From positions 1,784 to 65,783 of the forward strand of contig CAIYGI010000112.1 of assembly GCA_903925685.1 (NCBI GenBank): DNA of 64,000 nucleotides, written 5' to 3'. Positions 1-64,000 of the stretch are shown here, piece after piece. Source of the stretch: an uncultured bacterium (GTDB lineage Bacteria > Verrucomicrobiota > Kiritimatiellia > CAIKKV01 > CAIYGI01). The position numbers and the translations under genes are program-made. Positions within the stretch are counted from its first letter, which is position 1. Each line of letters begins with the position of its first letter. A model generated the notes under the pieces. It did not search any database, was not told the origin of the DNA, and saw only the letters and a list, made by a program, of their open reading frames with translations.

Positions 1-281
1 TTACATAGCGCGGACGAATCCGTCCGCCGCAGTGCCGGCAGCGCGCGCGCAAGGCCAGCCAGCTTACGATCGGCAGATTGTCGTGCCAGGCGATCGGGGC
101 CTGGCAGCGGGGACAGTGCGAACGCGGACGGACGATCGAGCGGTTGCGTGGAATCCGGTACACGCAAACGTTCAGAAAACTGCCGATGCAGGCGCCGAAC
201 GCAAAAACGATCGCGTCGAGGTAAATGCGCAGCGCCGTCGGCAATACGTCTGGAGTGGGCATGATTAATCTTCTTTCAGTT

Positions 282-953
282 TCAGACCCAGCCGGAGGCG
301 GGGGTGGCGTGCGGTGCGGGCAGGACAAGCACGGGATGGAAGATGTCGCGGCGGCCGGTGAAACGCAGCCGCGCCACGCCCGTTTCAAGAAATTCGAAAC
401 GCGCCAGAGGAAAAGGAGGCAAACCCAGCAAATGCGCCAGCAGCACGGCCAGCGAACCGCCATGGGCGAAGACCGCCACGCCCAGCTCGCGCGCGCCGGG
501 ATCGAGCATGAAGCCGCCCATGCGGGCATGTATTCCCAGCGCGGCCAGATCGTCCAGGAACGGCGGAATGACCCGTCCGTAAAATTCAAAACAGCCCTCG
601 CCCAGCTCCGTTTTCCAGGTCCTCTCGGCGTAGCGCTCGCGATCGCGGGCCATCAATTCCGCGACCTGCTCCGCGCTACCCGTCCGCATCGCCAGCGTAG
701 GTTCCCACTCCTGCAGATATTCGCGCGCCTGGATCGGCACCCCGCGGCCCGCCAGCGCCAGCTCGGCGGTTTGCAGCGCCCGCCCAAAAGGCGAACTGAA
801 AGCCACGTCCACACGCACGTCTCGCAGCGCCTCCGCCAAGGCGCGCGCCTGGGGCAGACCCGCATCCTCCGAGAGAAAGCCCTGCACGGGCTGCGCCGGA
901 CGCAGATAAGCATCTCCGGCCTTGCGGCCATGGCGGATCAAGAGCAATTCCAT
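282..953 (-). CDS. histidine phosphatase family protein (phosphoglycerate-mutase-like)
   Basis: Minus-strand ORF. The true start is probably the internal ATG giving [13 protein letters not shown], the RHG catalytic motif of the histidine phosphatase superfamily. It lies 20 nt downstream of the stop of the AceK-like gene, so an operon is likely. Confidence 0.6.
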
Positions 954-972
954 CGCGTTCTCCAGCGTGAAC

Positions 973-2934
973 TCAACGCACCACCATCTGCCCGCGAATC
1001 CGCTCCACCAGCGCCGCGGCATCGGCATGATCGAGACGCTCCAATACCTTTTCCCAGCGGTACGAAAAACTCCCCTGTTCATCCCGCCGACGGTGCTTGA
1101 AAAGCGAATCGAAGGCCCGCCGGCGCTTGCGATATTCCGCCTGCGTTTTTTCCAGGCGCGCCCGCAAGGCCCCCAGATAGGCCTCGGCAAACGCCTTGGG
1201 ATCGGGCGTAAAGGCCGCGCGCCGGTTCATCGGCTGGGCATAGGCCGCCGCGGATTGCTCCAACGGCGCGCGGAAGTTGATGAAGGTCCCGGTCTGGTCG
1301 GCCACCACGATCGCCGCCGGCAGGTCGTTGCGATCGAGCACCACAATTTCGTCGCCGCGGTCGAAGAGCACGTTCTCGTCGGCATCCATCCGGCCCACAA
1401 TCAGATTCGAGGCCGCGGCCTCGCCCAGCAGCGCCGCCAGCGGCAACGCGAAGCGGGCGTCGCGAAAACGCGTCAGGGGAATCTTGTCGCTCGCAATGCC
1501 TTCAATGTAGTCGCGCTCGAAATAGGTCATCCAGAGCATCCGCCCCAGGCAATCCTGTCTCAAGCCATGGTAGCGTTCGGTGATCCGCTGCGTGATCAGG
1601 CGGGAAGGCAGGCTCATGCCGAGCTGACGGCAGCCCAGGCGCCGGTCGAGCACGTAGTCGGTGTATTCCTCCGTCTCCAGGATCGCCGCCAGCAGGTCCT
1701 TGTTCTCCTCCAGGTGCTCCTGGATGCCCCACTTTTGCATGCGCGCAATGCGCACGGTCGGTTTCTCGACGCCGCGCCGCTTGACTTCCGCCAGGTAGTT
1801 GTTGCGGCGCCCGGGCGCGTCGAGGCGCTGGGTAATCATGTTGGACACGCGTCCGATGTTGACGTGCTCGATGTCGCCAAATTCGCGTATGTAATTGAAT
1901 ATAAAGCCCTTGGTGCGCGTATCGCAGAGCGCCTGCAGTTCGCGGTCGCCGGGATTGCGATCCAGTTCGTCGAACACGGGATCGAACATCAGTTCGCCGT
2001 CCTCGATGCGGCCGCCGGGCAGCCACTCGATTTGCATGTAAAATTCGCGGCTCAGGCCATGCAGCAGCTCCTCGTCCACCGTCTCGTCGCCGCAGGTAAG
2101 CAAAATCGTCGCCATGCGGTTGCGCCACGCCAGGTTGTCCACCCCGTCCTCGCGCAACTCCGCGGGCACAGCCCGGTTAAACTTGTCCCTCAACTCCCGA
2201 TAGGCCGCCCGCAGCGCCGCTTCGTCGAGCGCCACCAGGTCCAACCCCGCCAGATCCGCGGCGCCAAAAGCCGGCGCGCCAAGGAAAAAATCCACTTCCG
2301 GGTGACCGATCCGGTTGCGCCGGGCCGCATACTCCTGAATCTCGCGTATCTGCGCCCGCAACCTTCCGTCCGGCAGCATATCGAGCGCCGAAAACTCGCC
2401 GCAGGTGAGCCAGCGCGTGCCCGCCAGTTTGTTGTAGTAGTAAACCGTCGCGCCGCCGATGCTGATCCGCGCGGCGTTGATCATGGCGTTCAGTTCAGCC
2501 GGCGACCGCGGCATGGCGCTCATGCGCCAGCACTCGCCCCGCGCCCGCAGCGCCTGGCGAACCACCTCGTTGCGCACATGCAGAAAACGTATGCGGGCCT
2601 TGGATACGATCTCCTGCAGCAGTTCGTCCGCCTGAAAAGCCAGCGCCATGGCGTCCGGATCGGGACGGATCAGGATCGTTCGAGCCTCCATGATCAAATC
2701 CACGGCATCGCGATGAATCTCCGCCTGTTCTTCCTCCGTGAGCGGCGGCTGACCAGCCTGCGCCCGTTCGGCATTGAGACTTTCGATATACCACATGCGC
2801 TGGAAAGCGTGGATGCCCGGCAGGGTAACCAGGGCCGGGCCGCGCAGAAAAAGGGTGGCAATGCGCGACTTGAGCAGCCCCTGCTCGTCCCGTTCCAAAG
2901 GTTGACTCCCGATGATCCGTAAAGTCATGGGCAT
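973..2934 (-). CDS. large conserved protein, isocitrate dehydrogenase kinase/phosphatase (AceK)-like
   Basis: 653-aa ORF. The C-terminal region (EAAASNLIVGRMDADENVLFDRGDEIVVLDRND) aligns from memory with the AceK kinase core ([29 protein letters not shown]). The assignment is tentative. The long antisense ORF 922..2922(+) is rejected. Confidence 0.45.
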   Translation of the reverse strand: MPMTLRIIGSQPLERDEQGLLKSRIATLFLRGPALVTLPGIHAFQRMWYIESLNAERAQAGQPPLTEEEQAEIHRDAVDLIMEARTILIRPDPDAMALAFQADELLQEIVSKARIRFLHVRNEVVRQALRARGECWRMSAMPRSPAELNAMINAARISIGGATVYYYNKLAGTRWLTCGEFSALDMLPDGRLRAQIREIQEYAARRNRIGHPEVDFFLGAPAFGAADLAGLDLVALDEAALRAAYRELRDKFNRAVPAELREDGVDNLAWRNRMATILLTCGDETVDEELLHGLSREFYMQIEWLPGGRIEDGELMFDPVFDELDRNPGDRELQALCDTRTKGFIFNYIREFGDIEHVNIGRVSNMITQRLDAPGRRNNYLAEVKRRGVEKPTVRIARMQKWGIQEHLEENKDLLAAILETEEYTDYVLDRRLGCRQLGMSLPSRLITQRITERYHGLRQDCLGRMLWMTYFERDYIEGIASDKIPLTRFRDARFALPLAALLGEAAASNLIVGRMDADENVLFDRGDEIVVLDRNDLPAAIVVADQTGTFINFRAPLEQSAAAYAQPMNRRAAFTPDPKAFAEAYLGALRARLEKTQAEYRKRRRAFDSLFKHRRRDEQGSFSYRWEKVLERLDHADAAALVERIRGQMVVR

Positions 2935-2967
2935 ATCATAACGTGTGCGGCCTGAATCGGGAAGCCG

Positions 2968-3612
2968 CTATTGCCTCGCGCCCAGCCGGGCTTCCGTCCC
3001 GGCCCACAGGCGGCGCAGGTTTGCGCGGTGGCGTATTACGATCAGGACGCCGATCGCCGACAACGCCACCGTCAGCGCTCCCGGACGCCAGCCCGTCCGC
3101 CACCATTGAAAGAGCGGCACGGCAAGCGCCGCCGTCACGGATCCAAGCGATACGATCCTGCTCAAGGCGAACACCACGGCCCACACCAGCGCCCCAACCG
3201 CAACCGCCGCCGGGGCCAGCCCCAGCAACGCGCCGACACTAGTCGCCACGCCCTTGCCGCCTTTGAAGCGCAGCCAGACCGGCCAATTGTGCCCCGCCAC
3301 CGCCAGTACCGTGAAAAGCACCGCCAACGCATCCGGATCCCACCCCGCGGGCGCACAGCACAGGCGCGGGAAGAACATGACTGGAACGAAGCCCTTGAGC
3401 GCGTCGAGCGCAAAGGTCAGCACGCCCCAGCCCTTGCCCACCGCGCGGAACACGTTGGTGGCGCCGACGTTGCCGCTGCCGACCGTACGGATGTCCACGC
3501 CCTTGATGCGCGCGATCAGGTAGGCGTTTGGAATGGAGCCCAGCAGATAGGCCGCCGCGGCCAGCAGAAACACCGGCAGGAATATGGGCGAGCAAACCGC
3601 CTGACAGGCCAT
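2968..3612 (-). CDS. plsY: glycerol-3-phosphate acyltransferase PlsY
   Basis: 214 aa with AYLLGSIP, GSGNVGATNV and HNWPVWLRFKGGKGVATS motifs. The full length is collinear with E. coli PlsY. Confidence 0.9.
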   Translation of the reverse strand: MACQAVCSPIFLPVFLLAAAAYLLGSIPNAYLIARIKGVDIRTVGSGNVGATNVFRAVGKGWGVLTFALDALKGFVPVMFFPRLCCAPAGWDPDALAVLFTVLAVAGHNWPVWLRFKGGKGVATSVGALLGLAPAAVAVGALVWAVVFALSRIVSLGSVTAALAVPLFQWWRTGWRPGALTVALSAIGVLIVIRHRANLRRLWAGTEARLGARQ

Positions 3613-3619
3613 CTTAGCC

Positions 3620-5455
3620 TCATTTCGCGTGGCGGAGATGCCATAGCATCTGAATGATCATGGCGGCCTGGTTGGCCGTCCAGTAGAGCACCAGGGCCGA
3701 AGGCATGCTGTAGAAAAAGACCAGCATGATCACCGGCATAAAAACCATCATGCGCTGCTGGGCGGGATCGCCGGTCGAGGGCGTGATCTTGGTCTGCCAG
3801 ACCGAAAGCGCCGTCATGATCAGCGGCAAAAAGTTAACGCCGCTCACGATCGGCAGCAGGCCCGGAAACAGATTTTCCGCCTCGCTCAGGTCGTGTATCC
3901 AGAGGAAGTGCGCATGTCGCAATTCCACGGCGCTGCGCAGCACGTTGTAGAGCGCGATAAAAACCGGGATTTGGATCAGGATCGGCAGGCAACCGCTCAT
4001 CGGGTTGACCTTGTTCTTTTTGTAAAGCTCCATCGTCGCCTGTTGAATCTTCTGCGGCTTGTCCCGGAACTTCTCCTTCAGCGCCTTGATCTCGGGCTGT
4101 AGCGCCTGCATGCGTTTCATGCTCTCGGTGCCCTTGTGCGTCAGCGGCCAGAAGATGCCGCGCACGAGCAGCGTCACCAGGATGATCGCCAGGCCGTAAC
4201 TCGGTATCAACGCCACCAGATGATTGAGCAGCCAGAGCAGCGCGATGCAGACCGGCTTGAACCAGCCGAACTCCATGATATCGTCCATGTGAACGCCCAT
4301 GTTCCGCATCGCGGAATAGTCCTTGGGCCCGACGTAGTACTGGCATTGACGTTGCGCCGTCTCGCCCGGCTTGAGCGTCAGCGCGGCGAAGCGCAGGGCC
4401 GCCGAAACGTCGCGCAGCAGCGCCACCTTCGCCCACGAGGCGGGATTTCCGGGCTGCTCGCCCGGCGCGGTCGTGCGCGTCGCGCGCAGGTCCACGCCAA
4501 CGCAGGGCTCGGGTGGCTTGACGATTTGCACGAAGAATTTGTTCTTAACGGCCACCCAGTCGAGATCCTGGTTGATGCGCTCGTTAATGGACAGCGGCAT
4601 CTGGCGCGTGGGAGCAGGTTTGCCCATCGAGCAACCGCCACCGCGCAACGCGGGTTCCTGAAAGAAATCTCCGAGCGCCGGAGTTCCGCCGAAAGTTCCG
4701 CCCGATCCCCAATGACGCGTCTTCTCCCCGCCCACGGAATTCAGGGAATCGATGCCCAGATGCGTAAAACCGCTGATTTCGGTCTCGCCCGCAATGCGTC
4801 CCATCGTCCCCACGCGCAAGCCTGTGGCCGGCAGCGTCACCGCCGTCGCGCCGCGATTTTCGAAGCTGTCGGTCACCTGCACCTGATAGCCCTGTTCCGG
4901 CACGACTATTTCGCGAACCAGTCGCACGCCGCCGGAGACCGCTTCCAGCGTCGCCTTGCGGCCGCCGGGCGCCACGACAATGCTGAAGGCGCTCTGCGCG
5001 TCAAAGCCAGGCAGTTTGTCGTAACTCATGGCCGGCCAGGCGCGGAAATTGAAACTCACCGGCGCGCTGTCACGCTGGTTGGCGGTCGGATAGCGGTCCA
5101 GTTCGGCCGAGCAGATGCCGCCGCCGTGCGAAGTCAACTCCACCCGCAACATTCCATTGGTCAGAACAACATGTGTTTCTTCCGGAAGCACGGACACGGC
5201 ATCCGCCACTGCGGCGTTCGTCGGGGCCGACAGCACAGGCGCTTCCGCCCGGGCCTCCAGCGTCGTCCCGGTCGCGGCGGCGGACGGCACATCCACGCCC
5301 GGCGGGACTGCGGCCGGGGCATTAGTCGCGGCAATCGCGGGACCAGGGACGATCGCCGGCGCCGGGAAAAACTTTTGGGAAATCGGCCCCCAAGCCAGCA
5401 GGGCGGCAAAAAGCAGGACCACGACGGAAATATCGAAAATTGACCAGCGTTTCAT
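3620..5455 (-). CDS. yidC: membrane protein insertase YidC
   Basis: 611 aa. The N-terminal TM segment, large periplasmic domain and C-terminal conserved core (KPVCIALLWLLNHL...LVRGIFWPLTHKG...LYWTANQAAMIIQ) are typical of YidC/Oxa1. Confidence 0.92.
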   Translation of the reverse strand: MKRWSIFDISVVVLLFAALLAWGPISQKFFPAPAIVPGPAIAATNAPAAVPPGVDVPSAAATGTTLEARAEAPVLSAPTNAAVADAVSVLPEETHVVLTNGMLRVELTSHGGGICSAELDRYPTANQRDSAPVSFNFRAWPAMSYDKLPGFDAQSAFSIVVAPGGRKATLEAVSGGVRLVREIVVPEQGYQVQVTDSFENRGATAVTLPATGLRVGTMGRIAGETEISGFTHLGIDSLNSVGGEKTRHWGSGGTFGGTPALGDFFQEPALRGGGCSMGKPAPTRQMPLSINERINQDLDWVAVKNKFFVQIVKPPEPCVGVDLRATRTTAPGEQPGNPASWAKVALLRDVSAALRFAALTLKPGETAQRQCQYYVGPKDYSAMRNMGVHMDDIMEFGWFKPVCIALLWLLNHLVALIPSYGLAIILVTLLVRGIFWPLTHKGTESMKRMQALQPEIKALKEKFRDKPQKIQQATMELYKKNKVNPMSGCLPILIQIPVFIALYNVLRSAVELRHAHFLWIHDLSEAENLFPGLLPIVSGVNFLPLIMTALSVWQTKITPSTGDPAQQRMMVFMPVIMLVFFYSMPSALVLYWTANQAAMIIQMLWHLRHAK

Positions 5456-5514
5456 GACATCGATTCCTTATGTTGCTGGAACTCGGGTTGCTTGTCCTTC
5501 AGTGCTATCAGCCT

Positions 5515-5757
5515 TCAGCCTATCGACCTGGCTTTACTTGCGCGCGGCGGAACGGGGTCCCAGCCGCCGGCATGAAACGGGTGACAGCGGACAATCCGCT
5601 TCAACCCCAGCCATACGCCCCGCGGCGCGCCGTGTGCGCGTATGGCCTCCATCGTATAATGCGAGCATGACGGTTCGAAGCGGCAGCAAGGCCCCAGCAA
5701 CGGCGCCAGCGAAAGCTGGTAGAGACGGATTAGCACCCGCAACAGTCCGGCAATCAC
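5515..5757 (-). CDS. yidD: membrane protein insertion efficiency factor YidD
   Basis: 80 aa (LIRLYQLSLAPLLGPCCRFEPSCSHYTMEAIRAHG), matching the YidD family. It overlaps the rnpA stop by 4 nt. Confidence 0.85.
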   Translation of the reverse strand: MIAGLLRVLIRLYQLSLAPLLGPCCRFEPSCSHYTMEAIRAHGAPRGVWLGLKRIVRCHPFHAGGWDPVPPRASKARSIG

Positions 5758-6158
5758 CGCTCGCCGCCTTCCCGCGCCACCAGCCCCGCGCGCCGCCCCA
5801 GGCGCCGCATTTCATCCACCACCTCGGGCCATGGCGCAAACAACAAATCACGCCGCGCCACGAGGATCAAATCGGCCGCGCCGCGAAAGTGTTCGCGGTT
5901 CAGGCGCCAGGCGGCGCGCAGCCGCCGCTTGGCGCGGGCGCGGGCCACGGCTCCGCCGACTTTACGGCTGGCCACCACGCCGAGGCGCAAGGCGGCGCCC
6001 GGGCCACTGCGGGGATAAAGCACCATCAAACGTCCGCGCGTCGCGCGGCCCTGCGCATAGGCATCTTGAAAAAGCGCGCCGGAGCTGATCCGCTGCGCGC
6101 GGCTCAAGCCCAAATCCGGCGTCCGTTCGCGTTTTGCCTTCTCCGCGCCGTCCGCCAC
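5754..6158 (-). CDS. rnpA: ribonuclease P protein component
   Basis: A basic protein immediately downstream of rpmH, in the conserved rpmH-rnpA-yidD-yidC order. The start may lie internal to the ORF. Confidence 0.75.
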   Translation of the reverse strand: MADGAEKAKRERTPDLGLSRAQRISSGALFQDAYAQGRATRGRLMVLYPRSGPGAALRLGVVASRKVGGAVARARAKRRLRAAWRLNREHFRGAADLILVARRDLLFAPWPEVVDEMRRLGRRAGLVAREGGER

Positions 6159-6181
6159 GGATCCAGTTGGGCTTGCGCCCT

Positions 6182-6316
6182 TTACACCGTCAGGCGTTCG
6201 CGTCCCTTCCGGCGTCGCGCGGACAGAACCCTGCGCCCGTTGTGCGTCGCCATACGCGCCATAAATCCATGTTTGCGCGCCCGTTTCTTGCGCGACGGCT
6301 GATACATCATCTTCAT
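6182..6316 (-). CDS. rpmH: 50S ribosomal protein L34
   Basis: Hand translation of the minus strand gives [44 protein letters not shown] (44 aa). This classic L34 is absent from the ORF track because it is under 60 aa. Confidence 0.9.
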
Positions 6317-6490
6317 AGTGCTTCGCTCTCCTAAAGGCGTTGAATCATACCATCGCCAACCCGCCTGTCAAGGATCAAAACAGGATCAAAACACCATGCA
6401 GTTCTTCAGAAAACCAGAAAACCATCGGGCCTGAGACCGTGTACTTGGACTGGTAGTCCGGAACTGACGCAGAGCGGCGAACCGGAGCGA

Positions 6491-7108
6491 GTGGAGATTG
6501 CCGAGACCGTCGGTGGAGGCCGGGTGGTGCTGCCGATGTTCACGTCCATCGTCAAGGAGCACGTCTCAGGCTGGGAAGGCGAATTCATGCGCCTGCAGGC
6601 GTCCTTCGACAACCCGTGCCCGGCCAATCGAATGCGGGTACAGACCGGTCTTGGCAATGTGATTCGGTACGCGATCGATCAACGCACGGACATGTATCCA
6701 TCGGCTGTGGCCAAACTGCGATGGTTGATCGACGAGGATTGACATGCCCGTCGGGGGCTGGCGGAACTCAGCCGGCAATGCGGCTGCTCGGCCAGTCGGC
6801 TGCGCGTGCTTTTCGAACGGAAATACGGCCAGTCGCCGCAGGTCTACCGGAACAAGCGGCGGATACACATCGCCGCCGACCTGTTGCGTAACAGCGACCA
6901 GCGCATCAAGGAGATCAGCGAACTGATCGGTTGCCGCCATGTCTCGCGCTTTTGCGCCCTGTTCAAGAGCGCCTATGCCATATCCCGTGTGCTGGCAGTT
7001 CACGGGAGGACGGGACACGTCAGCGATGCCATTCAGATTACTGCGCACCAGAGCGGTATAACCGAGCGAGATGGAATCCCCGATGATAAGCACCTTGGGC
7101 AGACTTGA
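6491..7108 (+). pseudogene. AraC-family transcriptional regulator interrupted by an in-frame TGA
   Basis: ORFs 6491..6742 and 6806..7108 share a frame and are separated only by a TGA at 6740-6742. The downstream part (LSRQCGCSASRLRVLFERKYGQSPQVYRNKRRIHIAADLLRNSDQRIKEISELIGCRHVSRFCALFKSAYAI) is a clear AraC-type double HTH. Confidence 0.5.
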
Positions 7109-7234
7109 CGCCTTGCCGGGATTGATGGACGCGTTTGCATCATGCTCATGAAGCTCGCCCTCGACGACACGGGCGCCGGCTACGGCACCGACCAACCCCA
7201 GCAGCATGATCGACGACGCAATGCACTCTTTCAT
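6990..7234 (-). pseudogene. N-terminal remnant of a secreted SGNH/GDSL hydrolase (overlaps the AraC HTH on the opposite strand)
   Basis: The minus ORF 6566..7234 starts with a signal peptide and KVLIIGDSISLGYT (GDSL block I). Its C-terminal half has no SGNH blocks and is antisense to the AraC HTH. It is probably a decayed fragment or a chimeric ORF. Confidence 0.3.
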
Positions 7235-7273
7235 TCCTCCTAAAATTATGCGCCGCTCTCTCCTGGCGGCCTG

Positions 7274-8344
7274 TTAGCGCTGTTCCTGAAGATCGGCGGC
7301 GTCCAGGATGGCGCCGGCCTGGCGCAGGGCCGCCTGCAAGGCCGGCACGTCCACATCCTTGAACCCGCAGCCCGATCTGACTGCCTGACCGGCGGCCTGA
7401 CCGGCGGCCTGGCCCATGGCCATCACCGGCGCCATCAAGCGCAACGGGCCGAGCGCCTCCCACTCCACACTGACGGCCCGGCCCGGGCAGACCAAGTTCG
7501 TGATTGGATGCGGCACCATGATGCGGTATGGGATCGGCGTGTACGGCGGCTTTTCCACGTGCATGGCCCCACCCATGTCCCAGCCGTACGCGCTCAGTCC
7601 GACCGTATCGGGAAACTGACGGTTACCGACAACATCGGCGACGGTCAGCTTGTACTCGCCGACAATGCGCCGGGTTTCCCGCACCCCGAGCATCGGGGCA
7701 ACGGCCTTGACCCGCGCCTTGGAAAAGCCCGGAAAATGCTTCCGCAGCACCCGCAGTAGCGCCAGGTTGGCCGCATGTGCTTTGACGATGCCGGCGGTCA
7801 CGGACGCGCCGTCGGTTCCGGCAATTCCTTCGATGGTGCAGGTGTTGACCATGAACACATCCTTGCCGGTCATCTGCACGCTGACGACTATGTTGTATGG
7901 AAACGGCCATTCGCCGCTGGCTTCCAGCTTCTTGATAAGCTTTTTGAAGCGCGGCTCGTCCTGCGCCTCGATGTATGCGGCCATTAGGAATGGGTCGAAC
8001 GGAATCCCGGCGCCGAGCTGGCCCTGGAACCAACCGTGCGGCTGGTATTTCCGGCCGGGCTCCGGCACAGGCAGGAGCGCGATGCCCTCCCCGACGGCTT
8101 CCTCGGCAAGCTCGCGGAAGATCCCGCCCACGACCCAGCGGCGGCAGTCATTGGCGCGGCCGCCGAGCCAGTGCGAAACGATGCCGGAAGTGCCAGTTCC
8201 GCCCAACTGGGCCTGCGCCTCCACGACCAGCACTTCTAGCCCGGCGCGCTGCGCGGCAAGCGCGGCGGCTATGCCGGCGGGGCCACCGCCGCAGACCACC
8301 GCGTCATAACCCTTCAATATCGGAATGTCTTTGCTCCAATTCAT
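7274..8344 (-). CDS. FAD-dependent oxidoreductase
   Basis: 356 aa with an N-terminal Rossmann dinucleotide motif (YDAVVCGGGPAGIAAALAAQRAGLEVLVVE). This family is common in glycan-degradation loci. Confidence 0.75.
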   Translation of the reverse strand: MNWSKDIPILKGYDAVVCGGGPAGIAAALAAQRAGLEVLVVEAQAQLGGTGTSGIVSHWLGGRANDCRRWVVGGIFRELAEEAVGEGIALLPVPEPGRKYQPHGWFQGQLGAGIPFDPFLMAAYIEAQDEPRFKKLIKKLEASGEWPFPYNIVVSVQMTGKDVFMVNTCTIEGIAGTDGASVTAGIVKAHAANLALLRVLRKHFPGFSKARVKAVAPMLGVRETRRIVGEYKLTVADVVGNRQFPDTVGLSAYGWDMGGAMHVEKPPYTPIPYRIMVPHPITNLVCPGRAVSVEWEALGPLRLMAPVMAMGQAAGQAAGQAVRSGCGFKDVDVPALQAALRQAGAILDAADLQEQR

Positions 8345-8610
8345 GACCGAGTTTTACCCCTTTCGAAACGGCATCGCATCTGCTGCACCGCTTTTTTCAT
8401 GCGTGCCAGGCGCATCGCATAGGCCGTTATCTCCGAAGGGCCGGGCGCGATCTTATCTCCGCCCGGCGCCCGCACGGTCTGCCGTTGCCAGGTGCGGTCC
8501 CATCGCGGGTCAGTCGTCCGCTGGGCCGGTCGGGTCCACGGCCATCGAGCATGTCCCGGTCAAAGCTCCTTTGTGACGCTGAACCCCTTCGACTCCTTCA
8601 ATCAAGGACC

Positions 8611-10932
8611 TCACGACTCCGCAATCAGTTTACCAAACTTTGACGGGACGGCAAAACTCGAAATCCCGGTCGGCGAAAAAGCCGAATGTTCCATGACCTT
8701 GCCTCTGACCCTCTGGCGGCACACGTTGAAATACCAGGGCGCCGCGGCATCCGGCTTCTTTCCCGCAACCCGTTTCCGGCGGTCGAGTCCACCCTCGGGC
8801 GTCTCGCGCGTGGTGGGAATCCGGATTTCCAGGCTCCAGAAATCGGCGCCGCGATAAACGGCGCATTGGGCCTCCGACGCCCACGGCGGATGCCCTCTAT
8901 CCCTGTCAAGATCGATCAGGGCGCCGGCCGCGTTGATCGTAATCTGATAATACGCATGCGACGGAGTCTCCAGGAACAATTCGGCCTCGTCGTCGCTGTA
9001 GATATTTGCGTCGCCATTCTTCGTCGTCGTGACGCTCAGATTGTTCATGTCCGCGTCCGCGCACCGGATCCCAAACACGAGGCTGCCGTCGCTCCACGCG
9101 ACCTGGAATGTGGTCTTGGAGACGGGCGATTTCCCGGTCGCCAGCTCTTTCAACTCATAGACCGACGCGCCTTTCCAGAAAGGCTTGTCCAGGTTGCCGT
9201 CCAGTTTCAGCCCTGCGCCCTTGCGCTCGACGGCCAACGCCTGGGGGGCGCTTTTCCGGATCGCGCTCCATTCTTCCCTGCGTTCTTTGAATTGCGAGAG
9301 ACCATTGACAGCCAGAGCGACGCGCTTGCCGTAGATCGTATCCCCGGCGGCTTTACGAGCTGTGGCCAGCAGTTCCAGGCCTTTATCCAACGATTCTGCG
9401 TTTTTGCCCATGAGCGGATCGGCCGCCTTGGAATAATCCATGAACGCCTTCATCGCATGGGCGGCAGGACCATAGAAGCGGTAGGTGTCCGCCAGGTCTT
9501 CGTAGCGGAAGAGCATGATCAGATCCTGCACGCGGATGGGCGCGGACGCCCCAGCGGCGAGGGTGATCTCGACACGATTCGCTCCCTGCTTGATCGACTC
9601 GCACGGAACCTCAATCTCCAGTTGTCCTTCGCTCCAGACTCCCGTGTTCAAACGCCGGCCATTGAGCGCTACGCTGACGGCGCCGCCGTCCGACACGTTC
9701 CCGGCCTGAACTTGCAGCAAAACCTGCGGGCGAATCACCCCGGCGTTCAGGCCCTTCACGTCTTCTCCAAGATCCAATGGGATTTGCAGTGTTTGGCCGG
9801 GTTTGATTTCTTCCGGTTTGCCGGGGGCGAGGGTTGGTAACTGCTGGAGCCGCTCGCCATCCTTCAGTCCAAAGTGCGGTATTAATCGGTAGCCCAAGGG
9901 GTTGGCATAGTAGACCTTGTCGAGATCCGCCAGGGTCTTGGGATCGCCGAGTTCTCTCCAGAGCGAAAGATACGGTTCGTAACAATTGAACAGGTAAATA
10001 CCATCCACCCCGGCCTGCCAGGCGTTCGCCGCGCGGGCACGGTTGGCCTCGATGCTGTTGCGATTTTTGGCTTCATATCGGTTACACATCTCTGCCCAGG
10101 AATTGTTCAAACACGCATATACGGGCACATCGTGCTGGTGTCCGAGTTGCACCATGTGCGTCCAAGGCTCCAGGAGAAAATCGCCTCCGGCCACCAGCAG
10201 GTCAACCAGATCCTGGTTTAACCAGGCCGAGACATCCAGGCCGATCGCCTGGTCATACGCGAGGGACTCGGATACGCGAACCGCGATGAGGATGGGACGG
10301 GAGCGGCGCGCCCCGATCGTTTCGGTCATCGCGCGAATCCGCCGGAGCAGATCGGTCATCGCATCCAGGTGTTCCTGCCCCAGGGGTTGCCCAAAGGCGT
10401 GCGGCTTGAAAAAGGTCGGGTGCCGAAAAAAATCCAACTCGATGCCGTCGATATCATAGCACTGGCAAACCTGACGGATTTCCTCGAAGGCCCGCTGCCG
10501 GATGGCGGGGTGTCCGTAATCCGCCCCGGACCAACAGCCATACGGAGGATTGTTGTCTTGCGTGTTCAGTAAATATTCCGGATGGTCGCGTTTAAACTGC
10601 GACAAGGGGTGATAGTCACTTTCATCGTGAATGTCATTCATCCTGAACGAACAGAAGATCTCCATCTTTTCCTGGCGGCAGAAATCCGTCATCACGTTCA
10701 TGGGCTCGATCCCATATTCCAGGATATGTGGCGCGCGATCCGTGAACAGACTCACCCGGTTGTAGAAGATGGAATCCACCTGCGATCCGGCCAGCGCTGA
10801 AGTGCGCACATCGAGCAAAGCCTGACGCGACGCTGTAGCTTTGCAGTATTCCTGGTATCCCGCGTCGCAGGCGTCGTTGTTGAAAATGATGCGTCGCTGT
10901 CTCCTGGCTGCCTGCTTGCGCTGTTCTTTCAT
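8611..10932 (-). CDS. putative glycoside-hydrolase-like TIM-barrel protein with C-terminal CBM9-like carbohydrate-binding domain
   Basis: 773 aa. The N-terminus (RIIFNNDACD...RMNDIHDE...DGIELDFFRH) resembles GH-like families. The C-terminus (KLDGNLDKPFWKGASVYEL...TFQVAWSDGSLVFGIRCADADM...WSLEIRIP) resembles CBM9-like domains. Confidence 0.6.
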   Translation of the reverse strand: MKEQRKQAARRQRRIIFNNDACDAGYQEYCKATASRQALLDVRTSALAGSQVDSIFYNRVSLFTDRAPHILEYGIEPMNVMTDFCRQEKMEIFCSFRMNDIHDESDYHPLSQFKRDHPEYLLNTQDNNPPYGCWSGADYGHPAIRQRAFEEIRQVCQCYDIDGIELDFFRHPTFFKPHAFGQPLGQEHLDAMTDLLRRIRAMTETIGARRSRPILIAVRVSESLAYDQAIGLDVSAWLNQDLVDLLVAGGDFLLEPWTHMVQLGHQHDVPVYACLNNSWAEMCNRYEAKNRNSIEANRARAANAWQAGVDGIYLFNCYEPYLSLWRELGDPKTLADLDKVYYANPLGYRLIPHFGLKDGERLQQLPTLAPGKPEEIKPGQTLQIPLDLGEDVKGLNAGVIRPQVLLQVQAGNVSDGGAVSVALNGRRLNTGVWSEGQLEIEVPCESIKQGANRVEITLAAGASAPIRVQDLIMLFRYEDLADTYRFYGPAAHAMKAFMDYSKAADPLMGKNAESLDKGLELLATARKAAGDTIYGKRVALAVNGLSQFKERREEWSAIRKSAPQALAVERKGAGLKLDGNLDKPFWKGASVYELKELATGKSPVSKTTFQVAWSDGSLVFGIRCADADMNNLSVTTTKNGDANIYSDDEAELFLETPSHAYYQITINAAGALIDLDRDRGHPPWASEAQCAVYRGADFWSLEIRIPTTRETPEGGLDRRKRVAGKKPDAAAPWYFNVCRQRVRGKVMEHSAFSPTGISSFAVPSKFGKLIAES

Positions 10933-10953
10933 CTCGTAATTCCTCCTGTTGGT

Positions 10954-11271
10954 CTATTCATATTGTGTTCGCAAGCGGTTCGTTTTCAGCCGCGATCCAC
11001 GGACCAGCGTTCCGCGTTTTCCAACAATTCCTGCGCCTCGTCTTCCGATTTCGCAGAGGTCTCGATCAAGGGTGAACCGGTAATTACGGTCCTCCTTGTC
11101 GAGCTTGAGGTTTTGGAACTCGATGTCTTCTCCCAATAGAATGGGATCCCACCAACCGGTCTTCCAATCCAGTGAGGTTGGACATCCCAGAAAGGTCGGG
11201 ATGCATTTATGGCCGGGATAACCTCCATGCCAGACCGGCAAAGCTTCGCCGCCATAAAACGTGCGAAACAT
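10954..11271 (-). CDS. hypothetical small protein
   Basis: A 105-aa ORF between the DUF1080 and GH-like genes, co-oriented with both. No motif was recognised. The overlapping alternative-frame ORF 10986..11276 is rejected. Confidence 0.3.
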   Translation of the reverse strand: MFRTFYGGEALPVWHGGYPGHKCIPTFLGCPTSLDWKTGWWDPILLGEDIEFQNLKLDKEDRNYRFTLDRDLCEIGRRGAGIVGKRGTLVRGSRLKTNRLRTQYE

Positions 11272-11318
11272 TTCATATTCCCGTCGGGCGCTGATCCAGT
11301 CGAGTTTGCATTCGAGTT

Positions 11319-12020
11319 TCAGATGAATCGATCCGTGTCGTCCAAGCGCTTGATGTACACCTTTACATTGCGCACCTTGGCGTTGGATCCGAAATGGAAT
11401 CCGACCCGGTTGTAATCGTTGAAGGCAACGAACGGCGAGGCATCCTTGTATTCCACGATCAACTTGTCATCCACGAAAAACCGCACTTCTCCCTGGTTAT
11501 TCTCGGCGACAATCCGATGCACGGCGCCGGGAACGATTAGGGGGGCCAGGTGCGGACCGGCGCCGACATCCTTGCCATCCCGCACGATCCTGTTGCTTGC
11601 GTTCGTCAACCCGCCGAGCCGGAAAACATATCCGCCCGTCCAGGGAGGCCGTTCGTATTTGTCCGGGGGCCGGACATGCATCAACACGTCGAGATCCGGA
11701 CCGCTCCCCTTCGGCTGGGCCGCGATTTCCACCTCGCACTCGATGCGGGTGAACCCCCAGGAATCGTCGGGGAATCCGCGGGTGGAAAGGATGCACCCGC
11801 TGCCCTGCAGCGCGCCGTCTTTGAGCGACCAGTTGCCTTGATACGTCTTCCAGTCATCGCCCAGGTCTGACCGTTTGAAGTCATCGCTGAAATGCAGTTT
11901 CCACCCGGCCTTCTCCGCCGGGACAGGCCCGGCTTTCCGGCCAACATCGCTTGCCGGGGAAAGACCACCGGCAAACGCGAAATGACATACAGGCAACAAC
12001 AAAGCAACGGCGTACTTCAT
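11319..12020 (-). CDS. DUF1080 (3-keto-disaccharide hydrolase-like) domain protein, secreted
   Basis: 233 aa with a signal peptide. HFSDDFKRSDLGDDWKTYQGNWSLKDGALQG and the C-terminal VRNVKVYIKRL match the DUF1080/LamG-like jelly-roll family. Confidence 0.65.
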   Translation of the reverse strand: MKYAVALLLPVCHFAFAGGLSPASDVGRKAGPVPAEKAGWKLHFSDDFKRSDLGDDWKTYQGNWSLKDGALQGSGCILSTRGFPDDSWGFTRIECEVEIAAQPKGSGPDLDVLMHVRPPDKYERPPWTGGYVFRLGGLTNASNRIVRDGKDVGAGPHLAPLIVPGAVHRIVAENNQGEVRFFVDDKLIVEYKDASPFVAFNDYNRVGFHFGSNAKVRNVKVYIKRLDDTDRFI

Positions 12021-12095
12021 CCGCTCCTCCTGGAAACGAATCTCATCGTCATGTCTATTCCCTGCCTGACTTGGCTGGTTGGAGACTTGCTCTGA

Positions 12096-14063
12096 TCACA
12101 GCTTATTCGGGTCCAGCCCGGCCTGCTGACCAGCACTTATCCTCATATAGTTCGTGGATTGCGCGGCAACAATATCCCTCAACTTCGTTAAATTCTCGCG
12201 CAGTCTGTCGGCGATCTTGGTGTCCTGCTTCTTGCTTGCCTCATACTGCTCTCTCAACTCCATCGTCTCGACAAAAAGACGCGTGAAATCGAGGCCGACG
12301 CGCACATGCGCCATCCTCTTCCGGTAGATTTCCGGCTGCTTGGCCAGCACGGTATCCGCCTCGTCCAGCAGGCCGGCGGCGCGTTTGAAGAACGCTTCAT
12401 CGTAGGCATTCCAAAACGCCAGATTGCCATCGATCTTCCGGTTGCGCGTCTCCTCCATCAGGGTCCAGTACGCCTTCAACTGCCCGGCGGCCGGCCCGAA
12501 GCCGCGCCGGTAATAGTCGTCGAGGATCTTGTACCCGTCCTGATCCGGGTTCCAGACCAGATGTGCCAGCAGGTAATATAGCGGACCCTGCGTCGGCCAG
12601 GAATTTTCGAAGATTGAGAGGGCTATCCCGGTGCAATTGTTCTTTACGACATGGCGCAAGCTTTCCATGACCCGCCCGAAAGGCACGTCGGGAAGACCAT
12701 AATAGGAGCCGCCGGCGCCGGGCATGTTGGGGCGCCACCACAGATTCGCGCCGGTCGCCGCCCAGTCGGCGAATTGCTGCGACCACGTTGTGCCCACTTG
12801 TGAATATTTATCCTTCTCACCCATTTCCGCGAACCAGTTGGGGGCAAACGAGACGATCACATTGTCGTCCGGCTTGTTCTTGAGCGGCGCCGGCGTGCTC
12901 GGACCATAGGCGAGCATGACCACTTTGTAGTCCTTGTCCGGATAGCGTTCCCGCAACTTTCGCGCCAGGTTATTCGCGAATCGCGTCTGCCGGTCGCTCA
13001 TCGCGACGTAATTCGTGCGACACGTATTCCAGACCAGGAAGCGTTTTTCCGCCTCGGGCGCATCCCAGGCCTTGCAGTTCGTGCAGACACAATATCCGGC
13101 CAAGCACCCGTCCGCGACCCCCCCTCGGAACAGGGTACGGGTAGGATCATCCTTGAGCTGCTCCTCCACGTCTTTCAGCCAGTAGTCCCAAACCGCCGGG
13201 TTGGACTTGCACACCTTGGGATAGGCCTGCCAGCCGCGCGTGCCGTCGGGTTGGAGGGCGAAATACTCCGGGTGCGTCTCGTGAAGTTTCCAATCCAAGG
13301 GCCAGTGCCCATCGGGGACATAAATCCTGTACGAGCAGTTTGCCGAGTCCAACAGCATGCGCTGCAAGCGCGACCAGTCCGAGGAAAGGACGCCCCGTGG
13401 GTCCGTCGGTGTTGCCCAGTCTAAAACACTGTACCTCAATCGAATCTTGGGATGGTAGCGATATTCGAATGGCGCAAAGGCGATCTTTTCCTTCCGGATA
13501 ATGTCCTCGCCAGTCTCGCCAGGCCAGAGCCAGCGCACGTCCAGATAATCCTGGATAAAAGTGTACACCGCATTGACCGTGCCGTATTCCTGCTGCCAGC
13601 CCTTGATCGGCCGGTCCCCTCGGCCCTTCACCACCATGTGATGGGGATCCCAGCGATCCCGCCCGGCGATGACCAGGTGGTGTGCATTGGCGGCGATGAG
13701 GATCTCTTCCGGGTTCTTGAAATCGAAATCCGTTTTCGGGAAGAGCTCCTTGAGTTTGGGCTGGAATCCGACCCAGATCGCGCGCTCCGGCACGGGATCG
13801 GGCATGCCTTCGATGACCTTCGGCTTGACGCCGCCGACCTTCTCGATATAGGCGGCCAGTTCGTCCGCCGCCTTGCGGGTCATCGGCGGAGCGTTCGAAA
13901 AGACGATGATCGGCGCCAGGCTCGCCCCCTTCGCCACCAGGGTCAGCGGCGCCGCCCGAACTTCGGAGTCCTTCTGATTCACCTTTTCCTGCGCCTCCGT
14001 GCACCCGGCGGCCACCACGAGCAGCGCCGCGCCGATCCCACATATTGCCATTCCATGTCTCAT
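12096..14063 (-). CDS. DUF4838-like putative glycoside hydrolase lipoprotein
   Basis: 655 aa with a lipoprotein-type signal (LLVVAAGC). The large conserved body resembles the DUF4838/GH20-like family common in Verrucomicrobia, Planctomycetes and Bacteroidetes. Confidence 0.55.
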   Translation of the reverse strand: MRHGMAICGIGAALLVVAAGCTEAQEKVNQKDSEVRAAPLTLVAKGASLAPIIVFSNAPPMTRKAADELAAYIEKVGGVKPKVIEGMPDPVPERAIWVGFQPKLKELFPKTDFDFKNPEEILIAANAHHLVIAGRDRWDPHHMVVKGRGDRPIKGWQQEYGTVNAVYTFIQDYLDVRWLWPGETGEDIIRKEKIAFAPFEYRYHPKIRLRYSVLDWATPTDPRGVLSSDWSRLQRMLLDSANCSYRIYVPDGHWPLDWKLHETHPEYFALQPDGTRGWQAYPKVCKSNPAVWDYWLKDVEEQLKDDPTRTLFRGGVADGCLAGYCVCTNCKAWDAPEAEKRFLVWNTCRTNYVAMSDRQTRFANNLARKLRERYPDKDYKVVMLAYGPSTPAPLKNKPDDNVIVSFAPNWFAEMGEKDKYSQVGTTWSQQFADWAATGANLWWRPNMPGAGGSYYGLPDVPFGRVMESLRHVVKNNCTGIALSIFENSWPTQGPLYYLLAHLVWNPDQDGYKILDDYYRRGFGPAAGQLKAYWTLMEETRNRKIDGNLAFWNAYDEAFFKRAAGLLDEADTVLAKQPEIYRKRMAHVRVGLDFTRLFVETMELREQYEASKKQDTKIADRLRENLTKLRDIVAAQSTNYMRISAGQQAGLDPNKL

Positions 14064-14100
14064 CGCGCTTCTCCTTTAGTGAATCAACCGCCCTCAAAAC

Positions 14101-14290
14101 CTAACAAAACGAAGCGCTTGCAAAACCTCCTGCGTCGGTTTTGCAAGTGCAGCTTCCCGGACGACACGGAGGTCGTCCCTCCAAATTCGCGGTGCGCCTC
14201 CTGCGTTGCTTCCCACCTTCAGATAACGATTCGCAGATGCGTCCCACCTCTGTTGCGATGGGATAAAGCGGCGGGACGCCGCTTCCACTT
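14101..14290 (-). repeat. copy 1 of a repeated structured intergenic element (core about 95 nt), possible ncRNA or MITE-like element
   Basis: About 95 nt are about 90 % identical to 44575..44665(+) (GCATCTGCGAATCG.TATCTG.AGGTGG.AAGCAACGCAG.AGGCGCA.CGCG.AT.TGGAGGGACGACCTCCGTGTCGTCCG). It contains a GACGAC-CTCCGT-GTCGTC hairpin. Its 3' part (toward the DUF4838 start) is a hairpin plus a U-run, TTGCAAAACC-GACGCAGGA-GGTTTTGCAA GCGCTTCGTTTTGTT. Confidence 0.7.
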
Positions 14291-14315
14291 TGCAGAATCA
14301 CGCCTTAATCTGAGA

Positions 14316-14415
14316 CACTTAGTCCCCACCCTTAGTCGGTTACACTTAGTCGTACCACTTAGTCGATTAAGTGTAAGCGACTAAGCGTAACCGACTAAGT
14401 GTGCCGACTAAGAGT
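14316..14415. repeat. about 100-bp imperfect palindrome built from four direct CTTAGTC(G/C) units followed by three inverted CGACTAAG units
   Basis: cacttagtcc..cttagtcgg..cttagtcg..cttagtcg [attaagtgtaag] cgactaag..cgactaag..cgactaag. It is intergenic, downstream of the beta-helix gene. Confidence 0.8.
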
Positions 14416-14421
14416 GCAATC

Positions 14422-15777
14422 TTACCGGATAATGAACATCGTGCCTCTGGTCACGTATTCGTAGCAGCCCATATCCACGATGCCGGAGACGGGGTCCTTG
14501 CGCCGCTGGCCGTCCAAATCCGTCGCGCCATTCATCCAGTCCTGGTTCGTTCCGGTGTTGATGCAGGGCGACGGGGCTTGCAAATGGAAATCCTGCTTCG
14601 CAAAATTCACGAAGTTCGGCGAATTGGTCACGATGATGCCGCCAAAAACACAGTTGGCTATAGCTATATTGTTCGTGAGCAAGCAGGAGTTGGTACAAGA
14701 ACTGCTGGTGGTGGTCCCGTAGTTTACTATGTCGCTGACAGCGCCATTAACCAAATTGGAACGCATGATCGTATTCCAGATATTGAAGAAGGTTGCTGCT
14801 TGGGCACGCACATGGATGCCGGCGCCAAGTACCGCAGAGTTGCTGACGATGGTGCAATTATAAAGTCCTGCACTAGAAGCGCTATTGGCTAAGACGATCC
14901 CTCCACCCCTCTCTCCACTATAGTTATTATAAATCAGGCAATTCCGTACCTGCGCAAGGCTTGTACCCTGCTCAAAGGAAATGCCGCCGCCACCATTCCC
15001 GAAGGCGGTAGAGAGGGCACGATTGCCGCTGACAATACAGTTTTGGATAATGTTCGTCATGCCTCGTCCGCAGTGAATACCACCGCCAGGTCCTGCGGCC
15101 GAATTACCACTTATAAGACAGTTACTGATTATCAAAAGTGAGGCGCCCCCGGAGCCGTACGAGTTAAAATATATTCCCCCTCCCGACCCCGATGGCGCAC
15201 TATTACTGCTGAACGTACAGCCCTTTATGGTGTATTTCACGCCAGGGGAGGCTAAAAACGGATAACACAGCCCGCCCCCGTAAGCTCCTGCCGAAGCGTT
15301 ACCACTGACCACGCAGTTACTCAAATTCCCGGAGAAGTTTGCAATGGGCGAGATATAAATGCCGCCGCCGCTGGTGGATGACCAGCAATTGGAAACGGTA
15401 ATACCACCTATGTTGTATGGGTAAGTCACGAGCACGGGATAAATCGCAATGCCCCGATTGGTGTTGGAGCCGTCAATGCTCACGCTGGCCGGATTGCCGT
15501 TGGAACTGACCAGCGTGATCGGTTTGCTGATAGTCACCACGTTGGTGAGGGTGGCGTTGGTGGTATAATGCCCGGCGCCGATCAGCACCGTGTCGCCAGC
15601 GCTGGCCTGGTCGACCGCTTCCTGGATGTTGCTGGCCGCGCTGTCCCAGGTGGTGAAGGCCCCGCTGGGCGTCTGGCCGTTCTGCGCCACGTAATGCGTG
15701 TCGATCGCGGCCCGCACAGAGTTCGCCGCGCCACAGACCATCAGAACCACGAGAACTGACTGCACGATCGTCTTCAT
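14422..15777 (-). CDS. secreted right-handed parallel beta-helix repeat protein (pectate-lyase-fold)
   Basis: The start is at the internal Met (MKTIVQSVLVVLMVCGAANSVRA signal peptide). It has many Gly/Ser/Asn-rich PbH1-like repeats (GGGIYI.., NCxxSGNSA..). Confidence 0.7.
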   Translation of the reverse strand: MKTIVQSVLVVLMVCGAANSVRAAIDTHYVAQNGQTPSGAFTTWDSAASNIQEAVDQASAGDTVLIGAGHYTTNATLTNVVTISKPITLVSSNGNPASVSIDGSNTNRGIAIYPVLVTYPYNIGGITVSNCWSSTSGGGIYISPIANFSGNLSNCVVSGNASAGAYGGGLCYPFLASPGVKYTIKGCTFSSNSAPSGSGGGIYFNSYGSGGASLLIISNCLISGNSAAGPGGGIHCGRGMTNIIQNCIVSGNRALSTAFGNGGGGISFEQGTSLAQVRNCLIYNNYSGERGGGIVLANSASSAGLYNCTIVSNSAVLGAGIHVRAQAATFFNIWNTIMRSNLVNGAVSDIVNYGTTTSSSCTNSCLLTNNIAIANCVFGGIIVTNSPNFVNFAKQDFHLQAPSPCINTGTNQDWMNGATDLDGQRRKDPVSGIVDMGCYEYVTRGTMFIIR

Positions 15778-15894
15778 ATCATCTCCTTTGCCTAATTGTG
15801 AGCCTTTTGCACAACTGCATGGCTCTTTTCCGTTTCCGATCCCTTGCCTCATCGAATACCGAATACAGCCAAGGCCAAGCCATTCGCTCTAAGA

Positions 15895-15965
15895 CATTAC
15901 CTGATTAATCGATTAATCGATTTTACTTGATTAGGCAATTATACTTGATTAATCGATTTCATTTT
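15895..15965. promoter_or_regulatory. operator-like palindromes TTAATCGATTAA (two to three copies) in the divergent promoter between the beta-helix gene and the AraR-like regulator
   Basis: ctgATTAATCGATTAATCGATttt at 15901-15924 and cttgATTAATCGATttc at 15944-15960, in an AT-rich patch 50-110 nt upstream of the regulator start. Confidence 0.55.
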
Positions 15966-16013
15966 TGATATTATCACGCGCTGGCAGATTGTCAACAGGG
16001 AAAAAATCAGACA

Positions 16014-17204
16014 ATGAAGTCCCAAAAACCAGTCGTGAACAAAAGCGCCTCTTGCAGCAATCCGGTTAGAAAGCTTGGCAAAGGCGCACGCATTCCCATC
16101 GATGTTCCGAAGCTGGCAGGTGTCCCGAAATATGCCTGGCTTCAAGGCAAACTGCTCGAAGAGATCCGCAGCGGGCGCTGTCGAGTCGGCGACCGCCTAT
16201 GCACGGAGAAGGAGTTGATTGTCCGCTACCATTTGAGCATCTCCACCATCGCGCGTGCATTGCGTGAGCTTGAATCGCAGGGGTATGTACGGCGAAAGCA
16301 AGGCCTCGGCACGATCGTCAACAGCGTCCACCCCACCGTCAATCAAGCGACCGCCTCTGGCATGGCGACACTCCTGGTATGCGGCATAGTGAACGATGCC
16401 GCCCCTGATTACAGCAATGTCAACTGGTTTATAGCGCACGAGTTTGTTCGCGGCCTGGTCAACACGTTTGAAGGACGTGTTAGACTGGTGAAGCCCACCG
16501 GACTGTTTGCGCAGTTGGACGCGTTGCCGCCCCAATCCAGGGCGGTCGTCATATATGATGGCGCCTTCGATCTAGTGCGACGGCTCGAAGAAGAACACAT
16601 TCCGCACTGCATCATTGACCGGCACACAAACACCACCGACTGCCGTCCGAACACGATCTCGTTCGACCGCATGCGCGGTATTTACGACGGGATGACGTAT
16701 CTGATCAAGAATCTTAGGCATTGTGACATCGCGCTGGTGACCACAGATGCCGGTTTAAACCACGAGAACAGAATCGCCGGCTACCAGATCAGCCTGCGCG
16801 CATTCGGTATTCCCTACCGCCCAGAGCTGGAAGTATTCGCTCCTCCGGGTGGCAGCCAGGAATCTGGCGAAGCCGCCATCCGTGAATTATTGGGGCGCCG
16901 TATCCCCTTTACCGCGGTCTTTGTGGACACTGACATCAAGGCGCTCGGCGCCATAAGGGCCTTGAAACAGGCCGGACTTGCAGTGCCAGGCGACGTTTCT
17001 ATTTTAGGCTTTGACGATGTTCCCGGGGGAGATCGGGCCGATCCGCCACTTACCACCATCCGGGTGCCTCATTTCGAATGCGGGGTAGAGGCCATCCGCC
17101 TCTTGGATGAACGCCTGAGGACGGGAAATGATGTGCCAGGCCGTATTTTAAACACGCGACTGGTTGTGCGACAATCCTGCGGCATGGCAAAGAAAGTTGT
17201 ATAA
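16014..17204 (+). CDS. GntR-family HTH / LacI-type sugar-binding-domain transcriptional regulator (AraR-like)
   Basis: The N-terminal wHTH (KYAWLQGKLLEEIRSGRCRVGDRLCTEKELIVRYHLSISTIARALRELESQGYVRRKQGLGTIV) is GntR-type. The C-terminal about 270 aa are periplasmic-binding-protein-like (LacI/GalR), the architecture of B. subtilis AraR. Confidence 0.75.
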   Translation: MKSQKPVVNKSASCSNPVRKLGKGARIPIDVPKLAGVPKYAWLQGKLLEEIRSGRCRVGDRLCTEKELIVRYHLSISTIARALRELESQGYVRRKQGLGTIVNSVHPTVNQATASGMATLLVCGIVNDAAPDYSNVNWFIAHEFVRGLVNTFEGRVRLVKPTGLFAQLDALPPQSRAVVIYDGAFDLVRRLEEEHIPHCIIDRHTNTTDCRPNTISFDRMRGIYDGMTYLIKNLRHCDIALVTTDAGLNHENRIAGYQISLRAFGIPYRPELEVFAPPGGSQESGEAAIRELLGRRIPFTAVFVDTDIKALGAIRALKQAGLAVPGDVSILGFDDVPGGDRADPPLTTIRVPHFECGVEAIRLLDERLRTGNDVPGRILNTRLVVRQSCGMAKKVV

Positions 17205-17261
17205 GCGGATAAGAAATCGTTTTTCTGTCGGTGCGGTCACACTGCCGCCGCCGGCTGAACG

Positions 17262-18024
17262 TTAGAACCGGTAGTTCATCACGCGGGACATTTCCTCGAT
17301 GACGGCGACTGCATTGGCGACGGGGGTTTCCTCAGGAAGCGGCTTGGCGGTTTCCATGAGATAACCGCCGCCTTGACAGAGGACTTCAACGGCTTCACGC
17401 ACTTCCGCGCGCGCCTCTTCCGGCGTGCCTAAGACGATGCGGCCTTGCGTGCCAATGCCTCCCCGAAAAGTCAGATGCCTCCCGAATTCCCTCTTGATCT
17501 TCCTGATGTCCATCGCCTCGGGTTGGAGCGGATGGAAAACCTGCAGGCCAATGTCCACGAAATCCCCCATGATCTCCGTGTTATCGCCACAGGAATGATG
17601 CCCGACCACCTTGCCGGCGGAGCGAACCTTCGCATATAGTTGCGCGAGACGCGGTTTGAAGAATGTCGTGAAAATCCCGCGGCTGATCATCAAGCCCCGC
17701 TGCGCGCCGAAGTCATCGCCAAACACAACACCGTCAATGGGCAACGGCAGAATTTTGTCAAGCGCGTCCATGTGCATTTGCAGGAGGAGATCGAGCGCGG
17801 CATGCGCAAACCGGGGCTCCAGAAGGTAGTCCATCAATATCTGTTCGAGCCCTCGCAGGACCCAAAGCCGTTCTCCAAGGCACGTCGTAAACTGATAGAA
17901 AATGAAGGCGTCCGGGCGGAGTTTCCGTGCGGCAGCGATCCTGTCGATGTCCGCCTGGGTCACAAGGTCGATTTGCGGGATGCGTTCGACATCGGGGTCC
18001 TTCATGGGCGGGTTGACAAACATG
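17262..18024 (-). CDS. uroporphyrinogen-decarboxylase (URO-D) family protein; start uncertain (ORF extends to 18356)
   Basis: The C-terminal 250 aa (DGVVFGDDFGAQRGLMISRGIFTTFFKPRL..VVGHHSCGDNTEIMGDFVDIGLQVFHPLQP..GGIGTQ) match the URO-D/MtaA-like family. The 5' part of the ORF overlaps the 14-bp tandem repeats, so the true start is probably at or below 18024. Confidence 0.55.
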
Positions 18025-18160
18025 AATCCGCCGCTGAGCCTCTTGCGCAGTCGCGCGTAAGCTTCCAACTTATGCCCTTCGTTTTCTGCGCGATACCATG
18101 CCGCGTTGAAAACGACGAAGATAGTGGCGCAAAGATAATCTCCCTTGTCTATTCCCTTAT

Positions 18161-18202
18161 CTGTCGCAATTGTTCTGTCGCAATTGTTCTGTCGCAATTG
18201 TT
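18161..18202. repeat. three perfect tandem copies of the 14-bp unit CTGTCGCAATTGTT
   Basis: ctgtcgcaattgtt x3, each with the CAATTG palindrome. It lies in the divergent promoter between the UroD-like gene and the xylose-isomerase-like gene. Confidence 0.85.
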
Positions 18203-18316
18203 CTTGCATTACGACCACTGGCACGCCATTCTGCTGTCTCAATAAGCAACGCGCCGACAACGCATCGAGTCGCCATTTTTCGCGGAAGCAACGAAACGAA
18301 CAAAAGGAAATCCACC

Positions 18317-19294
18317 GTGAAATTCTCAGTGATTCTTGGCAATCTCGGAAACACATGCGACCGGTTTGTCTCGACAGGGTACAAGGAACAGCCTTCGAAA
18401 GAGGAGATGGTGCGGCAGGCGGCCTCGATTCCGGGCGTATCGGCCGTTGAACTCGTCGGCAGTTGGGATATCACGGAGAAGAACGCCGCGCAGATGCGGC
18501 GTATGCTGGACGATAACGGCTTGACGTGTTCGTGCATCATTCCTGACCTGTTCGCGAACAAGATATGGGCGCAGGGATCCCTGTCATCCCGGCAGCCTGC
18601 CATTCGCAAGAAGGCCGTGGAGTGTGTCAAGCAGGTCGTTGACATGTGTGGCGGGCTCGGCTGTAAGACAATCAACCTGTGGCCCGGCCAGGATGGGTAT
18701 GACTATTGTTTCCAGGACCATTTTGCGCAAGCGCGCGATCATCTTGTGGAGAGCGTCAAAATATGCGCCGAATACGCCCCGTCTTTGTCGTTTGCGCTTG
18801 AATATAAGTGCAAAGAGCCGCGCACTCATTCATACCTCGCCCGCGCCGCGGACACACTGTTGCTTGCAATGGAGACCGAATGTCCGAACGTGGGTGTCAC
18901 CATTGACACGGGTCACGCCATGGCGGCCGGCGAGAACATGGCGGAGGCGGCCTCGCTCCTGCTAAGGGCCGGGAAGCTGTTTCACCTGCACTTCAACGAC
19001 AACTATCGTGCCTGGGATGATGACATGATCGTCGGCAGCGTGCACTTCATCGAATACGCCGAACTCTTGTACTGGCTGAACCGGCTCGGGTACAAAGGAT
19101 GGTACTCAATGGATCAGTATCCATACCGCGAAGAAGCCCAGGGCGCCTTGAATGCCAGCGTACGGTTTATCGAAGGGCTGTGGGCCAAAATGCAGATGCT
19201 GGGGCTCGACAGATTCGACAAAGTGATTGCAGGCGGAAATGCCGTCGAAATGAGCGCGCTGGTGCGCGAGATGATTGGCATGAACAATAAATGA
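18317..19294 (+). CDS. xylose-isomerase-like TIM-barrel sugar isomerase
   Basis: A GTG start at 18317 is preceded by AAGGAAA. KFSV..G...DRF, INLWPGQDGYDY, LEYKCKEPRTHSY and KLFHLHFNDN parallel the XylA motifs RFSVAYWHTF, WGGREGY, EPKPKEP and FHIDLN (from memory). The track ORF starts further upstream at a TTG inside the tandem repeat. Confidence 0.65.
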   Translation: MKFSVILGNLGNTCDRFVSTGYKEQPSKEEMVRQAASIPGVSAVELVGSWDITEKNAAQMRRMLDDNGLTCSCIIPDLFANKIWAQGSLSSRQPAIRKKAVECVKQVVDMCGGLGCKTINLWPGQDGYDYCFQDHFAQARDHLVESVKICAEYAPSLSFALEYKCKEPRTHSYLARAADTLLLAMETECPNVGVTIDTGHAMAAGENMAEAASLLLRAGKLFHLHFNDNYRAWDDDMIVGSVHFIEYAELLYWLNRLGYKGWYSMDQYPYREEAQGALNASVRFIEGLWAKMQMLGLDRFDKVIAGGNAVEMSALVREMIGMNNK

Positions 19295-19307
19295 GGAATT
19301 CTGACCC

Positions 19308-20414
19308 ATGATTGAGATTCTAACAACAGGCATCGTTTACAAGAACCCCAAGCCCCATGTACGGAGCGTTCATGCGTATTTTCCGTCCGTGGCCGTCATG
19401 GATAACGGCGAGATGCTGGCAACATTCGCGCTCGGAGAGGCTTTTGAGGCCGCCAATTGCAGACTGAACGTTGCGCGCTCCAAGGACATGGGGGAGACGT
19501 GGGCGCTTGAAGGCCCTGTGTATCCGGGAACGAAGAGGCGACTCACCAGCGATTACGGACGTGTGACCGCCGTTGCAGGCGGAGCAGCGGTCATTTTAAT
19601 GATGCGGCATGACCGGGCCGGGCATTCGGACGAAGGCCTGGGCAATCCGGAGACGATCGGAACTGTTCCGACGGAATGTCTGCTCGTTCGCTCCAAGGAT
19701 TACGGCCGCACATGGTCTAAACCGGCGGCCATGAAACATTCCCTCCCGCAAACCCCCTACGAGATATGTTGTCCAATCACGCCGCTCAAGGATGGCCGAT
19801 GGATCGTTCCCTCTTCCACGTGGCCGACGTGGGAGGGCGCCTGTCCCAACGGGCTGAAACTGATCGCCTTCGTATCCAGGAACCGGGGCCGCACTTGGCC
19901 CGAGCACTGGGACGTGATGAAAGACCCAAAGCAGGAAATCTTCTACTGGGAGTCAAAGATCGTCGAGCTGCAAGACGGCCGGCTGCTTGCCGTTGCCTGG
20001 GCATACAATCGCGCCACGGCAAAGGACCTGCCAAATCAATATGCGCTTTCCAGCGATGGCGGAGCGACATGGTCGCAGCCTATGTCCATGGGATTGCATG
20101 GACAGACGCTCGCGCCCTTCATTCTCGACGACGGACGCGTTCTGTGCGTTTATCGCAGAATGGATCAGCCGGGGCTGTGGGCCGTGATGTCTCGCCTTGA
20201 TGGCGATCGGTGGGTGAATGAGGAGCACACGCCCCTGTGGGGCGCGCAGGCGCAAAGCCTGACTTCGACGAGCACCAACATGATAAAGAACTTCAACGTC
20301 CTGCGTTTCGGCGCGCCCTGCATAGCAAAGCTGCCGGATGGGACGATTTTTGCAGCTTTCTGGTGCTACGAAGATTGCATATCGGTCATACGCTGGTACA
20401 AGCTGAAAGCATAA
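19308..20414 (+). CDS. BNR-repeat (sialidase-like, GH33-like) protein
   Basis: 368 aa with several Asp-box repeats (SKDYGRTWS, SRNRGRTW, SSDGGATWS). Confidence 0.7.
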   Translation: MIEILTTGIVYKNPKPHVRSVHAYFPSVAVMDNGEMLATFALGEAFEAANCRLNVARSKDMGETWALEGPVYPGTKRRLTSDYGRVTAVAGGAAVILMMRHDRAGHSDEGLGNPETIGTVPTECLLVRSKDYGRTWSKPAAMKHSLPQTPYEICCPITPLKDGRWIVPSSTWPTWEGACPNGLKLIAFVSRNRGRTWPEHWDVMKDPKQEIFYWESKIVELQDGRLLAVAWAYNRATAKDLPNQYALSSDGGATWSQPMSMGLHGQTLAPFILDDGRVLCVYRRMDQPGLWAVMSRLDGDRWVNEEHTPLWGAQAQSLTSTSTNMIKNFNVLRFGAPCIAKLPDGTIFAAFWCYEDCISVIRWYKLKA

Positions 20415-20452
20415 GCATCACCCGATCGCAGACTGCGAAGGAGGCGCATGAC

Positions 20453-21622
20453 ATGAATACCCTGAAAACGTATGCCCCGCTGTATGCGCGGACGCTGCGC
20501 GACGACGTCATCCCGTTCTGGGTCCGCCACTGTCCGGACCGCGAGCAAGGGGCGTATTTCTCATGCCTGGACCGCGACGGCTCAGTATACGACACCACCA
20601 AATTCATGTGGGTGCAGTGGCGCATCGTCTGGATGCTGTGCGATCTATACAACAAACTGGAGCGGCGCGAGGAATGGCTGGAGTTGGCGGAGAACGGCCT
20701 GCGCTTTCTGATGAAGCACGGCCGCGACGAGCAGGGGCGTTACTACTTCGCCCTGGCGCGGGACGGGCGGCCGATGACCGCGCCGTATTCGGTCTTCTCC
20801 GAGTGCTTCGCGGTCATGGGCTGCGCGGCATACTTTCGGGCGTCCGGAGACGCCGCTGCGCGGGAGGAGGCGTTGCGCGCTTTCCGCGGCTATGCAGCCC
20901 GCGAGGACCGGCCCAAGGGCGAATGGACCAAGGAACTGCCCGGCGGCCCCGTCATGCGCAGTCTCGGGTTCTACATGATGAAGGTGAACCTGCAAGCGGT
21001 GCTGGAAGAGAACCTGGGGATAGCCGACTACCGCGACGATCTCTTGCGCACGGCGGAATTCGTACTCGACCGGTTTTGGAATCCCGAGTTGCGAGTGCTC
21101 TTCGAGAACGTACCGGATGCCGGCGGATTCGATCTCGCCTCCATGGCGGGACGGCACCTCAATCCCGGCCACGCCGTGGAGGCGATGTGGTTCATCATGA
21201 ACACCGCCGCCAAGGCCGGACGCCAGGACCTGGTGAATCGCGCCGCCGATGTGGTGTTGGCGGAGTTGGAGTTCGGCTGGGATCGGGAGCACGGCGGCAT
21301 CTTCTACTTCATGGACGCCCTTGGCAAACCGCACGTGGAACTGCAGTGGGACATGAAACTGTGGTGGGTCTGCAACGAGGCGCTGCTGGCGGTTGCTTTG
21401 GCGCACCGGCTTACCGGGCGCGTGGAATTTGCGGACTGGTTCCGCCGGCTGCATGACTGGACTTGGGCGCTCTTTCCCGACCCGAAATACGGCGAATGGT
21501 TCGGTTACCTGAACCGGCAAGGCGAGCCCACCCACTTCCTTAAGGGCGGCAAATGGAAGGGCTTCTTCCACCTCCCCCGCATGCTGCTGCTGATGCCGGA
21601 ATTCCTCGGCGAGGAAACCTAA
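20453..21622 (+). CDS. N-acylglucosamine 2-epimerase (AGE) family protein
   Basis: The start at MNTLKTY is preceded by GGAGG. HLNPGHAVEAMWF and GGIFYFMDALGKP are typical of the AGE/cellobiose-2-epimerase (alpha/alpha)6 barrel family. Confidence 0.75.
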   Translation: MNTLKTYAPLYARTLRDDVIPFWVRHCPDREQGAYFSCLDRDGSVYDTTKFMWVQWRIVWMLCDLYNKLERREEWLELAENGLRFLMKHGRDEQGRYYFALARDGRPMTAPYSVFSECFAVMGCAAYFRASGDAAAREEALRAFRGYAAREDRPKGEWTKELPGGPVMRSLGFYMMKVNLQAVLEENLGIADYRDDLLRTAEFVLDRFWNPELRVLFENVPDAGGFDLASMAGRHLNPGHAVEAMWFIMNTAAKAGRQDLVNRAADVVLAELEFGWDREHGGIFYFMDALGKPHVELQWDMKLWWVCNEALLAVALAHRLTGRVEFADWFRRLHDWTWALFPDPKYGEWFGYLNRQGEPTHFLKGGKWKGFFHLPRMLLLMPEFLGEET

Positions 21623-21747
21623 ATATATTGCCGCAGGCTCTCGCCCGCCATGATCCAGCCGCTTCCCGGCCGTTTATTCAGCCTCATAGAGATGGTTCAA
21701 TGCGTCACTGAAGCATTACGGCTTGAACACCGCGGCAACCCACGCGG

Positions 21748-22848
21748 TCACCGTCTGGCGGCGCGTTCCGAGACCCAGTGCTGAATATCGCGCTGCACCT
21801 TGGCCCATTGGGCGGCGTTGGTGCGATCGTTCAGGAAGCGGTCGTAAAAGCCGAACAAGGCGCCCTGGAAAGTGTCCAGCGCCAGTACGCGCTCCTGAAA
21901 CCGGCTCAGCGCGTCAAGTTTGTCCTTCTCGGGCAGGCGCACGCCGCGGAAGGCGAAAGTGTCGGCATCCACCGTGGCCTGCCATTGTTCGTCGCCTCGC
22001 GCCATGGTTATGCGCGCGCGCTTGAGTTTCTTGCCGCTCAGCAGCGCCGCCTTGGCTTCGGTGCTCAGTTCCGGACAACCGTGCCTGACCACGGCCTCGT
22101 GAGCGCCGCTACCTTCCAGCACGAAGGTCAGCGGACCCTCCACGACGACGCCGAACTGGCCGAGGTCGCCAAACTTGGCGAGCCCGCCGCGGGCCTCGCT
22201 GAAGTACCACAGCCAGGTCAGAAATTCCTGGCCGATGCTGTCGCCCGATTCCTCATCGTGGCATTCCGGCGAGAAACTTGTCGGCGTGAGGGTGCGCACG
22301 TCAATCTGCCGCCGCCGCGCGGCAACCGTGACGGGATCGGCTGGAATCGGTCCCTGTCCGACCGCCTGGCGCAGGCCGATCGAGAAGGCATCCACCTGTT
22401 TGTCATTGACCGCCTCGGCGTACAGGAAGCGCTCGCCGCGGCGATGCACCAGCGTCATGCCCTTGAGTTCAGGCGGCATTTGCGGCAGCAGACGTTCGGC
22501 CGTCTCGCGGCGGATCTCGGTGCGCGTCTTGCGGTCCAGCGAATCCTGCCCGCCCGCCTGCAGGCGGGCCAGTTCCTCCATGCGGCACTCGGCGCGCAGC
22601 AGCGCCTCGGGAATCTTGCGCTGCGCGCTCATCAGCGTCATACGCAGGAAGCCGGCGTAGAGCGCCGTGTTCTCGTTGATCTGGCGATCCAGCAGATGCC
22701 GGCCGCTGACCCAGCCATGGATCTCCCCATGGCCCAGCGTATCGATCGGCGGCGCTGCCTGGGCCGCGAAACGCTCAATGATGTTGCCGGGCAAAGTTTC
22801 GGTCAGGTAGAAGATACGAAACGAGACGCCGCCGCTTTCAAATGACAC
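21748..22848 (-). CDS. rdgC: recombination-associated protein RdgC
   Basis: 366 aa. The N-terminus (FRIFYL) and overall pattern resemble E. coli RdgC (recalled from memory). Confidence 0.6.
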   Translation of the reverse strand: MSFESGGVSFRIFYLTETLPGNIIERFAAQAAPPIDTLGHGEIHGWVSGRHLLDRQINENTALYAGFLRMTLMSAQRKIPEALLRAECRMEELARLQAGGQDSLDRKTRTEIRRETAERLLPQMPPELKGMTLVHRRGERFLYAEAVNDKQVDAFSIGLRQAVGQGPIPADPVTVAARRRQIDVRTLTPTSFSPECHDEESGDSIGQEFLTWLWYFSEARGGLAKFGDLGQFGVVVEGPLTFVLEGSGAHEAVVRHGCPELSTEAKAALLSGKKLKRARITMARGDEQWQATVDADTFAFRGVRLPEKDKLDALSRFQERVLALDTFQGALFGFYDRFLNDRTNAAQWAKVQRDIQHWVSERAARR

Positions 22849-22859
22849 TATTGATTCTC

Positions 22860-23871
22860 CTAAGCAATCAAAACTTCCGCAATCTGGACCGCGTTCAGCG
22901 CCGCGCCCTTCCAGATGTTGTCGCCGGCCACAAAAAGCGCCAGCCCGTTTTTCACGCTCGCATCGCGCCGGATGCGGCCCACCAGCACCTCGTACCTGCC
23001 CGAGCAGTCCATCGGCATCGGGTAGAGATTGCGCTGCATGTCGTCCGCGACGATCACGCCCGGCGTTCCCGCCAGCAGCGCGCGGGCTTCGTCCGGACCG
23101 AGCGGCCGTTCGAACTCGACGTTCAAGGCCTCGCTATGGCCGTTGAAGACCGGCACGCGCACGCAGGTTGCGCAGACGCGGATGGCGTCGTCGCCCAGGA
23201 TCTTGCGCGTCTCGTTGCGCATCTTGATTTCCTCGGTGGTCTCGCCGGAATCGTCCTTCACGCTGCCGATGGACGGCAGCAGATTGAAGAGGATCTGGTG
23301 GGGATAGACCTTGTGCTCGACCGGACGGCCGGCCACCCAGGCGCGCGCCTGCTCCTCCAGCTCGCGAATCGCCGGCGCCCCCGTGCCCGAGACCGCCTGG
23401 TAGGTGGCGGCCACGATCCTCTGGATACGCGCCGCCTTGTGCAGCGGGGCCAGCGGCAGCAGCGCCATGATCGTGCTGCAGTTCGGATTGGCGATCAACC
23501 CCTGGTGCCCCCGCAGCGCTTCCGGGTTGATTTCGGGAATCACCAGCGGCACACGCGGATCCATGCGGAAATCGTCGCCGTTATCGATCACGACCGCGCC
23601 ACGCTTGACGGCCTCCCATCCCAGCGTTTGCGAGGCGCCCTTGGCGCCCTCGGTGCCCGCGAAAAACGCGAAGTCCACGCCGTCGAAGGCCTCGGGCGCC
23701 GCGACTTTCACCGGGTAGGTTTCGCCGTCGATCGTCTCCGTCCGCTCGCTGCGGGCCAGGATGGTCAGCGACTTGACGGGGAATTTCCGCCGGCGCAGCA
23801 GGCGCACCATCTCGGCGCCGACCGCGCCAATGCCCACGACACAAACGTTGTATGCTTTCATGCTCCCCGTC
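22860..23871 (-). CDS. asd: aspartate-semialdehyde dehydrogenase
   Basis: 337 aa from the internal ATG at 23871 (MKAYNVCVVGIGAVGAEM... NPNCSTI... active-site Cys). The longer 580-aa track ORF is a high-GC upstream extension. Confidence 0.9.
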
Positions 23872-23875
23872 CGCC

Positions 23876-24943
23876 TTACAGGCTTTCGGCCACGAGATCG
23901 CCGACCTGGGTGGTGCTGTAGCCCATGCGGCCCGCGGCGATGCTCTTCAGCTTGTGCGCGGTCAGTTCCATCACGGACTTCTCGATCGCCGCCGCGGCCG
24001 CCTTCTCTCCGAGCTGATCCAGCATCATCATGCCGGCGCAAATCGCCGCCAGCGGATTGATCACGTTCTGTCCGGTGTACTTGGGCGCCGAGCCGCCGAT
24101 CGGCTCGAACATGCTGACTCCGCCGGGGGCCGGGTTCAGGTTGCCGCCCGCCGCGATGCCCATGCCGCCCTGCGTCATGGCAGCCAGGTCGGTGATGATG
24201 TCGCCAAAGAGGTTGCCGGTGACGATCACGTCGAACCACTCGGGATTCTTGATCATCCACATGCAGGTCGCGTCCACATGATAGTACTCGCGCTTGATGT
24301 CCGGGAAGTCGCGCGCGCCCATTTCGTGGAAGGCGCGATCCCACAGGTCGTACACAAAGGTCAGCACGTTGGTCTTGCCGCAGAGCGCCAGCGTGCGCTT
24401 CTTGCCGCGCGCCCGCGCCAGCTCGAAGGCGAAGCGCAGAGCGCGGTCCACCTGGAAGCGGCTGTAGACCGCCGCCTGCACGGCCACTTCGTGCGGCGTG
24501 TCCTTCATTGTGAAACCGCCGGCGCCGGTATACATGTCGCCGGTGTTCTCGCGCACGACGACGTAATCGATGTCGGCCGGGCCCTTGTTCTTGAGCGGAC
24601 ACTCGACGCCCGGATACAGCTTCACGGGCCGCAGGTTGATGTACTGGTCGAGATCGAAGCGCAACTTGAGCAGAATGCCCTTCTCGAGAATGCCCGGCTT
24701 CACGTCCGGGTGCCCGATCGCGCCGAGGTAAATCGCGTTGAACTTGCGCAAATCTTCCACCGCCGTCGCCGGCAGAACCTCGCCGGTGCGCAGATAGCGC
24801 GCGCCGCCGAAATCGAAATCCGTCAGATCCAGCTTGAAGCCGAACTTGGCCGCCGCCGCCTTCAGCACCTTGACGCCTTCACGGACCACTTCCGGTCCCG
24901 TGCCATCCCCGCCAATCACCGCGATTTTATAACTCTTGCTCAT
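23876..24943 (-). CDS. 3-isopropylmalate dehydrogenase family (LeuB/tartrate DH-like) protein
   Basis: 355 aa of the isocitrate/isopropylmalate dehydrogenase superfamily (KIAVIGGDGTGPEV, GSAPKYTGQNVINPLAAI). Confidence 0.8.
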   Translation of the reverse strand: MSKSYKIAVIGGDGTGPEVVREGVKVLKAAAAKFGFKLDLTDFDFGGARYLRTGEVLPATAVEDLRKFNAIYLGAIGHPDVKPGILEKGILLKLRFDLDQYINLRPVKLYPGVECPLKNKGPADIDYVVVRENTGDMYTGAGGFTMKDTPHEVAVQAAVYSRFQVDRALRFAFELARARGKKRTLALCGKTNVLTFVYDLWDRAFHEMGARDFPDIKREYYHVDATCMWMIKNPEWFDVIVTGNLFGDIITDLAAMTQGGMGIAAGGNLNPAPGGVSMFEPIGGSAPKYTGQNVINPLAAICAGMMMLDQLGEKAAAAAIEKSVMELTAHKLKSIAAGRMGYSTTQVGDLVAESL

Positions 24944-24967
24944 GTTGTGGCTTTCTTCTCCGCATGC

Positions 24968-25012
24968 TTGCGTTTCGCGGGCGCATCCCAGCGCGCCCGC
25001 AAGCGGAGCATC
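24968..25012 (-). promoter_or_regulatory. GC-rich stem-loop in the 5' leader of the leuB-family gene
   Basis: gcttgcgtttcgcgggcgc-ATCCCAG-cgcgcccgcaagc. The stem is about 15 bp and ends about 25 nt upstream of the start codon on the transcribed strand. No U-tract follows. Confidence 0.35.
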
Positions 25013-25136
25013 ATATACCCAAGCCCCGCCCCCTCGTCCAGTAAATCGTCAGGGTGTCAAGCGAAACCGGGAATTGACTTCCGTTTTGCGGCATGTTACG
25101 CGATTGGCACAGCGTGCCATGCACGAAGGATAACGC

Positions 25137-26072
25137 ATGCATCTTCCAGACGGGTTCGTCAATCTCCCAACAGCCATCACGACCGCCGCCTGCGCGGCGG
25201 GCGGGATCGCGTTGGCGCTGCGGCGGCTGCGCGCCCTGCCGCCGCGGCGGGTGCCGCTGCTGGGACTGGCTGCGGCCTTTCTTTTCGCCGCGCAGATGCT
25301 GAACTTTCCCATTGCGGGCGGCACTTCGGGGCATCTGATCGGCGCCGCGCTGGCCGTGACGCTGCTCGGACTCGATGCGGCGATCGTGGTCATGACAACC
25401 GTGCTCCTGCTTCAGGCCTTGCTCTTTAACGACGGCGGTCTGGCCGCCCTGGGGGCCAATCTGCTCAACATGGCGGTCGTCGCCCCGCTGGCAGCATGGT
25501 GTGTCCTGCGTCCCATCGTGCGCCTCGGCGGCGGCGGACTGCGCAACCGCCTGCTGGCCTGCGCCTTCGCGGCCTGGTGTTCCGTCGTGGCCGCCGCGCT
25601 CGTCTGCGCCCTGGAACTGACCGCCTCCGGCGTTGCGCCGTGGCGGATTGTCCTGCCGGCCATGGGCGGCATCCATATGCTGATCGGACTCGTGGAGGGA
25701 GCGATCACCGCGCTGGTCGTGGCGGCCGTCTGGCGCCTGCGTCCGGACCTGGCCCAGTCGTCCGCGCCGACGCCGTCCTACGGAGCGCTGGCTGGGTGGG
25801 GACTGCTGGTCGCGCTCGGGCTGGCGGTCTTGATCGCCCCTTGGGCCTGCCCCTGGCCCGACGGACTGGAAGCCGTGGCCACCCGGCTGGGCTTCGAGAG
25901 CCGCGCCGCCACGCAACCGCTCTGGCATGGCCCGCTGCCGGACTATACGCTGCCCGGCCTGCGTTCCAAATTCGCGGCCGCCATGCTGGCCGGCGCCACC
26001 GGGTGCCTGACGGCCTTCGCCGCCGCCTGGTGGATCGCCCGCGCGCTCACGCGTTCCGGCGAAACACGCTGA
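25137..26072 (+). CDS. ECF-transporter substrate-capture subunit CbiM/NikM with C-terminal PDGLE domain (Co/Ni uptake)
   Basis: It starts with MHLPDGF. It has multiple TM segments, and the C-terminus has PWPDGLE. No cbiQ/cbiO genes are adjacent. Confidence 0.75.
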   Translation: MHLPDGFVNLPTAITTAACAAGGIALALRRLRALPPRRVPLLGLAAAFLFAAQMLNFPIAGGTSGHLIGAALAVTLLGLDAAIVVMTTVLLLQALLFNDGGLAALGANLLNMAVVAPLAAWCVLRPIVRLGGGGLRNRLLACAFAAWCSVVAAALVCALELTASGVAPWRIVLPAMGGIHMLIGLVEGAITALVVAAVWRLRPDLAQSSAPTPSYGALAGWGLLVALGLAVLIAPWACPWPDGLEAVATRLGFESRAATQPLWHGPLPDYTLPGLRSKFAAAMLAGATGCLTAFAAAWWIARALTRSGETR

Positions 26073-27282
26073 GCGATTCGAAGTGCGCCGTGCGGGGGAA
26101 CATGTCGGCCAGTTGCGCCGATTCGATCCGGTAGCCCGCCGCCGCCAGGCGCGCGGCGTCGCGCGCCATCGTGTCCGGCGCGCAGGAAATGTACAAAATC
26201 GCCGACGGTCGCGCGCGCGCCAGCTCTTCGCAGACGCCGGTTTCGAAGCCTCCGCGCGGAGGATCCACGATCAAGGTCGTCTCCGCGGCAACGCCGGCGT
26301 CCGCAATCGTCCGCAAAGCCTGCCGCGCGGAACCAGCCGTCCACTTCACCTGCACACCCAGCCGCCCGGCGTTATGCTCCGCCGCGGCGAGCGCCGCTTC
26401 GTCCACTTCCACGCCCGTCACCTGCGGCACGCCGGCCGACGCCGCGGCCAGGGCGAAAACGCCGACGCCACAGTAAAGATCCAGCACCCGCGCCGGACGT
26501 TCCGCCGCGATGCGTGTCCGCACGGCTGTCATAAGCAGGTCGGCCACCGGCGAATTCACCTGGTAGAAACTGCCGCGCGGCACGGAAAGCGGGCCCAGCG
26601 CCGATCGTTCGACCAGCCATGATGCGCGTTCCGGCGCCGCGCCACGCCACCAGTTCGCGCCGTCGTGTTCGGTCCAGCGCAGCGTCAAATCCGTGTCGCG
26701 GCGCAGCCCTTTCAAGAATCCCGGCTGCGCGCGCAGTTCCGCGAGGCGGAGATTGATCGGCGCCACCGCCAGCGGACAGGCCGGAACATCCAGCACCGTC
26801 TTGTTGTCGTCCATCACATAACCGAGCGCGGCCGTGCCATTCTCGAATTGGGAATGCAGCACCAGTTTGTTGCGATACCCAAGCGGCGCCGGGGCGGCCA
26901 GCGGCGCCACCGGCGGCGGCGCGCCAGGAACCGCCGCCAGCATCGCCGCAAACTGGCGCTGTTTGGCCTCCAGTTCGGCGGCGTAGGTCGCATGCTGATA
27001 GCGGCAGCCGGAGCAGGCGGCCGGCGGACAAGGCGTCCGGCCGGCCGGTTGCAGGGCCAACGGACATGCGGTCGCGATGCGGTCGCGCGACGGCGCGAGC
27101 ACTTCGATCAGGCGCGCGGTGTCGTACTGGCGATGCGACGCGGTCACCCGCGCCAGCACGCGTTCGCCCGGCAGGGCGCCGGCGACGAAACAGACCTTCC
27201 CGTCCGCCGCCCGCGCCAGCCCGGCGCCGCCATAAGCGATTTCGGCAATCTCCAATTCCAACGGTTTTTCGCAGGCAGACAT
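26047..27282 (-). CDS. 23S rRNA (uracil-C5)-methyltransferase RlmD/RumA family (TRAM + Fe-S + SAM MTase)
   Basis: A TRAM-like N-terminus, a Cys cluster (CPLAL..C..C.GCRYQH) and the MTase motif LDLYCGVGVFALAAA. The start was chosen at the internal Met (MSACEKPLELEI). Confidence 0.75.
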   Translation of the reverse strand: MSACEKPLELEIAEIAYGGAGLARAADGKVCFVAGALPGERVLARVTASHRQYDTARLIEVLAPSRDRIATACPLALQPAGRTPCPPAACSGCRYQHATYAAELEAKQRQFAAMLAAVPGAPPPVAPLAAPAPLGYRNKLVLHSQFENGTAALGYVMDDNKTVLDVPACPLAVAPINLRLAELRAQPGFLKGLRRDTDLTLRWTEHDGANWWRGAAPERASWLVERSALGPLSVPRGSFYQVNSPVADLLMTAVRTRIAAERPARVLDLYCGVGVFALAAASAGVPQVTGVEVDEAALAAAEHNAGRLGVQVKWTAGSARQALRTIADAGVAAETTLIVDPPRGGFETGVCEELARARPSAILYISCAPDTMARDAARLAAAGYRIESAQLADMFPRTAHFESLSVFRRNA

Positions 27283-27286
27283 GTCT

Positions 27287-27544
27287 TTATGCAGTTTTGT
27301 TTTCCGCGACGACCATATGGCCGCGTCGGGAAGCCGTACCCGCGCCGATCCCCTCGACAATCACCTGATGGAGCGATTCGGCGTCACCGAAGCGCTTCAC
27401 TGCGTCAAGAACCTCGATCCCTACGAGTCGTCCATCCCGGTCATACTCAACGGCAATCTCCTCGCCAAGGGGCTTAGTCGTCACCGTGGTCTCGCGAAAA
27501 ACGATACTGAGCGCGTCAACTTCCGGATCGTAACTGATTTTCAT
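27287..27544 (-). CDS. DUF2283 domain protein
   Basis: MKISYDPEVDALSIVF... is the typical DUF2283 N-terminus. It is often the partner of DUF4258 in toxin-antitoxin-like pairs, but here it stands alone beside the RM gene. Confidence 0.6.
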   Translation of the reverse strand: MKISYDPEVDALSIVFRETTVTTKPLGEEIAVEYDRDGRLVGIEVLDAVKRFGDAESLHQVIVEGIGAGTASRRGHMVVAENKTA

Positions 27545-27563
27545 ACGGCTAATCGGATCGGTT

Positions 27564-30500
27564 TCATGGATGTTCTCCGTTCTCCTGCACAATCCCGATT
27601 TCCTCATCTGTCAGGCCGTAAAGCGCGTAGACCAGACGGTCAACCTCGCGGTTCGCCGCGTGAATCTGGCGGTCAAGCGCTTCCTTGTCGGGCGGGGACT
27701 TCGCGACGGCAACCTGCTTACGCAAACTCATGATCTGGTCCACCAGGTTGTGGAGGATGGCAGATGCGCCTCCTGTCGGGATGGCGATGGGCATTTGTTC
27801 GATGTATTGCTTGTTAAGCGCGATGTACCCGCCGCGAAATGGTGTACTGATCGACCGAAGGAAACGGCTCAACAAACTCGAATTGAGTATCCCGAGTAGG
27901 CAGTAGTAGTCGATGGTTGCATCTTCGCGAAGCGTAATCCCGTAGCCGCCTCCTCCACCCCCGCCACTTCCGACAAAAAAGTAGCGTCCTTCAAGGTCCG
28001 GCGCAAAGCAACTGCCCGTCGCAATGGAAGGAACAAGCAACTTGGGAAGAGGCATTTTGGTGTGGTTCTTTTTGTAAACATATCCGTACCATTGCAGCCC
28101 CAGCTTGCCTTTGTTTCGCCCAGACAACCGCGCCTTGCATTCAGTTAGATAAGCCCAAGTCAGAGGAAATCGTTGAGCGTAAGCATCTGAAGGAATCAGC
28201 GCGGACTTTCCTGATCGAGTCTCATAAGGAAAGACAAGTAGTTTGGAAACATCAGACAAGAAGTAACGCCGAATATTGAGCGAACCCTTTAGAAATGGCT
28301 TCAAATGAGCGCTCTCGAACCAATGCTCTCGGCCAGTGTGCTTTGACGAGCAAAGGACTCTGCCTTTGTCACGTTTCGCTTCCTCAAGAATGAAGACATC
28401 GTCGGCATCTGTCTGAAGCCCGACAAATAGGTCGGCGATATCGCCAAGTTTTACCGGCCACTTATTGAGGGCGTTAAAGACCTTCGCCGTCGCTCCGACC
28501 GCGAAATTCCATTCTTTCGAGGTGATAACCCGGGCTGGGATGCGTCCCTCGGCTCCTGTCGTCGTGGTCTTTCTGCCTTTGGCGCGATACAATGCCGCCG
28601 CTTCATGGACAAGCATGGGAAACACATCTGTTCTCTTTCGACCTGCGGGTTCCAATTGTTCCATGCGCCATGCGTCAAGGTCATCAACCTTTACATAATG
28701 GCACTCATCTATGCCCGCTTTATGGAGGAATAGCAGGCACGTATAAGTCGTAGCCCCTGCGAACACCTGTTGATCTCCGAAATGAACGACGTGGGCAAGG
28801 TGTCTGCCGCCGGCAATGATCCCGCGCAAGGCTTCGCCGTACTGCGCATTGAAAAACTTGTGCGGCAAAATGAAGCCCAGCCGCCCGGATTTGTTCAAGA
28901 GACTCAGCGCCTTCTCGACGAAGACAACGTAAATGTCATAGTTCCCGGCCGCTGCCGACCGGTAGAGCGACTTGTAAAGCTCGACCTCGGCTGGCGCCCA
29001 TTCCTTCATCATCTGAATGCGGATGTACGGCGGATTGCCGATGATTGCATCGAAGCCTGGTAGAACGCGCTCGCCGAGCGGCGGTTTCGGCGAAACCGCC
29101 CTACCAAACACTTCTGGAAACGCTTGCGGCCCGTCGAAAACATTGATGCGGTAGCGGTCTTCCTCCGGGAGCAAGGAAAGTTGCTGGTGCCTGTAGGCAT
29201 CCGATCCGATAAGGGAGTTTCCGCATTTGATGTTGCTGCCGAGGTCCGGCAAGGCGCGTTGGTGGAACAGTTCAAACTGCTTCGTGATACTCTCTTGGGA
29301 TTCGCCTTCCAGCACTTTCAAGAGCAGCGAAAGTTTCGTCACCTCGACGGCTTGCGCGTCGATGTCCACGCCGAAAATGTTGTTGAGAAGGATTCGCTTT
29401 CTCTCGTCGGTGGTCAGGCGGAAGCAAGGTTTCAGGTGTCGGGTGTCAGGTGTCAGACCAATACCGGCGATTTCGTATAGACAAGGGTTCCGTCCTTTCA
29501 TCCAGGATCCTGGATCATGTTCGGTGTAGTACTGCAAATGCCAGTCCAGCAGTAACTGATAGGCGCCCAGCAGGAACGAGCCCGAACCGCAGGCCGGGTC
29601 GAGAATCTTCAACTTGGCCGCCTGCTTCGGCGTCCCTACTTCCAGTAATTTGCCGACCGTGTTCTTGACGATGTAATCCACGATATAGGTCGGGGTGTAA
29701 TAGACGCCACCCGCCTTGCGGACTTCCGGCTTTTCCTCAACCTTGGCCTGATGCCCGGCGGTCAGCCGGATTACCTTGCCTAGGAAGCGCTCGTAAACCT
29801 GGCCGAGAATGTCGGCGGACAAAACGGAAAACTCGTAGGGGCTTTCCGGGTAGTAGAGATTGGCGAGAATATCGTGCAAAACCTTGTCGTCAAGGTTCAA
29901 CTTCAGGGTCAACTCGTCCGGCGCTTCGGGCCGGTCCTTTTCGCGCTGAAAATGGAACAAACCAGAGTTGTAACGATCATCAGCCTGTTGGAAGAACTCG
30001 CAGAGCCGGGGGTAGACCCGCTCGCCGTTGCGAAGCGTCATCAGCCGCCCGTAAGGTTCAATGCCACGATCTTCACAGATACGCAGGAAGATGATCCTGT
30101 CAATGGTGCACTGAACGGAGAAGTTCAGTTCCCGTTGCGACAAGTCAGGATTCCGCAAAGCGATGGTCCGGGCGAGAAGGTCACGCCAGCGTTCAATTTC
30201 CTCAAGAAATGCCTCGTCCACACTGGTAGTTCCGTGCTTGCCTTTGGCGCCTTCGGCGAACTTGTCGAACGAGCCTTTCAGCACGGCTTCGCGGGAGAAG
30301 ATCGCGGCAATCTCGTCCCACTTCTCGGCGTACTGCCCGGAAGTCAGATACATGACGCGACCGACCGCCGCCGAATCGTTCTTGCAGGGTTTGACGCGGC
30401 AGTCATAGACGGCGAACTCACCGAAGTCAGTCAAGATGCTCAAAGGGAGTTTCGCCGACCAGCCATAACGCCGGAGTTGGTAAGCCGGGTGCGGGGAGTC

Positions 30501-30797
30501 TTTGATGTTCACGGACGGCTTCTTGCATTCGACAAAAAACTTACGCGCGCCGCCGATTCGGAAGCAAGAATCCGGGGCCTCCGTCGCGCCCCCGATCTTC
30601 AAGGCTTGCTCGTGAATCACGTCCTTGTAAGCTTCGGCGTAACCTTGCTCGTTGTGTACGTCCCAGCCCAGCGCTTTGAAAAACGGATCAATGAACTCGA
30701 CCCGGATTTCCGTCTCCTTGTACTGGCCGGACTCGTACGCTTCGCGTTGTGCGTCGTAGCGTTCAAGCAGCCGTTCGATCTCTTGCGGAACAGCCAT
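27564..30797 (-). CDS. Type IIG / PglX-like bifunctional restriction-modification enzyme (N-terminal nuclease-like region + gamma-class N6-adenine DNA methyltransferase + C-terminal specificity region)
   Basis: 1077 aa from MAVPQEIERLL, with GAGG at -12 and a TATAAT about 36 nt upstream. MTase motif I is DPACGSGSFLLGAY and motif IV is IIGNPPYIRIQ. The N-terminus (EIRVEFIDPFFKALGWDV) is typical of Type IIG/IIL and BREX PglX enzymes. The gene is visibly more AT-rich than its flanks. Confidence 0.8.
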   Translation of the reverse strand: MAVPQEIERLLERYDAQREAYESGQYKETEIRVEFIDPFFKALGWDVHNEQGYAEAYKDVIHEQALKIGGATEAPDSCFRIGGARKFFVECKKPSVNIKDSPHPAYQLRRYGWSAKLPLSILTDFGEFAVYDCRVKPCKNDSAAVGRVMYLTSGQYAEKWDEIAAIFSREAVLKGSFDKFAEGAKGKHGTTSVDEAFLEEIERWRDLLARTIALRNPDLSQRELNFSVQCTIDRIIFLRICEDRGIEPYGRLMTLRNGERVYPRLCEFFQQADDRYNSGLFHFQREKDRPEAPDELTLKLNLDDKVLHDILANLYYPESPYEFSVLSADILGQVYERFLGKVIRLTAGHQAKVEEKPEVRKAGGVYYTPTYIVDYIVKNTVGKLLEVGTPKQAAKLKILDPACGSGSFLLGAYQLLLDWHLQYYTEHDPGSWMKGRNPCLYEIAGIGLTPDTRHLKPCFRLTTDERKRILLNNIFGVDIDAQAVEVTKLSLLLKVLEGESQESITKQFELFHQRALPDLGSNIKCGNSLIGSDAYRHQQLSLLPEEDRYRINVFDGPQAFPEVFGRAVSPKPPLGERVLPGFDAIIGNPPYIRIQMMKEWAPAEVELYKSLYRSAAAGNYDIYVVFVEKALSLLNKSGRLGFILPHKFFNAQYGEALRGIIAGGRHLAHVVHFGDQQVFAGATTYTCLLFLHKAGIDECHYVKVDDLDAWRMEQLEPAGRKRTDVFPMLVHEAAALYRAKGRKTTTTGAEGRIPARVITSKEWNFAVGATAKVFNALNKWPVKLGDIADLFVGLQTDADDVFILEEAKRDKGRVLCSSKHTGREHWFESAHLKPFLKGSLNIRRYFLSDVSKLLVFPYETRSGKSALIPSDAYAQRFPLTWAYLTECKARLSGRNKGKLGLQWYGYVYKKNHTKMPLPKLLVPSIATGSCFAPDLEGRYFFVGSGGGGGGGYGITLREDATIDYYCLLGILNSSLLSRFLRSISTPFRGGYIALNKQYIEQMPIAIPTGGASAILHNLVDQIMSLRKQVAVAKSPPDKEALDRQIHAANREVDRLVYALYGLTDEEIGIVQENGEHP

Positions 30798-30835
30798 TTC
30801 TACCTCGTGAATCTGAAGGGGCATTATAACGCATA

Positions 30836-32092
30836 TTACTCGGGCAACCAGCCGCGGCGGATGGCGTCTTCGATCATGGCGGAGGCGAAGGCCCAGAGCG
30901 GCGCGGCGCCTTCTTCCATGTGGCGGTTGCGCGCCCGCACCTGGGCCGCCTTGACGCCGTGATCGCGCCAGGCCACGCCGCCGGTGGCGTAGTTGTGCAT
31001 GATCGGCTGCAGGCGGTCGAGCGCCGCCGCGAAACGGGCCTCGGGCGTTTCCCGCGCCTCGAACTCGTCCCACAGCGCCCGCATGGCAACGGCCTGATCC
31101 GGCGGCAGCATCGCAAACAAACGCGCCGCCGCCCGCTGTTCGCGAGCGGGCTTCTCGACGTTGCCGCGCTCGTCGTAGCAGTAGGTATCGCCCGCGTCGA
31201 TTTCCACGATGTCGTGGACCAGCGCCATGCGGATCACCCGCCCGAGGTCGAGTTGCACCGGCGCATGCTCCGACAGCAGCGCGGCCATCAGCGCCAGGTG
31301 CCAGGAATGCTCGGCGTCGTTCTCGTAACGTGAGCCGTCGGTCAGCCAGGTCCGGCGCACAATCTGCTTGAGCTTGTCCGCCTCGGCCACGAAGGCCATC
31401 TGCCGCGCCAGCCGCGCGTTGCCCGCCGCGGGCAGTTCCGCCGGCGGTTCCTCGACGGCCACGCCGCGGGCGCGTTCGATCCAGCGCAGCAGTTCGCGCG
31501 CCACGGCGCGCTTGCTGCCCAGCGGCAAGGGCTGCGGCGGCGCGCCCGGCGCCAGCAGCACCACGCGATTCGTGTCAACATCGAAGCCGGCGTCGGGCTG
31601 GGTCACATCGTTGGCGACCATCAGATCGAGGCCCTTCTCCGCCAGCTTGCGCGCCGCCTCTTCCAGCATGTGGTCGGTCTCCGCGGCAAAACCCACGAAA
31701 GTCCGCGCGCCTTTGAGGGGCTTGATCGTCTTGAGGATGTCCGGTGTGGCCTCCAGCTCGAACGCCGGATGCGCGCCGCCTTTTTTCCGTTTCACCGCCG
31801 CGCACTGCACCGGCCGCCAGTCGGCTACCGCCGCCGCCATCACCAACGCCTCGCAGGCCGGCAGCGCCGCCCGCACGGCGGACAGCATCTCCTCCGCCGA
31901 GGTTACCCGCAGCAGCGTCACGCCACCCGGCGCAAGCAGCGCCGTGGGCCCGGAGACCAGCGTCACGGCATGGCCGCGCCGCGCCGCCTCGGCGGCCACG
32001 GCGTAGCCCATCTTGCCGGACGAGCGGTTGCTCAGAAAACGCACGGGATCCCAGAATTCACGCGTCGGCCCGGCTGTGACAAGCAAATGCAT
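30836..32092 (-). CDS. coaB: phosphopantothenate-cysteine ligase (CoaB domain) fused to a C-terminal HD-domain phosphohydrolase (YfbR-like)
   Basis: The N-terminal about 225 aa (LLVTAGPTREFWDPVRFLSNRSSGKMGYAVAAEAARRGHAVTLVSGP...FVGFAAETDH...LDLMVANDV) are collinear with the CoaB half of E. coli Dfp. The C-terminal about 190 aa carry HD motifs (ENDAEHSWHLALMA, LVHDIVEIDAGDT). No CoaC flavoprotein domain is present. Confidence 0.75.
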   Translation of the reverse strand: MHLLVTAGPTREFWDPVRFLSNRSSGKMGYAVAAEAARRGHAVTLVSGPTALLAPGGVTLLRVTSAEEMLSAVRAALPACEALVMAAAVADWRPVQCAAVKRKKGGAHPAFELEATPDILKTIKPLKGARTFVGFAAETDHMLEEAARKLAEKGLDLMVANDVTQPDAGFDVDTNRVVLLAPGAPPQPLPLGSKRAVARELLRWIERARGVAVEEPPAELPAAGNARLARQMAFVAEADKLKQIVRRTWLTDGSRYENDAEHSWHLALMAALLSEHAPVQLDLGRVIRMALVHDIVEIDAGDTYCYDERGNVEKPAREQRAAARLFAMLPPDQAVAMRALWDEFEARETPEARFAAALDRLQPIMHNYATGGVAWRDHGVKAAQVRARNRHMEEGAAPLWAFASAMIEDAIRRGWLPE

Positions 32093-32139
32093 GGGATGTT
32101 ACTCGGGACAATCTTTGTATATGCAGTCAAGCGCGCCGT

Positions 32140-33045
32140 TCAGCTTTTTGCCCGACGTTTCATTTCGTCGTCCATGGCGGCGATCTTGGCGCGCACGACC
32201 GGTTCGGCCTCGTCGTAGATCGCGCGGATTTCCGGGTCGGTGAAGCGGTAGGTCCGCTCCTCGAAGCTGGTGGTCGAGAGTCGGTCGAAAAGCCGCTGCC
32301 GGGCCTGCGCCAGGTCCTTGCCGTAGATGTGGTAGGAGTCGGCGTGCCAAGTCAGCCGCGCCAGCCGCACCGGCCGTCCGCGGCGGCGCGCCACTTCGGC
32401 GGCCACAATCTGCTGGTTGAACTGGATGAAGCCGAACATGTTCATGAAGTTCGCGCCCCAGGCGTCGTTGCTGCGGAAGCGCACGTTGCAGTTGAGCCAG
32501 CCGGTGCCGGTCTCGTCGTCCATGATGCGATACCAAAGCGACTGCAGGCAGGGGGGATCGTAACAGTCGAGGTCGGTGTTCGGCATCCAGGTGATCATCT
32601 GCGCCTGCCGCGTAAATGGTTGCTGAACCAGCTTGGCGATCACCGCCTCGACTTGGTCAACCTTGAATGGTCCCGTTTCGACCTGCCCGCCGTCGCGCTT
32701 CTCGCGCCAGACGCCGTAATTCGCCAGCCGTCCGTGGTAGGTGTACTCCCAGCGAGTGTCGGCGGGATCGTTCTGGCACCTGACCCAGTGGTCCTTGACG
32801 CCCTGCAATTCCATCACATATTCGCGCAGGTCTTCGATGCCGCCGGGGAAGGCCTTGTGAATCATGGGCTCGGCCAGCGGGTCCTCGACGGTGATGTCCA
32901 TCGTCGCGTCCAGGCTCAGCGGATCGCCGGGCTTGTCGTATTGCGTGGCAAAGCGCCCGCCGTGTTCGTTGAGCGCCAGCAACGCCCGTTCGTAGGCCTG
33001 CGCCAGCGACTGTCCGCTCACATGCAAAACCGGTATGCTCTTCAT
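32140..33045 (-). CDS. divergent thymidylate-synthase-fold protein (ThyA-like)
   Basis: 301 aa. It aligns with E. coli ThyA: VDQVEAVIAKLVQQPFTRQ with IDQITTVLNQLKNDPDSRR, PPCLQSLWYRI with APCHAFFQFYV (catalytic Cys), CNVRFRSNDAWGANFMN with CQLYQRSCDVFLGLPFN (the Asp and Asn are conserved), and HADSYHIYGKD with TGGDTHLYSNH. The N-terminal third is divergent. Confidence 0.6.
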   Translation of the reverse strand: MKSIPVLHVSGQSLAQAYERALLALNEHGGRFATQYDKPGDPLSLDATMDITVEDPLAEPMIHKAFPGGIEDLREYVMELQGVKDHWVRCQNDPADTRWEYTYHGRLANYGVWREKRDGGQVETGPFKVDQVEAVIAKLVQQPFTRQAQMITWMPNTDLDCYDPPCLQSLWYRIMDDETGTGWLNCNVRFRSNDAWGANFMNMFGFIQFNQQIVAAEVARRRGRPVRLARLTWHADSYHIYGKDLAQARQRLFDRLSTTSFEERTYRFTDPEIRAIYDEAEPVVRAKIAAMDDEMKRRAKS

Positions 33046-34373
33046 GTTTGGTCTCCCTCTCCCGCCGCTTCCGCCAGCATTTGTTCCACCGCCGCCACGC
33101 TGCGCGCCAGGGCGCCGCGCTTTTTCGCAACCAGCTCCGCCGCGCGCGCGCCCAGCGCGGCGCGTTCCGCCGGATCGTCCAGCAACCGCCCCACCGACTC
33201 CGCCAGTTCACGCGCCGACGCCACACGCAGCAGCGCGCGCGCCGCATCGAACTCAAACGCGATTTCCGGAAAATTTTCCAGATGCGGTCCCGTCAATATC
33301 GCCTGGCGCTCGACCGCCGGTTCGATGATGTTCTGCCCGCCGATCTGCGTCAGGCTCTTGCCGACAAACACCACCGTCGCCGCCGCGTAGTATCCACGCA
33401 ACTCGCCGGTTGTGTCCACCAGCAGAATATCGGGCGCCGCCGCGCCGGCCCCGGCCTCCGGCCAGGCCGCCATCTCTTTCTTGCAGCGGACCGTAAACCC
33501 GGCGGCCGCGATCGAGCCCAGCACTTCCGCGCGACGTTCGGCGTGGCGCGGCACGAGCACCAGACGCAGCGCCGGAAACCGCGGCCGCAGCGCGCGCAAG
33601 GCGTCGAGCAGCGCCTGCTCCTCGCCGGCCCAGGTCGAGCCGCCCACCAGCACCGGCACGCCGGCCGGCCAGCCCAGGCGCGCCAACGACGCGCGCGCGG
33701 CGGCAACGGCGGCGGGAGTCACGGGCGCAAGATCGTATTTGAGCGATCCCGCCAGCACGACGCGCCCCGCGGGGACGCCGAGGTCGCGCCAGCGCGCCGC
33801 ATCGTCCGCCGTCTGCACCAGGATCAGCCGCAACCCCTCCGCCGCGCGCCGCACGAAGGAACGCAGCCAGCGGTAGCCGCGATGCGAGCGGGCGGAGATG
33901 CGGCCGTTGACGATGGCCACGGGTATCCCGCGCGCCGCGCACTGGCGCAGCATGTTCGGCCAAAACTCGCCCTCGGTGAGAATCAGGGCCGCGGGTCGGA
34001 TCGCGTCGAGCGCCCGCCGCACGACTGCCGGAAAGTCTGCCGGGTAGTAGATCAGCACATCGCCCGCTTCCACGATTTCTTCGGCCGTGCGATGGCCGGT
34101 GGAACTGGTCGTGCTGAGCACGAAGGATGAAGCGGGATGGCGCATGCGCCAGGCGTTCATGAACTGCTTGGCGACGAAGACTTCGCCCACACTCACGGCA
34201 TGGATCCAAATCCGCCGCCGCGATCCGAGAGCCGCGCGCACGTCGGGCGCGTAATGCCCGAGACGCTGACCGAAGTCCCGACGATAACCGCCGCGCCGCC
34301 GCATGTGCAGCAGGAACTTGGGCAGCATCAACAGATACGCGAACGTAAACAGCAGGTTATAGACGAACCACAT
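33042..34373 (-). CDS. waaA: 3-deoxy-D-manno-octulosonic acid (Kdo) transferase
   Basis: The start is at the internal ATG 34373 (MWFVYNLLFTFAYLLMLP...RGGYRRDFGQRLG). The GT30 family body matches WaaA. The stop overlaps the ThyA-like start by 4 nt. Confidence 0.8.
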   Translation of the reverse strand: MWFVYNLLFTFAYLLMLPKFLLHMRRRGGYRRDFGQRLGHYAPDVRAALGSRRRIWIHAVSVGEVFVAKQFMNAWRMRHPASSFVLSTTSSTGHRTAEEIVEAGDVLIYYPADFPAVVRRALDAIRPAALILTEGEFWPNMLRQCAARGIPVAIVNGRISARSHRGYRWLRSFVRRAAEGLRLILVQTADDAARWRDLGVPAGRVVLAGSLKYDLAPVTPAAVAAARASLARLGWPAGVPVLVGGSTWAGEEQALLDALRALRPRFPALRLVLVPRHAERRAEVLGSIAAAGFTVRCKKEMAAWPEAGAGAAAPDILLVDTTGELRGYYAAATVVFVGKSLTQIGGQNIIEPAVERQAILTGPHLENFPEIAFEFDAARALLRVASARELAESVGRLLDDPAERAALGARAAELVAKKRGALARSVAAVEQMLAEAAGEGDQT

Positions 34374-34461
34374 GTCGCTGCTTCCCAAAGCGGCGTTCCG
34401 AAACACTCCGCCTGATTTTTTCGATGACTGTCCGGCTTGCGCCGGACGGCAATGCCGCAGG

Positions 34462-35193
34462 CTAAATCCCCGTGGCCAGACGGACCGCCAACCGCTCGGG
34501 CAAACCGGCGGCCCGGATATGCCGCTGGGCGCTGGCGACATCGTAGACCACGCGCCGTAATTCCACCACGCGCCCCGCCAGATCGTAAAGTCCGTACGAG
34601 GCCCGCGGATCTCCGTCGCGAGGCTGCCCGACACTGCCCACATTGATGAAATACTTTTTGCCGAGGGTGATGATCACCCGCAGCGTGTTGAGCCGCGCAA
34701 CCGTGCCGCTTTTTTCGAAAATCACCGGCTGGTGCGTATGGCCGTGGAAACACACCGAGGTGCTCTGATAACTGAAGCTGGATTCGGCTTCCAACTCGTC
34801 GAACACATAGCCCCACTTCTCGGGCATGTCGAGCGTGCTGTGAACCAGCAGGAAACCGTTCACCATGCGTTTCATGCTCAATGCGCGCAGGAAGGCGATG
34901 TTGTCCTCGCCGATCTGCATCCGGGTCCAGTCCACGACATTGGCCGCCAAGGGGTGGAAATCGCGCGCCAATTCGTCGTGCGCCACATAGTGATCGTGAT
35001 TGCCGCGCACGCATATCACGCCCAATTCCCGCACGCGTTGCAGGGTTTCCGCCGGGTTGGCGTTGTATCCCACCAGATCGCCGACGCACACGTAATCGGT
35101 CGCCCCCTGCTCCTTGGCATCCGCCAATACCGCGGTCAGTGCCTCCAAATTTCCGTGAATATCTCCTAATATCGCGTATCGCTTCCCCGCCAT
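34462..35193 (-). CDS. metallophosphoesterase (calcineurin-like, YfcE/MJ0936 family)
   Basis: AILGDIHGN, VCVGDLVGYN, GNHD and GHTH motifs. Confidence 0.8.
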   Translation of the reverse strand: MAGKRYAILGDIHGNLEALTAVLADAKEQGATDYVCVGDLVGYNANPAETLQRVRELGVICVRGNHDHYVAHDELARDFHPLAANVVDWTRMQIGEDNIAFLRALSMKRMVNGFLLVHSTLDMPEKWGYVFDELEAESSFSYQSTSVCFHGHTHQPVIFEKSGTVARLNTLRVIITLGKKYFINVGSVGQPRDGDPRASYGLYDLAGRVVELRRVVYDVASAQRHIRAAGLPERLAVRLATGI

Positions 35194-35212
35194 GAAAAAC
35201 TCACGCCCCTTC

Positions 35213-35890
35213 CTAAACCTTCAAAATGGCCGCCGCGACGGCCAGATCCTCCGAAAAGGTGATTTTGATGTTAGCCCAGCTCGAAGGCACCAGGTGTACC
35301 GCCTCGCCGGACCGCTCGATCAATGAGGCCTCGTCCGTCATCGCCGCCAGGCGCTTGTCCAGCGCCAGATAGGCTTTCCTCAATGCCTTGCAGTAAAATG
35401 TCTGCGGCGTCTGCACCGCCCAGAGCTTGCTGCGGTCCACCGTGCGCGCCACCAGGGTGCCGTGTTCAACTTCCTTGAGCGTATCGACCACCTTGACCGC
35501 CGCCACCCCCGAACCGCTGCGTTTGGCAGACTGCACCGTCTTGGCGATCAATTCCGGCGTCACACACGGACGGCTCCCGTCATGCACCGCCACCAGCAGC
35601 ACATCGTCCCCCAGCGCTTCGAGCCCGAGCAGCACCGACGCCTGGCGAGTTGCGCCGCCGGCCACCACCTTTGCCACCTTGGACAAACCGAACATCCGCA
35701 CCAGCCCGATCGCCGATTCGACGCGTTCCTTGCGCACCACCACAACCACCCGGTTGATCTCCGGGCACTTCTCGAAGGCAAGCAGCGACCACGCCAGGAC
35801 GGGACGTCCGCCCAGCGACAAAAAGGCCTTGTCGACACCAGCCCCCATCCGTTCGCTTTTGCCAGCAGCTACAATCACAGCGCCTACCAT
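35213..35890 (-). CDS. ispD: 2-C-methyl-D-erythritol 4-phosphate cytidylyltransferase
   Basis: 225 aa: AVIVAAGKSERMG, VVVVV, HDGSRP, VQTPQTF. Confidence 0.9.
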   Translation of the reverse strand: MVGAVIVAAGKSERMGAGVDKAFLSLGGRPVLAWSLLAFEKCPEINRVVVVVRKERVESAIGLVRMFGLSKVAKVVAGGATRQASVLLGLEALGDDVLLVAVHDGSRPCVTPELIAKTVQSAKRSGSGVAAVKVVDTLKEVEHGTLVARTVDRSKLWAVQTPQTFYCKALRKAYLALDKRLAAMTDEASLIERSGEAVHLVPSSWANIKITFSEDLAVAAAILKV

Positions 35891-36017
35891 GGGCGTCTCC
35901 CGGGCCGTACGAATTGCGCGATGAAACCCGATCCGTTTTCACGTTTGGCCTTAACGTACGAACCCTAAGGAACTTTGTACTCGCTGTCAGGCATCGGGTC
36001 AAGCTAGAATTCAAAAC

Positions 36018-36620
36018 ATGCCCTTGATTCTGGCCTCTCAGTCCACCGCGCGCGCGGCGTTGCTAACCGCCGCCGGCTATGCGTTCGTCCAGGAAGCGTC
36101 GGGGGGTTTGGAGCCGCCCGCCGCTCCCGGCGAGTCTTGGGAAACCCATCTGCAAACCCTGGCCGCGGCCAAGGCCCGAGCCGTGGCCGCCCGCCATTCC
36201 AATGACTGGGTGCTGGGCGCCGACACGGCGCTCTGGTTCGAAGGCGCCTGTCTTGGCAAGGCCGCCACCGCCGCCGCGGCCGAGGCCATGTTGATCCGGC
36301 TGGCCGGGCGCAAGCACACCATCGCCACGGCTGTCTGCCTGATCGCCCCCGCCGCGAAAGGCTCCGTCGCGCGCGCGCGGCGCCAGGGAATCGCCCGCGC
36401 CACGATCGAGTTGCGCGCCTGGTGCCCGTCCAAAATCCACCGCTATGTTTCCGCCGCGCGCCCGTTCGACTGCGCCGGCGCCTACGCCCTGCAGGGCGGC
36501 GGAGCATCCATCGTCGCCGCCATCCGCGGCGATCCCTCCACCGTCATCGGCCTGCCGCTCACGCTCGTCGAACGCCTCCTGCAGGAGGCGGGCTTCCCGC
36601 GCGACATGACAATCGCCTGA
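36018..36620 (+). CDS. maf: Maf-like nucleoside triphosphate pyrophosphatase
   Basis: The N-terminus LILASQSTARAALL and the length (200 aa) match the Maf/YhdE family. Confidence 0.7.
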   Translation: MPLILASQSTARAALLTAAGYAFVQEASGGLEPPAAPGESWETHLQTLAAAKARAVAARHSNDWVLGADTALWFEGACLGKAATAAAAEAMLIRLAGRKHTIATAVCLIAPAAKGSVARARRQGIARATIELRAWCPSKIHRYVSAARPFDCAGAYALQGGGASIVAAIRGDPSTVIGLPLTLVERLLQEAGFPRDMTIA

Positions 36621-36634
36621 CACTGAACACCCCA

Positions 36635-37390
36635 ATGAGCCGCATCCGCATACTGGTCGCCGAGGATGACCGTCATATCCGGCAGGGACTGCTCGACACG
36701 CTCGACGGCGAGGGTTACGAGGCGCTGGGCGCGGCGGATGGGGACGAGGCGCTGCGGCTCTTCCAGACGCAGCGGGCCGACCTGGTGCTGCTGGACATCA
36801 TGATGCCCGGCCGCAGCGGCTTCGATGTCTGCCGCGAAATCCGCCGCCGCGACACGCACACGCCGATTCTGATGCTGACCGCCAAGAACGAGGAGATCGA
36901 CAAGGTGCTCGGCCTCCAACTCGGCGCCGACGATTACCTCACCAAGCCCTTCGGCGTCCACGAGCTGCTGGCGCGCGTCGCGGCGCTGCTGCGCCGCTGC
37001 CGGCGCGGTGACGCGGCGGCGGCGGATGGCGGCGCCAAAGCTGACAAACTGCCGGATGTCTTAACGATGGGCGCCGCCGAAATACACCGCAAAACCTACA
37101 CGATCCGGCGCGGCCGCCAGACGGCCTCCGTCACGGCCCAGGAAATGCGGGTCATCGAAGCGCTGGCGCGCCATCCCGACGAAGTGCTCAGTCGCGACCG
37201 CCTGCTGAATGAAGCCTGGGGCGTGGACTACGCCGGCACAACGCGCACGCTCGATCAGCACATCGCGCAGTTGCGCAAAAAAATCGAGTCCGACCCCGCC
37301 GATCCGCGGATCATTGTCACCGTGCATGGCGTGGGATACATTTACCGTTTGACGACTGTTGGCCATGCGCCGCGAATGCATCCGGAGTGA
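36635..37390 (+). CDS. OmpR-family response regulator (receiver + winged helix)
   Basis: MSRIRILVAEDD...DLVLLDIMMPGRSGFDVCREIR...TPILMLTAKNEE...LGADDYLTKPF, and the C-terminal wHTH ends IIVTVHGVGYIYRL. No histidine kinase is adjacent. Its 3' end carries one copy of the 41-bp repeat that flanks the inserted TA cassette. Confidence 0.85.
   Translation: MSRIRILVAEDDRHIRQGLLDTLDGEGYEALGAADGDEALRLFQTQRADLVLLDIMMPGRSGFDVCREIRRRDTHTPILMLTAKNEEIDKVLGLQLGADDYLTKPFGVHELLARVAALLRRCRRGDAAAADGGAKADKLPDVLTMGAAEIHRKTYTIRRGRQTASVTAQEMRVIEALARHPDEVLSRDRLLNEAWGVDYAGTTRTLDQHIAQLRKKIESDPADPRIIVTVHGVGYIYRLTTVGHAPRMHPE
37307..37347. repeat. left copy of a 41-bp imperfect direct repeat flanking the AbiEii cassette
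   Basis: cggatcattgtcaccgtgcatggcgtgggatacatttaccg (encodes RIIVTVHGVGYIYR of the response regulator). Confidence 0.8.
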
Positions 37391-38157
37391 AAAACCAGCA
37401 ACCCGGCGGCCAACGCAGACGGGATGGTTTCGACGGTTCCAGTGAACAGACGACCAGCCGCATCCAGAACGCAACATCCGATGGCATCTTCCGGCAACAC
37501 GGCAACCGTGCTCTCCGCATCGTTTAACAATATCCGCCATTTCGCGCCCAGCGCAACCGGATCGGGCGCAGTTCCGTCAAAGGCCAGCGTTTCGATTTCC
37601 TCGCGCGAATAGTGGGCGGAGCGTCTGGCTTGCTCCAAAATGAAAGCCGGGGTCAACCCCGGATCCTTGCCGCACGCCGCCCAGACCAAGAAACCGAACG
37701 GCTGCAATTTTTCGTGGCAGGTGATCGCATCGATCCAATCCCGGACCTCAACACGCCCGACCAGCGCCAGCACTTTGTTGGTGGCCAAATCGAACGGGTG
37801 CAGGGCCAATCCGAAGTCAGGGTGTTCAATCAGAGGAAAAAAACGATACGCGCTGTCCTGCACCCACTGGAGCAATACCCCGTCACGTCCTCTGGTAATT
37901 TCCGCCTCCACAAAGGTGGCGTATTCCCTCATCGCATTGACCTCAAACCCGTTTCTCTCAAGGGTGATCCGGTCGGCCCTCCAAGCCGCAAGCAACGCAT
38001 CCTTGGTATCGTGGAATAAATCGACATCGTACGACCGTCGCGCCGCCGTCAGCAATTCGTTGAGTGCCGCCCCGCCGGCGACGTACTGCTCCCCGCGCGC
38101 CATGCGCTCGTTCGCCAAAGTTCTGCAAACCGCTCTCTGGTATTCGGTTAGAGACAT
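37342..38157 (-). CDS. nucleotidyltransferase toxin, AbiEii/MenT (DUF1814) family
   Basis: 271 aa. The N-terminus QYVAGGAALNELLTAARRSYDVDLFHD matches the DUF1814 GG...S.D[LI]DF motif. The gene overlaps the response-regulator 3' end convergently. Confidence 0.7.
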   Translation of the reverse strand: MSLTEYQRAVCRTLANERMARGEQYVAGGAALNELLTAARRSYDVDLFHDTKDALLAAWRADRITLERNGFEVNAMREYATFVEAEITRGRDGVLLQWVQDSAYRFFPLIEHPDFGLALHPFDLATNKVLALVGRVEVRDWIDAITCHEKLQPFGFLVWAACGKDPGLTPAFILEQARRSAHYSREEIETLAFDGTAPDPVALGAKWRILLNDAESTVAVLPEDAIGCCVLDAAGRLFTGTVETIPSALAAGLLVFHSGCIRGAWPTVVKR

Positions 38158-38417
38158 TTCATCAACTTCCTGACCGTCACATAGGTTTGCCGGTCCCCGT
38201 GCTTCTCAAGCAACTTGGCGCAACGGATCAAGTCATCGTCGGTCCGCGGAACGAAGTCCTGCCGCAGAAACCATCCGCAAAACAAACGGTTCCTCGCCCA
38301 CAATTTGCTGACTTGTTCACGCATGACCGGTGTGAGTTCCATGTCATAACCTCTTTCAAAGCCGATTCTACCTAATCGCCATTCGCTTGTCAGCATCGGA
38401 TCATTGTCACCATGCAT
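38148..38417 (-). CDS. small protein upstream of AbiEii-like toxin, putative cognate antitoxin
   Basis: An 89-aa ORF overlapping the toxin start by 10 nt. Its first seven codons (MHGDNDP) are encoded by the reverse complement of the duplicated response-regulator 3' end, so the real start may be the internal Met (MLTSEWRL...). No confident family call. Confidence 0.35.
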   Translation of the reverse strand: MHGDNDPMLTSEWRLGRIGFERGYDMELTPVMREQVSKLWARNRLFCGWFLRQDFVPRTDDDLIRCAKLLEKHGDRQTYVTVRKLMKCL

Positions 38418-38437
38418 GGCGTAGACTATATTTACCG
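38397..38437. repeat. right copy of the 41-bp imperfect direct repeat (a remnant second copy of the response-regulator 3' end)
   Basis: cggatcattgtcaccatgcatggcgtagactatatttaccg. In the response-regulator frame it reads RIIVTMHGVDYIYRKGSKR-stop, and the stop overlaps the ATG of the A2M gene. Confidence 0.8.
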
Positions 38438-38452
38438 AAAGGGGTCAAAGCG

Positions 38453-41400
38453 ATGAACACAACGAAACGTCTGGTAAAAACTCCGCGGATATATCCCATC
38501 GCGCCCGCCCTGGCGGCCTGCGCCGCGCTGTTATGCCTTTTGGCAGGCGTCCAGACGGCGGCGGCCAGCGTGGTTGAGTCGGAAACCGTGGCCGGCGATT
38601 ATGCCGGTCTCAAAGCGCAGGCCGAAGCGTATTACGCCCAACATTCCTACGCCCTGGCGCGCGATGCCTATCTGCTCGCCACCAATCTCGCTCCCTCCGC
38701 GCCCGAACGGCGTTGGACGTCCTTCCGCATCGCCGACACCCGCTGGCGCGCGCAGGCCGGCAGCAAGACCGCCGACGCCACGGCCTTCGAACAGGCGCAA
38801 CGCGAACTGGACGCCCTGGTGCGCGACGTGAGCCGGGTCGAGGACCGCGACCGCGTCTGGGCCGAGGCTCAGGAATCGCTGGGCGATTTTTCCTGGACCC
38901 GCCGCGATGGACGCGACTGGAATGCGGCCTGGCCGCGCTATGCGCAGGCGCTCGACTGGCGGGCCGGACAGACGAACAGCGCCGCCAACCGCGCGCGCTA
39001 CCTGGAAATCGTCTGGAAAGCCGCCGATAACGGACAGGACGACCCTTACTATCGTTACGGCTGGCACGGCAACGCCGTTCCGACGCCCATCCTGGCGAAC
39101 GCGGTAAAAGTGGCCCAGGACGAGACCGCCCGCGCCCATGCGCACTATTTGATTGCCATGCAGTTCATGCGCGGCAGCGACAACGACCAGCGCGCGCGGG
39201 TGCCGGATGAATTGGCAGCCGCCCAGACGCCGGGCAAAAGCTGTCCTTGGTACGACGATGCGCTCTTCCATGAAGCCGAGTGGCTGGAAAACAACGGCCG
39301 CGTCACGCTCGACGACGACGGCAACTGGCAGCAGAAACCGGACTACGGTGGCGCCGTCAAACTCTACCGGCGACTGCTCAAGGAATTCGCCAAGGGTGAG
39401 TCGCGCTATGTTGAGGAGGCACGCGCGCATCTCGACAACCTCGTCAACCCGCGGTTAGGCGTAGCCGTCGGATCCGTCTTCCTGCCAGGCTCGGAGGTCC
39501 AGTTCCAGTTCAGCAGCCGCAATCTGCCCGACGTGCGCTTCAGCCTTCAGCATGTTGCGCTGCCCGAAGCCGTACGCTTCGCGGCCGGGGACAATTCGCT
39601 GCAGGAATGGACGCGCCATATTCCAACCGGCGGCGAGATCGTCACCAACTGGAGCCGCGCCACCAACGACAAGGGCGGGCACGTCCCGTTCAACGAAACC
39701 GTGCGCCTGGAAGCTCCGCTCGCGCCCGGCGCCTACCTGCTCGAAGCCCGCTCCGGCACCAACAGCGCGCGTGACGTAATCATCGTCAGCGATATCACGC
39801 TCGTGACAAAATGCAGCGGGCGGCAGATCGTGGTCTATGCCTGCGATGCGCTTTCCGGCGTTCCCGTGCCCAACCTGGCCCTGCGCTTGTGGATGCGTTA
39901 CACGCAGGAGCGGCAGTCGCGCTTCGAGTCGCGCGACGGGGTGACCGGCGAGGACGGCTTGGCGAAGTTCGACATCAGCCGCAACCGTGACAGCCGCGAC
40001 AATACATTCCTGATCCTCGCCCAGTCCGGCGACCGCCAGGCCTTCACCTTTGCAGGGAGTTCCTGGTATTCCCCCACCCCGGACGCCTGGAAACTCTACG
40101 CGTTCACCGACCGTCCCGCCTACCGGCCGGGCGACGAAGTGAAGTGGAAACTGATTGCCAGGCAAACCTCCCAGGAGGGCGCCTTCCTCACCCCCGCCAA
40201 TCAACCACTGCACTACCGCATCCACGATCCTCGCGGGCAGACCTTGCGGGAGGCGGACTTCACCACCTCATCCTTCGGCAGTTACTCCGGCAGTTTCACG
40301 ATGGCCTCCAATCAGCCGCTCGGCGAATACACGATCGAGTTCTGGACCGGCCCCGGCCAGGCCGCGCACATCGGCCAAGCCGCGCTTTTCCGCATGGAGG
40401 AGTATAAACTTCCCGAATTCCGCGTCACCGTCCGTACACCGGAGGAAAACGGCCGGCGGCGGACTTTCCGCCTGGGCGACACCGTATCGGCCGAGATCCA
40501 GTGCGAACTCTATGCCGGCGGTCCGGTGGCCAACGCCGCCTGCGAGGTGCTGGTTCGCCAGCGCCCCTTCTTCCGTTATTGGCGGCGTCCCCATGACTTC
40601 GACTGGTACTACGCCGACATGCAGCCGAATTTCAACCGCGGCTTCAACGAGGGCGCCATCGTGAAGCGCGAAACGCTGCGCACCGACGCCCAGGGGCGCG
40701 CGCAGATCGCCTTCGACACGCCTAGCGATGGCGGGCAGGATCTGGAGTACAGCTTCGAGGCGCGCGTCACCGACGCCTCGCGCCGCGAGATCGCCGGCGC
40801 CGGAGTCGTCCGCGTCACGCGCCAGCGTTACTACGCCAACCTTGAACCCGACCACCAGCTCTACCGTCCGCAGGACCGCGTGCGCATTAGCGTCAGCGCC
40901 GGCGACGCCAACGAACAAGCCGTGCAGGTCGCGGGCGTCATCAAGGTCCAGCGCAGCCGCTGGGTCGAGGTCTGGCGCTCGCCGGAGGGACGCGAGGTTA
41001 CCGGCACAGCCCTGCGCGATGCGCGGCGCGCCTGCGCAATCTTCCCCCCCACCCCGGCGCCCGGCAAACCGGGCTGGGCGCAACTGCGCTGCGGCTTCGA
41101 ATCGGAACCCGTGCTCGAACATCCGCTCAACCTCGACAGCCAGGGCAAGGCGGAGTGTACCTTCACGCCCGAGCGCGAGGGTTACTACCGCGTCAGCTGG
41201 CGCGGCAAACAAAAGGGCGAACCGGCGGTAAGCGCCGAGTGTACCGTCTGGGTCGCCACTGAGGCCAGCGCCGACCTGGGCTACCGCAAGGGCGGATTGC
41301 AGATCGTCGCCGACCGCGACACCTTCCGCGAAGGCCAGACGGCGCCGATCATGCTATCGGCCCCCAATGGCGGCTGCCACGTGCTTTTCACCGTCGAGAC

Positions 41401-44365
41401 CGACGAACTGCTCGACGTACAGGTCGTAAAAATGGACGGCGACGTAAAACTGCTGGCGCTGCCGATCCGCGCGCGGCATGTGCCGAACGTCGTGCTCAGC
41501 GCCGCGATGGTCGCCGATCGCGCGCTGTTGACCGATGAGTTGCCCATCGTCGTGCCGCCCGTGCGCAACTTCCTCAATGTAACCGTCGCCGCCGACAAGC
41601 CGCTCTATCAGCCCCGAGAGACCGGCACATTACGTGTCACGGCGCGCGATTGGAATGACCGCCCCGTCGCGGCGGAGGTGGCGCTCTCGCTTTTCGACGA
41701 GTCGGTCACCTATATTCAATCGGAATATGCCGGCGACATCCGGCAGTTCTTCTATGGCGACAAGCGCCCGCACAGCGTGCAAACCAGCAGCAGTTTTCAG
41801 CAACGGCCCTATCTCAAACTGGTGCGCGAGGAAGGGCGGCTGATAGACGTCCGCGAGCAGCGTGCGCACGCCGAACGGCAGTTCAATGATGGAGGAGTTG
41901 GCAACGAGCGAGAGCGGCGCGAAATCGACTCCGACGGTCCAATCAATGGCCGATTGGTTATGCGAGACAAGAAGAATGCGGTGAAAGGCGGGGAAAACTC
42001 AGCCGTCATTGTACGCTCTGACTTCCGCGCCACGGTACTGTGGCAGCCGGCGGTGCTGACCGATGCCAATGGCGAGGCCGTGGTCCCGATCGCCTTCCCC
42101 GACTCGCTGACTGCCTGGCGCGCCAGCGCCCGTGCCGTCACCAGCGGTCAGCAGTTTGGCAACACCAACCTGACCCTGCACACCAAGCTGCCGCTGGTCG
42201 CGCGTCTCCAGACGCCGCGCTTTTTGGTGGCGGGCGACGAGGTGACCATCTCCGCCGTCTTCAACAACCATACCGCTTTGCCCATCAAGGTGCTTCCCGA
42301 ACTCAAGGCCGCCGGCATCACCCTGCGCGGCTGGCTGCGCGGCGGCGAACTGCAGCGCGAGGCGCCGGACGCCGTCGATGTGCCGCCCGAAGGCGAGGCG
42401 CGCGTGGACTGGCGCGCCGCCGCCGAAACTACCGGCGAGGCGCGCCTGGAACTGCGCGCCCGCGCCGGCTCTTACAGCGACGGCATGAGCGCGTCATGTC
42501 CGGTGCTGGAGCATGGCGTTGAAACCACCATCACCCGCTCGGGCCGCGCACTGGGCGATGACGTGCGCCTGCGCTTCGATCTGCCCAAGGCCCGCCGTCC
42601 GAATTCCGCCACGCTGACGGTGCAGGTCACGCCGAGTCTCGCCGTGACGATGCTCGATGCGCTGCCCTATCTGTTGGACTACCCCTATGGCTGCGTCGAA
42701 CAGACCATGAGCCGCTTTCTGCCGGCGGTGATCGTCCGGAAAACGCTCGCCGATCTGGGGCTCAAGCCCGAGGCCGTGGCCGACCGCATCTTTGGCGGCA
42801 TCGAGGCGGCAACCGCGGACAAGACCCATCCGCAAGGCGCGCAAAACATGCAGCGGCTGTCGGCCATCGTCAGCGGCGGACTGACCCGTCTCTACGACTT
42901 CCAGCACGCCGATGGCGCGTGGGCCTGGTGGAAGGAAGGCGACAGCGACCGCTTCATGACCGCCTACGTGGTGTATGGTCTGGCGCTCGCCCGTCAGTCG
43001 GGTGTTGAGGTCAAACCCGGCGTCGCCGAACGCGGCGCGGCCTGGCTGGATAAGGAACTGGTGACGGAGGAGGCCAACCCGGACATGCAGGCATGGATGC
43101 TGCAAGCCCTGGGCGAATGGCAGTGCGCGAACGGCGCCAAAGAACCCAGCGCCTTCCAGAACAAGGCCCTGGATAACGTCTGGACCCAGCGCGACCGTCT
43201 CAACGGCTGCACCCGCGCCCTGGCGGCGCTGGCCGCCAAACGCTTCGGCCGCGCCGATCAGGCCCGCGTGTATGTGGATAATCTGCGCAACGGCATTCAG
43301 GTGGACGACCGGCCCGACCAGTCCATCGTACAAACAGGTGTGCCGCAGAGCAGCACCGGGCAAAGCTACGCCGTCACCGCCACCGCCCACTGGGGCGAGG
43401 ACGGCATAGCCTGGCGCTGGTCCGACGGCGGCGTCGAAGCCACCGCCAACGCCCTGCGCGCCTTGCTGGCGGTGGATCCAAAGCATCCGCTCGTCGCGCC
43501 GACCGTGCAGTGGCTCGTCAAAAACCGCCGCGGTGCGCAGTGGAGCAACACCCGCGACACGGCGCTGGTTGTGCTGGCGCTGAACGATTACCTGCGCGTC
43601 AGCGGCGAACTTGGCGCCAGCGAGTCCTACGAGCTGCGCGTCAACGGCCAGCGCGTGGCCGTGGAACAGATCACGCCCGAGACCGTGCTCAGCGCGCCGG
43701 GCCGTTTCGAGATCGCCCCCGGACTGCTGCGCGACGGCGCGAACGAGGTGCGCATCATGCGCACGGATGCGACCAATGGCGCGCTCTACGTCTCGGTCTG
43801 CGCCAAATTCTTCAGTCTGGAGGAGCCGATCCCGCCGGCGGCCAGCGAGCTTTTCCTGCAGCGCCACTATTACCGCTTCGTCGGCCATCCCAGTCTGCTT
43901 AAGGGCTGGGTCTACGAACGCCAACCGCTGCCCGACCAGGGCGCTGTAACGAGCGGCGAGCGGATTGAAACCGCGCTGACGCTGGAGGTCAAGAATAACG
44001 CCGAGTACCTGATCCTGGAGGATCTCAAGCCCGCCGGACTGGAAGCCGTGGCGCTGCGCAGCGGCGAGGCGCTTGACGCGCGCGAACTGACCAGGGACGG
44101 CGCCGCGCGGGCGCCCGACCGGCGCGAGGCCGGCGACTATACCGGCCGCACCCGCCGCGTGTATCAGGAACTGCGCGACCGTAAGCTGGCGATCTTCATC
44201 GACAAACTCCCGCAGGGCATCTGGGAATTAAGATGCGAAATGCGCGCCGAGACCCCCGGCCGCTTCCACGGCCTGCCCGCACTGGGCCAGGCCATGTATG
44301 TGCCGGAAATCCGCGCCCACACCGCGGAGCAGCGCATTACCGTGGAAGACCGCAGCGAGAAATAG
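38453..44365 (+). CDS. bacterial alpha-2-macroglobulin family protein (thioester-containing)
   Basis: 1970 aa with a signal peptide. It has the MG-domain architecture and the thioester motif YPYGCVEQTMSRF (CxEQ). The start was chosen at MNTTKRL (38453). Confidence 0.85.
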   Translation: MNTTKRLVKTPRIYPIAPALAACAALLCLLAGVQTAAASVVESETVAGDYAGLKAQAEAYYAQHSYALARDAYLLATNLAPSAPERRWTSFRIADTRWRAQAGSKTADATAFEQAQRELDALVRDVSRVEDRDRVWAEAQESLGDFSWTRRDGRDWNAAWPRYAQALDWRAGQTNSAANRARYLEIVWKAADNGQDDPYYRYGWHGNAVPTPILANAVKVAQDETARAHAHYLIAMQFMRGSDNDQRARVPDELAAAQTPGKSCPWYDDALFHEAEWLENNGRVTLDDDGNWQQKPDYGGAVKLYRRLLKEFAKGESRYVEEARAHLDNLVNPRLGVAVGSVFLPGSEVQFQFSSRNLPDVRFSLQHVALPEAVRFAAGDNSLQEWTRHIPTGGEIVTNWSRATNDKGGHVPFNETVRLEAPLAPGAYLLEARSGTNSARDVIIVSDITLVTKCSGRQIVVYACDALSGVPVPNLALRLWMRYTQERQSRFESRDGVTGEDGLAKFDISRNRDSRDNTFLILAQSGDRQAFTFAGSSWYSPTPDAWKLYAFTDRPAYRPGDEVKWKLIARQTSQEGAFLTPANQPLHYRIHDPRGQTLREADFTTSSFGSYSGSFTMASNQPLGEYTIEFWTGPGQAAHIGQAALFRMEEYKLPEFRVTVRTPEENGRRRTFRLGDTVSAEIQCELYAGGPVANAACEVLVRQRPFFRYWRRPHDFDWYYADMQPNFNRGFNEGAIVKRETLRTDAQGRAQIAFDTPSDGGQDLEYSFEARVTDASRREIAGAGVVRVTRQRYYANLEPDHQLYRPQDRVRISVSAGDANEQAVQVAGVIKVQRSRWVEVWRSPEGREVTGTALRDARRACAIFPPTPAPGKPGWAQLRCGFESEPVLEHPLNLDSQGKAECTFTPEREGYYRVSWRGKQKGEPAVSAECTVWVATEASADLGYRKGGLQIVADRDTFREGQTAPIMLSAPNGGCHVLFTVETDELLDVQVVKMDGDVKLLALPIRARHVPNVVLSAAMVADRALLTDELPIVVPPVRNFLNVTVAADKPLYQPRETGTLRVTARDWNDRPVAAEVALSLFDESVTYIQSEYAGDIRQFFYGDKRPHSVQTSSSFQQRPYLKLVREEGRLIDVREQRAHAERQFNDGGVGNERERREIDSDGPINGRLVMRDKKNAVKGGENSAVIVRSDFRATVLWQPAVLTDANGEAVVPIAFPDSLTAWRASARAVTSGQQFGNTNLTLHTKLPLVARLQTPRFLVAGDEVTISAVFNNHTALPIKVLPELKAAGITLRGWLRGGELQREAPDAVDVPPEGEARVDWRAAAETTGEARLELRARAGSYSDGMSASCPVLEHGVETTITRSGRALGDDVRLRFDLPKARRPNSATLTVQVTPSLAVTMLDALPYLLDYPYGCVEQTMSRFLPAVIVRKTLADLGLKPEAVADRIFGGIEAATADKTHPQGAQNMQRLSAIVSGGLTRLYDFQHADGAWAWWKEGDSDRFMTAYVVYGLALARQSGVEVKPGVAERGAAWLDKELVTEEANPDMQAWMLQALGEWQCANGAKEPSAFQNKALDNVWTQRDRLNGCTRALAALAAKRFGRADQARVYVDNLRNGIQVDDRPDQSIVQTGVPQSSTGQSYAVTATAHWGEDGIAWRWSDGGVEATANALRALLAVDPKHPLVAPTVQWLVKNRRGAQWSNTRDTALVVLALNDYLRVSGELGASESYELRVNGQRVAVEQITPETVLSAPGRFEIAPGLLRDGANEVRIMRTDATNGALYVSVCAKFFSLEEPIPPAASELFLQRHYYRFVGHPSLLKGWVYERQPLPDQGAVTSGERIETALTLEVKNNAEYLILEDLKPAGLEAVALRSGEALDARELTRDGAARAPDRREAGDYTGRTRRVYQELRDRKLAIFIDKLPQGIWELRCEMRAETPGRFHGLPALGQAMYVPEIRAHTAEQRITVEDRSEK

Positions 44366-44570
44366 ATTAAAACATGGAGCTTCGTCGAATATCGTTCCGA
44401 CGTTGCATCAGCGAACATTTCGCCTTACGCCCACGCGGCTCGCGAGAACGCTCGCCCTCCCAAAAAACGTCATCGAAGCTATTCGGGAGGGCGATCGTCC
44501 TCGCGAGCCGTGTGGGAAGCGGATGAAAAGGCGGTCCACGAATGGTCCCAGCCTCCGTAGGCGAGAATTG

Positions 44571-44744
44571 GGCGCATCTGCGAATCGGTATCTGCAGGTG
44601 GAAAGCAACGCAGAAGGCGCAGCGCGGATGTGGAGGGACGACCTCCGTGTCGTCCGTGAATCAGCCGGAGTGAGGAACGGACGGGACGGAGCCCGTCCCT
44701 CCAGAAGACAAGGCGCATCCGCAACGATTCGCAGATGCGCCCCG
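44571..44744 (+). repeat. copy 2 of the repeated structured intergenic element, here bounded by 18-bp terminal inverted repeats
   Basis: The left end is GGGCGCATCTGCGAATCG at 44571-44588. The right end is CGATTCGCAGATGCGCCC. Internal hairpins are GACGAC-CTCCGT-GTCGTC and GGGACGG-AGC-CCGTCCC. The core is about 90 % identical to copy 1 at 14101..14290(-). It sits in the A2M-pirin intergenic region. Confidence 0.7.
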
Positions 44745-44802
44745 AGGATTTGGGCACAGAATGGGGGCTTGACTGTTCGGGCAGGCGTTTGGGAAACTTT
44801 AT

Positions 44803-45677
44803 CCATGAGCGCATATCGTTCCATCAAAACCATTCTTGAGCGACGCCCAACCATGGAAGGCGCCGGGGTACGCCTCAAACGCGTATTCAGCAACAACGAA
44901 GTCGAGCTGCTGGACCCGTTTCTGTTGCTCGACGATTTCGGATCCGACAATCCAGCCGACTACGTCGCCGGCTTTCCCTGGCATCCGCATCGTGGCATCG
45001 AAACCGTGACCTACATGCTGGCCGGCGAGGTCGAGCATGGGGACAGCATGGGCAACAAGGGGGTGATCCGTTCCGGCGACATCCAGTGGATGACCGCAGG
45101 CAGCGGAATTATTCACCAGGAAATGCCCCAGGCCTACAAAGGCACGGCGCGCGGTTTCCAGCTCTGGGTCAACCTGCCGGCCAGTGACAAGATGATGGAT
45201 CCGCGCTACCGGGGTGTGACGAGCGACACCGTCGTCGAAGTCAGTCCGCAACCCGGCGTGAAGGTCAAGGTCGTTGCCGGCGCGCTGAACGGCGTCAAGG
45301 GACCGGTGCGCGATGTGATCGCCGATCCGGAGTATTTTGACGTCTCGCTACAGGCAAACACCGCCTTCGAACACGACACGCCGGCCGGGCATACAGTCTT
45401 CGCCTACGTCATCGGCGGCAGCGGCTGGCTGACGCGCGACAAGCAGGATGAATTGACCGACGGCCAACTCGCCCTGATGAACGACGGAGGAAAGATCAAG
45501 GCCACCGCGGGCGGCAACGGCATGCGCTTCCTGCTGGTCTCCGGCAAACCGTTAAAAGAACCCGTCGCGTGGTACGGTCCCATCGTCATGAACACCCAGG
45601 CCGAACTGGACACCGCGTTCGAGGAATTTAACAACGGGACCTTCATCAAGCATCGGCGTATACCCAATGCCAAATAG
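44803..45677 (+). CDS. pirin family protein
   Basis: The start is at the internal ATG 44803 (MSAYRSIKTILERRP...). HPHRGIETVTYML..GE..H.D..G is the pirin cupin motif. Confidence 0.85.
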
Positions 45678-46239
45678 ATGCGAATGGTGCGGCGCCGACC
45701 CTCTGTATATCGAGTATCACGACCGCGAATGGGGCCAGCCGGTTCACGATGACCGCCGCCTTTTTGAGTTTTTGATCCTGGAAGGCGCACAGGCGGGGCT
45801 GAGTTGGCTGACCATCCTCAGGAAACGCGAGAACTATCGCAAGGCCTTCCACGGCTTCGATCCGCAAAAGGTCGCCGCTTATTCGTCGCGGGATGTTCAG
45901 CGACTGCTGTCCGATCCCGGCATTGTGCGCAACCGCCTGAAGATCGGCTCCGCGATCGAAAATGCGCGGGGAGTGCTGAAGATCGTGGAACAATTTGGCT
46001 CTTTAGATGCCTTTATCTGGCGCTATGTCGAATTCAAGCCCATACAGAACGCCTGGCGCTCATTGGCCGAACTGCCCGCCGCGACCGACCTGTCCGACAA
46101 GATGAGCAAAGATCTGAAGCAACGCGGCTTCAACTTCGTCGGTTCGAAAATCTGCTATTCCTTCATGCAAGCCGTCGGCATGGTCAACGACCATGTGATT
46201 GGCTGCTTCAGGCATCGTGAAGTTGGGTACTGTATGTGA
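45667..46239 (+). CDS. tag: DNA-3-methyladenine glycosylase I
   Basis: 190 aa: RCEWCGADPLYIEYHDREWG, FEFLILEGAQAGLSW and C-terminal Cys/His, matching Tag. Confidence 0.9.
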   Translation: MPNRCEWCGADPLYIEYHDREWGQPVHDDRRLFEFLILEGAQAGLSWLTILRKRENYRKAFHGFDPQKVAAYSSRDVQRLLSDPGIVRNRLKIGSAIENARGVLKIVEQFGSLDAFIWRYVEFKPIQNAWRSLAELPAATDLSDKMSKDLKQRGFNFVGSKICYSFMQAVGMVNDHVIGCFRHREVGYCM

Positions 46240-46249
46240 AGCGAAGTAA

Positions 46250-46690
46250 TAGTTTAGCCCATTGAAGAAGAAAGAGGCGGCAGGAGGGTAGCAGCCACGG
46301 TCTCTGGGTGGGTAAACAGTTGAAGAAGGATGGTCAGAGGGTTGAGTTTTTGGATGCTTGCGGTCTGGATGATGCTCATCAGCACCTGATGGTTGGCGAC
46401 GCCATTGTCCGAGCGGTTGCCAAAAGTGATTTTGCGCATGCCCATCGAACCCCGGCGCGGCGCTGGGGGTGAAGGATAGATGAAACAGCTCGTGGAAGAG
46501 GATTCGCATTTTACGATAGGGCACTTTCATCTGAAAATGCATGAAACTGGCCACGCTTTTGGCCACCGGCCCGATGTAACTTCCTGGCAACTCGCCTTCA
46601 CCCACGCCACAAACGACGCTCTGTAGTTCCATGCCTTCTTGACGCCAACGTTGGATGAACGTACGATGATCCTCGGGTGAATCATCATGC
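46250..46690 (-). mobile_element. decayed IS66-family transposase 3' fragment (frameshifted)
   Basis: Minus-strand ORF 46254..46445 (ITFGNRSDNGVANHQVLMSIIQTASIQKLNPLTILLQLFTHPE) matches the conserved C-terminus of IS66 TnpC (GRKNWLF.GS..G...A...SLI.TAK.NG..PYAYL..VL.RLP, from memory). Upstream pieces lie in other frames. The segment is AT-richer and lies between tag and the FGE-domain gene. Confidence 0.5.
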
Positions 46691-48516
46691 GCTTTAATTT
46701 GTATCTGACGCTGCTTGTTGTTGTAGCTGGAAGCTGGTGCGGGGCGGTCACCCGCTCCGAGCTTTCGCCTGCGGCGCGTGAGTTTATCCCGCCCCAGACC
46801 TCTGTGATCAAACTTAAATCCGGCATCACCGTGCATGGCGAAATCCTGCCCGATGAAGCGGGCGCAACCAATAGTCTCGCGATCAAGACCAGTTCCGGCA
46901 CGATCGTCAGCCGGCAGCGCTATCCGAAGAGCGAGGTGCTGGAAGTGCGTCCGGAGAATCTGGAGGAGGTGTTCGCCGACTGTCTCAAACCGCTGGTGCT
47001 GTCCTCCTCGACCAATCTGAGCGCCGCTGCCTACGCGCAAGCCGTGCCAATGTTCGACGAATTTCTCGTCAGATGGACGCAAAGCAAACAGGCGGGGTGG
47101 ATTACGGAACGGCGGGACGCCTTCGCGGCGGAACAAAAGAAGCTGGCGCAAGGCATGGAAAAAATGGACGGCGAATGGATGCCGCCCATCAAGGCCGCCG
47201 TGACCAGGTACAACAACCTGTCGCGCATCCTGTTGAAGGCGCAGGCCCAGTATCCCGGCATTGAAAATCCCGGCTACACCCAAAATCCCGCCGGACGGCA
47301 AAACTTCGAACGCGTCCTGACGGAACGCAAAGCCATCGCCCGCCAACTGCCGTCATTGATGACGGAACGCATCCCGATACTGTTGAAGGAAAAGGATTTC
47401 GACCAGGCGGCCGTCGAGATGGACACCTTTCTGCTGTTCTGGGTCGAGCGGGTGACCCGCAACCGCGCCAACGTCTCGAATCCTGTTTTCGGAGGGGAAG
47501 GCGAGTTTGTCGGCATGGATTTCCAGGTCCTGATGACCATGGAGAAAAAAATCCTGCAGGCCTACCTGAGCGCCAGAAGGGCCGATGAACCGAAGGCGCC
47601 GGCCAACACCGATACCAACATGGTCTACATCCCTGGCGGATATTTTCTCTTCGGCCGCGAGAACGCCACCCCCGCCGATCCCGATTTCCCCATGCGCCTG
47701 ATTTACCTGAAGCCCTACTGGATCGACCGCCATGAGGTCTCGAACGCCGAATACAGGGAATTCGTGAATTACGTGCGCTCGGCCCAGGACTACAGCATGG
47801 AGCATCCCGATGCCTCTCCGCTCAAGGATCACCAGGCCCAGGGATGGAAATCGCCCAACTTGAGCCGGGACCGCCAGCCGGTGGTGGGCGTGGACTGGTT
47901 CGACGCCTACGCCTATGCCCGGTGGAAGGGCAAGCGTTTGCCCACCGAGGCGGAGTGGGAACTGGCGGCCCGCGGTCGGGATGCCCGGCCCTATCCCTGG
48001 GGCGACGCGGCTCCCTCCGCCACGATCGTGAACAATCTCTCGGGACGCAGCTTTTTGGCCGCCGAACTGGACCGACGCGACCCGCCGCCGCCGCCCAGCC
48101 GTTTTTCCTGCAGGCGCGCGGAACCGCGTCCGCCGCGGGTGCTGCCGCAGGAAACCTGGGAGGTGGATCAGTTGCTGGCGCGTGAAGCCGCCGCCGGCCT
48201 CTTCATCGGGCGCGATCCTGTCGTCAGTCCCTTCGGACTCCTGCATGTGGCGGGCAACGCCGCCGAGTGGGTCCAGGATGCCTACGATCCGGCCGCATAT
48301 CTGGTCGTGAAACAAATAAACCCGGCAAACGACGCCAAGGGGCCCGGCCATGTTTTCCGCGGCGGTTCGTATCTCAGCGACGATGCGGAGTTGAAAACGA
48401 CCAGCCGCGGCAATGCCGCCTCGCCCGAGTTGCGCCGTGGTTGCCTGCCCGACGGCCGCCCTGTGATCGGCTTCCGCTGCGTCAGGGATGTCACGGAAAC
48501 GGCGGCTAAACACTGA
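46687..48516 (+). CDS. secreted protein with C-terminal FGE-sulfatase (SUMF1/formylglycine-generating-enzyme-like) domain
   Basis: Signal peptide; unknown N-terminal about 300 aa. The C-terminus (MVYIPGGYFLFG..VSNAEYREFV..PVVGVDWFDAYAYARWKGKRLPTEAEWELAARG..YPWGD..HVFRGGSY) is the FGE-sulfatase fold. Confidence 0.75.
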   Translation: MRFNLYLTLLVVVAGSWCGAVTRSELSPAAREFIPPQTSVIKLKSGITVHGEILPDEAGATNSLAIKTSSGTIVSRQRYPKSEVLEVRPENLEEVFADCLKPLVLSSSTNLSAAAYAQAVPMFDEFLVRWTQSKQAGWITERRDAFAAEQKKLAQGMEKMDGEWMPPIKAAVTRYNNLSRILLKAQAQYPGIENPGYTQNPAGRQNFERVLTERKAIARQLPSLMTERIPILLKEKDFDQAAVEMDTFLLFWVERVTRNRANVSNPVFGGEGEFVGMDFQVLMTMEKKILQAYLSARRADEPKAPANTDTNMVYIPGGYFLFGRENATPADPDFPMRLIYLKPYWIDRHEVSNAEYREFVNYVRSAQDYSMEHPDASPLKDHQAQGWKSPNLSRDRQPVVGVDWFDAYAYARWKGKRLPTEAEWELAARGRDARPYPWGDAAPSATIVNNLSGRSFLAAELDRRDPPPPPSRFSCRRAEPRPPRVLPQETWEVDQLLAREAAAGLFIGRDPVVSPFGLLHVAGNAAEWVQDAYDPAAYLVVKQINPANDAKGPGHVFRGGSYLSDDAELKTTSRGNAASPELRRGCLPDGRPVIGFRCVRDVTETAAKH

Positions 48517-48533
48517 GTCGAAAGGCGTGGATT

Positions 48534-50327
48534 ATGAAAAATCGTCCTGCATCGCTGCACCGCTGTTTAAAAACGGGTCTGGGCCTTGTGTGTCTGGTCG
48601 CCGCCCTGTCCGCCGCGGCCGACGAGTCATATCCCAAGCCCGGCTGGACCAATGCGCCACATCCCCTCGCCAGCGCGCAGGCCGTGCCCGGCGGCGAATT
48701 TAACGTTTACGCGGGACCTTCGCCGAAGAGTCTCAACTATTACCTCGACAACAATTCATTCAGCGCGACTTTTTTTGGGCTGTTGTACGAGACGCTGCTG
48801 ACGCGCCATCCGCTGACGCTGGACGACGAGCCAAATCTGGCCGAACGCTGGACGATTTCCGAAGACCGCAAGACCTTTACTTTTTGGATCGCGCCCAAAG
48901 CCCGCTGGAGCGACGGGCAGCCGGTGACCGCCGAGGATGTGCGTTGGACTTTTCAATCGCTCGTGGATCCGCGCAATCTGACCGGCCCGCACAAGGTCGC
49001 GCTGGAAATCTTTCAACCGCCGGAAGTCCTGGGCCCGCTTTGCATCCGCTTCCGCGCCCGCGAAGTCCACTGGCGCAACCTTTCGGCCATCGGCGGAATG
49101 GCGATCCTGCCGTCCCACGCCATGACCAACCAGGACTTCAACAAGATCAATTTCGAGTTTCCCGTCGTCTCCGGTCCCTACCGCCTGGGCGAGGTCAGGG
49201 AGAACCGCCACGTGCTGGTCGAGCGTCGCGCCGACTGGTGGCAGCGCGGATTGCCCAGCGCCCGCGGAACCGCCAACTTTCAGGGCATCCGCTTCCGTTT
49301 TTTTGCCGAAACCGAAAACGCCTTCGAGGCCTTTCGCAAGGGTGAACTAGACTACATGCCGGTCTACATGGCCCGCCTCTGGGTGAAGGAGACCGTCGGC
49401 GAGCGCTTCGACCGTAACTGGATCGTCAAACAGCGCGTCTTCAACTTCAACCCGATCGGCTTTCAGGGCTTTGCCATGAACCAGCGCCGCGCGCCGTTCG
49501 ACGACCAGCGCGTCCGCCGGGCGCTGGCGCTGCTGCTCAACCGCGAGCGCATGAACGCCACGCTGATGTACAACCAATATTTTCTGCACCGCTCGTATTT
49601 CGAGGATTTGTACGACGCCGCGCATCCCTGCACGAACGCCGCGACCGGATTCGATCCCGCCGCCGCCCTGCGCCTGCTGGCCGAGGCCGGCTGGAAGGCC
49701 AATCCCGCCACCGGCCTGCTGGAAAAGGGCGGGCAGCCGTTCGTCCTGCGTTTTCAAACCAACGGCGGCATGGCCGACAAATTTCTCGCCATCTACGGCG
49801 AAGACCTGCGCAATGCCGGCATCGAGTTGAAGGTGGAGCAGAAAGACGCGGCCTCGTGGACCAAGGACATGGACAGCTTTTCGTTCGATATGACCTGGGC
49901 CTCATGGAGTTCCGGCCTGCTCAAGGATCCCGAAGGCATGTGGTCGTCCAAGGAGGCGGATCGCACGGCAAGCAGCAATATTACCGGCTTCAAAGACCCC
50001 CGCGTGGATGCGCTGATCGAGCGGCAGAAGAGCATCTTCGATGTCAACCGCCGCCACGCCATCGTGCGCGAGATCGATAAGTTGCTGGTCGAACAGTCGC
50101 CCTATATTCTGCTCTGGAACATCAATTGCCGTCGATTGCTCTACTGGAACAAATTCGGCACGCCGCCCACCGTGCTGACGCGTTACGGGGACGAAAGCGA
50201 CGCCTACCTGTTCTGGTGGCTGGACGCCGATTCCGCCGCCGAGCTCAAGGACGCCCAGCAAAACAACCAGCCCCTCCCGCGCCATCCCGCCGAGGTGCGG
50301 TTCGATGAAGTCTTTAAGAAAGGATGA
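48534..50327 (+). CDS. ABC transporter substrate-binding protein, family 5 (oligopeptide/nickel/microcin-type, YejA-like)
   Basis: 597 aa with a signal peptide and SBP_bac_5-like length and pattern. No permease or ATPase genes are adjacent. Confidence 0.65.
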   Translation: MKNRPASLHRCLKTGLGLVCLVAALSAAADESYPKPGWTNAPHPLASAQAVPGGEFNVYAGPSPKSLNYYLDNNSFSATFFGLLYETLLTRHPLTLDDEPNLAERWTISEDRKTFTFWIAPKARWSDGQPVTAEDVRWTFQSLVDPRNLTGPHKVALEIFQPPEVLGPLCIRFRAREVHWRNLSAIGGMAILPSHAMTNQDFNKINFEFPVVSGPYRLGEVRENRHVLVERRADWWQRGLPSARGTANFQGIRFRFFAETENAFEAFRKGELDYMPVYMARLWVKETVGERFDRNWIVKQRVFNFNPIGFQGFAMNQRRAPFDDQRVRRALALLLNRERMNATLMYNQYFLHRSYFEDLYDAAHPCTNAATGFDPAAALRLLAEAGWKANPATGLLEKGGQPFVLRFQTNGGMADKFLAIYGEDLRNAGIELKVEQKDAASWTKDMDSFSFDMTWASWSSGLLKDPEGMWSSKEADRTASSNITGFKDPRVDALIERQKSIFDVNRRHAIVREIDKLLVEQSPYILLWNINCRRLLYWNKFGTPPTVLTRYGDESDAYLFWWLDADSAAELKDAQQNNQPLPRHPAEVRFDEVFKKG

Positions 50328-50429
50328 AGTATGTGGCCGCCGATGGCAGACGATGGGTGAGTACATTCTTCATCCCGAAAGCGAAGAAGAGAATTGCCAG
50401 TAGAATGAATGGATTGGCGAGCAAGTAAA

Positions 50430-50633
50430 TCATGTTTTTCGTGCCTTGTGGTCAGTCTCGGAGATCAGCGCATGATCCTCGACAATTCCGCTGCGGGCTT
50501 GCCATAGTGCACCATGCGCCGAGCAATCATTCGTAGTGCGTCCACATTTGGATGACTTTGACTGTCTTGATGCTGTCCAAGACTTGATACACAAGGCGGT
50601 GTTGAATATTAATGCGCCTTGCTCACCAGTCAA
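50430..50633 (-). pseudogene. possible degraded YoeB/Txe-family toxin remnant
   Basis: A 67-aa ORF overlapping the stop of the YefM-like region by 11 nt. It resembles YoeB weakly at both ends (IFNTALCIKSW with IWSEESWDDYLYW; GALWQARSGIVEDHALIS with SGFWSRRITEEHRLVY) but lacks the middle and C-terminal catalytic parts. Confidence 0.25.
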
Positions 50634-51561
50634 GTTCCTTGTCGCACTTTTCGACCGGCGTTTTCAATCCCTTTATGATGGAGTCCCTCATGCCGGGAAT
50701 GGACGACAGGTACAACGTTGCTTGAATCGCCCTCCAGTCATCTTCCGAGATAAGCACGGCGCTGTGTCGCTTACCCGCGATTTGCAGCGGGGCATGCGAT
50801 TCGGCGACATCGTCAAGAAGGGTGTAGAGATTTGGTCTCGTTCCGAAGGAGCCTTGGCGCAGGAAGGAGAGCGTCAGGGCAATGACCTTTGGGTTGCGCA
50901 TGATGAAGGGGTGGGCGGTGTTCACCGCGGCGAAATCCTTCATGCCAGCCAGTTTTGTCCGCTCCACCGATACTTTGCCGTCGTTGATGCCGGGGATCAG
51001 GGCCGAAAGGATCCAGTTGATGGAACGGGTGCCTGCGATCACGCCGACCTCGACCGGCGGCGCGGGGAGCCGGTTGGGTAGCGAGTTGCCGGCTGTACCG
51101 AGCTGCAGCCCGGCCGGTCCGTTGATCCAGCGAAAGAGTGAAAAGCTCCCAAGTTTGTCCACTACTTCGCTGCCCTGATTGGGCGGGGCCAGCATCACGA
51201 TTCGGCCGGCGTTCTCCAGTCTGTGCGAGGCAAAATATTGCCGCAGCACGATGTTGCCCAGCGAATGCGCCACAAAATGAATCCTGGCCGGCTTCGCGGC
51301 CTGGCATTGGGCAAGCAAGGGGGCCAGATGTTCATCGGCCAGTTGTTGCACGGTATTCTTGCGGGATGGATATTGCATCGAGTGTACGGCGTAGCCGGCG
51401 TCGGTCAAAGCCTTCTGCATGCGCTTCATGCTGCGACTGGTTCGCGCCAAACCGTGCAGCAGCATAACGATTTCCTGGCCCGGCCGCATGCGATTGTCGA
51501 TCGCCGTTTTGGCGGGTGTATGACCGAACATGGTTGCGGCGAGTTTCCTTATGCCAGGCAT
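50623..51561 (-). CDS. alpha/beta hydrolase (lipase-like GxSxG) continuing in frame into a Phd/YefM-type antitoxin-like C-terminal region
   Basis: The N-terminal about 220 aa have VMLLHGLARTS and FVAHSLGN (nucleophile elbow). The last about 90 aa (from the internal ATG, MRNPKVIALTLSFLRQGSFGTRPNLYTLLDDVAESHAPLQIAGKRHSAVLISEDDWRAIQATLYLSSIP...) align with E. coli YefM ([51 protein letters not shown]). No stop codon separates the two parts. Confidence 0.6.
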   Translation of the reverse strand: MPGIRKLAATMFGHTPAKTAIDNRMRPGQEIVMLLHGLARTSRSMKRMQKALTDAGYAVHSMQYPSRKNTVQQLADEHLAPLLAQCQAAKPARIHFVAHSLGNIVLRQYFASHRLENAGRIVMLAPPNQGSEVVDKLGSFSLFRWINGPAGLQLGTAGNSLPNRLPAPPVEVGVIAGTRSINWILSALIPGINDGKVSVERTKLAGMKDFAAVNTAHPFIMRNPKVIALTLSFLRQGSFGTRPNLYTLLDDVAESHAPLQIAGKRHSAVLISEDDWRAIQATLYLSSIPGMRDSIIKGLKTPVEKCDKELDW

Positions 51562-51580
51562 AATCCCAAACTGCGCGATC

Positions 51581-51896
51581 CTAATTTAGTTGATCGAGGA
51601 TTCCGTAAAACTCCTCAAGGGATTTGATGCATCTCTGCATCAGCACCCAGGCGCCCCAGGTTATCAGCAGGATCACGATCGTCCAGATGATTTTATTGCG
51701 CAGGCTGTAGTTCGGGTTGCGCCAGAGGAGCGGGATGGCCAGCGGGCCCACACAGAAAACCGCCGTGATCAACCAGCCGGTCTGAAAATACCAGGGCCGT
51801 CGCGGCTTTTTCAGCAGGAACTGTCCGCAGAACCGGCACAGAACGGCTTCTTCCTGAATTTCTTCCGCGCAAAACGGGCACTTCTTCATTGGCATA
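51581..51896 (-). CDS. small zinc-ribbon membrane protein
   Basis: The start is at [25 protein letters not shown] (CxxC...CxxC), followed by two TM helices. Confidence 0.55.
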
Positions 51897-51944
51897 AGTC
51901 GAGTATAAGGACGAAGCAGGATGAAGAGCAAGTTGCAAAGAACG

Positions 51945-51979
51945 CCACCCTCCACCCTCCACCATCCACCATCAACCTT
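51945..51979 (+). repeat. heptamer tandem array A (CCACCCT x2, CCACCAT x2, CAACCTT)
   Basis: Immediately downstream of the comF stop and about 50 nt upstream of the zinc-ribbon gene. Confidence 0.85.
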
Positions 51980-51983
51980 CTTC

Positions 51984-52703
51984 CTAGCCGCCGCGGGCAA
52001 CCGTGGCGACGAAAACGCGCCAGGCGCCGGCGGCGCGCAAGGCGCGCGCACATTCTCCGACCGTGCTTCCGGTTGTCATCACATCATCCACCAGCAGCAA
52101 CCGCCGCCCTCGCACCCAGCCTGGGTCGGCCACGGCGAAAGCGCCGCGCACGTTTTCGGCGCGCGCGGGGGCGCTGAGGCGGGTTTGCGTGGCAGTTGGG
52201 CGGATGCGGCTCAGCAGGCGCGGCATCAGCGGCAGGCCGCGGCGGCGGGCCAGGTCGGCGGCCAGCAGACGGGACTGGTTGTAGCCGCGCTCGCGTTCGC
52301 GCGCCGGGTAGAGCGGCACGAAGCAAACGGCATCCAACAGTTCGTCGCTGTAATGCGCGCGCACGCAACCTTCCAGAAGTTCGCCGAGGTCTGGGGCCAG
52401 GTGAATGGCGCCCTGGTATTTGAAGGCGTGCAGGAGATCGCGGATCGCGCCGTGGTAGCGGACCGCGGAGCGGGCGCGCTCGAAGGGCGGCGTCTTGTCG
52501 CGGCACCAGCCGCAGACGAACTCCGCCTCGGTCACGCCCTCGGCGGGATCGCCGCAGACGGAGCAGAAGGGCGGCGCGATCAGCGGCAGCCCGGCGACGC
52601 AATCCCAGCAAAGGTGCCCGGCATCCAGTCCCGGCGGCTGTCCGCAGGACGCGCAGGCGCGCGGAAATGCGAGGTCAAGCAATGACCGCCAGAATTGGCG
52701 CAT
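51984..52703 (-). CDS. comF: ComF family protein (phosphoribosyltransferase-type competence protein)
   Basis: An N-terminal double zinc-ribbon (CASCG...CWDC...CSVCG...CGWC) and a C-terminal PRTase motif [14 protein letters not shown]. Confidence 0.85.
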
Positions 52704-52714
52704 GGCAAATTACT

Positions 52715-52751
52715 CGGGTGGATGGTTGAAGGTGGAAGGTGGATGGTGGTA
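52715..52751 (-). repeat. heptamer tandem array B (reverse orientation: CCACCAT CCACCTT CCACCTT CAACCAT CCACCC), ending about 10 nt upstream of the comF start codon
   Basis: Plus strand gggtggatggttgaaggtggaaggtggatggtggtag. It is an inverted partner of array A. Confidence 0.85.
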
Positions 52752-52792
52752 GTTCGTCATGTCCGCAATCAGTGCTGCCAGCTTACGGTCAT

Positions 52793-52856
52793 CTTCCACC
52801 CTCCACCCTCCACCTTCCACCCTCCACCTTCCACCCTTCACCTTCCACCCTTCACA
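52793..52856 (+). repeat. heptamer tandem array C, about nine copies of CCACCYT (CCACCCT/CCACCTT/TCACCTT)
   Basis: ccaccctccaccctccaccttccaccctccaccttccacccttcaccttccacccttcac, between the mtnP stop and the comF promoter. Confidence 0.85.
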
Positions 52857-52864
52857 TGGCACCA

Positions 52865-53752
52865 TTACTTTGCAGGCGATATATAGCGCCCGATCAGCGG
52901 CGCCAGCGACTTCTTGATGGCCGCGGGGATCGCGGCGGGATCGGTCATGATCGCGTATTTCAAGGCCGTCGTGCAAGCGCAGTCGCGCGCCTCCGGCAGG
53001 TTTCGGGCAAGCTCTTCGATGACCTGTTTGCCGAGCCCGACGTTGGCCTGCAAATGTCCCATGATGGCATCCACCGAGACCTCTTTCTCGGCGCGGTGCC
53101 AGCAGTCGAAGTCCGTCACCATGGCCATGGCCTGGTAGCACATCTCCGCCTCGCGGCAGAGTTTGGCTTCAGGCAGACTGGTCATGCCGATCACGTCGAA
53201 ACCGAGCTTGCGGTAGGTGTCCGACTCCGCGCGCGTAGAGAAGGCCGGGCCTTCCATGTTCACGTAGGTGCCGGACGGGAAAAGGCGCGGCGGTTTGTCC
53301 GCCCGCTTAAGCACATCCGCGGCCACGCCGGCCAGCAGTTTGCGGAAACTGTCGCAGCTGGGATCGCCGAACGAGACATGCGCCACGATTCCGCCGCCGA
53401 AAAAGGTATGTTCGCGCGCGGACTTGGTGCGGTCGTAGTACTGATCCGGCAGCACGATGTCGCGCGGCTGCAGGCCCTCGCGCAGACTGCCCACGGCGCT
53501 CACGGAAAGCACCCAGGCGCAGCCGAGTTCCTTCAGCGCGAAGATATTGGCGCGATGGGGAATCTCGTTCGGCAGCAGGCGGTGGCCCTGTCCATGCCGC
53601 GGGAGAAAGTAAAGTTCACGGCCGTGAAGACGTCCGTGCAGCAGCGCGTCGGAGGGCGCGCCGAATGGCGTTTTCACCGTCACCGACTCCACGTTTTTCA
53701 GGCCTTCGAGACGATACAATCCGCTTCCGCCGATAACGCCAAGCTTCATCAT
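52865..53752 (-). CDS. mtnP: S-methyl-5'-thioadenosine phosphorylase
   Basis: The start is at MMKLGVIGGSGLY. The PNP/MTAP family pattern is present (GVIGGSG, MTSLPEAKLCREAEMCY). Confidence 0.85.
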   Translation of the reverse strand: MMKLGVIGGSGLYRLEGLKNVESVTVKTPFGAPSDALLHGRLHGRELYFLPRHGQGHRLLPNEIPHRANIFALKELGCAWVLSVSAVGSLREGLQPRDIVLPDQYYDRTKSAREHTFFGGGIVAHVSFGDPSCDSFRKLLAGVAADVLKRADKPPRLFPSGTYVNMEGPAFSTRAESDTYRKLGFDVIGMTSLPEAKLCREAEMCYQAMAMVTDFDCWHRAEKEVSVDAIMGHLQANVGLGKQVIEELARNLPEARDCACTTALKYAIMTDPAAIPAAIKKSLAPLIGRYISPAK

Positions 53753-53808
53753 ATGCCAGCTCCCCCCCCATATCAGTATTCCCAACAGTCTTCAGCCTTC
53801 AGCCTTAA

Positions 53809-55080
53809 TTACGGTGTTTTCGGTTCGCTTTCCAAGGCATTCAACTGTTCCTCGATGCCCGCCAGTTCGCTGCGCAGCGCCGCCACCTGCCTGGTTACGA
53901 CCGGTTGCGCCGGGACAATTTTCGCCGGGCCCGCCTCGCGCTCCAATTGCATTTCCCGGTATTTCATTTGACGCAGTTGATCCAGGGCGCGCGTGCGCGC
54001 GGCCCCGCTGGACGAATCGGCCCTTTTGGCGACTTTTTGCATCTCCGCGCGGTGCAGGTCAAGGCGCTTCTGCGCTGCCGAACGTTCGACAGGCACACTG
54101 TCATCGGCAGACGCGTGCAGGCTTTTCAACTGCGCCTGGATGGCCGACTGCCTGTCGTGCAATTGACGGATCGCCCGGCCGCGCACAGACTCCTGCTGTG
54201 GCGGCGTAGCGGTGGCGGCGGGCGCGGATGTCGCTTCCGTCTGAACTGTAACCGGCTCGGGTGGCGGTGGAGTTGGAAGGACTGCCGTTTGGGGTGGGGG
54301 TGCGGCCTCCGTCTCGGCGGGGGAAAACTTTGGGCCGATCTGACGCGCCGGCTTGGTCAGGCGTTTCTGAACCGGACGATCCGTCTGATCCGACTGATCC
54401 GACTGATCGGTCCGATCCGGCTGATCGTTGGTTTCCCGGATCACGGGCTTGGGTTTTCCTGGGCAGAGCGGGTTGTTCGGATGGCGGGCGGCCAGCAGCA
54501 CCCGCGCCTTTTCCATTTCCAGGCGGTCCCTGTCGCTCAAAATTGCGAGCAGTTCGCGGTAACCGGCCCAGCGGTCCCATGTCATCTTCTCCGCGCCATA
54601 GAGCACGTCGCCGGCGGCCCATTGCGGCAGGCTGAGCACGGACTGCGGCGATGCGAAATTCCACGGCTCCGCATCGTCGGGCGGCACAAGCGTGGCCAGG
54701 GCGTCGGCGGCGTCTTCGGCTTCGTTGTTGCGGCCCAGGCGCACGAGCACACGCACGGTACGTGTTCCGACTTCACGCACCAGCAGGCCATGGCGCACGG
54801 CCGGCTCCGCCATTTCCCTCAACGCGTTGAGCGCCGCGGTATCGCTTCCCATTGTCATCAAAGCATCCACTTCTGTCAGGCGCGCTTGAAAACCTCGCAG
54901 ACGGAGATAGGTCAGCCCGGTTGCGGCTGCGGCTGCCACGATCACGGCCAGAATGATCCAAGCGAGCGCCTTGACGATGAGGGACGGCGTTCTAGATGGC
55001 AGGTTGCCGCCGGGTGGACTGACCGCCGGCGGCGCGGACTGCGCCGGACGCTTCACGCGAAGTGTGCGAAGCTTGGGCAT
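53809..55080 (-). CDS. membrane-anchored coiled-coil protein with internal DQS/DQT short tandem repeat
   Basis: The start was chosen at MPKLRTL (GGAGG 4 nt upstream). There is one TM helix (IVKALAWIILAVIVAAAAATGL), a Pro-rich linker and a C-terminal coiled coil. DRTDQSDQSDQTDRP is encoded by gatccgactgatccgactgatcgg repeats at about 54375-54420. Confidence 0.45.
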   Translation of the reverse strand: MPKLRTLRVKRPAQSAPPAVSPPGGNLPSRTPSLIVKALAWIILAVIVAAAAATGLTYLRLRGFQARLTEVDALMTMGSDTAALNALREMAEPAVRHGLLVREVGTRTVRVLVRLGRNNEAEDAADALATLVPPDDAEPWNFASPQSVLSLPQWAAGDVLYGAEKMTWDRWAGYRELLAILSDRDRLEMEKARVLLAARHPNNPLCPGKPKPVIRETNDQPDRTDQSDQSDQTDRPVQKRLTKPARQIGPKFSPAETEAAPPPQTAVLPTPPPPEPVTVQTEATSAPAATATPPQQESVRGRAIRQLHDRQSAIQAQLKSLHASADDSVPVERSAAQKRLDLHRAEMQKVAKRADSSSGAARTRALDQLRQMKYREMQLEREAGPAKIVPAQPVVTRQVAALRSELAGIEEQLNALESEPKTP

Positions 55081-55510
55081 TGCCTCCGCCGGGCTTGATT
55101 GTCTGACCCTGTCCGTGGACAAAGGAGGCCGGTTGGGATAAGATGATCCCCGCGGTTTGGAAGATGGCTCGGTCTCTGATTTATTCATAAATGACGGATC
55201 CCGCTGAATGGGCGAAGGGGAAGTATAATGCGACGGGACGTTCGTTGGGTAGAAAAACTTGAGGACGATGTGCGTCGCGAGGTCAGGGTTGGCGTCACGC
55301 AGCGCGGGATTAGCTGGCAATCCTGGCGTTCCGACGTCAAGCGCTGGGATTATTCGATGCTCCCGACGCCGCAGGATTGGACCGCCTTGGAAAGCCGCAT
55401 GGCCGACCGTTACGCCCGCCGCAATGCGCCCTATGCCGACCTCGAGCGGGTTCGAAAAGCCCGGGCCTCGGCCACAGGCGAGGATGCCGCAAAGGCCTAA
55501 AAGGAACCGC

Positions 55511-56266
55511 ATGTCCACCATCAATGCGAAACTTGTCGAACTGCTGGACCGGGTCGCCCATGGACAGGTCTCGCCGGACGACGCCCGCAAGCAGATCGAG
55601 TCCGGCGGCGAGCATCACGTCGGTTACGCGCGTATCGACACCGACCGCCTGCGTCGCTGCGGTCTGCCGGAGGCGATCTTCAGTCCCGGCAAGACCGTCG
55701 GGCAGATCGCGGGTATTTTGCGCGCCATGCGCGAGGCGGGGCAGAACGGCATGGCGACGCGGGTGACCCAGGAACAGGCGGACGCCATCGGCAAGGAGAT
55801 TCCGGAGATTGTCTACCACCCTGACGCGCGCATCGTGACGCTCGACACGGTCCCGCTGCCGGCGCCGGTGGGACTGGTGTCCGTGGTCTGTGCCGGCACC
55901 TCCGATATTCCTGTCGCCGCCGAAGCCGCGCTCACCGCCGAGCGTATGGGCGCGCGCGTCGAAGCGCTCTACGATGTCGGCGTCGCCGGTTTGCACCGCT
56001 TGTTGCGGCATGTGGATGCGCTGCGCGCTTCGCGTGTCGTGGTGGTTGTCGCGGGCATGGAGGGCGCGCTGCCGTCCGTCGTGGGCGGACTGTTGGACCG
56101 TCCGCTGATTGCCGTGCCGACGAGCATCGGCTACGGCGCCGGACAGGGCGGCTTTGCGGCGCTGCTGGCCATGCTCAATTCATGCGTGCCGGGCATTACC
56201 GTCGTCAATATCGACAACGGTTACGGGGCCGGCGTGGCCGCCGCGCTGATCAACCGAAATCAATAA
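55511..56266 (+). CDS. larB: nickel-pincer cofactor biosynthesis protein LarB (PurE-like carboxylase/hydrolase)
   Basis: 251 aa. The N-terminal LarB-specific domain (HVGYARIDTDRLRRCGLPEAIFSPGK) and the C-terminal PurE-like fold (VVCAGTSDIPVAAEAALTAE) are present. No larC/larE/larA genes are in the window. Confidence 0.7.
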   Translation: MSTINAKLVELLDRVAHGQVSPDDARKQIESGGEHHVGYARIDTDRLRRCGLPEAIFSPGKTVGQIAGILRAMREAGQNGMATRVTQEQADAIGKEIPEIVYHPDARIVTLDTVPLPAPVGLVSVVCAGTSDIPVAAEAALTAERMGARVEALYDVGVAGLHRLLRHVDALRASRVVVVVAGMEGALPSVVGGLLDRPLIAVPTSIGYGAGQGGFAALLAMLNSCVPGITVVNIDNGYGAGVAAALINRNQ

Positions 56267-57063
56267 ACGTTTTTCGGTCCGGGAAAGGCGCCGGAGATAA
56301 CCTCGCGCCGGTAGGCGGCGATGGCTTCGCGCATGGCCGCGCCGGTTTCGGCGTAGCGCTTGGACATCCGCGGCGTGTCCTCGGGCGGCGTGAGGCCCAC
56401 CAGATCGTTGAGCACCAGAATCTGACCGTCGCATTGAGCCCCGGCGCCAATGCCGATCGTCGGCGCCGCGCAGGCCTCCGTCAGCGCCGCGCCAAGAGCC
56501 TGCGGGACGCATTCCACGACCACGGCGAAGGCGCCTGCCGCAGACACGGCGCGCGCGTCTTCGATCAGGCTCGCCGCGGCGGGATTAGTGCGTCCCTGAA
56601 CCTTGTACCCGCCCAAAGTCAGCACGCTCTGCGGTGTCAAACCGATATGGCCCAGTACCGGAATACCGTTGGACACCAAGCGGGCGATGGTGGCGGCGCG
56701 AAAAACTCCGCCTTCGATCTTGACTGCGCCCGCCCCGGCTTCCTGCACAAAACGCCCGGCATTGCGCAGCGCCTGTTCGTCGGAAACTTGATACGAAAGA
56801 AACGGCATGTCGGCCACGACCAGCGCCTGTTGCGCGCCGCGCACCACGGCGGCGGTATGATGCAGCATCTGTTCCATGGTAACCGGCAGCGTCGTGTCGT
56901 AGCCCAGTACCGATTGCGCCAGCGAATCGCCGACCAGGATCAGGTGCGCCCCGCCTTCGTCCGCCAGCCGGGCCGTCGCGGCATCGTAAGCCGTCAGGCT
57001 CACGATTCGTTCGTGCCCCTTGAGCGCGCGAATGCGCGCCGCTGTCCAATGCTTGCTTTTCAT
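56260..57063 (-). CDS. panB: 3-methyl-2-oxobutanoate hydroxymethyltransferase
   Basis: The start is at ATG 57063 (MKSKHWTAARIRALKGHERIVSLTAYDAATARLADEGGAHLILVGDSLAQSVLGY...VKIEGG), a canonical PanB. Confidence 0.88.
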   Translation of the reverse strand: MKSKHWTAARIRALKGHERIVSLTAYDAATARLADEGGAHLILVGDSLAQSVLGYDTTLPVTMEQMLHHTAAVVRGAQQALVVADMPFLSYQVSDEQALRNAGRFVQEAGAGAVKIEGGVFRAATIARLVSNGIPVLGHIGLTPQSVLTLGGYKVQGRTNPAAASLIEDARAVSAAGAFAVVVECVPQALGAALTEACAAPTIGIGAGAQCDGQILVLNDLVGLTPPEDTPRMSKRYAETGAAMREAIAAYRREVISGAFPGPKNVY

Positions 57064-57335
57064 AAAGTCATCCAGTCGGGTGTTGTCGAGACGGCGCGCC
57101 GTCGTTGCGTGCGTACTGATGCGTTGCGCGGAAATAGTAAGCCAAAACCCGCCGCAGGCAAAGGAGGAACTGGCCGGGTTCTCAGAGGCGGGAAATCCGC
57201 GCATGTTTCGATCTTGTTGCGAACTAACGCCTTTGTGCTACATTTTCCGCTTTCCGCGGCACATGGCGGCCGGACTTTTGTGGTGACTTGCCGAAAACCT
57301 TCCTGAAAGCGTGGCCATGCGCAAAAAGGTTGAAA

Positions 57336-58427
57336 ATGCCAATGACGCAAAAAAACGACATAGCGAAACTTGACAAGAACTTTGCACCCGTCGAGGTGGC
57401 GAATGATTTGAAGTGGTATGACATCCGTGATCTGGGCATCGAGGGTCAGGGCTGGCGCGACACAGAGGCGCCGTATGACCGGCTGCCCGCGAGAGCCAAA
57501 AGCATTGTCAGACCGCCGGTCTGGGATCTGTCGCAACATTCGTCCGGCCTGTGTGTGCGTTTCATGACCGACTCCCCGTCCATTTCCGCGCGCTGGACGC
57601 TGCGCAGTGCGAGCCTGGCCATGAACCACATGCCGGCCTCGGGCATGAGCGGTTTGGATCTCTACGCGAAACTCAATGGCAAGTGGGTGTGGGCCGGCGT
57701 GGGGGTTCCCAGCGCCCAGGAGAACTGCAGCCTGCTGGGTGGAGCTTATGCGCCCGGCCTGCGCGAGTACATGCTCTACCTGCCGCTGTACAACGGCGTC
57801 ACGTCGGTCATGATCGGGATCGAAACGAAAGCCCGTCTGGCCAAGGCGGCCCCTCTCGCCGGACGTCAGGCCGCCGGTATGGTGGTGTATGGCACGTCCA
57901 TCACCCAGGGTGGCTGTGCCTGTCGTTCCGGCATGGGTTACCCGGAACTGCTGGCCCGTGCGCTGCACTGCAATTCGATCAACCTGGGCTTTTCCGGAAA
58001 CGGGCCGATGGAGATCGAATTGATTCGCCTCATGATCGAGCTGAATCCCGCGGTTTACATCCTGGATTGTCTGCCCAATATGACCCCTGAGCATGTGCGT
58101 AAACGGACCGAACCTGCCGTGTACACCTTGCGTGCGGCCCATCCCGATACTCCGATTGTGCTGGTCGAGAACATTACTTATCAACGAGCCCCCGTCCAGA
58201 CACCCGGCATGGTCGGTCACGAGCGGAAGAACATCGAATTCAAGGCCGCCTGGAAGAATCTGCGCAAGGCCAAGGTGAAGGGCTTGTTCTATGTGTCCGG
58301 CGCGAAGTTGCTGGGCAGCGACAATCTGGGTAGCGTGGATGGAACTCATCCGACGGATGTCGGCTTCATGCGCATCGCCCAGGCGCTGGAATCCGTCGTT
58401 CGGAAAATCATCACGGGCAAGCGCTGA
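57336..58427 (+). CDS. SGNH/GDSL hydrolase family protein with N-terminal accessory domain (sialate-O-acetylesterase-like)
   Basis: VVYGTSITQGGCA..., GFSGNG... and the C-terminal DGTHPTDVG (DxxH catalytic dyad) are present. Confidence 0.6.
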   Translation: MPMTQKNDIAKLDKNFAPVEVANDLKWYDIRDLGIEGQGWRDTEAPYDRLPARAKSIVRPPVWDLSQHSSGLCVRFMTDSPSISARWTLRSASLAMNHMPASGMSGLDLYAKLNGKWVWAGVGVPSAQENCSLLGGAYAPGLREYMLYLPLYNGVTSVMIGIETKARLAKAAPLAGRQAAGMVVYGTSITQGGCACRSGMGYPELLARALHCNSINLGFSGNGPMEIELIRLMIELNPAVYILDCLPNMTPEHVRKRTEPAVYTLRAAHPDTPIVLVENITYQRAPVQTPGMVGHERKNIEFKAAWKNLRKAKVKGLFYVSGAKLLGSDNLGSVDGTHPTDVGFMRIAQALESVVRKIITGKR

Positions 58428-58443
58428 TACGGAACCGTAAGCC

Positions 58444-59397
58444 TCATTGACTGCCAAACCGCGGGGTGAAGATATGGCAGTAGGGCTGTTTGCCCGACCG
58501 CTTGTAGTAATCGCGGTGATAGGCTTCGGCTGGCCAGAAGGCCCCGGCTGGTTCCAGCTTGGTGGCCACTTTGAAGCCCTTGGCCTGTAGTTGAACGATT
58601 AATTTTTCCGCCGTCTCTTTTTGTCCGGGAATGGTATAAAAAATGGCGGAGCGGTACTGGTCGCCAATGTCCGGGCCCTGGCGGTCGAGTTGGACGGGAT
58701 CGTGAATTTCGAAAAAGAGCCTGGCCAGGTTCTCGTAGGTGGTTGCCAGCGGGTCGAAAACGACCTCCACGGCCTCGGCCTGGCCGGTGGTGTGGCTGCA
58801 CACCTGCTTATAGGTGGGATTTTTAGTTCTCCCGCCGGTGTAGCCGACGGTCGTGCGGATCACCCCCTTGGCCTGCTGTAGAAAATATTCCACCCCCCAA
58901 AAACAGCCGCCCGCGAAAATCGCGCGTTCAAACTTGTTGGAGGAATCAGCCAGCGGCACCAGCCGCATGGAAAGCGAATTCACGCAGTGCCGCGTGTCGC
59001 GCGGCGTGATCCTTTCGCCCAGGAAGACATGTCCAAGATGGCCGGCGCAATGGGCGCAAAGAATCTCGGTGCGCTGTCCGTCGGCGTCTGTTTTCCGCAG
59101 CACGGCGCCCGGGACTTCGGCGTCGAAACTCGGCCACCCGCAATCCGAATCGAACTTGTCCTCGGAACGGTACAGGGCCGCACCGCACCGCCGGCAGACA
59201 TAGGTGCCGGGCTCTTTTGTCTTCACGTATTCGCCCGCGAAAGGACGTTCCGTTCCCTTGTTCACGATCACGCGCGTCTCCTCGGGCGTCAATTTGTTCC
59301 AAGTATCGCTCATGTTCGATTCCTTTCCTGCGCCCATCGCCAAGGCAGTCCAGAGCGTCAATACCGCCCCCCCGGTTAACCTGAAGAATTTATTCAT
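58444..59397 (-). CDS. msrAB: bifunctional peptide methionine sulfoxide reductase MsrB/MsrA (secreted)
   Basis: Signal peptide; MsrB zinc motifs (CRRCGAALY...CGWPSF, CAHCAGHLGHVF); MsrA motif GGCFWGVE. Confidence 0.88.
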   Translation of the reverse strand: MNKFFRLTGGAVLTLWTALAMGAGKESNMSDTWNKLTPEETRVIVNKGTERPFAGEYVKTKEPGTYVCRRCGAALYRSEDKFDSDCGWPSFDAEVPGAVLRKTDADGQRTEILCAHCAGHLGHVFLGERITPRDTRHCVNSLSMRLVPLADSSNKFERAIFAGGCFWGVEYFLQQAKGVIRTTVGYTGGRTKNPTYKQVCSHTTGQAEAVEVVFDPLATTYENLARLFFEIHDPVQLDRQGPDIGDQYRSAIFYTIPGQKETAEKLIVQLQAKGFKVATKLEPAGAFWPAEAYHRDYYKRSGKQPYCHIFTPRFGSQ

Positions 59398-59539
59398 GCC
59401 CCACCCCCGTTTTCGTTGCCGGTTAAATATTACTCCTATGCCGGCCCCGTCTCAAGCAGGCACCACCCTTCTTGCTCTTCCCATCCCGGCCTTTGGAGGG
59501 TAGACTGTCGCCTCCGGTTTTAGAAAGGACTATGGCGAA

Positions 59540-61324
59540 ATGCATCCGTATCGAACGCACACCTGCAACGATCTGCGCGCGGCCCAGGCGGGCCAGACGG
59601 TCCGGCTTTCGGGCTGGATTTTCCGCAAGCGCGATCATGGCCAGTTGCTTTTTCTGGATTTGCGCGACCATTACGGCGTCACGCAGGTTGTTATCTACCC
59701 CGACCGCGCCTTTTTCGACGCCTGCCAGAAACTGCACCTGGAGAGCGTCATCACCGTGACCGGCAAGGTCATGGCGCGTTCGGCGGAGACCATCAATCCC
59801 GAGATGACGACCGGGGAGATCGAAGTGGCCGCGGATGATATGTCGGTGCAGGGCGCCGCCGAGGCGCTGCCCTTCGCCGTGGACGACGACACTGCCGGGC
59901 CGGAGGATACCCGCCTGCGCTACCGCTTCCTGGACCTGCGCCGCACGCAGTTGCACCGCAACATCCAGTTGCGCTCGCAGGTGATCGCCAGTCTGCGCCG
60001 CCGCATGCAGGAGCATGGCTTTACGGAGTTCCAGACACCCATCCTGACCGTCAGTTCGCCCGAGGGCGCACGGGACTACCTGGTGCCGAGCCGCATCCAT
60101 CCCGGTCACTTCTACGCGCTGCCGCAGGCGCCCCAGCAGTTTAAGCAGTTGCTGATGGTGGCGGGCTTCGACCGCTATTTTCAAATCGCGCCCTGCTTCC
60201 GCGACGAGGATGCCCGCGCCGACCGCTCGCCGGGCGAGTTTTATCAACTCGACATGGAAATGTCCTTTGTCACGCAGGACGACGTCTTCCTGGTCGTCGA
60301 GGATGTGCTGCACGGTGTCTTCAGCGAGTTCAGCAAGTGGCAGGTGGACGCGGCCCCGTTCCGGCGCATCACCCACGCCGACGCGATGGTCAAGTACGGC
60401 AGCGACAAGCCAGATCTGCGCATTCCGATCGAAATCCGCGATGTGAGCGATTTTTTTCGCGCATCCAAGTTCAACGCCTTCCGCGTGGGGGTGGAAAATG
60501 GCGCCGTGGTGAGGGCGATTCCGGTCAAGAAGATTGCCGACAAGCCGCGCAGTTTCTTCGACAAACTGGGCGAGTACGCCCAGGCCAACGGCGCGAAGGG
60601 GCTGGCCTATCTGGTCTGGGCGGGCGGGCAGGTCAAGGGGCCGATCGTCAAATTCCTCAGTCCCGAAGAACTCCAAACCCTGGCCGCGCAGTGCGGGGTG
60701 GGGGACGGCGACGTGGTTTTTTTCATCTGCGATGCGCCCGCCTTGGCGAGCCGCCTGAGCGGCGACCTGCGGCTCAAGCTCGGACGCGATCTGGACCTGA
60801 TCGAGAAGGATGTCTTCCGCTTCTGCTGGATCGTGGACTTCCCCTTCTTCGAGCGCGACGCGGAAACCCAGGCCATTGCCTTTTCCCACAATCCCTTCTC
60901 GATGCCCCAGGGCGGGCTTGAGGCGTTGAACACCCAGGATCCGCTCGCGATCCGCGCCTTTCAGTACGACATCATCTGCAACGGCGTGGAGCTTTCCAGC
61001 GGCGCGATCCGCAACCACGAACCGGCCGTCATGTACAAGGCCTTCGAACTGGCCGGCTATCCGCGCGAGGAAGTGGACCGGCGCTTTGGCGGCATGATCC
61101 AGGCCTTCAAACTGGGGGCGCCGCCGCACGGCGGCATCGCGCCCGGCGTGGACCGGCTGGTGATGCTGCTCGCCAACGAGACCAACATCCGCGAGGTCAT
61201 CGCCTTCCCCATGAATCAGAAGGCGCAGGATCTGATGATGGGCGCGCCCGGCGAGGTCAGCGAAAAGCAACTGCGCGAACTGCACATCCGCCTGGCGCTG
61301 CCGAAGAAACCCGGCGTGGAGTAA
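59540..61324 (+). CDS. aspS: aspartate--tRNA ligase
   Basis: 594 aa, bacterial-type AspRS. The N-terminus is the OB anticodon-binding fold. Class II motifs are present ([19 protein letters not shown]). Confidence 0.92.
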
Positions 61325-61330
61325 ACGGTC

Positions 61331-61840
61331 ATGCTGCGCATCGGTCAGGGTTACGATATTCACCGCTTCGCGCCCGGGCGCGCGCTGGTCCTGGGCGGGG
61401 TCACGATCCCGCATCCCGCCGGCCTGCTGGGCCACTCCGATGCCGATGTGCTGTGTCACGCCGTGGCCGATGCGCTCCTGGGCGCGCTGGCCGACGGCGA
61501 TATCGGCGTGCATTTTCCCGATCGTGATCCCCGCTGGAAAGACGCCGACAGCATCGAACTGCTGCGCCAGGTGGCGGCGCGGCTGCGCGGGCGCGGCGGC
61601 GTGGTTCAGAATGTGGATGCCACGCTGCTGGCCGAGGCGCCGCGCATCGCCAAGTACGCGTCGGCCATGCGCGCCAACCTCGGCGCCGCCATGGGCATTC
61701 CCGCGGCGCGCGTTTCGGTCAAGGCCACCACCTTGGAAGGCCTGGGCGCGCTGGGCCGCGAAGAGGGCATCGCCGCGCTGGCCGTGGCGCTGGTGGAAGT
61801 TCCCGAGCCGGACGGCGGCAATGGGAGCGTCGCGTCATGA
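61331..61840 (+). CDS. ispF: 2-C-methyl-D-erythritol 2,4-cyclodiphosphate synthase
   Basis: MLRIGQGYDIHRF...GHSDADVLCHAVADALLGA. It overlaps the cysS start by 4 nt. Confidence 0.92.
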   Translation: MLRIGQGYDIHRFAPGRALVLGGVTIPHPAGLLGHSDADVLCHAVADALLGALADGDIGVHFPDRDPRWKDADSIELLRQVAARLRGRGGVVQNVDATLLAEAPRIAKYASAMRANLGAAMGIPAARVSVKATTLEGLGALGREEGIAALAVALVEVPEPDGGNGSVAS

Positions 61841-63228
61841 GGGTCTTTAACTCGCTGACTCAGCGCGTCGAGGAACTGCTCCCGATCGAGCCTGGCCATG
61901 TGCGCTTCTATACCTGCGGCCCGACGGTCTACAATTTTGCCCACATCGGCAACTACCGGGCCTACATTTTCGAGGATCTGCTGCGCCGGACGCTAAAGTA
62001 CTTCGGTCTGCGCGTCACGCAGGTCATGAATCTGACCGATGTGGACGACAAGACCATCCGCGGCGCGCGCGCGGCGGGCACACCGCTCAAAAGTTTCACG
62101 CAGCCCTACCGCGACGCTTTTTTCGCCGACCTGCGGACCCTGGCCATCGAACCCGCGGAGCACTACCCGGCGGCGACCGACCACATACCCGAGATGATCG
62201 CGCTGATCGCGCGCCTGTTCGAGAAGGGTGTCGCCTACCGTTCCGCCGATGGCTCGATCTACTTCCGCATCGCCGCCTTCCCGGAATACGGCAAACTGGC
62301 GCATCTCGACCGCGGCGGACTGCAGGCCGGCGCGCGCGTGGCGCAGGACGAGTACGACAAGGAAAATGCCGCCGATTTTGCGCTCTGGAAGGCCTGGGAC
62401 GAGCAGGACGGCGAGATCGCCTGGGACTCGCCCTGGGGCCGCGGCCGTCCCGGCTGGCACATCGAATGCACGGCCATGAGCATGAAATATCTGGGCGAAA
62501 GTTTTGACCTGCATACCGGTGGGATCGACAACCTCTTCCCGCATCACGAGGACGAACTGGCGCAGGCCGAGGCGGCCACCGGCAAGCCCTTTGTGCGCAC
62601 CTGGATGCACTGCGCGCACCTGGTGGTCGAGGGGCGCAAGATGTCCAAGTCGCTGGGCAACTTTTACACCCTGCGCGACGTCCTGGCGCGCGGTTACAGC
62701 GGTCGCGAAATGCGCCTGGCGCTGATCGGCGCGCACTACCGGCAGTCGCTGGATTTCAGCTTTGTGGCCCTGGACGCGGCGCGCGCCTCCCTGCAGCGCC
62801 TGGACGCCTTCCGCGCGCGCCTGGCCGGTCTGGCCGCCGACAAGGCCGCCGCCGTTCCGCCGCCTTGGGCCGTGCAGGCCGAGACGGCCTTCGGCGTCGC
62901 ACTGGCCGACGATTTGGGCATCGCCGAGGCGCTGGCCGCGCTCTTTACGCTGGTGACGGCCGGCAACCGGGCGCTAGATGCCAACCAGGTCGCCCCCGCG
63001 GACGCGGCGGCGGTCCTGGCGCTGCTGGCGCGCCTGGACGCCGTGCTGGGATTTTTAGAGCCCGAAGCAACCGTGGCGCCGCCAGAGATGCTGGCGCTGC
63101 TGGATGCGCGCCAGGCCGCGCGCAAGTCCAAAAACTGGGCCGAAGCCGACCGCCTGCGCCAGGAAATCGCCGCTCAAGGCTGGGTCATCGAAGACACACC
63201 AAAAGGACCGCGGTTGAAGAAGGGTTGA
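61837..63228 (+). CDS. cysS: cysteine--tRNA ligase
   Basis: YTCGPTVYNFAHIGN (HIGH), KMSKSLGN (KMSKS) and zinc-binding Cys residues. Confidence 0.92.
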   Translation: MRVFNSLTQRVEELLPIEPGHVRFYTCGPTVYNFAHIGNYRAYIFEDLLRRTLKYFGLRVTQVMNLTDVDDKTIRGARAAGTPLKSFTQPYRDAFFADLRTLAIEPAEHYPAATDHIPEMIALIARLFEKGVAYRSADGSIYFRIAAFPEYGKLAHLDRGGLQAGARVAQDEYDKENAADFALWKAWDEQDGEIAWDSPWGRGRPGWHIECTAMSMKYLGESFDLHTGGIDNLFPHHEDELAQAEAATGKPFVRTWMHCAHLVVEGRKMSKSLGNFYTLRDVLARGYSGREMRLALIGAHYRQSLDFSFVALDAARASLQRLDAFRARLAGLAADKAAAVPPPWAVQAETAFGVALADDLGIAEALAALFTLVTAGNRALDANQVAPADAAAVLALLARLDAVLGFLEPEATVAPPEMLALLDARQAARKSKNWAEADRLRQEIAAQGWVIEDTPKGPRLKKG

Positions 63229-63257
63229 GGGTGGTGGTTCACCGCATAGGAGACAAT

Positions 63258-64000
63258 ATGGCCAAACTTAGGCCCAGCGGAGGCTACCGTGATCTGCGCA
63301 GTTTCCAGATTGCGACCATCGTTTACGATGCCACCTATTGGTTTTGCGAACGTTACCTTGAACCGCGCTCGCGCATGAGCGACCAAATGGTGCAGGCTGC
63401 ACGCAGTGGCCGTCAGAATATCGCCGAAGGCAGCCGCGCATCCGCCACCTCGTCCCAAACCGAACTCCGGCTGGTCAACGTGGCCCGCTCCAGCCTGGAG
63501 GAACTGCTGCTCGACTACGAAGATTTTCTGCGGCACCGCCGCCTGCAAAAATGGGCGCCCGATGCCCCCGAAGCGCTGGCCGTCCGGAGCATCGGGCGCA
63601 AGCATCCGTCGGATCCGCCGGATCCGCCCGATCTCACCGACGAACAGCGTTACGCTCTCTACGCCAGGTGGCTTGATCACGATGACCCAGCCATTCGCGC
63701 GAATGCCTTGCTCTGCCTCATCAACCAGGCCAACTACCTGCTCGACAAACAAATAGCGGCGCTGGAAGCGCAATTCATCGAAGAGGGCGGTTACAGCGAA
63801 CAACTGGCCGTGGCGCGGCTGGAAGAGCGCAACCGCAAAAGAAATGCTCATCCGTCGGATCCGCCGGATCGGCCGGATCCCATTCCCGTTTGCCCGAAAT
63901 GCAGCAAACCCATGGCCCTGCGTACCGCCCAAAAAGGCGCGAAAACCGGAAAACAATTCTGGGGCTGCACCGCCTACCCGGAATGCAAAGGTCTGGTGGA
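63258..64000 (+). CDS. four-helix-bundle protein (TIGR02436-like) with C-terminal topoisomerase-type C4 zinc ribbon; 3' end truncated by the window edge
   Basis: Hand translation gives MAKLRPSGGYRDLRSFQIATIVYDATYWFCERYLEPRSRMSDQMVQAARSGRQNIAEGSRAS...SLEELLLDYEDFL (four-helix-bundle family). Then comes an HPSDPPDPPD motif encoded twice by a roughly 25-bp direct repeat, then CPKCSKPMALRTAQKGAKTGKQFWGCTAYPECKG. The ORF is not in the track because it is open-ended. Confidence 0.5.
   Translation, partial: MAKLRPSGGYRDLRSFQIATIVYDATYWFCERYLEPRSRMSDQMVQAARSGRQNIAEGSRASATSSQTELRLVNVARSSLEELLLDYEDFLRHRRLQKWAPDAPEALAVRSIGRKHPSDPPDPPDLTDEQRYALYARWLDHDDPAIRANALLCLINQANYLLDKQIAALEAQFIEEGGYSEQLAVARLEERNRKRNAHPSDPPDRPDPIPVCPKCSKPMALRTAQKGAKTGKQFWGCTAYPECKGLV

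What the first reader, a model, noticed from the sequence alone, without database searches (positions are those of the whole stretch)
282..2934. AceK-like (isocitrate dehydrogenase kinase/phosphatase family) protein co-transcribed with a histidine-phosphatase gene
The C-terminal 200 aa of the 653-aa protein align, by recollection of E. coli AceK, with the kinase catalytic core (EAAASNLIVGRMDADENVLF / DRGDEIVVLDRND against [16 protein letters not shown] / RVVFYDYDE). AceK homologs are essentially confined to Gram-negative proteobacteria with aceBAK operons. Here the gene is followed 20 nt later by a phosphoglycerate-mutase-type histidine phosphatase (RHG motif), not by glyoxylate-shunt genes. 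That arrangement suggests a split kinase and phosphatase regulatory pair for an unknown target.
Basis: inference. Interest (0 to 1): 0.5.

Follow-up and report, generated by a model that had tools for sequence, protein, structure and literature searches.

The report
Undescribed kinase-fold protein, distantly AceK-like
The 653-residue protein belongs to a conserved, unannotated family with a kinase-type fold that faintly resembles the E. coli regulator AceK, but it is not an AceK, and the phosphatase gene next to it is a neighbour only in this lineage.

Summary

The large protein matches nothing in Pfam, NCBIfam, PADLOC, PHROGs or PDB sequences, including the AceK models. It still has more than 1,200 homologues of about 650 aa, mostly from Planctomycetota and Verrucomicrobiota/Kiritimatiellia MAGs.

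Twenty-two controls, four of them other E. coli kinase-fold proteins, gave nothing. In that alignment AceK's catalytic Asp457 is an invariant Arg, Asn462 is deleted, and the Asp477-Glu478 pair is kept.

The phosphatase sits next to this gene only in a 95%-identical relative, out of 80 loci. No aceA, aceB or icd lies nearby.

Verdict: a new kinase-fold family remotely related to AceK. The paired kinase and phosphatase idea is not supported.

The parts
973..2934 (-). Gene X: 653-aa protein (651 aa if translation starts at ATG 2928). Member of an unannotated two-domain family.
   Evidence: ORF. 1,286 homologues, all labelled 'hypothetical' and without Pfam domains. 613 clusters at 50% identity. 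No Pfam, NCBIfam, PADLOC, PHROGs or PDB-sequence hit.
2035..2934 (-). N-terminal domain, residues 1-300. Mixed alpha/beta with no known fold relative. His42 and Gly172 are invariant. Arg90, Gly133, Trp136, Arg137, Glu198, Asn207 and Glu213 are conserved in at least 90% of sequences.
976..2034 (-). C-terminal protein-kinase-like (PKL) domain, residues about 301-653.
1333..1698 (-). Residues 413-534: the stretch that aligns with AceK 364-483, from the helix-C-like segment to the metal-binding loop.
   Evidence: hhalign probability 45-50%, P 1.6-2.3e-4. Controls P 0.11-0.79.
1348..1395 (-). Core motif G514-R515-x-[D/N]517 ... F524-D525-D/R526-G527-D528-E529. Arg515 stands where AceK has the catalytic Asp457. 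D528-E529 align with AceK Asp477-Glu478.
   Evidence: Column counts over 39 diverse members: R515 38/39, G527 38/39, E529 39/39, D528 35/39, D525 33/39. Alignment. Roles of the AceK residues from PMC3747045 and PMC6591243.
1282..1299 (-). D546-x-T-G-x-F551 after the beta hairpin 529-544. This is the alternative candidate for the DFG-type metal-binding Asp. D528 to D546 is 18 residues, the same spacing as PKA's Asp166 to Asp184.
   Evidence: Secondary structure of the model. Conservation: D546 is Asp in 31 of 39 sequences and Glu in 5; F551 is conserved in 37/39. The residue mapping is inference.
951..972 (-). 22-nt spacer between the stop codon of X and the phosphatase ATG. It contains GGAG.
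   Evidence: Sequence. No terminator-like site.
282..950 (-). Histidine phosphatase, branch 1 (phosphoglycerate-mutase-like), 222 aa. RHG motif at 924..932.
   Evidence: Pfam PF00300, E 2.3e-24. NCBIfam gives only sub-threshold hits to CobC, PspA and GpmB models. A homologue lies next to X only in L001.
2968..6371 (-). Upstream same-strand genes: plsY (2968..3612), yidC (3620..5455), yidD (5515..5757), rnpA (5754..6158), rpmH (6182..6316), and a promoter-like site at 6371..6344.
   Evidence: Pfam. rpmH ORF. Promoter scan: TTGACA-16-TATGAT, 11/12 matches, with TG.
1..262 (-). Start of a prepilin peptidase (A24) gene downstream of the phosphatase. It runs off the window.
   Evidence: Pfam PF06750, E 3.7e-29.

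Best explanation
Gene X encodes a cytoplasmic two-domain protein from a conserved family that has not been described.

Shown:
- Residues about 301-653 adopt a protein-kinase-like fold.
- Within that fold the sequence resembles the AceK kinase domain, faintly but specifically.
- Residues 1-300 form a confidently modelled alpha/beta domain with no relative among solved structures.
- The two domains always occur together.

Inferred:
- The C-terminal domain binds ATP or ADP with Mg/Mn. The likely ligands are a beta-3 basic residue (Arg398/Lys401) and the acidic loop F-D-D-G-D-E (525-529).
- It adds a phosphoryl group to, or removes one from, a substrate that gene context does not reveal.
- The hairpin 529-544 and the N-terminal domain probably recognise the substrate or sense an effector, as the regulatory domain does in AceK.
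- The usual catalytic loop (AceK Asp457...Asn462) seems to be replaced by Gly514-Arg515, so the chemistry is unlikely to be that of a textbook kinase.

The histidine phosphatase downstream is an ordinary, independent gene. It happens to follow X at the end of the rpmH-rnpA-yidD-yidC-plsY gene string in this lineage only.
For: - AceK link: hhalign P 1.6-2.3e-4 with three different query/target profiles, always the same register. All 22 controls were negative. Family-invariant residues coincide in order: E-R of YFER/YIER, AAxN, the Gly before the catalytic position, and F.D.DE. A low-confidence extension also lines up the C-terminal W-x5-R-[LI] helix.
- Active-site-like conservation: E529 39/39, R515 38/39, G527 38/39, D528 35/39, D525 33/39, R398 36/39.
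- Fixed architecture: full-length hits down to 25% identity keep both domains.
- The phosphatase is incidental: 1 of 80 loci. Six Pfam-annotated neighbourhoods are all different, and none of 11 candidate neighbour proteins was shared beyond closely related loci.
- No aceA, aceB or icd lies within 6 kb of X in the 80 loci. The only Iso_dh-family gene in the window is leuB.
Against: - No HMMER-level match to any kinase family, so the fold call rests on a predicted structure.
- Two residue mappings remain open, because model coordinates could not be superposed. In the AceK register the catalytic Asp and Asn are missing. In the canonical-spacing register D528, D534 and D546 would serve as the HRD-Asp, Asn-like and DFG-Asp residues.
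- The putative beta-3 Lys385 is conserved in only 25/39 members. D528 and D546 are both lost in a divergent subgroup (P0196, P0202, P0210). Some members, or the whole family, might therefore not be catalytic.
- Nothing identifies the substrate.
Confidence: 0.6

Rival explanations
1. Pseudokinase, or a kinase scaffold doing other chemistry. The kinase-like domain has lost phosphotransfer. It acts either as a nucleotide-binding scaffold or sensor, or it catalyses another reaction known from this fold, such as AMPylation or glutamylation.
For: - In the AceK register the catalytic Asp is an invariant Arg and the Asn-containing loop is deleted.
- Lys385 is poorly conserved.
- Many conserved arginines (R362, R398, R431, R474, R515, R626, R633) suggest an anionic ligand.
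- Proteins with this fold are known to carry out AMPylation and glutamylation (abstract of PMC10870513).
Against: - The acidic loop D525/D526/D528/E529 and D546 are strongly conserved. That is more typical of a metal-dependent enzyme than of a dead scaffold.
- Under the alternative register a catalytic Asp (D528) is present.
Confidence: 0.22
2. Lipid or small-molecule kinase. The domain phosphorylates a lipid head group, sugar or other metabolite, as PI3K/PI4K or aminoglycoside and macrolide phosphotransferases do.
For: - The best structural neighbours include PI3K, PI4K type II and III, Vps34, MavQ, APH, Mph and homoserine kinase type II.
- The segment between the DFG-like motif and the next helix is short (547-557), as in small-molecule kinases.
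Against: - None of these families is detectable by sequence.
- SrkA, WaaP, WaaY and UbiB profiles give no signal, whereas AceK, a protein kinase, does.
- No lipid or sugar pathway genes recur near the gene.
Confidence: 0.12
3. One reading: X (kinase) and the downstream histidine phosphatase form a dedicated, co-transcribed regulatory pair acting on one target.
For: The genes share a strand and are 22 nt apart, with an RBS-like GGAG and no terminator-like site between them. The pair is also kept in the 95%-identical relative L001.
Against: - It is absent from the other 79 loci, even in a six-frame phmmer search at E<=0.01.
- The two genes sit in a long string of functionally unrelated housekeeping genes (rpmH, rnpA, yidD, yidC, plsY ... 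prepilin peptidase), so co-transcription implies little here.
- The phosphatase is a generic branch-1 member below every NCBIfam cut-off.
Confidence: 0.04
4. A true AceK orthologue: an isocitrate dehydrogenase kinase/phosphatase controlling the glyoxylate shunt.
For: Only the local motif similarity and a comparable two-domain size.
Against: - No PF06315 or PF20423 hit.
- The N-terminal domain is alpha/beta with no AceK match, whereas AceK's regulatory domain is mainly helical.
- Asp457 and Asn462 are not conserved.
- No aceA, aceB or icd nearby.
Confidence: 0.02

Closest known systems
AceK, isocitrate dehydrogenase kinase/phosphatase (Pfam PF06315 kinase domain plus PF20423 regulatory domain; PDB 3LCB)
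   Same: - Two-domain layout: an N-terminal domain of about 300 aa followed by a C-terminal kinase-fold domain.
- It is the only tested family with a sequence signal, from helix C to the metal loop (P about 2e-4).
- Shared motifs: YxER, AAxN, the Gly before the catalytic position, and F-x-D-x-D-E.
- AceK's Asp477-Glu478, needed for its phosphatase activity, are kept as D528-E529.
   Different: - No HMMER-level match.
- Asp457 is replaced by Arg515, and the Lys461-Asn462 loop is deleted.
- The N-terminal domain has a different fold, mixed alpha/beta rather than mainly helical.
- Found in Planctomycetota, Verrucomicrobiota/Kiritimatiellia and Lentisphaerae MAGs, plus one Woesearchaeota MAG, not in Proteobacteria.
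- Never next to aceBA or icd.
Atypical protein-kinase-like folds: actin-fragmin kinase (1CJA), PI3K/PI4K/PIKK catalytic domains, Bud32/RIO
   Different: Sequence identity is 5-14%, and no Pfam match was found. The canonical D-x-x-x-x-N catalytic loop of these families is not recognisable in X.
Histidine phosphatase superfamily, branch 1 (PF00300), for the downstream gene only
   Same: Full-length Pfam match, with the RHG and HGG motifs.
   Different: It falls below the cut-off of every specific NCBIfam model (CobC, GpmB, PspA, SixA), so its substrate is unknown. It is not linked to X outside this lineage.

Membership tests
AceK (isocitrate dehydrogenase kinase/phosphatase) | Match to the AceK kinase-domain model PF06315 | tested here: not met
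   No hit for X at E<=1, for 30 close members, or for 39 diverse members at E<=5. E. coli AceK itself carries PF06315 and PF20423.
AceK (isocitrate dehydrogenase kinase/phosphatase) | AceK regulatory domain (PF20423; mainly alpha-helical, binds AMP) | tested here: not met
   [not shown]
AceK (isocitrate dehydrogenase kinase/phosphatase) | Catalytic triad Asp457, Asn462, Asp475 | tested here: not met
   In the hhalign register Asp457 aligns with Arg515 (38/39 Arg). Asn462 falls in a 7-residue deletion. Asp475 aligns with position 526, which is Asp in 29/39 members and Arg in this protein, next to Asp525. Residue roles from PMC3747045.
AceK (isocitrate dehydrogenase kinase/phosphatase) | Asp477 and Glu478 (second metal site, phosphatase activity) | tested here: met
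   D528 (35/39) and E529 (39/39) align with them. Roles from PMC6591243.
AceK (isocitrate dehydrogenase kinase/phosphatase) | Detectable profile-profile homology to the kinase domain | tested here: inconclusive
   Probability 45-50%, P 1.6-2.3e-4 over 108-112 columns. The signal is specific against 22 controls but falls below the usual confidence level.
AceK (isocitrate dehydrogenase kinase/phosphatase) | Genomic association with aceB, aceA or icd | tested here: not met
   No tblastn hit in the 80 loci. The window has only leuB, 22 kb away. Whole genomes could not be checked.
Protein-kinase-like (PKL) superfamily | Bilobal kinase fold | tested here: met
   [not shown]
Protein-kinase-like (PKL) superfamily | Beta-3 Lys and helix-C Glu pair | tested here: inconclusive
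   K385 is conserved in only 25/39 members, R398 in 36/39 and K401 in 32/39. E422 is Glu in 17 of 39 members and Asp in 5. Assignment needs a superposition.
Protein-kinase-like (PKL) superfamily | Catalytic-loop Asp and Asn, and a DFG-type Asp | tested here: inconclusive
   Two registers are possible. In one, Arg515 replaces the Asp and D525-x-G527 serves as the DFG motif. In the other, D528, D534 and D546 have canonical +6/+18 spacing.
Histidine phosphatase superfamily branch 1 (downstream gene) | PF00300 match with the RHG nucleophile motif and a second His | tested here: met
   E 2.3e-24, profile positions 1-185 of 194. R7-H8-G9 and AHGG are in the sequence.
   1 of 80 loci.

The most novel reading that the evidence does not exclude
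This family is a sister group of AceK's kinase domain in which the kinase catalytic loop has been excised and replaced by Gly-Arg, while AceK's phosphatase-type acidic centre (D-x-D-E) is kept. It would then be an ATP/ADP-dependent protein phosphatase, or an enzyme with some other chemistry, built on a kinase scaffold. It would be steered by a sensor domain of a fold not seen before and would act on a conserved target in Planctomycetota/Verrucomicrobiota-type bacteria.
Probability: 0.15. Interest if true: 0.7.

Novelty: new variant of a known kind. Interest (0 to 1): 0.45.

Why it matters
AceK was the first known bacterial protein kinase/phosphatase, and it is usually treated as a proteobacterial oddity with no relatives. 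A remote relative in another bacterial superphylum would give the first outgroup for asking how a kinase scaffold acquired phosphatase activity. That relative keeps the metal-binding Asp-x-Asp-Glu but lacks the catalytic Asp.

Apart from the AceK question, the family is large: more than 600 clusters at 50% identity, typically 50-58% identical between phyla among its closer members. It is missing from Pfam and NCBIfam, and its 300-residue N-terminal domain has no solved structural relative. That makes it a reasonable target for structure determination and biochemistry.

The practical lesson for annotation is negative. The neighbouring phosphatase should not be used to infer the function of this protein.

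Tried and rejected
- BLASTP of X against E. coli AceK found nothing meaningful.
- phmmer and hmmsearch of X, and of two family profiles, against all PDB sequences gave only chance hits with E>0.2.
- The PADLOC and PHROGs searches were empty for X.
- A homologue search with E. coli AceK was meant to build a diverse AceK profile. It returned only near-identical E. coli sequences. I replaced it with plasmid and metagenome loci, which gave 15 AceK sequences at 48-100% identity. Proteobacterial AceKs more distant than that were not sampled.
- My first greedy ORF caller mis-called genes in this high-GC DNA and even lost the phosphatase in L001. I replaced it with six-frame ORFs plus phmmer or tblastn and with database gene calls.
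- Apparent recurrences near X turned out to be non-homologous or lineage-limited. These were PFK, radical SAM and XylR-type regulators.
- An ATP-grasp ligase lies divergently upstream in 15/80 loci, but those loci form one clade with X identity of at least 61%. I read this as inherited synteny, not a functional link.
- A search from the most divergent member (P0196, from a Woesearchaeota MAG) for bridging sequences found only one other protein.
- No tRNA or Rfam element lies in the window.
Full report
**Observation**

The minus strand carries an ORF at 973..2934 (653 aa). After a 22-nt spacer, a second ORF runs from ATG 950 to 282 (222 aa). The small protein is a full-length match to Pfam His_Phos_1 (E 2.3e-24) and has the RHG motif at residues 7-9 and a later AHGG. 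It stays below the cut-off of every specific NCBIfam model.

**Genomic setting**

The two genes close a same-strand string: rpmH (6182..6316), rnpA, yidD, yidC, plsY, X, the phosphatase, and a prepilin peptidase that runs off the window. A strong promoter-like site (TTGACA-16-TATGAT) lies at 6371..6344. No terminator-like site falls in any intergenic gap. Co-transcription is therefore plausible. In a string of unrelated housekeeping genes, though, it says little about function.

**What the large protein is not**

- hmmscan against Pfam gives no AceK hit (PF06315, PF20423) and no other credible hit. This holds for X, for 30 close relatives and for 39 diverse relatives, even at E<=5.
- NCBIfam, PADLOC and PHROGs are empty.
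- phmmer and two family profiles find nothing in PDB sequences.
- BLASTP against E. coli AceK shows nothing.

**The family**

One search finds 1,286 homologues, all about 650 aa, all labelled 'hypothetical', and none with a Pfam domain. The best 120 are 51-58% identical to X, apart from P0001 (identical) and P0002 (95%). An exhaustive HMMER search of 1.84 billion cluster representatives finds 613 clusters at E<=1e-3 and 272 at E<=1e-30. Full-length members keep the same architecture down to about 25% identity.

In one-genome-per-species GTDB data, 263 species carry a close relative. They are MAGs of Kiritimatiellia, Verrucomicrobiota, Lentisphaerae and Planctomycetota (Thermoguttaceae, Pirellulales, Phycisphaerales, Tepidisphaerales). 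One divergent member sits on a 323-kb contig of a Candidatus Woesearchaeota MAG.

**Structure**

AlphaFold2 with a 30-sequence alignment gives a confident model, pLDDT 87.7 and pTM 0.73.

- The N-terminal domain carries invariant or near-invariant polar residues (His42, Arg90, Arg137, Glu198, Asn207, Glu213). That pattern suggests a ligand or catalytic site.

**Is it AceK-like?**

The signal:

- With 39 diverse members the same register came back at probability 46%, P 2e-4, aligning X 417-534 with AceK 368-483.
- With a 15-sequence AceK profile the result was 45%.
- With an 83-sequence family alignment it was 50.5%, P 1.6e-4, over 112 columns.

The controls:

- The same query profile gave scores of 11-21 (P 0.11-0.79), against 41 for AceK.
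- The control targets were four other E. coli kinase-fold proteins (WaaP, WaaY, UbiB, SrkA), 12 unrelated E. coli proteins, one reversed AceK and five shuffled AceKs.

Family-invariant residues coincide in order:

| X | AceK |
|---|---|
| YFER474 | YIER417 |
| A507-A508-x-N510 | A450-A451-N452 |
| G514 | G456 |
| F524 | F473 |
| D528-E529 | D477-E478 |

A low-confidence extension also lines up the C-terminal helix, X W627...R633-L634 with AceK W545...R551-I552. I conclude that the resemblance is real but remote. AceK is the nearest family by sequence among those tested, while other atypical kinases are nearer by predicted structure.

**Active site**

AceK uses Lys336 to hold ATP and Asp457 as the base. 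D457A abolishes its phosphatase activity, and mutations in the Asp457-Asn462-Asp475 triad abolish its kinase activity. Lys461 also contributes, Asn462 and Asp475 bind Mg, and Asp477 and Glu478 serve the second metal site and phosphatase activity (PMC3747045, PMC6591243).

Two residue registers are possible.

- AceK register (from hhalign). Asp457 corresponds to Arg515, which is Arg in 38 of 39 members. The Lys461-Asn462 stretch falls in a 7-residue deletion. Asp475 corresponds to position 526, which is Asp in 29/39 members and Arg in this protein, with Asp525 (33/39) beside it. Asp477-Glu478 correspond to D528 (35/39) and E529 (39/39). The model's isolated beta bridge between residues 516 and 522 fits a shortened beta-7/beta-8 hairpin directly after helix E.
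- Canonical-spacing register. This cannot be excluded without coordinates. D528 would be the catalytic Asp, D534 (+6) the Asn-like ligand, and D546 (+18, in D-x-T-G-x-F) the DFG Asp, with strands 529-533 and 539-544 as beta-7 and beta-8.

The expected beta-3 lysine, K385, is conserved in only 25/39 members. R398-M-Q-K401 (36/39 and 32/39) matches AceK's K336-V-I-K339 in spacing and is the better candidate. That assignment is inference. A divergent subgroup (P0196, P0202, P0210) has lost both D528 and D546, and P0199 has lost D528 only. All four keep R515, D525, G527 and E529.

**Is the phosphatase a partner?**

- tblastn (E<=1e-5) and a six-frame phmmer search (E<=0.01) of the 80 loci, each with up to 6 kb of flank on either side, find a histidine-phosphatase homologue only in L001. 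L001's X is 95% identical to the window's, and its plsY and yidC genes are also syntenic.
- Database gene calls with Pfam around six diverse members are all different: IF-1/3D/PFK/AlaRS; topoisomerase VI/aminoacyl-tRNA synthetase/MarC; Hsp70/XylR; SOD/HIT; RND efflux/XylR; HTH/radical SAM.
- Apparent recurrences do not hold up.
- The most persistent neighbour is a divergently transcribed ATP-grasp ligase, present in 15/80 loci, with a Mur-ligase-like gene behind it in 9. It is confined to one clade whose X proteins are at least 61% identical.
- No aceA, aceB or icd homologue lies near X in any locus. The only Iso_dh gene in the window (23876..24943) is leuB.

**Interpretation**

X is best described as a member of an undescribed kinase-fold family that is remotely related to the AceK kinase domain and fused to a domain of unknown fold.

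- Shown: fold class, family size and conservation, specificity of the AceK signal, absence of AceK family membership, and absence of a conserved phosphatase partner.
- Inferred: that the domain binds nucleotide and metal through R398/K401 and the D525-E529 loop; that it carries out phosphoryl transfer or hydrolysis on an unknown substrate; and that the hairpin 529-544 and the N-terminal domain provide recognition or regulation.

The rivals cannot be excluded, namely a pseudokinase or other chemistry, or a lipid or small-molecule kinase. The true-AceK reading and the split-pair reading are essentially refuted.

**Novelty and score**

Full-text searches found no paper reporting AceK-like families outside Proteobacteria or describing this family. 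New kinase-fold families are being reported regularly from structure prediction, so this is a new variant of a known kind rather than something categorically new. Interest is moderate, 0.45. The points in its favour are the possible link to AceK's origin, the unusual catalytic loop and the N-terminal domain with no known fold. The point against is that nothing yet indicates its function.

Noticed in passing
window 5515..6371 (- strand): Classic rpmH-rnpA-yidD-yidC cluster with a near-consensus sigma-70-type promoter-like site (TTGACA-16-TATGAT, TG extension) at 6371..6344. The cluster runs on without terminator-like sites into plsY, gene X, the phosphatase and a prepilin peptidase.
   Followed up: partly
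window 27564..31073 (- strand): A 1,169-aa single-chain restriction-modification enzyme (Eco57I/MmeI-type methylase, HSDR_N and TaqI_C domains). It lies in a low-GC patch (0.537, against about 0.65 in the flanks), so it is probably horizontally acquired.
   Followed up: partly
window 38387..44365 (+ strand): A 1,992-aa bacterial alpha-2-macroglobulin with MG2, bait region, A2M, TED and bMG10 domains.
   Followed up: partly
window 8611..10932, 14422..15852, 59423..61513 (all - strand): Three large ORFs (773, 476 and 696 aa) with no Pfam match at E<=1e-5. GC drops to 0.53-0.57 between about 14 and 20 kb.
   Followed up: no
L008, L011, L012, L014, L015, L018, L020, L021, L023, L029, L031, L044, L054, L055, L076 (directly upstream of the X homologue): An ATP-grasp ligase (RimK/GSH-synthetase-like) is transcribed divergently 78-527 nt upstream of the X homologue in 15 loci. 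In 9 of them a Mur-ligase-like gene lies behind it, an arrangement resembling a split cyanophycin synthetase. It is confined to one clade.
   Followed up: partly
L170 8001..9920 (protein P0196): A divergent full-length family member (about 29% identity to X) lies on a 323-kb contig of a Candidatus Woesearchaeota (DPANN archaeon) MAG. It has lost D528 and D546 but keeps R515, D525, G527 and E529.
   Followed up: partly
[not shown]
   Followed up: partly
window 23876..24943 (- strand): The only isocitrate/isopropylmalate dehydrogenase-family gene in the window is leuB (NCBIfam NF002898, 495 bits against a cut-off of 393), not icd.
   Followed up: yes

Follow-up and report, generated by a model that had tools for sequence, protein, structure and literature searches.

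The repeats REP/BIME, BOX, ERIC and MITEs are well characterised from work on Proteobacteria and Firmicutes. The PVC superphylum, whose genomes are nearly all MAGs, has to our knowledge hardly been studied for dispersed intergenic repeats. The BOX element of Streptococcus pneumoniae has the structure boxA-boxB(n)-boxC with a boxB of 45 bp, and NIME/dRS3 of Neisseria and ERIC are other modular mosaics. Effects of BOX-type repeats on neighbouring transcripts are known only as incidental. Transposon ends with multiple sites are found in Tn7, Mu, IS21 and Tn402 and, in eukaryotes, in the IR/DR Tc1 elements and the subterminal repeats of En/Spm. Iterons, for example the P4 ori/crr octamers that occur in both orientations, are confined to a single locus beside a rep gene. 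A REP unit is a stem-loop of 20-40 nt with an unpaired GTAG or CGTC tag, and REP families have been reported in the PVC bacteria Opitutus terrae and Rhodopirellula baltica (PMC3733652).

We analysed a 64-kb stretch of DNA, here called the window, in which a palindrome is located in the 358-nt spacer between a beta-helix gene and a DUF4838 gene. Sequence comparisons make it rather likely that this palindrome represents an old, dispersed, non-autonomous and non-coding modular repeat of the PVC superphylum, which would be comparable to REP/BIME, BOX or MITE elements. The repeat, named here the CTTAGTC family, occurs in Kiritimatiellia, Verrucomicrobia, Lentisphaerae and Planctomycetes, dispersed between genes that are unrelated, and we found no earlier description of it. 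The features of the spacer are the following, in window coordinates.

14422-14424, minus strand: native stop codon TAA of the beta-helix gene (14422-15852)
14416-14421, strand not given: right flank of the element, GCAATC
14365-14415, minus strand: right arm of the palindrome, four inverted modules, the left arm mirrored about 14365
Right-arm cores, minus strand: GATTAAGTGT 14365-14374 (degenerate); GACTAAGCGT 14379-14388; GACTAAGTGT 14393-14402; GACTAAGAGT 14406-14415
14315-14364, plus strand: left arm of the palindrome, four head-to-tail modules with cores of 10 nt
Left-arm cores, plus strand: ACACTTAGTC 14315-14324; ACCCTTAGTC 14328-14337; ACACTTAGTC 14342-14351; CCACTTAGTC 14355-14364
Left-arm spacers, plus strand, between 14315 and 14364: CCC, GGTT, GTA
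14301-14314, plus strand: left flank of the element, a degenerate fifth module CTTAATC at 14304-14310 plus TCTGAG
14266-14284, minus strand: GC-rich 8-bp hairpin AAGCGGCG-GGA-CGCCGCTT, then UUUAU on the minus strand
14149-14244, strand not given: separate 96-nt repeat (copy 1 of the preliminary description), from the repeat comparison within the window
14100-14150, minus strand: hairpin with a 14-bp stem, 14114-14127 / 14137-14150 (93% complementary), and a 9-nt loop, then UUCGUUUUGUU at 14113-14100
14061-14076, minus strand: DUF4838 start codon ATG 14063-14061 and RBS AAGGAG 14076-14071, from conservation in orthologues

The palindrome extends from 14315 to 14415 and consists of four direct and four inverted 10-mers (ACACTTAGTC / GACTAAGTGT) with a spacing of 13-14 bp around the symmetry point 14365, practically without a loop. 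Its conserved unit is the 10-mer ACACTTAGTC, at 14315, 14328, 14342 and 14355. The preliminary description had listed four direct and three inverted octamers, and these were located as claimed: CTTAGTC(G/C) starts on the plus strand at 14318, 14331, 14345 and 14358 (spacing 13, 14, 13), and CGACTAAG starts at 14378, 14392 and 14405 (spacing 14, 13). The 12-bp centre placed between them (14366-14377) did not turn out to be neutral. The sequence GATTAAGTGT at 14365-14374 represents a further inverted unit, degenerate and the fourth of its kind, so that the layout is 4+4 and symmetric about 14365. The octamer CTTAGTCG occurred seven times in the window compared to 0.74 +/- 0.88 times in 100 dinucleotide shuffles, and seven was reached in none of the 100. 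Six of these seven octamers are inside the palindrome array, the remaining one is at 27473. TRF called arrays with periods of 13, 14 and 27 at the palindrome.

Calling the palindrome near-perfect was an overstatement. The 38-nt arms 14315-14352 and 14378-14415, which are present as terminal inverted repeats, are 87% complementary, and 34 of the 50 positions pair at offsets of 6-55 from the centre, with poor pairing in the spacers (6 of 13). Complementarity between the arms amounts to 78% for the cores and 40% for the spacers. The whole element comprises 101-120 bp and has no coding capacity, since a period of 13/14 bp does not allow a reading frame; the ORFs that overlap it are spurious. Its last module is 6 nt from the stop codon of the beta-helix gene. 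The element as the source of this stop codon, and hence of a truncated gene, was rejected because in alignments the C-terminus ...GTMFIIR of the beta-helix protein coincides with that of its homologues.

Following the direction of transcription, the hairpin at 14266-14284 comes about 30 nt after the palindrome and looks like a weak terminator-like module, below the threshold of the terminator scan. The 96-nt repeat at 14149-14244 is indeed repeated, with 89% identity to an inverted copy at 44570-44665. It includes a REP-like hairpin, GGACGAC-ACGGAG-GTCGTCC (14159-14178), is absent from the fetched PVC loci and is outside the CTTAGTC family. The hairpin with a U-run noted earlier about 40 nt before the DUF4838 gene was also found, at 14114-14150, and its UUCGUUUUGUU run ends about 37 nt before the ATG at 14063. 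The terminator scan missed this structure because of the 9-nt loop, whereas by eye the GC-rich hairpin followed by a U-run of an intrinsic terminator is seen, and it could be a putative terminator or attenuator. The ATG and the RBS of DUF4838 are confirmed by their conservation in the orthologues; AAGGAGAAGCGCGATGAGACAT at the start is conserved in the orthologue L149.

The pattern CTTAGTC-N6/7-CTTAGTC-N6/7-CTTAGTC was scanned for in 596 Gb of GTDB genome contigs. At least 120 loci had this three-unit pattern, whereas about one is expected by arithmetic for 596 Gb. About half of the 120 listed matches were plain heptamer or perfect 13/14-mer tandem repeats, from cyanobacteria, Gammaproteobacteria, Bacteroidota and others, and were excluded as unrelated; plain period-7 and perfect tandem repeats are thus left out of the family. 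After this filtering, the matches listed contained about 50 arrays at 46 loci in at least 17 MAGs with the core ACACTT[A/C]GTC. The MAGs carrying arrays were labelled Kiritimatiellia, Verrucomicrobia, Lentisphaerae/Victivallales, Planctomycetaceae and Ca. Moanabacter.

A module of the family is 13-14 bp long, with the 10-bp core ACACTT(A/C)GTC and a variable spacer of 3-4 nt; the period was 14 in 153 cases and 13 in 75. Typically, four head-to-tail modules face four inverted ones within about 100-115 bp, and the 4+4 spacing 13, 14, 13, then 22, then 13, 14, 13 recurs among the arrays. When both orientations were present, the order was head-to-head, direct then inverted, in 29 of 32 arrays and reversed in 3 of 32. 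The number of modules per array varied from 3 to more than 18. A palindrome is not obligatory for the family, since unidirectional arrays of 6-13 modules exist (L079, L101, L117, L120), and some arrays, for example L101, grow by duplication of 27-nt dimers. Of the 270 exact cores in 359 kb, 250 were inside arrays, with about 5.5 matches expected by chance. The 10-mer ACACTTAGTC is not self-complementary and lacks GTAG; the core variant ACACTTCGTC contains CGTC, within a unit that is not a hairpin.

Close copies were found in the MAG JANYBP01, at three non-syntenic sites (L010, L027, L065), and on a metagenome contig (L145). The window copy is 83-90% identical to these four over about 112 nt, and the flanks are unrelated. 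The copy on the metagenome contig was the only further one in a metagenome scan with the centre of this subfamily. The TCTGAG of the left flank is common to the window copy, L065 and L027, and the GCAATC of the right flank to the window copy, L010, L065 and L145 (GTGCAAT). Past the right flank, about 40 nt more are conserved in L010, L065 and L145, where the window copy diverges. JANYBP01 is congeneric with the window organism, with 87-93% DNA identity over window 51086-63268 and a CysS that is 94% identical. Its own copies are 74-79% identical to one another and so less alike than the orthologous DNA, which gives no sign of recent transposition. In pairwise comparisons of the subfamily, the cores were 92% and the spacers 79% identical. 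A subfamily profile detected full-length homologues in Kiritimatiellia, Moanabacter, Lentisphaerales and Planctomycetaceae loci with E-values of 1e-12 to 1e-24, precisely one copy in the 64-kb window, and zero copies in 25 kb of syntenic DNA of relatives.

In another clade, the arrays are contained in composite repeats of 360-390 nt that are 88-91% identical between MAGs of different species, and the genes flanking these composites are non-homologous between the MAGs. The pairs L072/L007 and L045/L050 were considered as orthologous loci and rejected, their common part being the 360-390-nt repeat only. The Kiritimatiellia composites carry GC-rich hairpins and an upstream module containing TTGACA. 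As entire copies with their spacers are encountered again at intergenic sites without homology, we conclude that the element was propagated by copying. At the aligned boundaries of five copies, with the right boundary uncertain, no direct duplication was observed, either common or per copy.

The genomic context was examined with genes called as crude longest ORFs. The arrays are intergenic, with neighbours in convergent (about 12), tandem (about 18) or divergent (about 4) orientation, and many are at most 42 nt from a stop codon. Family members lie mostly downstream of genes, rather than in divergent promoters. The adjoining genes encode FGE-sulfatase, GDSL lipase, GH2, isocitrate dehydrogenase, SPFH and SDR proteins. 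The genes directly next to the arrays included no transposase, no recombinase and no recurrent protein. In 44 PVC loci, covered by 8-kb segments, the ORFs of 120 aa or more likewise contained no transposase, and their recurrent families were SDRs, oxidoreductases and ABC ATPases only. In about 360 kb of fetched PVC DNA no transposase was enclosed by array ends, and in the fetched flanks of the copies there was no RAYT gene. BLAST searches of the PLSDB plasmids and a phage collection gave no match to the element, and a scan of viral contigs yielded only microsatellites and an unrelated phage array, GACTAAGATCTAA. A link to oriC, considered on account of a perfect DnaA box beside the L072/L007 copies, was rejected: 6 near-matches were within 250 nt of arrays, compared to about 3 expected. 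In a full-text literature search the core sequence returned primers and unrelated constructs only, and the literature on PVC repeats and MITEs returned a general REP survey (PMC3733652) only, with no description of the CTTAGTC family.

Among the other explanations, an adoption by the host fares best, and we regard it as unlikely. The modules would then be bound by a chromosomal protein that is conserved among the PVC phyla and that might be nucleoid-organising, a roadblock, an insulator or related to replication or segregation, and the arrays would persist because the host uses them, not through selfishness. Such a platform would fit the core that is conserved across four phyla amid variable spacers, the fixed 13-14 bp spacing in mostly head-to-head order, the age of the within-genome copies, in which the cores were nonetheless kept, and the lack of an associated transposase at the fetched loci. 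However, non-homologous loci share whole copies including the spacers, which requires copying rather than selection in situ. Further, the orthologous DUF4838 loci have no element, a candidate protein is lacking, and the number of modules varies.

A function at the RNA level, which we consider quite unlikely, would make the array a structured 3'-UTR or intercistronic hairpin that acts as a terminator, processing site or stabiliser; in the composite forms there could be a multi-copy small RNA that titrates an RNA-binding protein by means of its repeated 10-nt motifs. For the minus-strand RNA of 14300-14430 a fold of -62.5 kcal/mol was predicted (z = -8.1), in agreement with the long hairpin or cruciform envisaged in the preliminary description. 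Rfam 15 at gathering thresholds gave no match in the window, and in 20 related loci only Acido-Lenti-1 matches, which were near two arrays and off the arrays themselves. In E-value mode, the region 13900-14600 gave only sub-threshold matches to miRNA precursors (47.5 bits compared to a gathering score of 84), which arise because the array is a long interrupted hairpin. The frequent position right after stop codons and between convergent genes and the hairpins and TTGACA module of the Kiritimatiellia composites would also suit a role in RNA. Against this, the spacers stay unpaired, an A.G or C.U mismatch is kept mid-way in every module pair of the canonical family, and the many unidirectional arrays cannot form a hairpin. 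The orientation of polar copies to the upstream gene is mixed, with about 8 co-directional and about 4 opposite, and no U-run follows the palindrome on either strand, where the terminator scan had no match. In the window subfamily, the strand that is transcribed at the window locus gives the better fold for 4 of 5 copies. This bias goes back to a common ancestor, so that the copies do not count as independent, and as it is also inconsistent across the family, it was rejected as a sign of selection on the RNA.

The preliminary description had seen the octamers rather as dimeric transcription factor sites, for example of the adjacent AraR-like regulator. With the hairpin and U-run they would then be part of a leader or attenuator that controls DUF4838, a glycoside-hydrolase-like gene. 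A periodic clustered motif between two CAZyme-type genes and beside a sugar-type regulator speaks for this, as does a hairpin with a U-run, resembling a terminator, at 37-87 nt before the ATG. We nevertheless find this model highly improbable. The array abuts the beta-helix stop codon and is about 250 nt away from the DUF4838 start. The DUF4838 orthologues (L146-L150) are 75-81% identical to the window gene, and their upstream spacers of 4, 109 and 182 nt contain no palindrome units and resemble the window spacer only in the RBS and ATG. This holds for L150, which is adjoined by an AraR-like regulator yet has no element. The divergent promoter of the adjacent GntR/PBP (AraR-like) regulator, which is encoded at 16014-17204, has a different repeated palindrome, GATTAATCGATT, at 15903-15958. 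GATTAATCGATT is likely the operator of this regulator and is a motif distinct from the palindrome units: it is found neither in the palindrome nor elsewhere in the window outside the regulator promoter, and no CTTAGTCG units are present at 15903-15958. The array is not gene-specific either, as the element (83-90% identical over about 110 nt) occurs at non-homologous loci in the congeneric MAG and on the metagenome contig, and the wider family adjoins unrelated genes in four PVC phyla. The motif is not confined to a coherent regulon, the neighbours of family members being functionally unrelated. Finally, a chance product of tandem duplication by slippage and then inversion, with no family and no function, is hardly credible: the TRF arrays at the locus, the 27-nt dimer expansion in arrays such as L101, and a second modular inverted heptamer block of the window that is an indel relative to a close relative would fit it, but it is already contradicted by homologous copies with identical core, period and layout at other loci and in other phyla, and by an enrichment far above the shuffle controls.

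We therefore return to the dispersed modular repeat. It is probable that each module is bound by a sequence-specific factor and that the cores are conserved for this reason. This putative factor would most likely be a DNA-binding protein acting in trans, either the enzyme behind the mobilisation or maintenance of the element or a host protein that adopted it, and recognition of the modules by some trans-acting protein is plausible. The window copy would have been inserted 6 nt past the beta-helix stop codon, at a point where the synteny with relatives breaks, and would now be the first in a series of four hairpin-forming modules occupying the spacer. We infer that it is not a dedicated regulator of DUF4838. 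Most likely its local effect is passive: co-transcribed with the upstream gene, it is predicted to fold into a long interrupted hairpin. By analogy, this hairpin would serve as a 3'-end barrier, an mRNA stabiliser or a partial insulator between both genes, and such passive 3'-end and insulating effects have been attributed to REP/BIME, ERIC and BOX elements.

A bolder reading, which we put forward tentatively as a possibility, is that the 10-bp cores are sites of a protein conserved in the PVC groups (Kiritimatiellia, Verrucomicrobia, Lentisphaerae, Planctomycetes) and that the arrays are new transposon or MITE ends or a PVC-wide organising or insulating element. The protein would bind as a head-to-tail filament with 13.5-bp phasing on two opposed arms, and transposon or MITE ends would have four small binding modules each. 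If true, the arrays would represent a cis-element common to several phyla and recognised by a dedicated, hitherto undescribed reader.

The design of the CTTAGTC repeat is unusual, with a 10-bp core every 13-14 bp and typically four modules against four, and the conservation of the core across at least four phyla points to a putative conserved trans-acting reader. For the annotation of PVC polysaccharide-utilisation loci, the arrays should not be taken as gene-specific operators or leaders. They mark synteny breakpoints, contig breaks at arrays are likely in assemblies, and ACACTT[AC]GTC at a period of 13-14 is a simple signature to trace PVC DNA in metagenomes.

Compared to known systems, the family resembles iterons in its short conserved cores at a fixed spacing in direct and inverted orientation, which in iterons are recognised by one protein. 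In contrast to iterons, it occupies multiple chromosomal loci and has no rep gene in its vicinity. From CRISPR, with repeats of at least about 23 nt and unique spacers of similar length, it differs by the 10-nt core, the 3-4-nt spacers and the two orientations. With MITEs and multi-site transposon ends it has in common the inverted ends made of several head-to-tail copies of a short motif, and MITEs are likewise small (below about 500 bp), non-coding and dispersed to unrelated sites. Like transposon ends, the window subfamily begins with TG and finishes with CA (TGAGAC...GTGCA). Unlike MITEs, the five copies, with their uncertain right boundary, have no visible target-site duplication, three copies share the 40 nt more past the putative CA end, no transposase-bearing partner with such ends was found in the fetched PVC DNA, and the copies are old. 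The 10-bp cores at 13.5-bp phasing also differ from known transposase sites of 18-22 bp. As with REP/BIME/REPIN, the family is short, non-coding, extragenic and multi-copy. REP/BIME share with it the frequent position after stop codons and between convergent genes, the head-to-head pairs able to fold into larger hairpins, and the location with other repeats in mosaic spacers. In contrast to REP, the unit is a non-self-complementary core arranged head-to-tail, and the palindrome arises solely from two opposed arrays. The BOX element is similar in being modular, intergenic, non-autonomous and non-coding, with a variable unit number and extended hairpins. However, there is no sequence similarity to BOX, the modules are 13-14 bp long instead of the 45 bp of boxB, the same module builds both arms, and whereas BOX belongs to one species group, the CTTAGTC core is conserved across several phyla.

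The periodic motif lies in the promoter-distal end of a 358-nt spacer, which separates the stop codon of a gene for a right-handed beta-helix protein from the DUF4838 gene start.

Features of the spacer and its bounding genes
12096-14063, minus strand: DUF4838 gene, whose start bounds the spacer
14114-14150: hairpin with a 14-bp stem and a U-rich tail, downstream of the palindrome along transcription
14149-14244: 96-nt repeat, with an inverted copy at 44570-44665 (89% identity)
14266-14284: small GC hairpin, downstream of the palindrome along transcription
14318, 14331, 14345 and 14358 (starts): direct octamers CTTAGTC(G/C)
14365-14374: degenerate fourth inverted unit, GATTAAGTGT, from a mismatch-tolerant motif search
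14378, 14392 and 14405 (starts): CGACTAAG, the complement of CTTAGTC(G/C)
14422-15852, minus strand: right-handed beta-helix gene, whose stop bounds the spacer

The direct octamers and their inverted complements were found where the preliminary description had placed them. Dinucleotide shuffling gives an expectation of 0.74 octamers for the window; 7 are present, six of them inside the palindrome. Once mismatches were allowed, the conserved unit was the 10-mer ACACTTAGTC. The supposed 12-bp centre contains the degenerate fourth inverted unit, and the layout is therefore 4 + 4 modules (14315-14415), symmetric about 14365. A long palindrome is indeed present, but it is not near-perfect: the outer 38-nt arms are 87% complementary, with 28/39 positions matching in the cores versus 6/13 in the 3-4-nt spacers. 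The claimed capacity for a long RNA hairpin was borne out, as the minus-strand RNA folded at -62.5 kcal/mol versus -33.0 +/- 3.6 in shuffles (z = -8.1). No U-run follows the palindrome, and neither a terminator nor a sigma-70 promoter was found at it by consensus scan.

The palindrome begins 6 nt past the beta-helix stop codon. Since the C-terminus of the beta-helix protein aligns through to the end of its homologues, we ruled out that the element truncates the gene or supplies its stop. The ribosome binding site and ATG of the DUF4838 gene come after the three downstream features. The separate hairpin and U-run at 14100-14150 could act as a terminator or attenuator of transcription. The 96-nt repeat includes a REP-like hairpin (GGACGAC-N6-GTCGTCC), and both copies have the same orientation to the downstream gene (DUF4838 and a gene starting near 44796), 85-225 nt upstream of the start. 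It was not found in the fetched PVC loci.

A genome-wide array search, suggested in the preliminary description, was run on one genome per GTDB species for three perfect CTTAGTC heptamers at 13-14-bp spacing. It returned at least 120 matches, where our own arithmetic (596 Gb x 2 strands x 4 gap combinations / 4^21) gives about 1 by chance; as three perfect heptamers were demanded, distribution and copy numbers are lower bounds. About half of the listed matches have no relation to the element: they are microsatellites of heptamers or perfect tandem 13/14-mers from cyanobacteria, Gammaproteobacteria, Bacteroidota and others. The remaining listed matches form one coherent modular family, to which at least 17 MAGs contribute 46 loci with about 50 arrays. 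The carriers are labelled, as deposited, Kiritimatiellia, Verrucomicrobia, Lentisphaerae/Lentisphaerales/Victivallales, Planctomycetaceae, Ca. Moanabacter and "PVC group"; one PVC-type array (L006) is on a 2.6-kb contig binned as Gammaproteobacteria. The family core is ACACTT(A/C)GTC followed by G or C, with variable flanking positions, and modules repeat every 14 bp in 153 cases and every 13 bp in 75. Head-to-head arrays, direct then inverted, number 29, with 3 in the reverse order and 20 unidirectional or truncated, and the exact spacing 13,14,13 | 22 | 13,14,13 recurs in several genomes. Across 359 kb of family loci and the window, 250/270 exact cores fall inside arrays, with about 5.5 matches expected by chance. 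Many Kiritimatiellia copies are asymmetric, with TTAGTC in one arm and GACGAAG in the other, and therefore keep an A.G (or C.U) mismatch in every module pair.

Fifteen viral IMG/VR contigs (L122, L123, L125, L126, L128, L130, L131, L134, L135, L137, L138, L140, L141, L143 and L144) carry a conserved GACTAAGATCTAA array, three units at 13-bp spacing and two more, adjoining CGCGTGCGCGTAGAG. This array is unrelated to the PVC element and resembles an iteron or origin-type array of a phage.

The window copy (14309-14427) aligned at 83-90% identity with L010 5751-5857, L027 3798-3906 and L065 5352-5472, which lie on separate contigs of the MAG JANYBP01 (GCA_025360745.1). It also aligned with L145, the sole metagenome contig matching the subfamily-centre pattern. 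In all cases the flanks were unrelated to those of the window copy. Over window 51086-63268, contig 22 of JANYBP01 matches collinearly at 87-93% DNA identity, and the two CysS proteins share 94% identity; on this basis we place JANYBP01 in the genus of the window's organism. Named CysS relatives at 66-68% identity are Kiritimatiellia and Verrucomicrobia. The three JANYBP01 copies are just 74-79% identical to each other and therefore predate the split of the two species; judged by these identities, the subfamily is an old resident repeat rather than a recent burst. Pairwise identity within it is 92% in cores and 79% in spacers. When a profile of the five copies was searched, the 64-kb window gave exactly one hit, 25 kb of syntenic DNA from relatives gave none, and loci of Kiritimatiellia, Moanabacter, Lentisphaerales and Planctomycetaceae gave full-length homologues (E = 1e-12 to 1e-24). 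Beyond GTGCAAT, three subfamily copies have about 40 more nt in common, which are missing from the window copy, and no target-site duplication was visible at the aligned ends.

A second clade, in Kiritimatiellia-type MAGs, carries the array inside a composite repeat of 360-390 nt (L072 1867-2253 = L007 3222-2835; also L008, L018, L101 and L110). The composite is made up of GACATGATTG x3 (with a TTGACA), nested GC-rich hairpins, GCGGCACCGCTTTCTCT, CTCCGCGC-N4-GCGCGGAG and then module arrays. The composites are 88-91% identical between MAGs of different species and the genes on either side are non-homologous, so copying to new sites has involved whole elements together with their spacers. A perfect DnaA box lies beside the repeat in L072 and L007. 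L045 6279-6365 and L050 2988-3102, both copies of a single composite repeat, differ by one module gained or lost per arm (3+3 vs 4+4), a symmetric change which suggests that the two arms are kept matched. Acido-Lenti-1 (RF01687) matches barely over the gathering score lie near two arrays (L008 7464-7518, L104 1592-1636) and GGGACACTCGCCCTCC-type hairpins flank several others; arrays therefore tend to occur in mosaics of differing repeats.

By crude longest-ORF calls in the fetched loci the arrays are intergenic and mostly downstream of genes; "ORFs" spanning them were homologous to each other through the repeat alone. Neighbouring genes are convergent at about 12 arrays, in tandem at about 18 and divergent at about 4, and about 14 arrays begin within 42 nt of a stop codon, as the window copy does. 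The neighbours are mutually unrelated (FGE-sulfatase, GDSL lipase, GH2, isocitrate dehydrogenase, SPFH, SDRs, ABC ATPases), and no transposase, recombinase or other recurrent family was found beside the arrays or within 8-kb windows.

The window holds further repeats. Heptamers form a second modular inverted-repeat block at 52716-52752 and 52795-52860 (and 51945-51980), in which GGTGGAA-type arrays face TCCACCC x8.7 and the super-period is 14 nt. Compared with the syntenic JANYBP01 contig L154 (about 1649-1651), the block stands as a clean insertion of 132 nt at 52726-52857; close relatives within the genus therefore gain or lose modular palindromes. A perfect 14-bp tandem repeat, TCTGTCGCAATTGT x3.2 (18160-18204), lies about 110 nt upstream of a xylose-isomerase-like TIM-barrel gene. 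The sole CTTAGTCG outside the array (27473) adjoins, probably by chance, a minus-strand gene (27564-31073) for a 1169-aa fusion of Eco57I/MmeI-type methylase, HSDR_N and TaqI_C specificity domains, a type IIG restriction-modification enzyme by its domains.

How might such arrays work? A sequence-specific factor that reads the cores would let them persist across phyla. We favour a putative DNA-binding protein acting in trans, which could be a host protein or an enzyme that mobilises or maintains the element, because the spacers do not pair (40% complementary), canonical arms keep a mismatch per module and unidirectional arrays exist. That the arrays are a cross-phylum cis-element with a dedicated protein reader, not yet described, is possible but doubtful. 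The window copy itself would be a passive passenger at this locus. Once transcribed, it would be a long interrupted hairpin following the stop, serving as a 3'-end barrier, stabiliser or partial insulator in the manner of REP/BIME, ERIC and BOX elements.

We weighed the rival explanations in descending order. A DNA-binding platform adopted by the host, for which a host protein would be the reader of the conserved cores, is unlikely. Function selected at the RNA level, to which the strong fold of the window copy would be suited, is rather improbable given the mismatches, spacers and unidirectional arrays that favour a DNA-binding reader.

A local operator or attenuator of the DUF4838 gene, as the preliminary description proposed, found no support and is very improbable. 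The product of the adjacent gene (16014-17204) combines a GntR with a periplasmic-binding domain and is an AraR-like regulator. The divergent region between it and the beta-helix gene (15903-15958) contains four exact overlapping copies of the palindromic GATTAATCGATT, probably the regulator's operator, together with CTTGATTAGG; GATTAATCGATT is found nowhere else in the window, palindrome included. DUF4838 orthologues compared with their DNA (L146-L150, 75-81% identity) have upstream spacers of 4, 109 and 182 nt, which contain no modules and match the window spacer solely at the ribosome binding site and start codon, AAGGAGAAGCGCGATGAGACAT. On the longest contig carrying the P0242 orthologue (L146-L148, 4-nt spacer) a BNR gene, not a beta-helix gene, lies upstream. 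By this comparison the window spacer is no conserved leader but a mosaic specific to the lineage, located where synteny breaks. A purely mutational product is hardly credible.

No Rfam family and no plasmid or phage record matched the element, and full-text search of a library of papers found the module core in no relevant context. A REP survey reports stem-loop REPs with GTAG or CGTC tags, some in PVC species (PMC3733652), and describes no repeat of such modular kind. The element lacks the unit structure that defines REPs; of the features that define MITEs, a target duplication was not demonstrable at the aligned ends and no autonomous partner was seen in the 8-kb windows of the fetched loci. 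In its behaviour it resembles a known class, the palindromic or mosaic repeats dispersed between genes.

Follow-up and report, generated by a model that had tools for sequence, protein, structure and literature searches.

The Eco57I and BpuSI restriction-modification (RM) systems have companion methylases. Enzymes of this Type IIG kind (PDB 3S1S; PF07669) join an N-terminal PD-(D/E)xK nuclease, a helical connector, a gamma-class methylase and a C-terminal target-recognition domain (TRD) in a single chain. MmeI and DrdV (PDB 5HR4, 7LO5) belong to Type IIL. CamA, M.BseCI and M.TaqI are gamma N6-adenine methylases, either solitary or Type II, that carry their TRD at the C-terminus, and BREX PglX/BrxX (PDB 8C45, 9EWZ) is built on a related gamma methylase and TRD core. 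DUF4258 proteins are BECR-fold putative RNase toxins, which form type II toxin-antitoxin pairs with DUF2283 (PMC11980606; bioRxiv 10.64898/2026.08.28.747851); the literature that we found holds no functional tests of a DUF4258 or DUF2283 protein from such pairs.

We analysed a 64-kb stretch of DNA from an uncultured bacterium (the window). An islet at 27284..30835 on the minus strand (3552 bp, GC 0.55) is very likely a recently acquired single-gene Type IIG RM system lying in a defence-gene hot spot. It would thus represent a well-documented but ordinary mobile anti-phage defence of a very common enzyme family. The RM gene runs on the minus strand from an ATG at 30797 to a TGA stop at 27566..27564 (27564..30797; 1077 aa plus stop), and the N-termini of 41 homologues support this start. 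Pfam places HSDR_N, N6_Mtase, Eco57I and TaqI_C domains in this one ORF, so that endonuclease and methyltransferase share a single polypeptide, as the earlier note had proposed; the three strings that it quoted were all located, at residues 30-47 (EIRVEFIDPFFKALGWDV), 400-413 and 585-595. The PADLOC model REase_MTase_IIG (PDLC03604) matches the protein with 848.5 bits (E 1.9e-255), residues 5-1069 aligning to positions 8-1003 of 1011. By its sequence the gene is a new member of the known Type IIG class.

The N-terminal nuclease domain (about residues 1-160, 30318..30797, minus strand; HSDR_N 30.1 bits, cut-off 25.1) carries the PD-(D/E)xK catalytic residues intact on a nuclease fold, namely D76 (30572..30570), E90 (30530..30528) and K92 (30524..30522), all on the minus strand. 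The gamma-class N6-adenine methyltransferase domain (about residues 358-700, 28698..29726, minus strand) scores 143 bits with Eco57I (PF07669), the best Pfam match of the whole protein, and 60 bits with N6_Mtase. It contains motif I, DPACGSGSFLLGAY (residues 400-413, 29600..29559), and motif IV, IIGNPPYIRIQ (residues 585-595, 29045..29013), both on the minus strand; DPACGSG (residues 400-406) and NPPY (588-591) are invariant in the family. The target-recognition region and C-terminal helices follow at 27582..28550 on the minus strand. The TRD itself (about residues 750-1005) is TaqI_C-like, with a match of 26.5 bits that exactly equals the cut-off, and includes GSGGGGGGGYG (residues 943-953), conserved in the family consensus; the helices end in a conserved LVYALYGLTDEEI motif.

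One could read the protein as a Type IIG derivative that now serves mainly as a solitary methyltransferase or in epigenetic regulation, its nuclease silenced or strongly attenuated, or as the product of a gene that is not expressed. That the promoter is putative and that the adjoining toxin-antitoxin module has decayed, a sign that the islet is being eroded, lend this some weight. We nevertheless consider it quite unlikely, since the ORF is full length, shows no frameshift or truncation against the 1011-position HMM, and keeps every one of more than 200 invariant family positions, including D76, E90, K92, DPACGSG and NPPY. Furthermore, identical copies from several samples have the gene intact.

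A predicted full-length model (pLDDT 79.6) retrieves CamA, BseCI, BrxX, BpuSI, MmeI (TMq 0.47) and DrdV in Foldseek. BpuSI shares the order of domains in a single chain and aligns with the full model over 1112 columns (E 5.8e-19). It differs, however, in giving no sequence-level match even with a 42-sequence profile, structural alignments reaching 12-13% identity. The TRD here is TaqI/CamA-like, unlike that of the BpuSI/Eco57I type. Residues of about 350-1000 find their best matches in the CamA, M.BseCI and M.TaqI group (profile E 6.7e-42, Foldseek E 1.4e-31); the profile matches CamA and BseCI, and both profile and structural alignments continue through their TRDs. Those proteins, in contrast, are methylases only, without the 330 N-terminal residues that form the nuclease and helical parts here. 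Solved structures and named, characterised enzymes are all distant in sequence, and the best PDB sequence matches span the methylase and TRD only.

The earlier note had favoured a stand-alone, MmeI-like enzyme over an orphan BREX methylase. The preference for Type IIG over PglX holds, whereas the likeness to MmeI does not extend to its specific Pfam domains: MmeI_N, MmeI_hel, MmeI_TRD and MmeI_C are all unmatched, the sole MmeI match is MmeI_Mtase at 48.4 bits, well under the 143 bits of Eco57I, and structural identity to MmeI and DrdV is 11-13%. By comparison with these enzymes, "MmeI-like" applies as a mechanistic analogy only, under which the protein may methylate one strand and cut about 20 nt away, and the nuclease is of HsdR/BpuSI type.

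The other candidate was an orphan PglX that methylates without cleaving, left behind after loss of the remaining BREX genes. The two proteins are of similar size, partial HMM matches are significant (PADLOC PDLC02529, the best PglX model, 113 bits, 1.8e-33; NCBIfam BREX-2 PglX, 1e-28), and BrxX/PglX structures align with the model over more than 1100 columns. Yet the protein falls under all PglX family cut-offs, NCBIfam scores being 4 to 20 times too low (99.6 vs 400 bits for BREX-2, 40-94 vs 500-900 for the others), while the Type IIG model matches it at full length. Its PD-ExK nuclease is catalytic in its residues, intact and invariant. As previously noted, brxA/B/C, pglZ and brxL are absent from the 64-kb window, where a PADLOC scan of the 43 other large ORFs detected neither BREX parts nor another DNA methylase. 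Likewise, no recurrent family flanks the gene in its relatives: one ORF per side was surveyed at about 70 genome loci, and the 124 flanking ORFs share no recurrent family. The two closest homologues (P0001, P0002) occur at other loci, unaccompanied and surrounded by housekeeping genes. The orphan PglX reading is thus largely refuted already, and we regard it as highly unlikely.

A Type IIG system working on its own agrees with the content of the islet, which consists of the RM gene, a 27-nt mini-ORF and a DUF2283 gene; no separate methyltransferase gene adjoins the RM gene as in Eco57I-type two-gene systems, and the window holds no companion methylase near it. If the protein works as characterised Type IIG and IIL enzymes do, the HsdR/BpuSI-type PD-(D/E)xK nuclease, the gamma-class N6-adenine methyltransferase and the TaqI/CamA-like TRD would act as one 1077-aa chain. 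The TRD would bind a short asymmetric site, adenine in host copies of the site would be methylated in a SAM-dependent manner, and unmethylated incoming DNA would be cut at a fixed distance from it. Because no helper methylase is present, the protein's own methylation would have to suffice for self-protection. Cleavage and methylation, like the recognition and the cleavage geometry, are what we infer from these relatives.

The islet fills the whole gap between two core genes. Upstream lies coaB-HD (30836..32092, minus strand), in which CoaB (DFP C-terminal domain) is fused to an HD_3 phosphohydrolase domain; downstream lies an rlmD-like gene (26047..27282, minus strand) encoding TRAM and RNA uracil-5 methyltransferase domains (RlmD/TrmA-like). 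These share 94% and 92% nucleotide identity, respectively, with a sister genome whose core genes are 92-94% identical. A PADLOC "mad2" match of the rlmD-like gene was set aside as a generic SAM-methyltransferase cross-match. Other neighbours in the window are ispD, waaA, a thyA-like gene, cbiM, leuB and asd.

The sister contig (L174; L174 and L175 derive from a Logan contig and a MAG) aligns with window positions 32104..30836 at 94.2% and 27283..24285 at 92.3%. Homology ends at the coaB-HD stop codon and restarts a single nucleotide short of the rlmD-like ATG; the islet runs from that stop codon to that start codon. At the same junctions L174 carries an unrelated cargo of 4978 bp (GC 0.54) with an AAA_15 ATPase two-gene candidate system and an M78 peptidase; in PADLOC the ATPase matches PDC-M55A (7e-57), NsnB (5e-54) and AriA (8e-33). 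In a relative of 89% identity (L007) yet another gene follows straight after the coaB-HD stop. Homology between the islet and two related elements (L091, L088) also stops at 30834 and 27288. Conserved flanks, alternative cargo in a close relative and atypical composition together describe a hot spot. It resembles other core-gene-flanked defence hot spots in that two genomes of 92-94% identity hold unrelated defence cargo at identical junctions, and differs from them in its very small size: it is one intergenic gap, without a single spare base.

Composition points the same way, as does the sister genome. The gene was said to be lower in GC than its flanks, and the drop holds up: 0.55 in the islet against 0.60-0.70 in seven flanking genes (0.70 in both coaB-HD and the rlmD-like gene). 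GC3 of the RM gene is 0.66 against 0.77-0.87 in the same seven. The stretch at 13.7-18 kb of the window is equally low in GC. These data bear on the notion of a vertically inherited core methylase whose lower GC reflects amino-acid composition only. Across the family, gene GC does follow host GC (r = 0.90) and many loci show a slight deficit (median -2.4 points; 53 of 66 loci lie below their flanks). The deficit here, however, is 7.5 points, and the family's more than 8000 homologues are scattered over bacterial phyla and archaea (at least 597 species). Above all, the sister genome has no RM gene at this locus and L007 differs there too. The comparison refutes the core-methylase reading, to which we give practically no chance, and answers the earlier question whether the gene is strain-specific: it is not core at this locus.

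Acquisition of the islet therefore remains the preferred reading. In several samples the same strain carries the 3' part of the islet at 100% identity, and no true empty site was found among the relatives compared; GC and the differences from relatives of 89-94% identity are therefore the grounds for "recent". The islet shows no boundary or end repeats, tRNA, integrase, recombinase or transposase, and for this reason entry most likely occurred by homologous exchange through the conserved flanks. The RM homologue P0002 reaches 76% identity, whereas the coaB-HD of its contig reaches only 61%. The same MAG assembly contains an RM copy of 85% identity at a second locus (L001), placed in the same organism by binning.

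Directly downstream of the RM gene lies a DUF2283 (YuzE-like) gene (27287..27544, minus strand; 85 aa), as previously described; PF10049 matches it at 54.6 bits (cut-off 23). A longer ORF from 27607 was set aside, the likely start being the ATG at 27544. Among 522 homologues of the protein the closest are 84-88% identical; it ends 12 codons before its closest relatives of 97 aa, at the islet boundary. The gene had been regarded as a generic companion of defence genes with its DUF4258 partner missing. Its surroundings argue for something more specific. Between the RM and DUF2283 genes we find a mini-ORF encoding MKPIRLAV and a stop (27541..27567, minus strand; 27 nt), of which 27567..27545 (23 nt) derives from a DUF4258 toxin. 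Positions 27579..27545 are 91.4% identical to the toxin start of L088 (3194-3228), and the DUF2283 gene is 90.7% identical to L088 3476-3732. The intact toxins start with MKPIRLS.HAL; PF14076 matches 29 of 30. Compared with L088, about 247 nt including the antitoxin Shine-Dalgarno sequence are deleted, and the DUF2283 gene has no Shine-Dalgarno sequence of its own because it was lost with the toxin. Thus, an intact toxin gene is indeed absent directly upstream of DUF2283, but 23 nt of its 5' end persist; since the toxin has been cut down to this remnant, the antitoxin alone remains. By sequence, the DUF2283 gene is the orphaned antitoxin of a DUF4258-DUF2283 pair that travels at the 3' end of RM genes of this lineage.

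Related loci display the same arrangement. The DUF2283 protein falls within the subfamily of such pairs, in which a DUF4258 gene lies directly upstream at 51 of 70 loci, and a Type IIG homologue or remnant at 10 of the 67 informative ones. In the recurrent RM-DUF4258-DUF2283 loci the genes are spaced by 5-12 nt or overlap in ATGA, and at times fragments of the RM 3' end are duplicated beyond the cassette. Here the ATG of the mini-ORF overlaps the RM stop (ATGA) and its stop overlaps the DUF2283 ATG (ATGA). The RM gene probably came in together with its 3' pair, and a later deletion of about 247 nt would have removed the toxin and left the antitoxin chained to the RM gene through these two overlaps, which may couple its translation to that of the RM gene.

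This tight and recurrent order could mean that the three genes, RM, DUF4258 and DUF2283, work as one functional unit in which the pair stabilises the RM system or backs it by abortive infection, and in which the retained DUF2283 still acts, for instance by controlling RM expression or neutralising related toxins elsewhere. We think this unlikely. The 87 loci L001-L087, of which 80 came from the genome scan, yield a single weak DUF2283-like match, with 31-32% identity and located some 3 kb downstream from the RM gene, the pair is absent at both closest RM homologues, and most members of the toxin-antitoxin subfamily have no RM gene at all. Furthermore, several independent losses of the toxin are seen (the window, L094, L108, L113, L128), the usual decay of a selfish passenger. 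We see an equally small chance that the recurrent order marks a functional composite and not hitch-hiking, with the pair stabilising or backing up the RM gene or mediating cassette exchange at its conserved LVYxLYGLTxEEI-coding 3' end, and with the orphan DUF2283 modulating RM or guarding against related toxins.

Upstream of the RM gene, inside the islet, a -10-like hexamer TATAAT lies at 30823..30828 (minus strand, read from the sequence). Its 3' end is 25 nt from the ATG, not about 36 nt as first reported, and the coaB-HD stop is overlapped not by it but by another hexamer, TAATAT (30838..30833). A sigma-70 consensus scan called no promoter upstream of the gene, since there is no acceptable -35 element, and read-through from coaB-HD is equally possible because all four genes lie on one strand. 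TATAAT may nevertheless serve as a promoter. A Shine-Dalgarno-like ACGAGG follows at 30804..30809 (minus strand), 6 nt upstream of the ATG. In the related element L091, TACAAT aligns with TATAAT and ACGAGG is kept, so that both the -10-like hexamer and the GAGG Shine-Dalgarno core are conserved.

The restriction-modification (RM) gene is an uninterrupted minus-strand open reading frame of 1077 codons (27564..30797), as the earlier note had described, and the peptides quoted there are all found in its product (EIRVEFIDPFFKALGWDV at residues 30-47, DPACGSGSFLLGAY at 400-413 and IIGNPPYIRIQ at 585-595). An exact-sequence look-up of the protein matched no record. Pfam assigns it four domains: HSDR_N (residues 26-134; 30.1 bits, cut-off 25.1), N6_Mtase, Eco57I (residues 472-679; 143 bits) and TaqI_C (residues 905-1004; 26.5 bits, at the cut-off). 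The N-terminal nuclease that had been expected is present: besides the HSDR_N match, the triad D76, E90 and K92, in the context APDxCFRIGGxRKFFVExKK, is invariant in an alignment of 42 sequences, as are motif I (D400, C403, G404, S405, G406) and NPPY at 588-591.

The PADLOC Type IIG model PDLC03604 aligns over the full length of the protein (residues 5-1069 to positions 8-1003 of 1011; E 1.9e-255, 848 bits), whereas the best PADLOC PglX model reaches 113 bits and the BREX PglX models of NCBIfam, whose cut-offs lie at 400-900 bits, give 40-100. Furthermore, PADLOC detects no BREX component or DNA methylase in the 43 other large ORFs of the window, consistent with the earlier statement that no BREX genes lie nearby; its 'mad2' match is a generic cross-match to the rlmD-like RNA methylase. 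We therefore reject a BREX PglX, from which the protein differs by score, by neighbours and by the presence of a nuclease, and uphold the original preference for Type IIG. The description of the enzyme as 'MmeI-like' and stand-alone holds for the single gene and fails for the family, since MmeI-specific domains are absent. Likewise, the companion methylase of the two-gene Eco57I arrangement is missing here. Judged from its sequence, the protein shows all those hallmarks of a Type IIG enzyme that can be tested, with its activity predicted.

Many further PD-(D/E)xK nucleases occupy lower ranks among the fold matches. When the whole structural model was compared with known folds, the top matches were CamA and BseCI (methylase plus target-recognition domain, TRD), then BrxX/PglX, BpuSI, MmeI and DrdV. 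PDB sequence searches, by single sequence and by profile, reached the methylase/TRD half only and found no BpuSI, MmeI or DrdV, which came from fold comparison alone; even the profile search being so restricted, the family is without a close solved structure. The characterised Type IIG/IIL enzymes BpuSI, MmeI and DrdV use a bind-methylate-cut mode. By analogy, the TRD would bind an asymmetric site, the gamma-class methylase would move a methyl group from SAM onto an adenine of that site, and the HsdR-type nuclease would cut unmodified DNA at a distance. A GSGGGGGGGYG run in the TRD (residues 943-953; window 27939-27971, minus strand) is kept in the family consensus and is therefore a feature of the structure, not a repeat prone to slippage.

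At E <= 1e-10 the RM protein has more than 8000 matches; the best 120 of them are 55-85% identical to it, with 87-100% query coverage in all but two. A scan of one genome per species returned at least 597 matching stretches, and the hosts among the matches listed include Planctomycetota, Chloroflexota, Verrucomicrobiota, Nitrospirota, Acidobacteriota and several archaea. We surveyed one flanking ORF per side, where present, at ~70 genome-scan loci: no family occurs in more than four of the 124 ORFs, which include recA, rpoB and tRNA synthetases. The RM protein's two nearest homologues, at 85% and 76% identity, stand alone among housekeeping genes at other loci. Together with the lack of BREX and DNA methylase genes in the window, these results indicate a stand-alone single-gene system. 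This Type IIG family is very widespread and structurally unsolved, and the window gene is one of its uncharacterised alleles. The practical value of the gene is modest; the sequence that its TRD recognises may be a new one. Type IIG enzymes are useful reagents and also barriers to transforming bacteria of uncultured lineages. Six homologues (L009, L036, L043, L045, L051 and L073) are interrupted or extended by ~1 kb, with matches spanning 4.0-4.7 kb, and two proteins (P0011, P0050) carry a fused Y1 transposase domain (IS200-like, PF01797); IS insertion into the family therefore seems common.

The start at ATG 30797 is preceded by ACGAGG and agrees with the N-termini of 41 homologues, and from the in-frame ATG at 30824 the related element L091 has no conserved ORF. 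The TATAAT hexamer (30828..30823, minus strand) ends 25 nt upstream of the ATG, not ~36 nt as first noted, and it is a separate hexamer, TAATAT (30838..30833), that overlaps the stop of coaB-HD. A sigma-70 consensus scan did not call TATAAT a promoter and called none there; the -10-like hexamer and the Shine-Dalgarno (SD) sequence are nevertheless both kept in the related element. Terminator-like matches are no commoner than in shuffled sequence. The reported drop in GC was borne out: the islet that holds the gene (27284..30835, minus strand, 3552 bp) has a GC of 0.55 and the RM gene a GC3 of 0.66, against 0.60-0.70 and 0.77-0.87 in seven flanking genes. The deficit of the gene against its flanks is 7.5 points here; the family median is -2.4, with the gene lower at 53 of 66 loci. 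A second patch of equally low GC (~0.55) at ~13700-18000 holds a DUF4838 protein, two ORFs without Pfam matches, a GntR/LacI-type regulator and a URO-D-like protein, and gave no defence matches.

The islet lies between coaB-HD (30836..32092, minus strand) and an rlmD-like gene (26047..27282, minus strand). In the sister contig L174, which is 92-94% identical to the window in core genes, homology breaks off precisely at the stop codon of coaB-HD (window 30836) and restarts at 27283, a single base ahead of the rlmD-like ATG. The interval is occupied by an unrelated 4978-bp segment (GC 0.54) encoding an AAA_15-type ATPase (PADLOC matches PDC-M55A 7e-57, NsnB 5e-54 and AriA 8e-33), a 366-aa partner, an M78 (CapP-like) peptidase and a LysR regulator. 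The RM gene is thus not core at this locus, in line with the earlier reading of an acquired gene. A MAG with an L174-type coaB-HD contig (GCA_025360745.1) carries an RM homologue of 85% identity on a separate contig and among different neighbours; the nucleotide identity of this copy (84-85%) is below that of the core genes. Likewise, in L007, a relative at 89% identity, a further different gene directly follows the coaB-HD stop, and in the organism encoding the homologue P0002 the RM gene is 76% identical versus only 61% for coaB-HD on the same contig. The islet ends show no direct or inverted repeats, the window holds no tRNA and the islet no recombinase. We therefore reject an integrase- or transposon-type insertion and prefer exchange through the conserved flanks as the likeliest mode of entry. 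The coaB-HD relative L006 (64% identity) was discarded as a site reference for lack of downstream synteny. The RM gene belongs to a known, very common kind and sits in a small defence hot spot, and the locus is a clean natural example of such a spot with zero slack and alternative cargo in 92-94% identical genomes.

The same strain recurs in public metagenome assemblies, at 100% identity over 4.9 kb in L093 (ERZ18667579) and in contigs from ERZ1426855, ERZ1426592 and ERZ1426669. These contigs either stop 177 bp inside the RM 5' end or begin within the 3' part of the RM gene or within DUF2283, probably because conserved RM segments are common to other community members; thus no full-length identical copy or empty site was retrieved from the public assemblies.

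The DUF2283 neighbour is, as claimed, a clear PF10049 member (27544..27287, minus strand, 85 aa). Its closest relatives are 84-88% identical and 97 aa long, and the window copy is 12 codons shorter, ending precisely where the islet does. In the contigs L088, L089 and L090 the same gene (90.7% nucleotide identity) comes after an 84-aa DUF4258 gene, and 29 of 30 upstream proteins of this 84-aa type match PF14076. Published work regards DUF4258 as a BECR-fold putative RNase toxin (PMC11980606; bioRxiv 10.64898/2026.08.28.747851). Our literature search found no paper naming DUF4258 and DUF2283 together, and the ICE activator FseA, given the DUF2283 number in one paper, is not relevant to the window gene. 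The 23 nt after the RM stop are the start of a DUF4258 toxin gene, ATGAAACCGATCCGATTAGCCGT, encoding MKPIRLAV* and joined directly to the DUF2283 ATG, with ~247 nt deleted at the junction, the antitoxin's own SD included. The partner reported as missing has therefore lost its body and kept a 23-nt 5' remnant. ATGA overlaps join the RM stop to the start of this mini-ORF and the mini-ORF stop to the DUF2283 start, making translational coupling from the RM gene through the mini-ORF to DUF2283 possible.

We examined 73 non-redundant close DUF2283 loci. A DUF4258 gene, full or partial, lies upstream at 51 of 70; at 10 of 67, what lies immediately upstream is a homologue of the Type IIG gene or the remnant of one. 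RM-toxin-antitoxin triads are intact in L147 and L116; the L119 toxin, whose match stops at residue 74 of 84, was counted as partial. The toxin was deleted independently in the window, L094, L108, L113 and L128, and in L091 and L092 the RM gene is cut down to its promoter region and 52 codons with the toxin-antitoxin (TA) pair kept. In 87 loci (L001-L087: 80 genome-scan RM loci and the contexts of P0001, P0002 and two coaB-HD relatives), phmmer and tblastn found no DUF4258 toxin and a single weak DUF2283-like match (31-32% identity, ~3 kb downstream of the RM gene), indicating that the TA pair is a passenger of one sub-lineage and not a family-wide partner. DUF2283 is accordingly a recurrent companion of one RM sub-lineage, which narrows the earlier view of it as a general companion of defence genes. 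The locus is a clean natural example of repeated independent toxin loss with the antitoxin kept, and of a Type IIG lineage repeatedly bearing a 3' DUF4258-DUF2283 pair.

In several contigs, RM 3'-end-like fragments (the last 35-55 codons, ...IDxLVYxLYGLTxEEI...) lie downstream of DUF2283 (L088 3752-3854, L089 1682-1784, L090 481-583, L105 5051-5158 and L113 3306-3476). The TA cassette there is therefore flanked by two RM 3'-end copies, an arrangement that suggests it may have been inserted or exchanged by recombination at this conserved segment. A DUF2971 protein lies downstream of the pair in L088, L089 and L090. A 396-aa ORF without a Pfam match (L088 2019-3209) sits between the RM homologue and the DUF4258-DUF2283 pair, and a 27%-identical relative adjoins the RM gene in L011. 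Capture of the RM C-terminus '...GEHP*' from this gene was rejected because the RM remnant of L091/L092 ends similarly ('...NSHP*'); the 396-aa gene is a later insertion. Together, the islet boundaries, sister cargo, toxin relic and recurrent RM-TA linkage are neat but conventional additions, and no finding at the locus challenges current understanding.

The flanking coaB-HD gene encodes 418 aa, joining CoaB (DFP C-terminal, phosphopantothenate-cysteine ligase) to an HD_3/YfbR-like phosphohydrolase domain. About 80 of its best 120 matches (53-100% identity) share this architecture, indicating a conserved fusion of the whole clade and not a local accident. Farther along, a 1970-aa ORF (38453-44362, plus strand) has no PADLOC match. 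Between the thymidylate-synthase-like gene and coaB-HD the sister genome carries a 721-bp RHH-PIN toxin-antitoxin pair (L174 375-1095; L175 7268-7988) where the window has only ~3 nt (32105-32107), which makes this a second variable spot, ~1.3 kb from the RM islet. Homology of the sister MAG contig L175 with the window stops at ~36621, beyond maf, where the genes differ: L175 1-2754 encodes a Vsr endonuclease, a C5-cytosine methylase (PADLOC MTase_II, 1e-115) and a DUF4928/Type II REase-like gene (1.3e-15).
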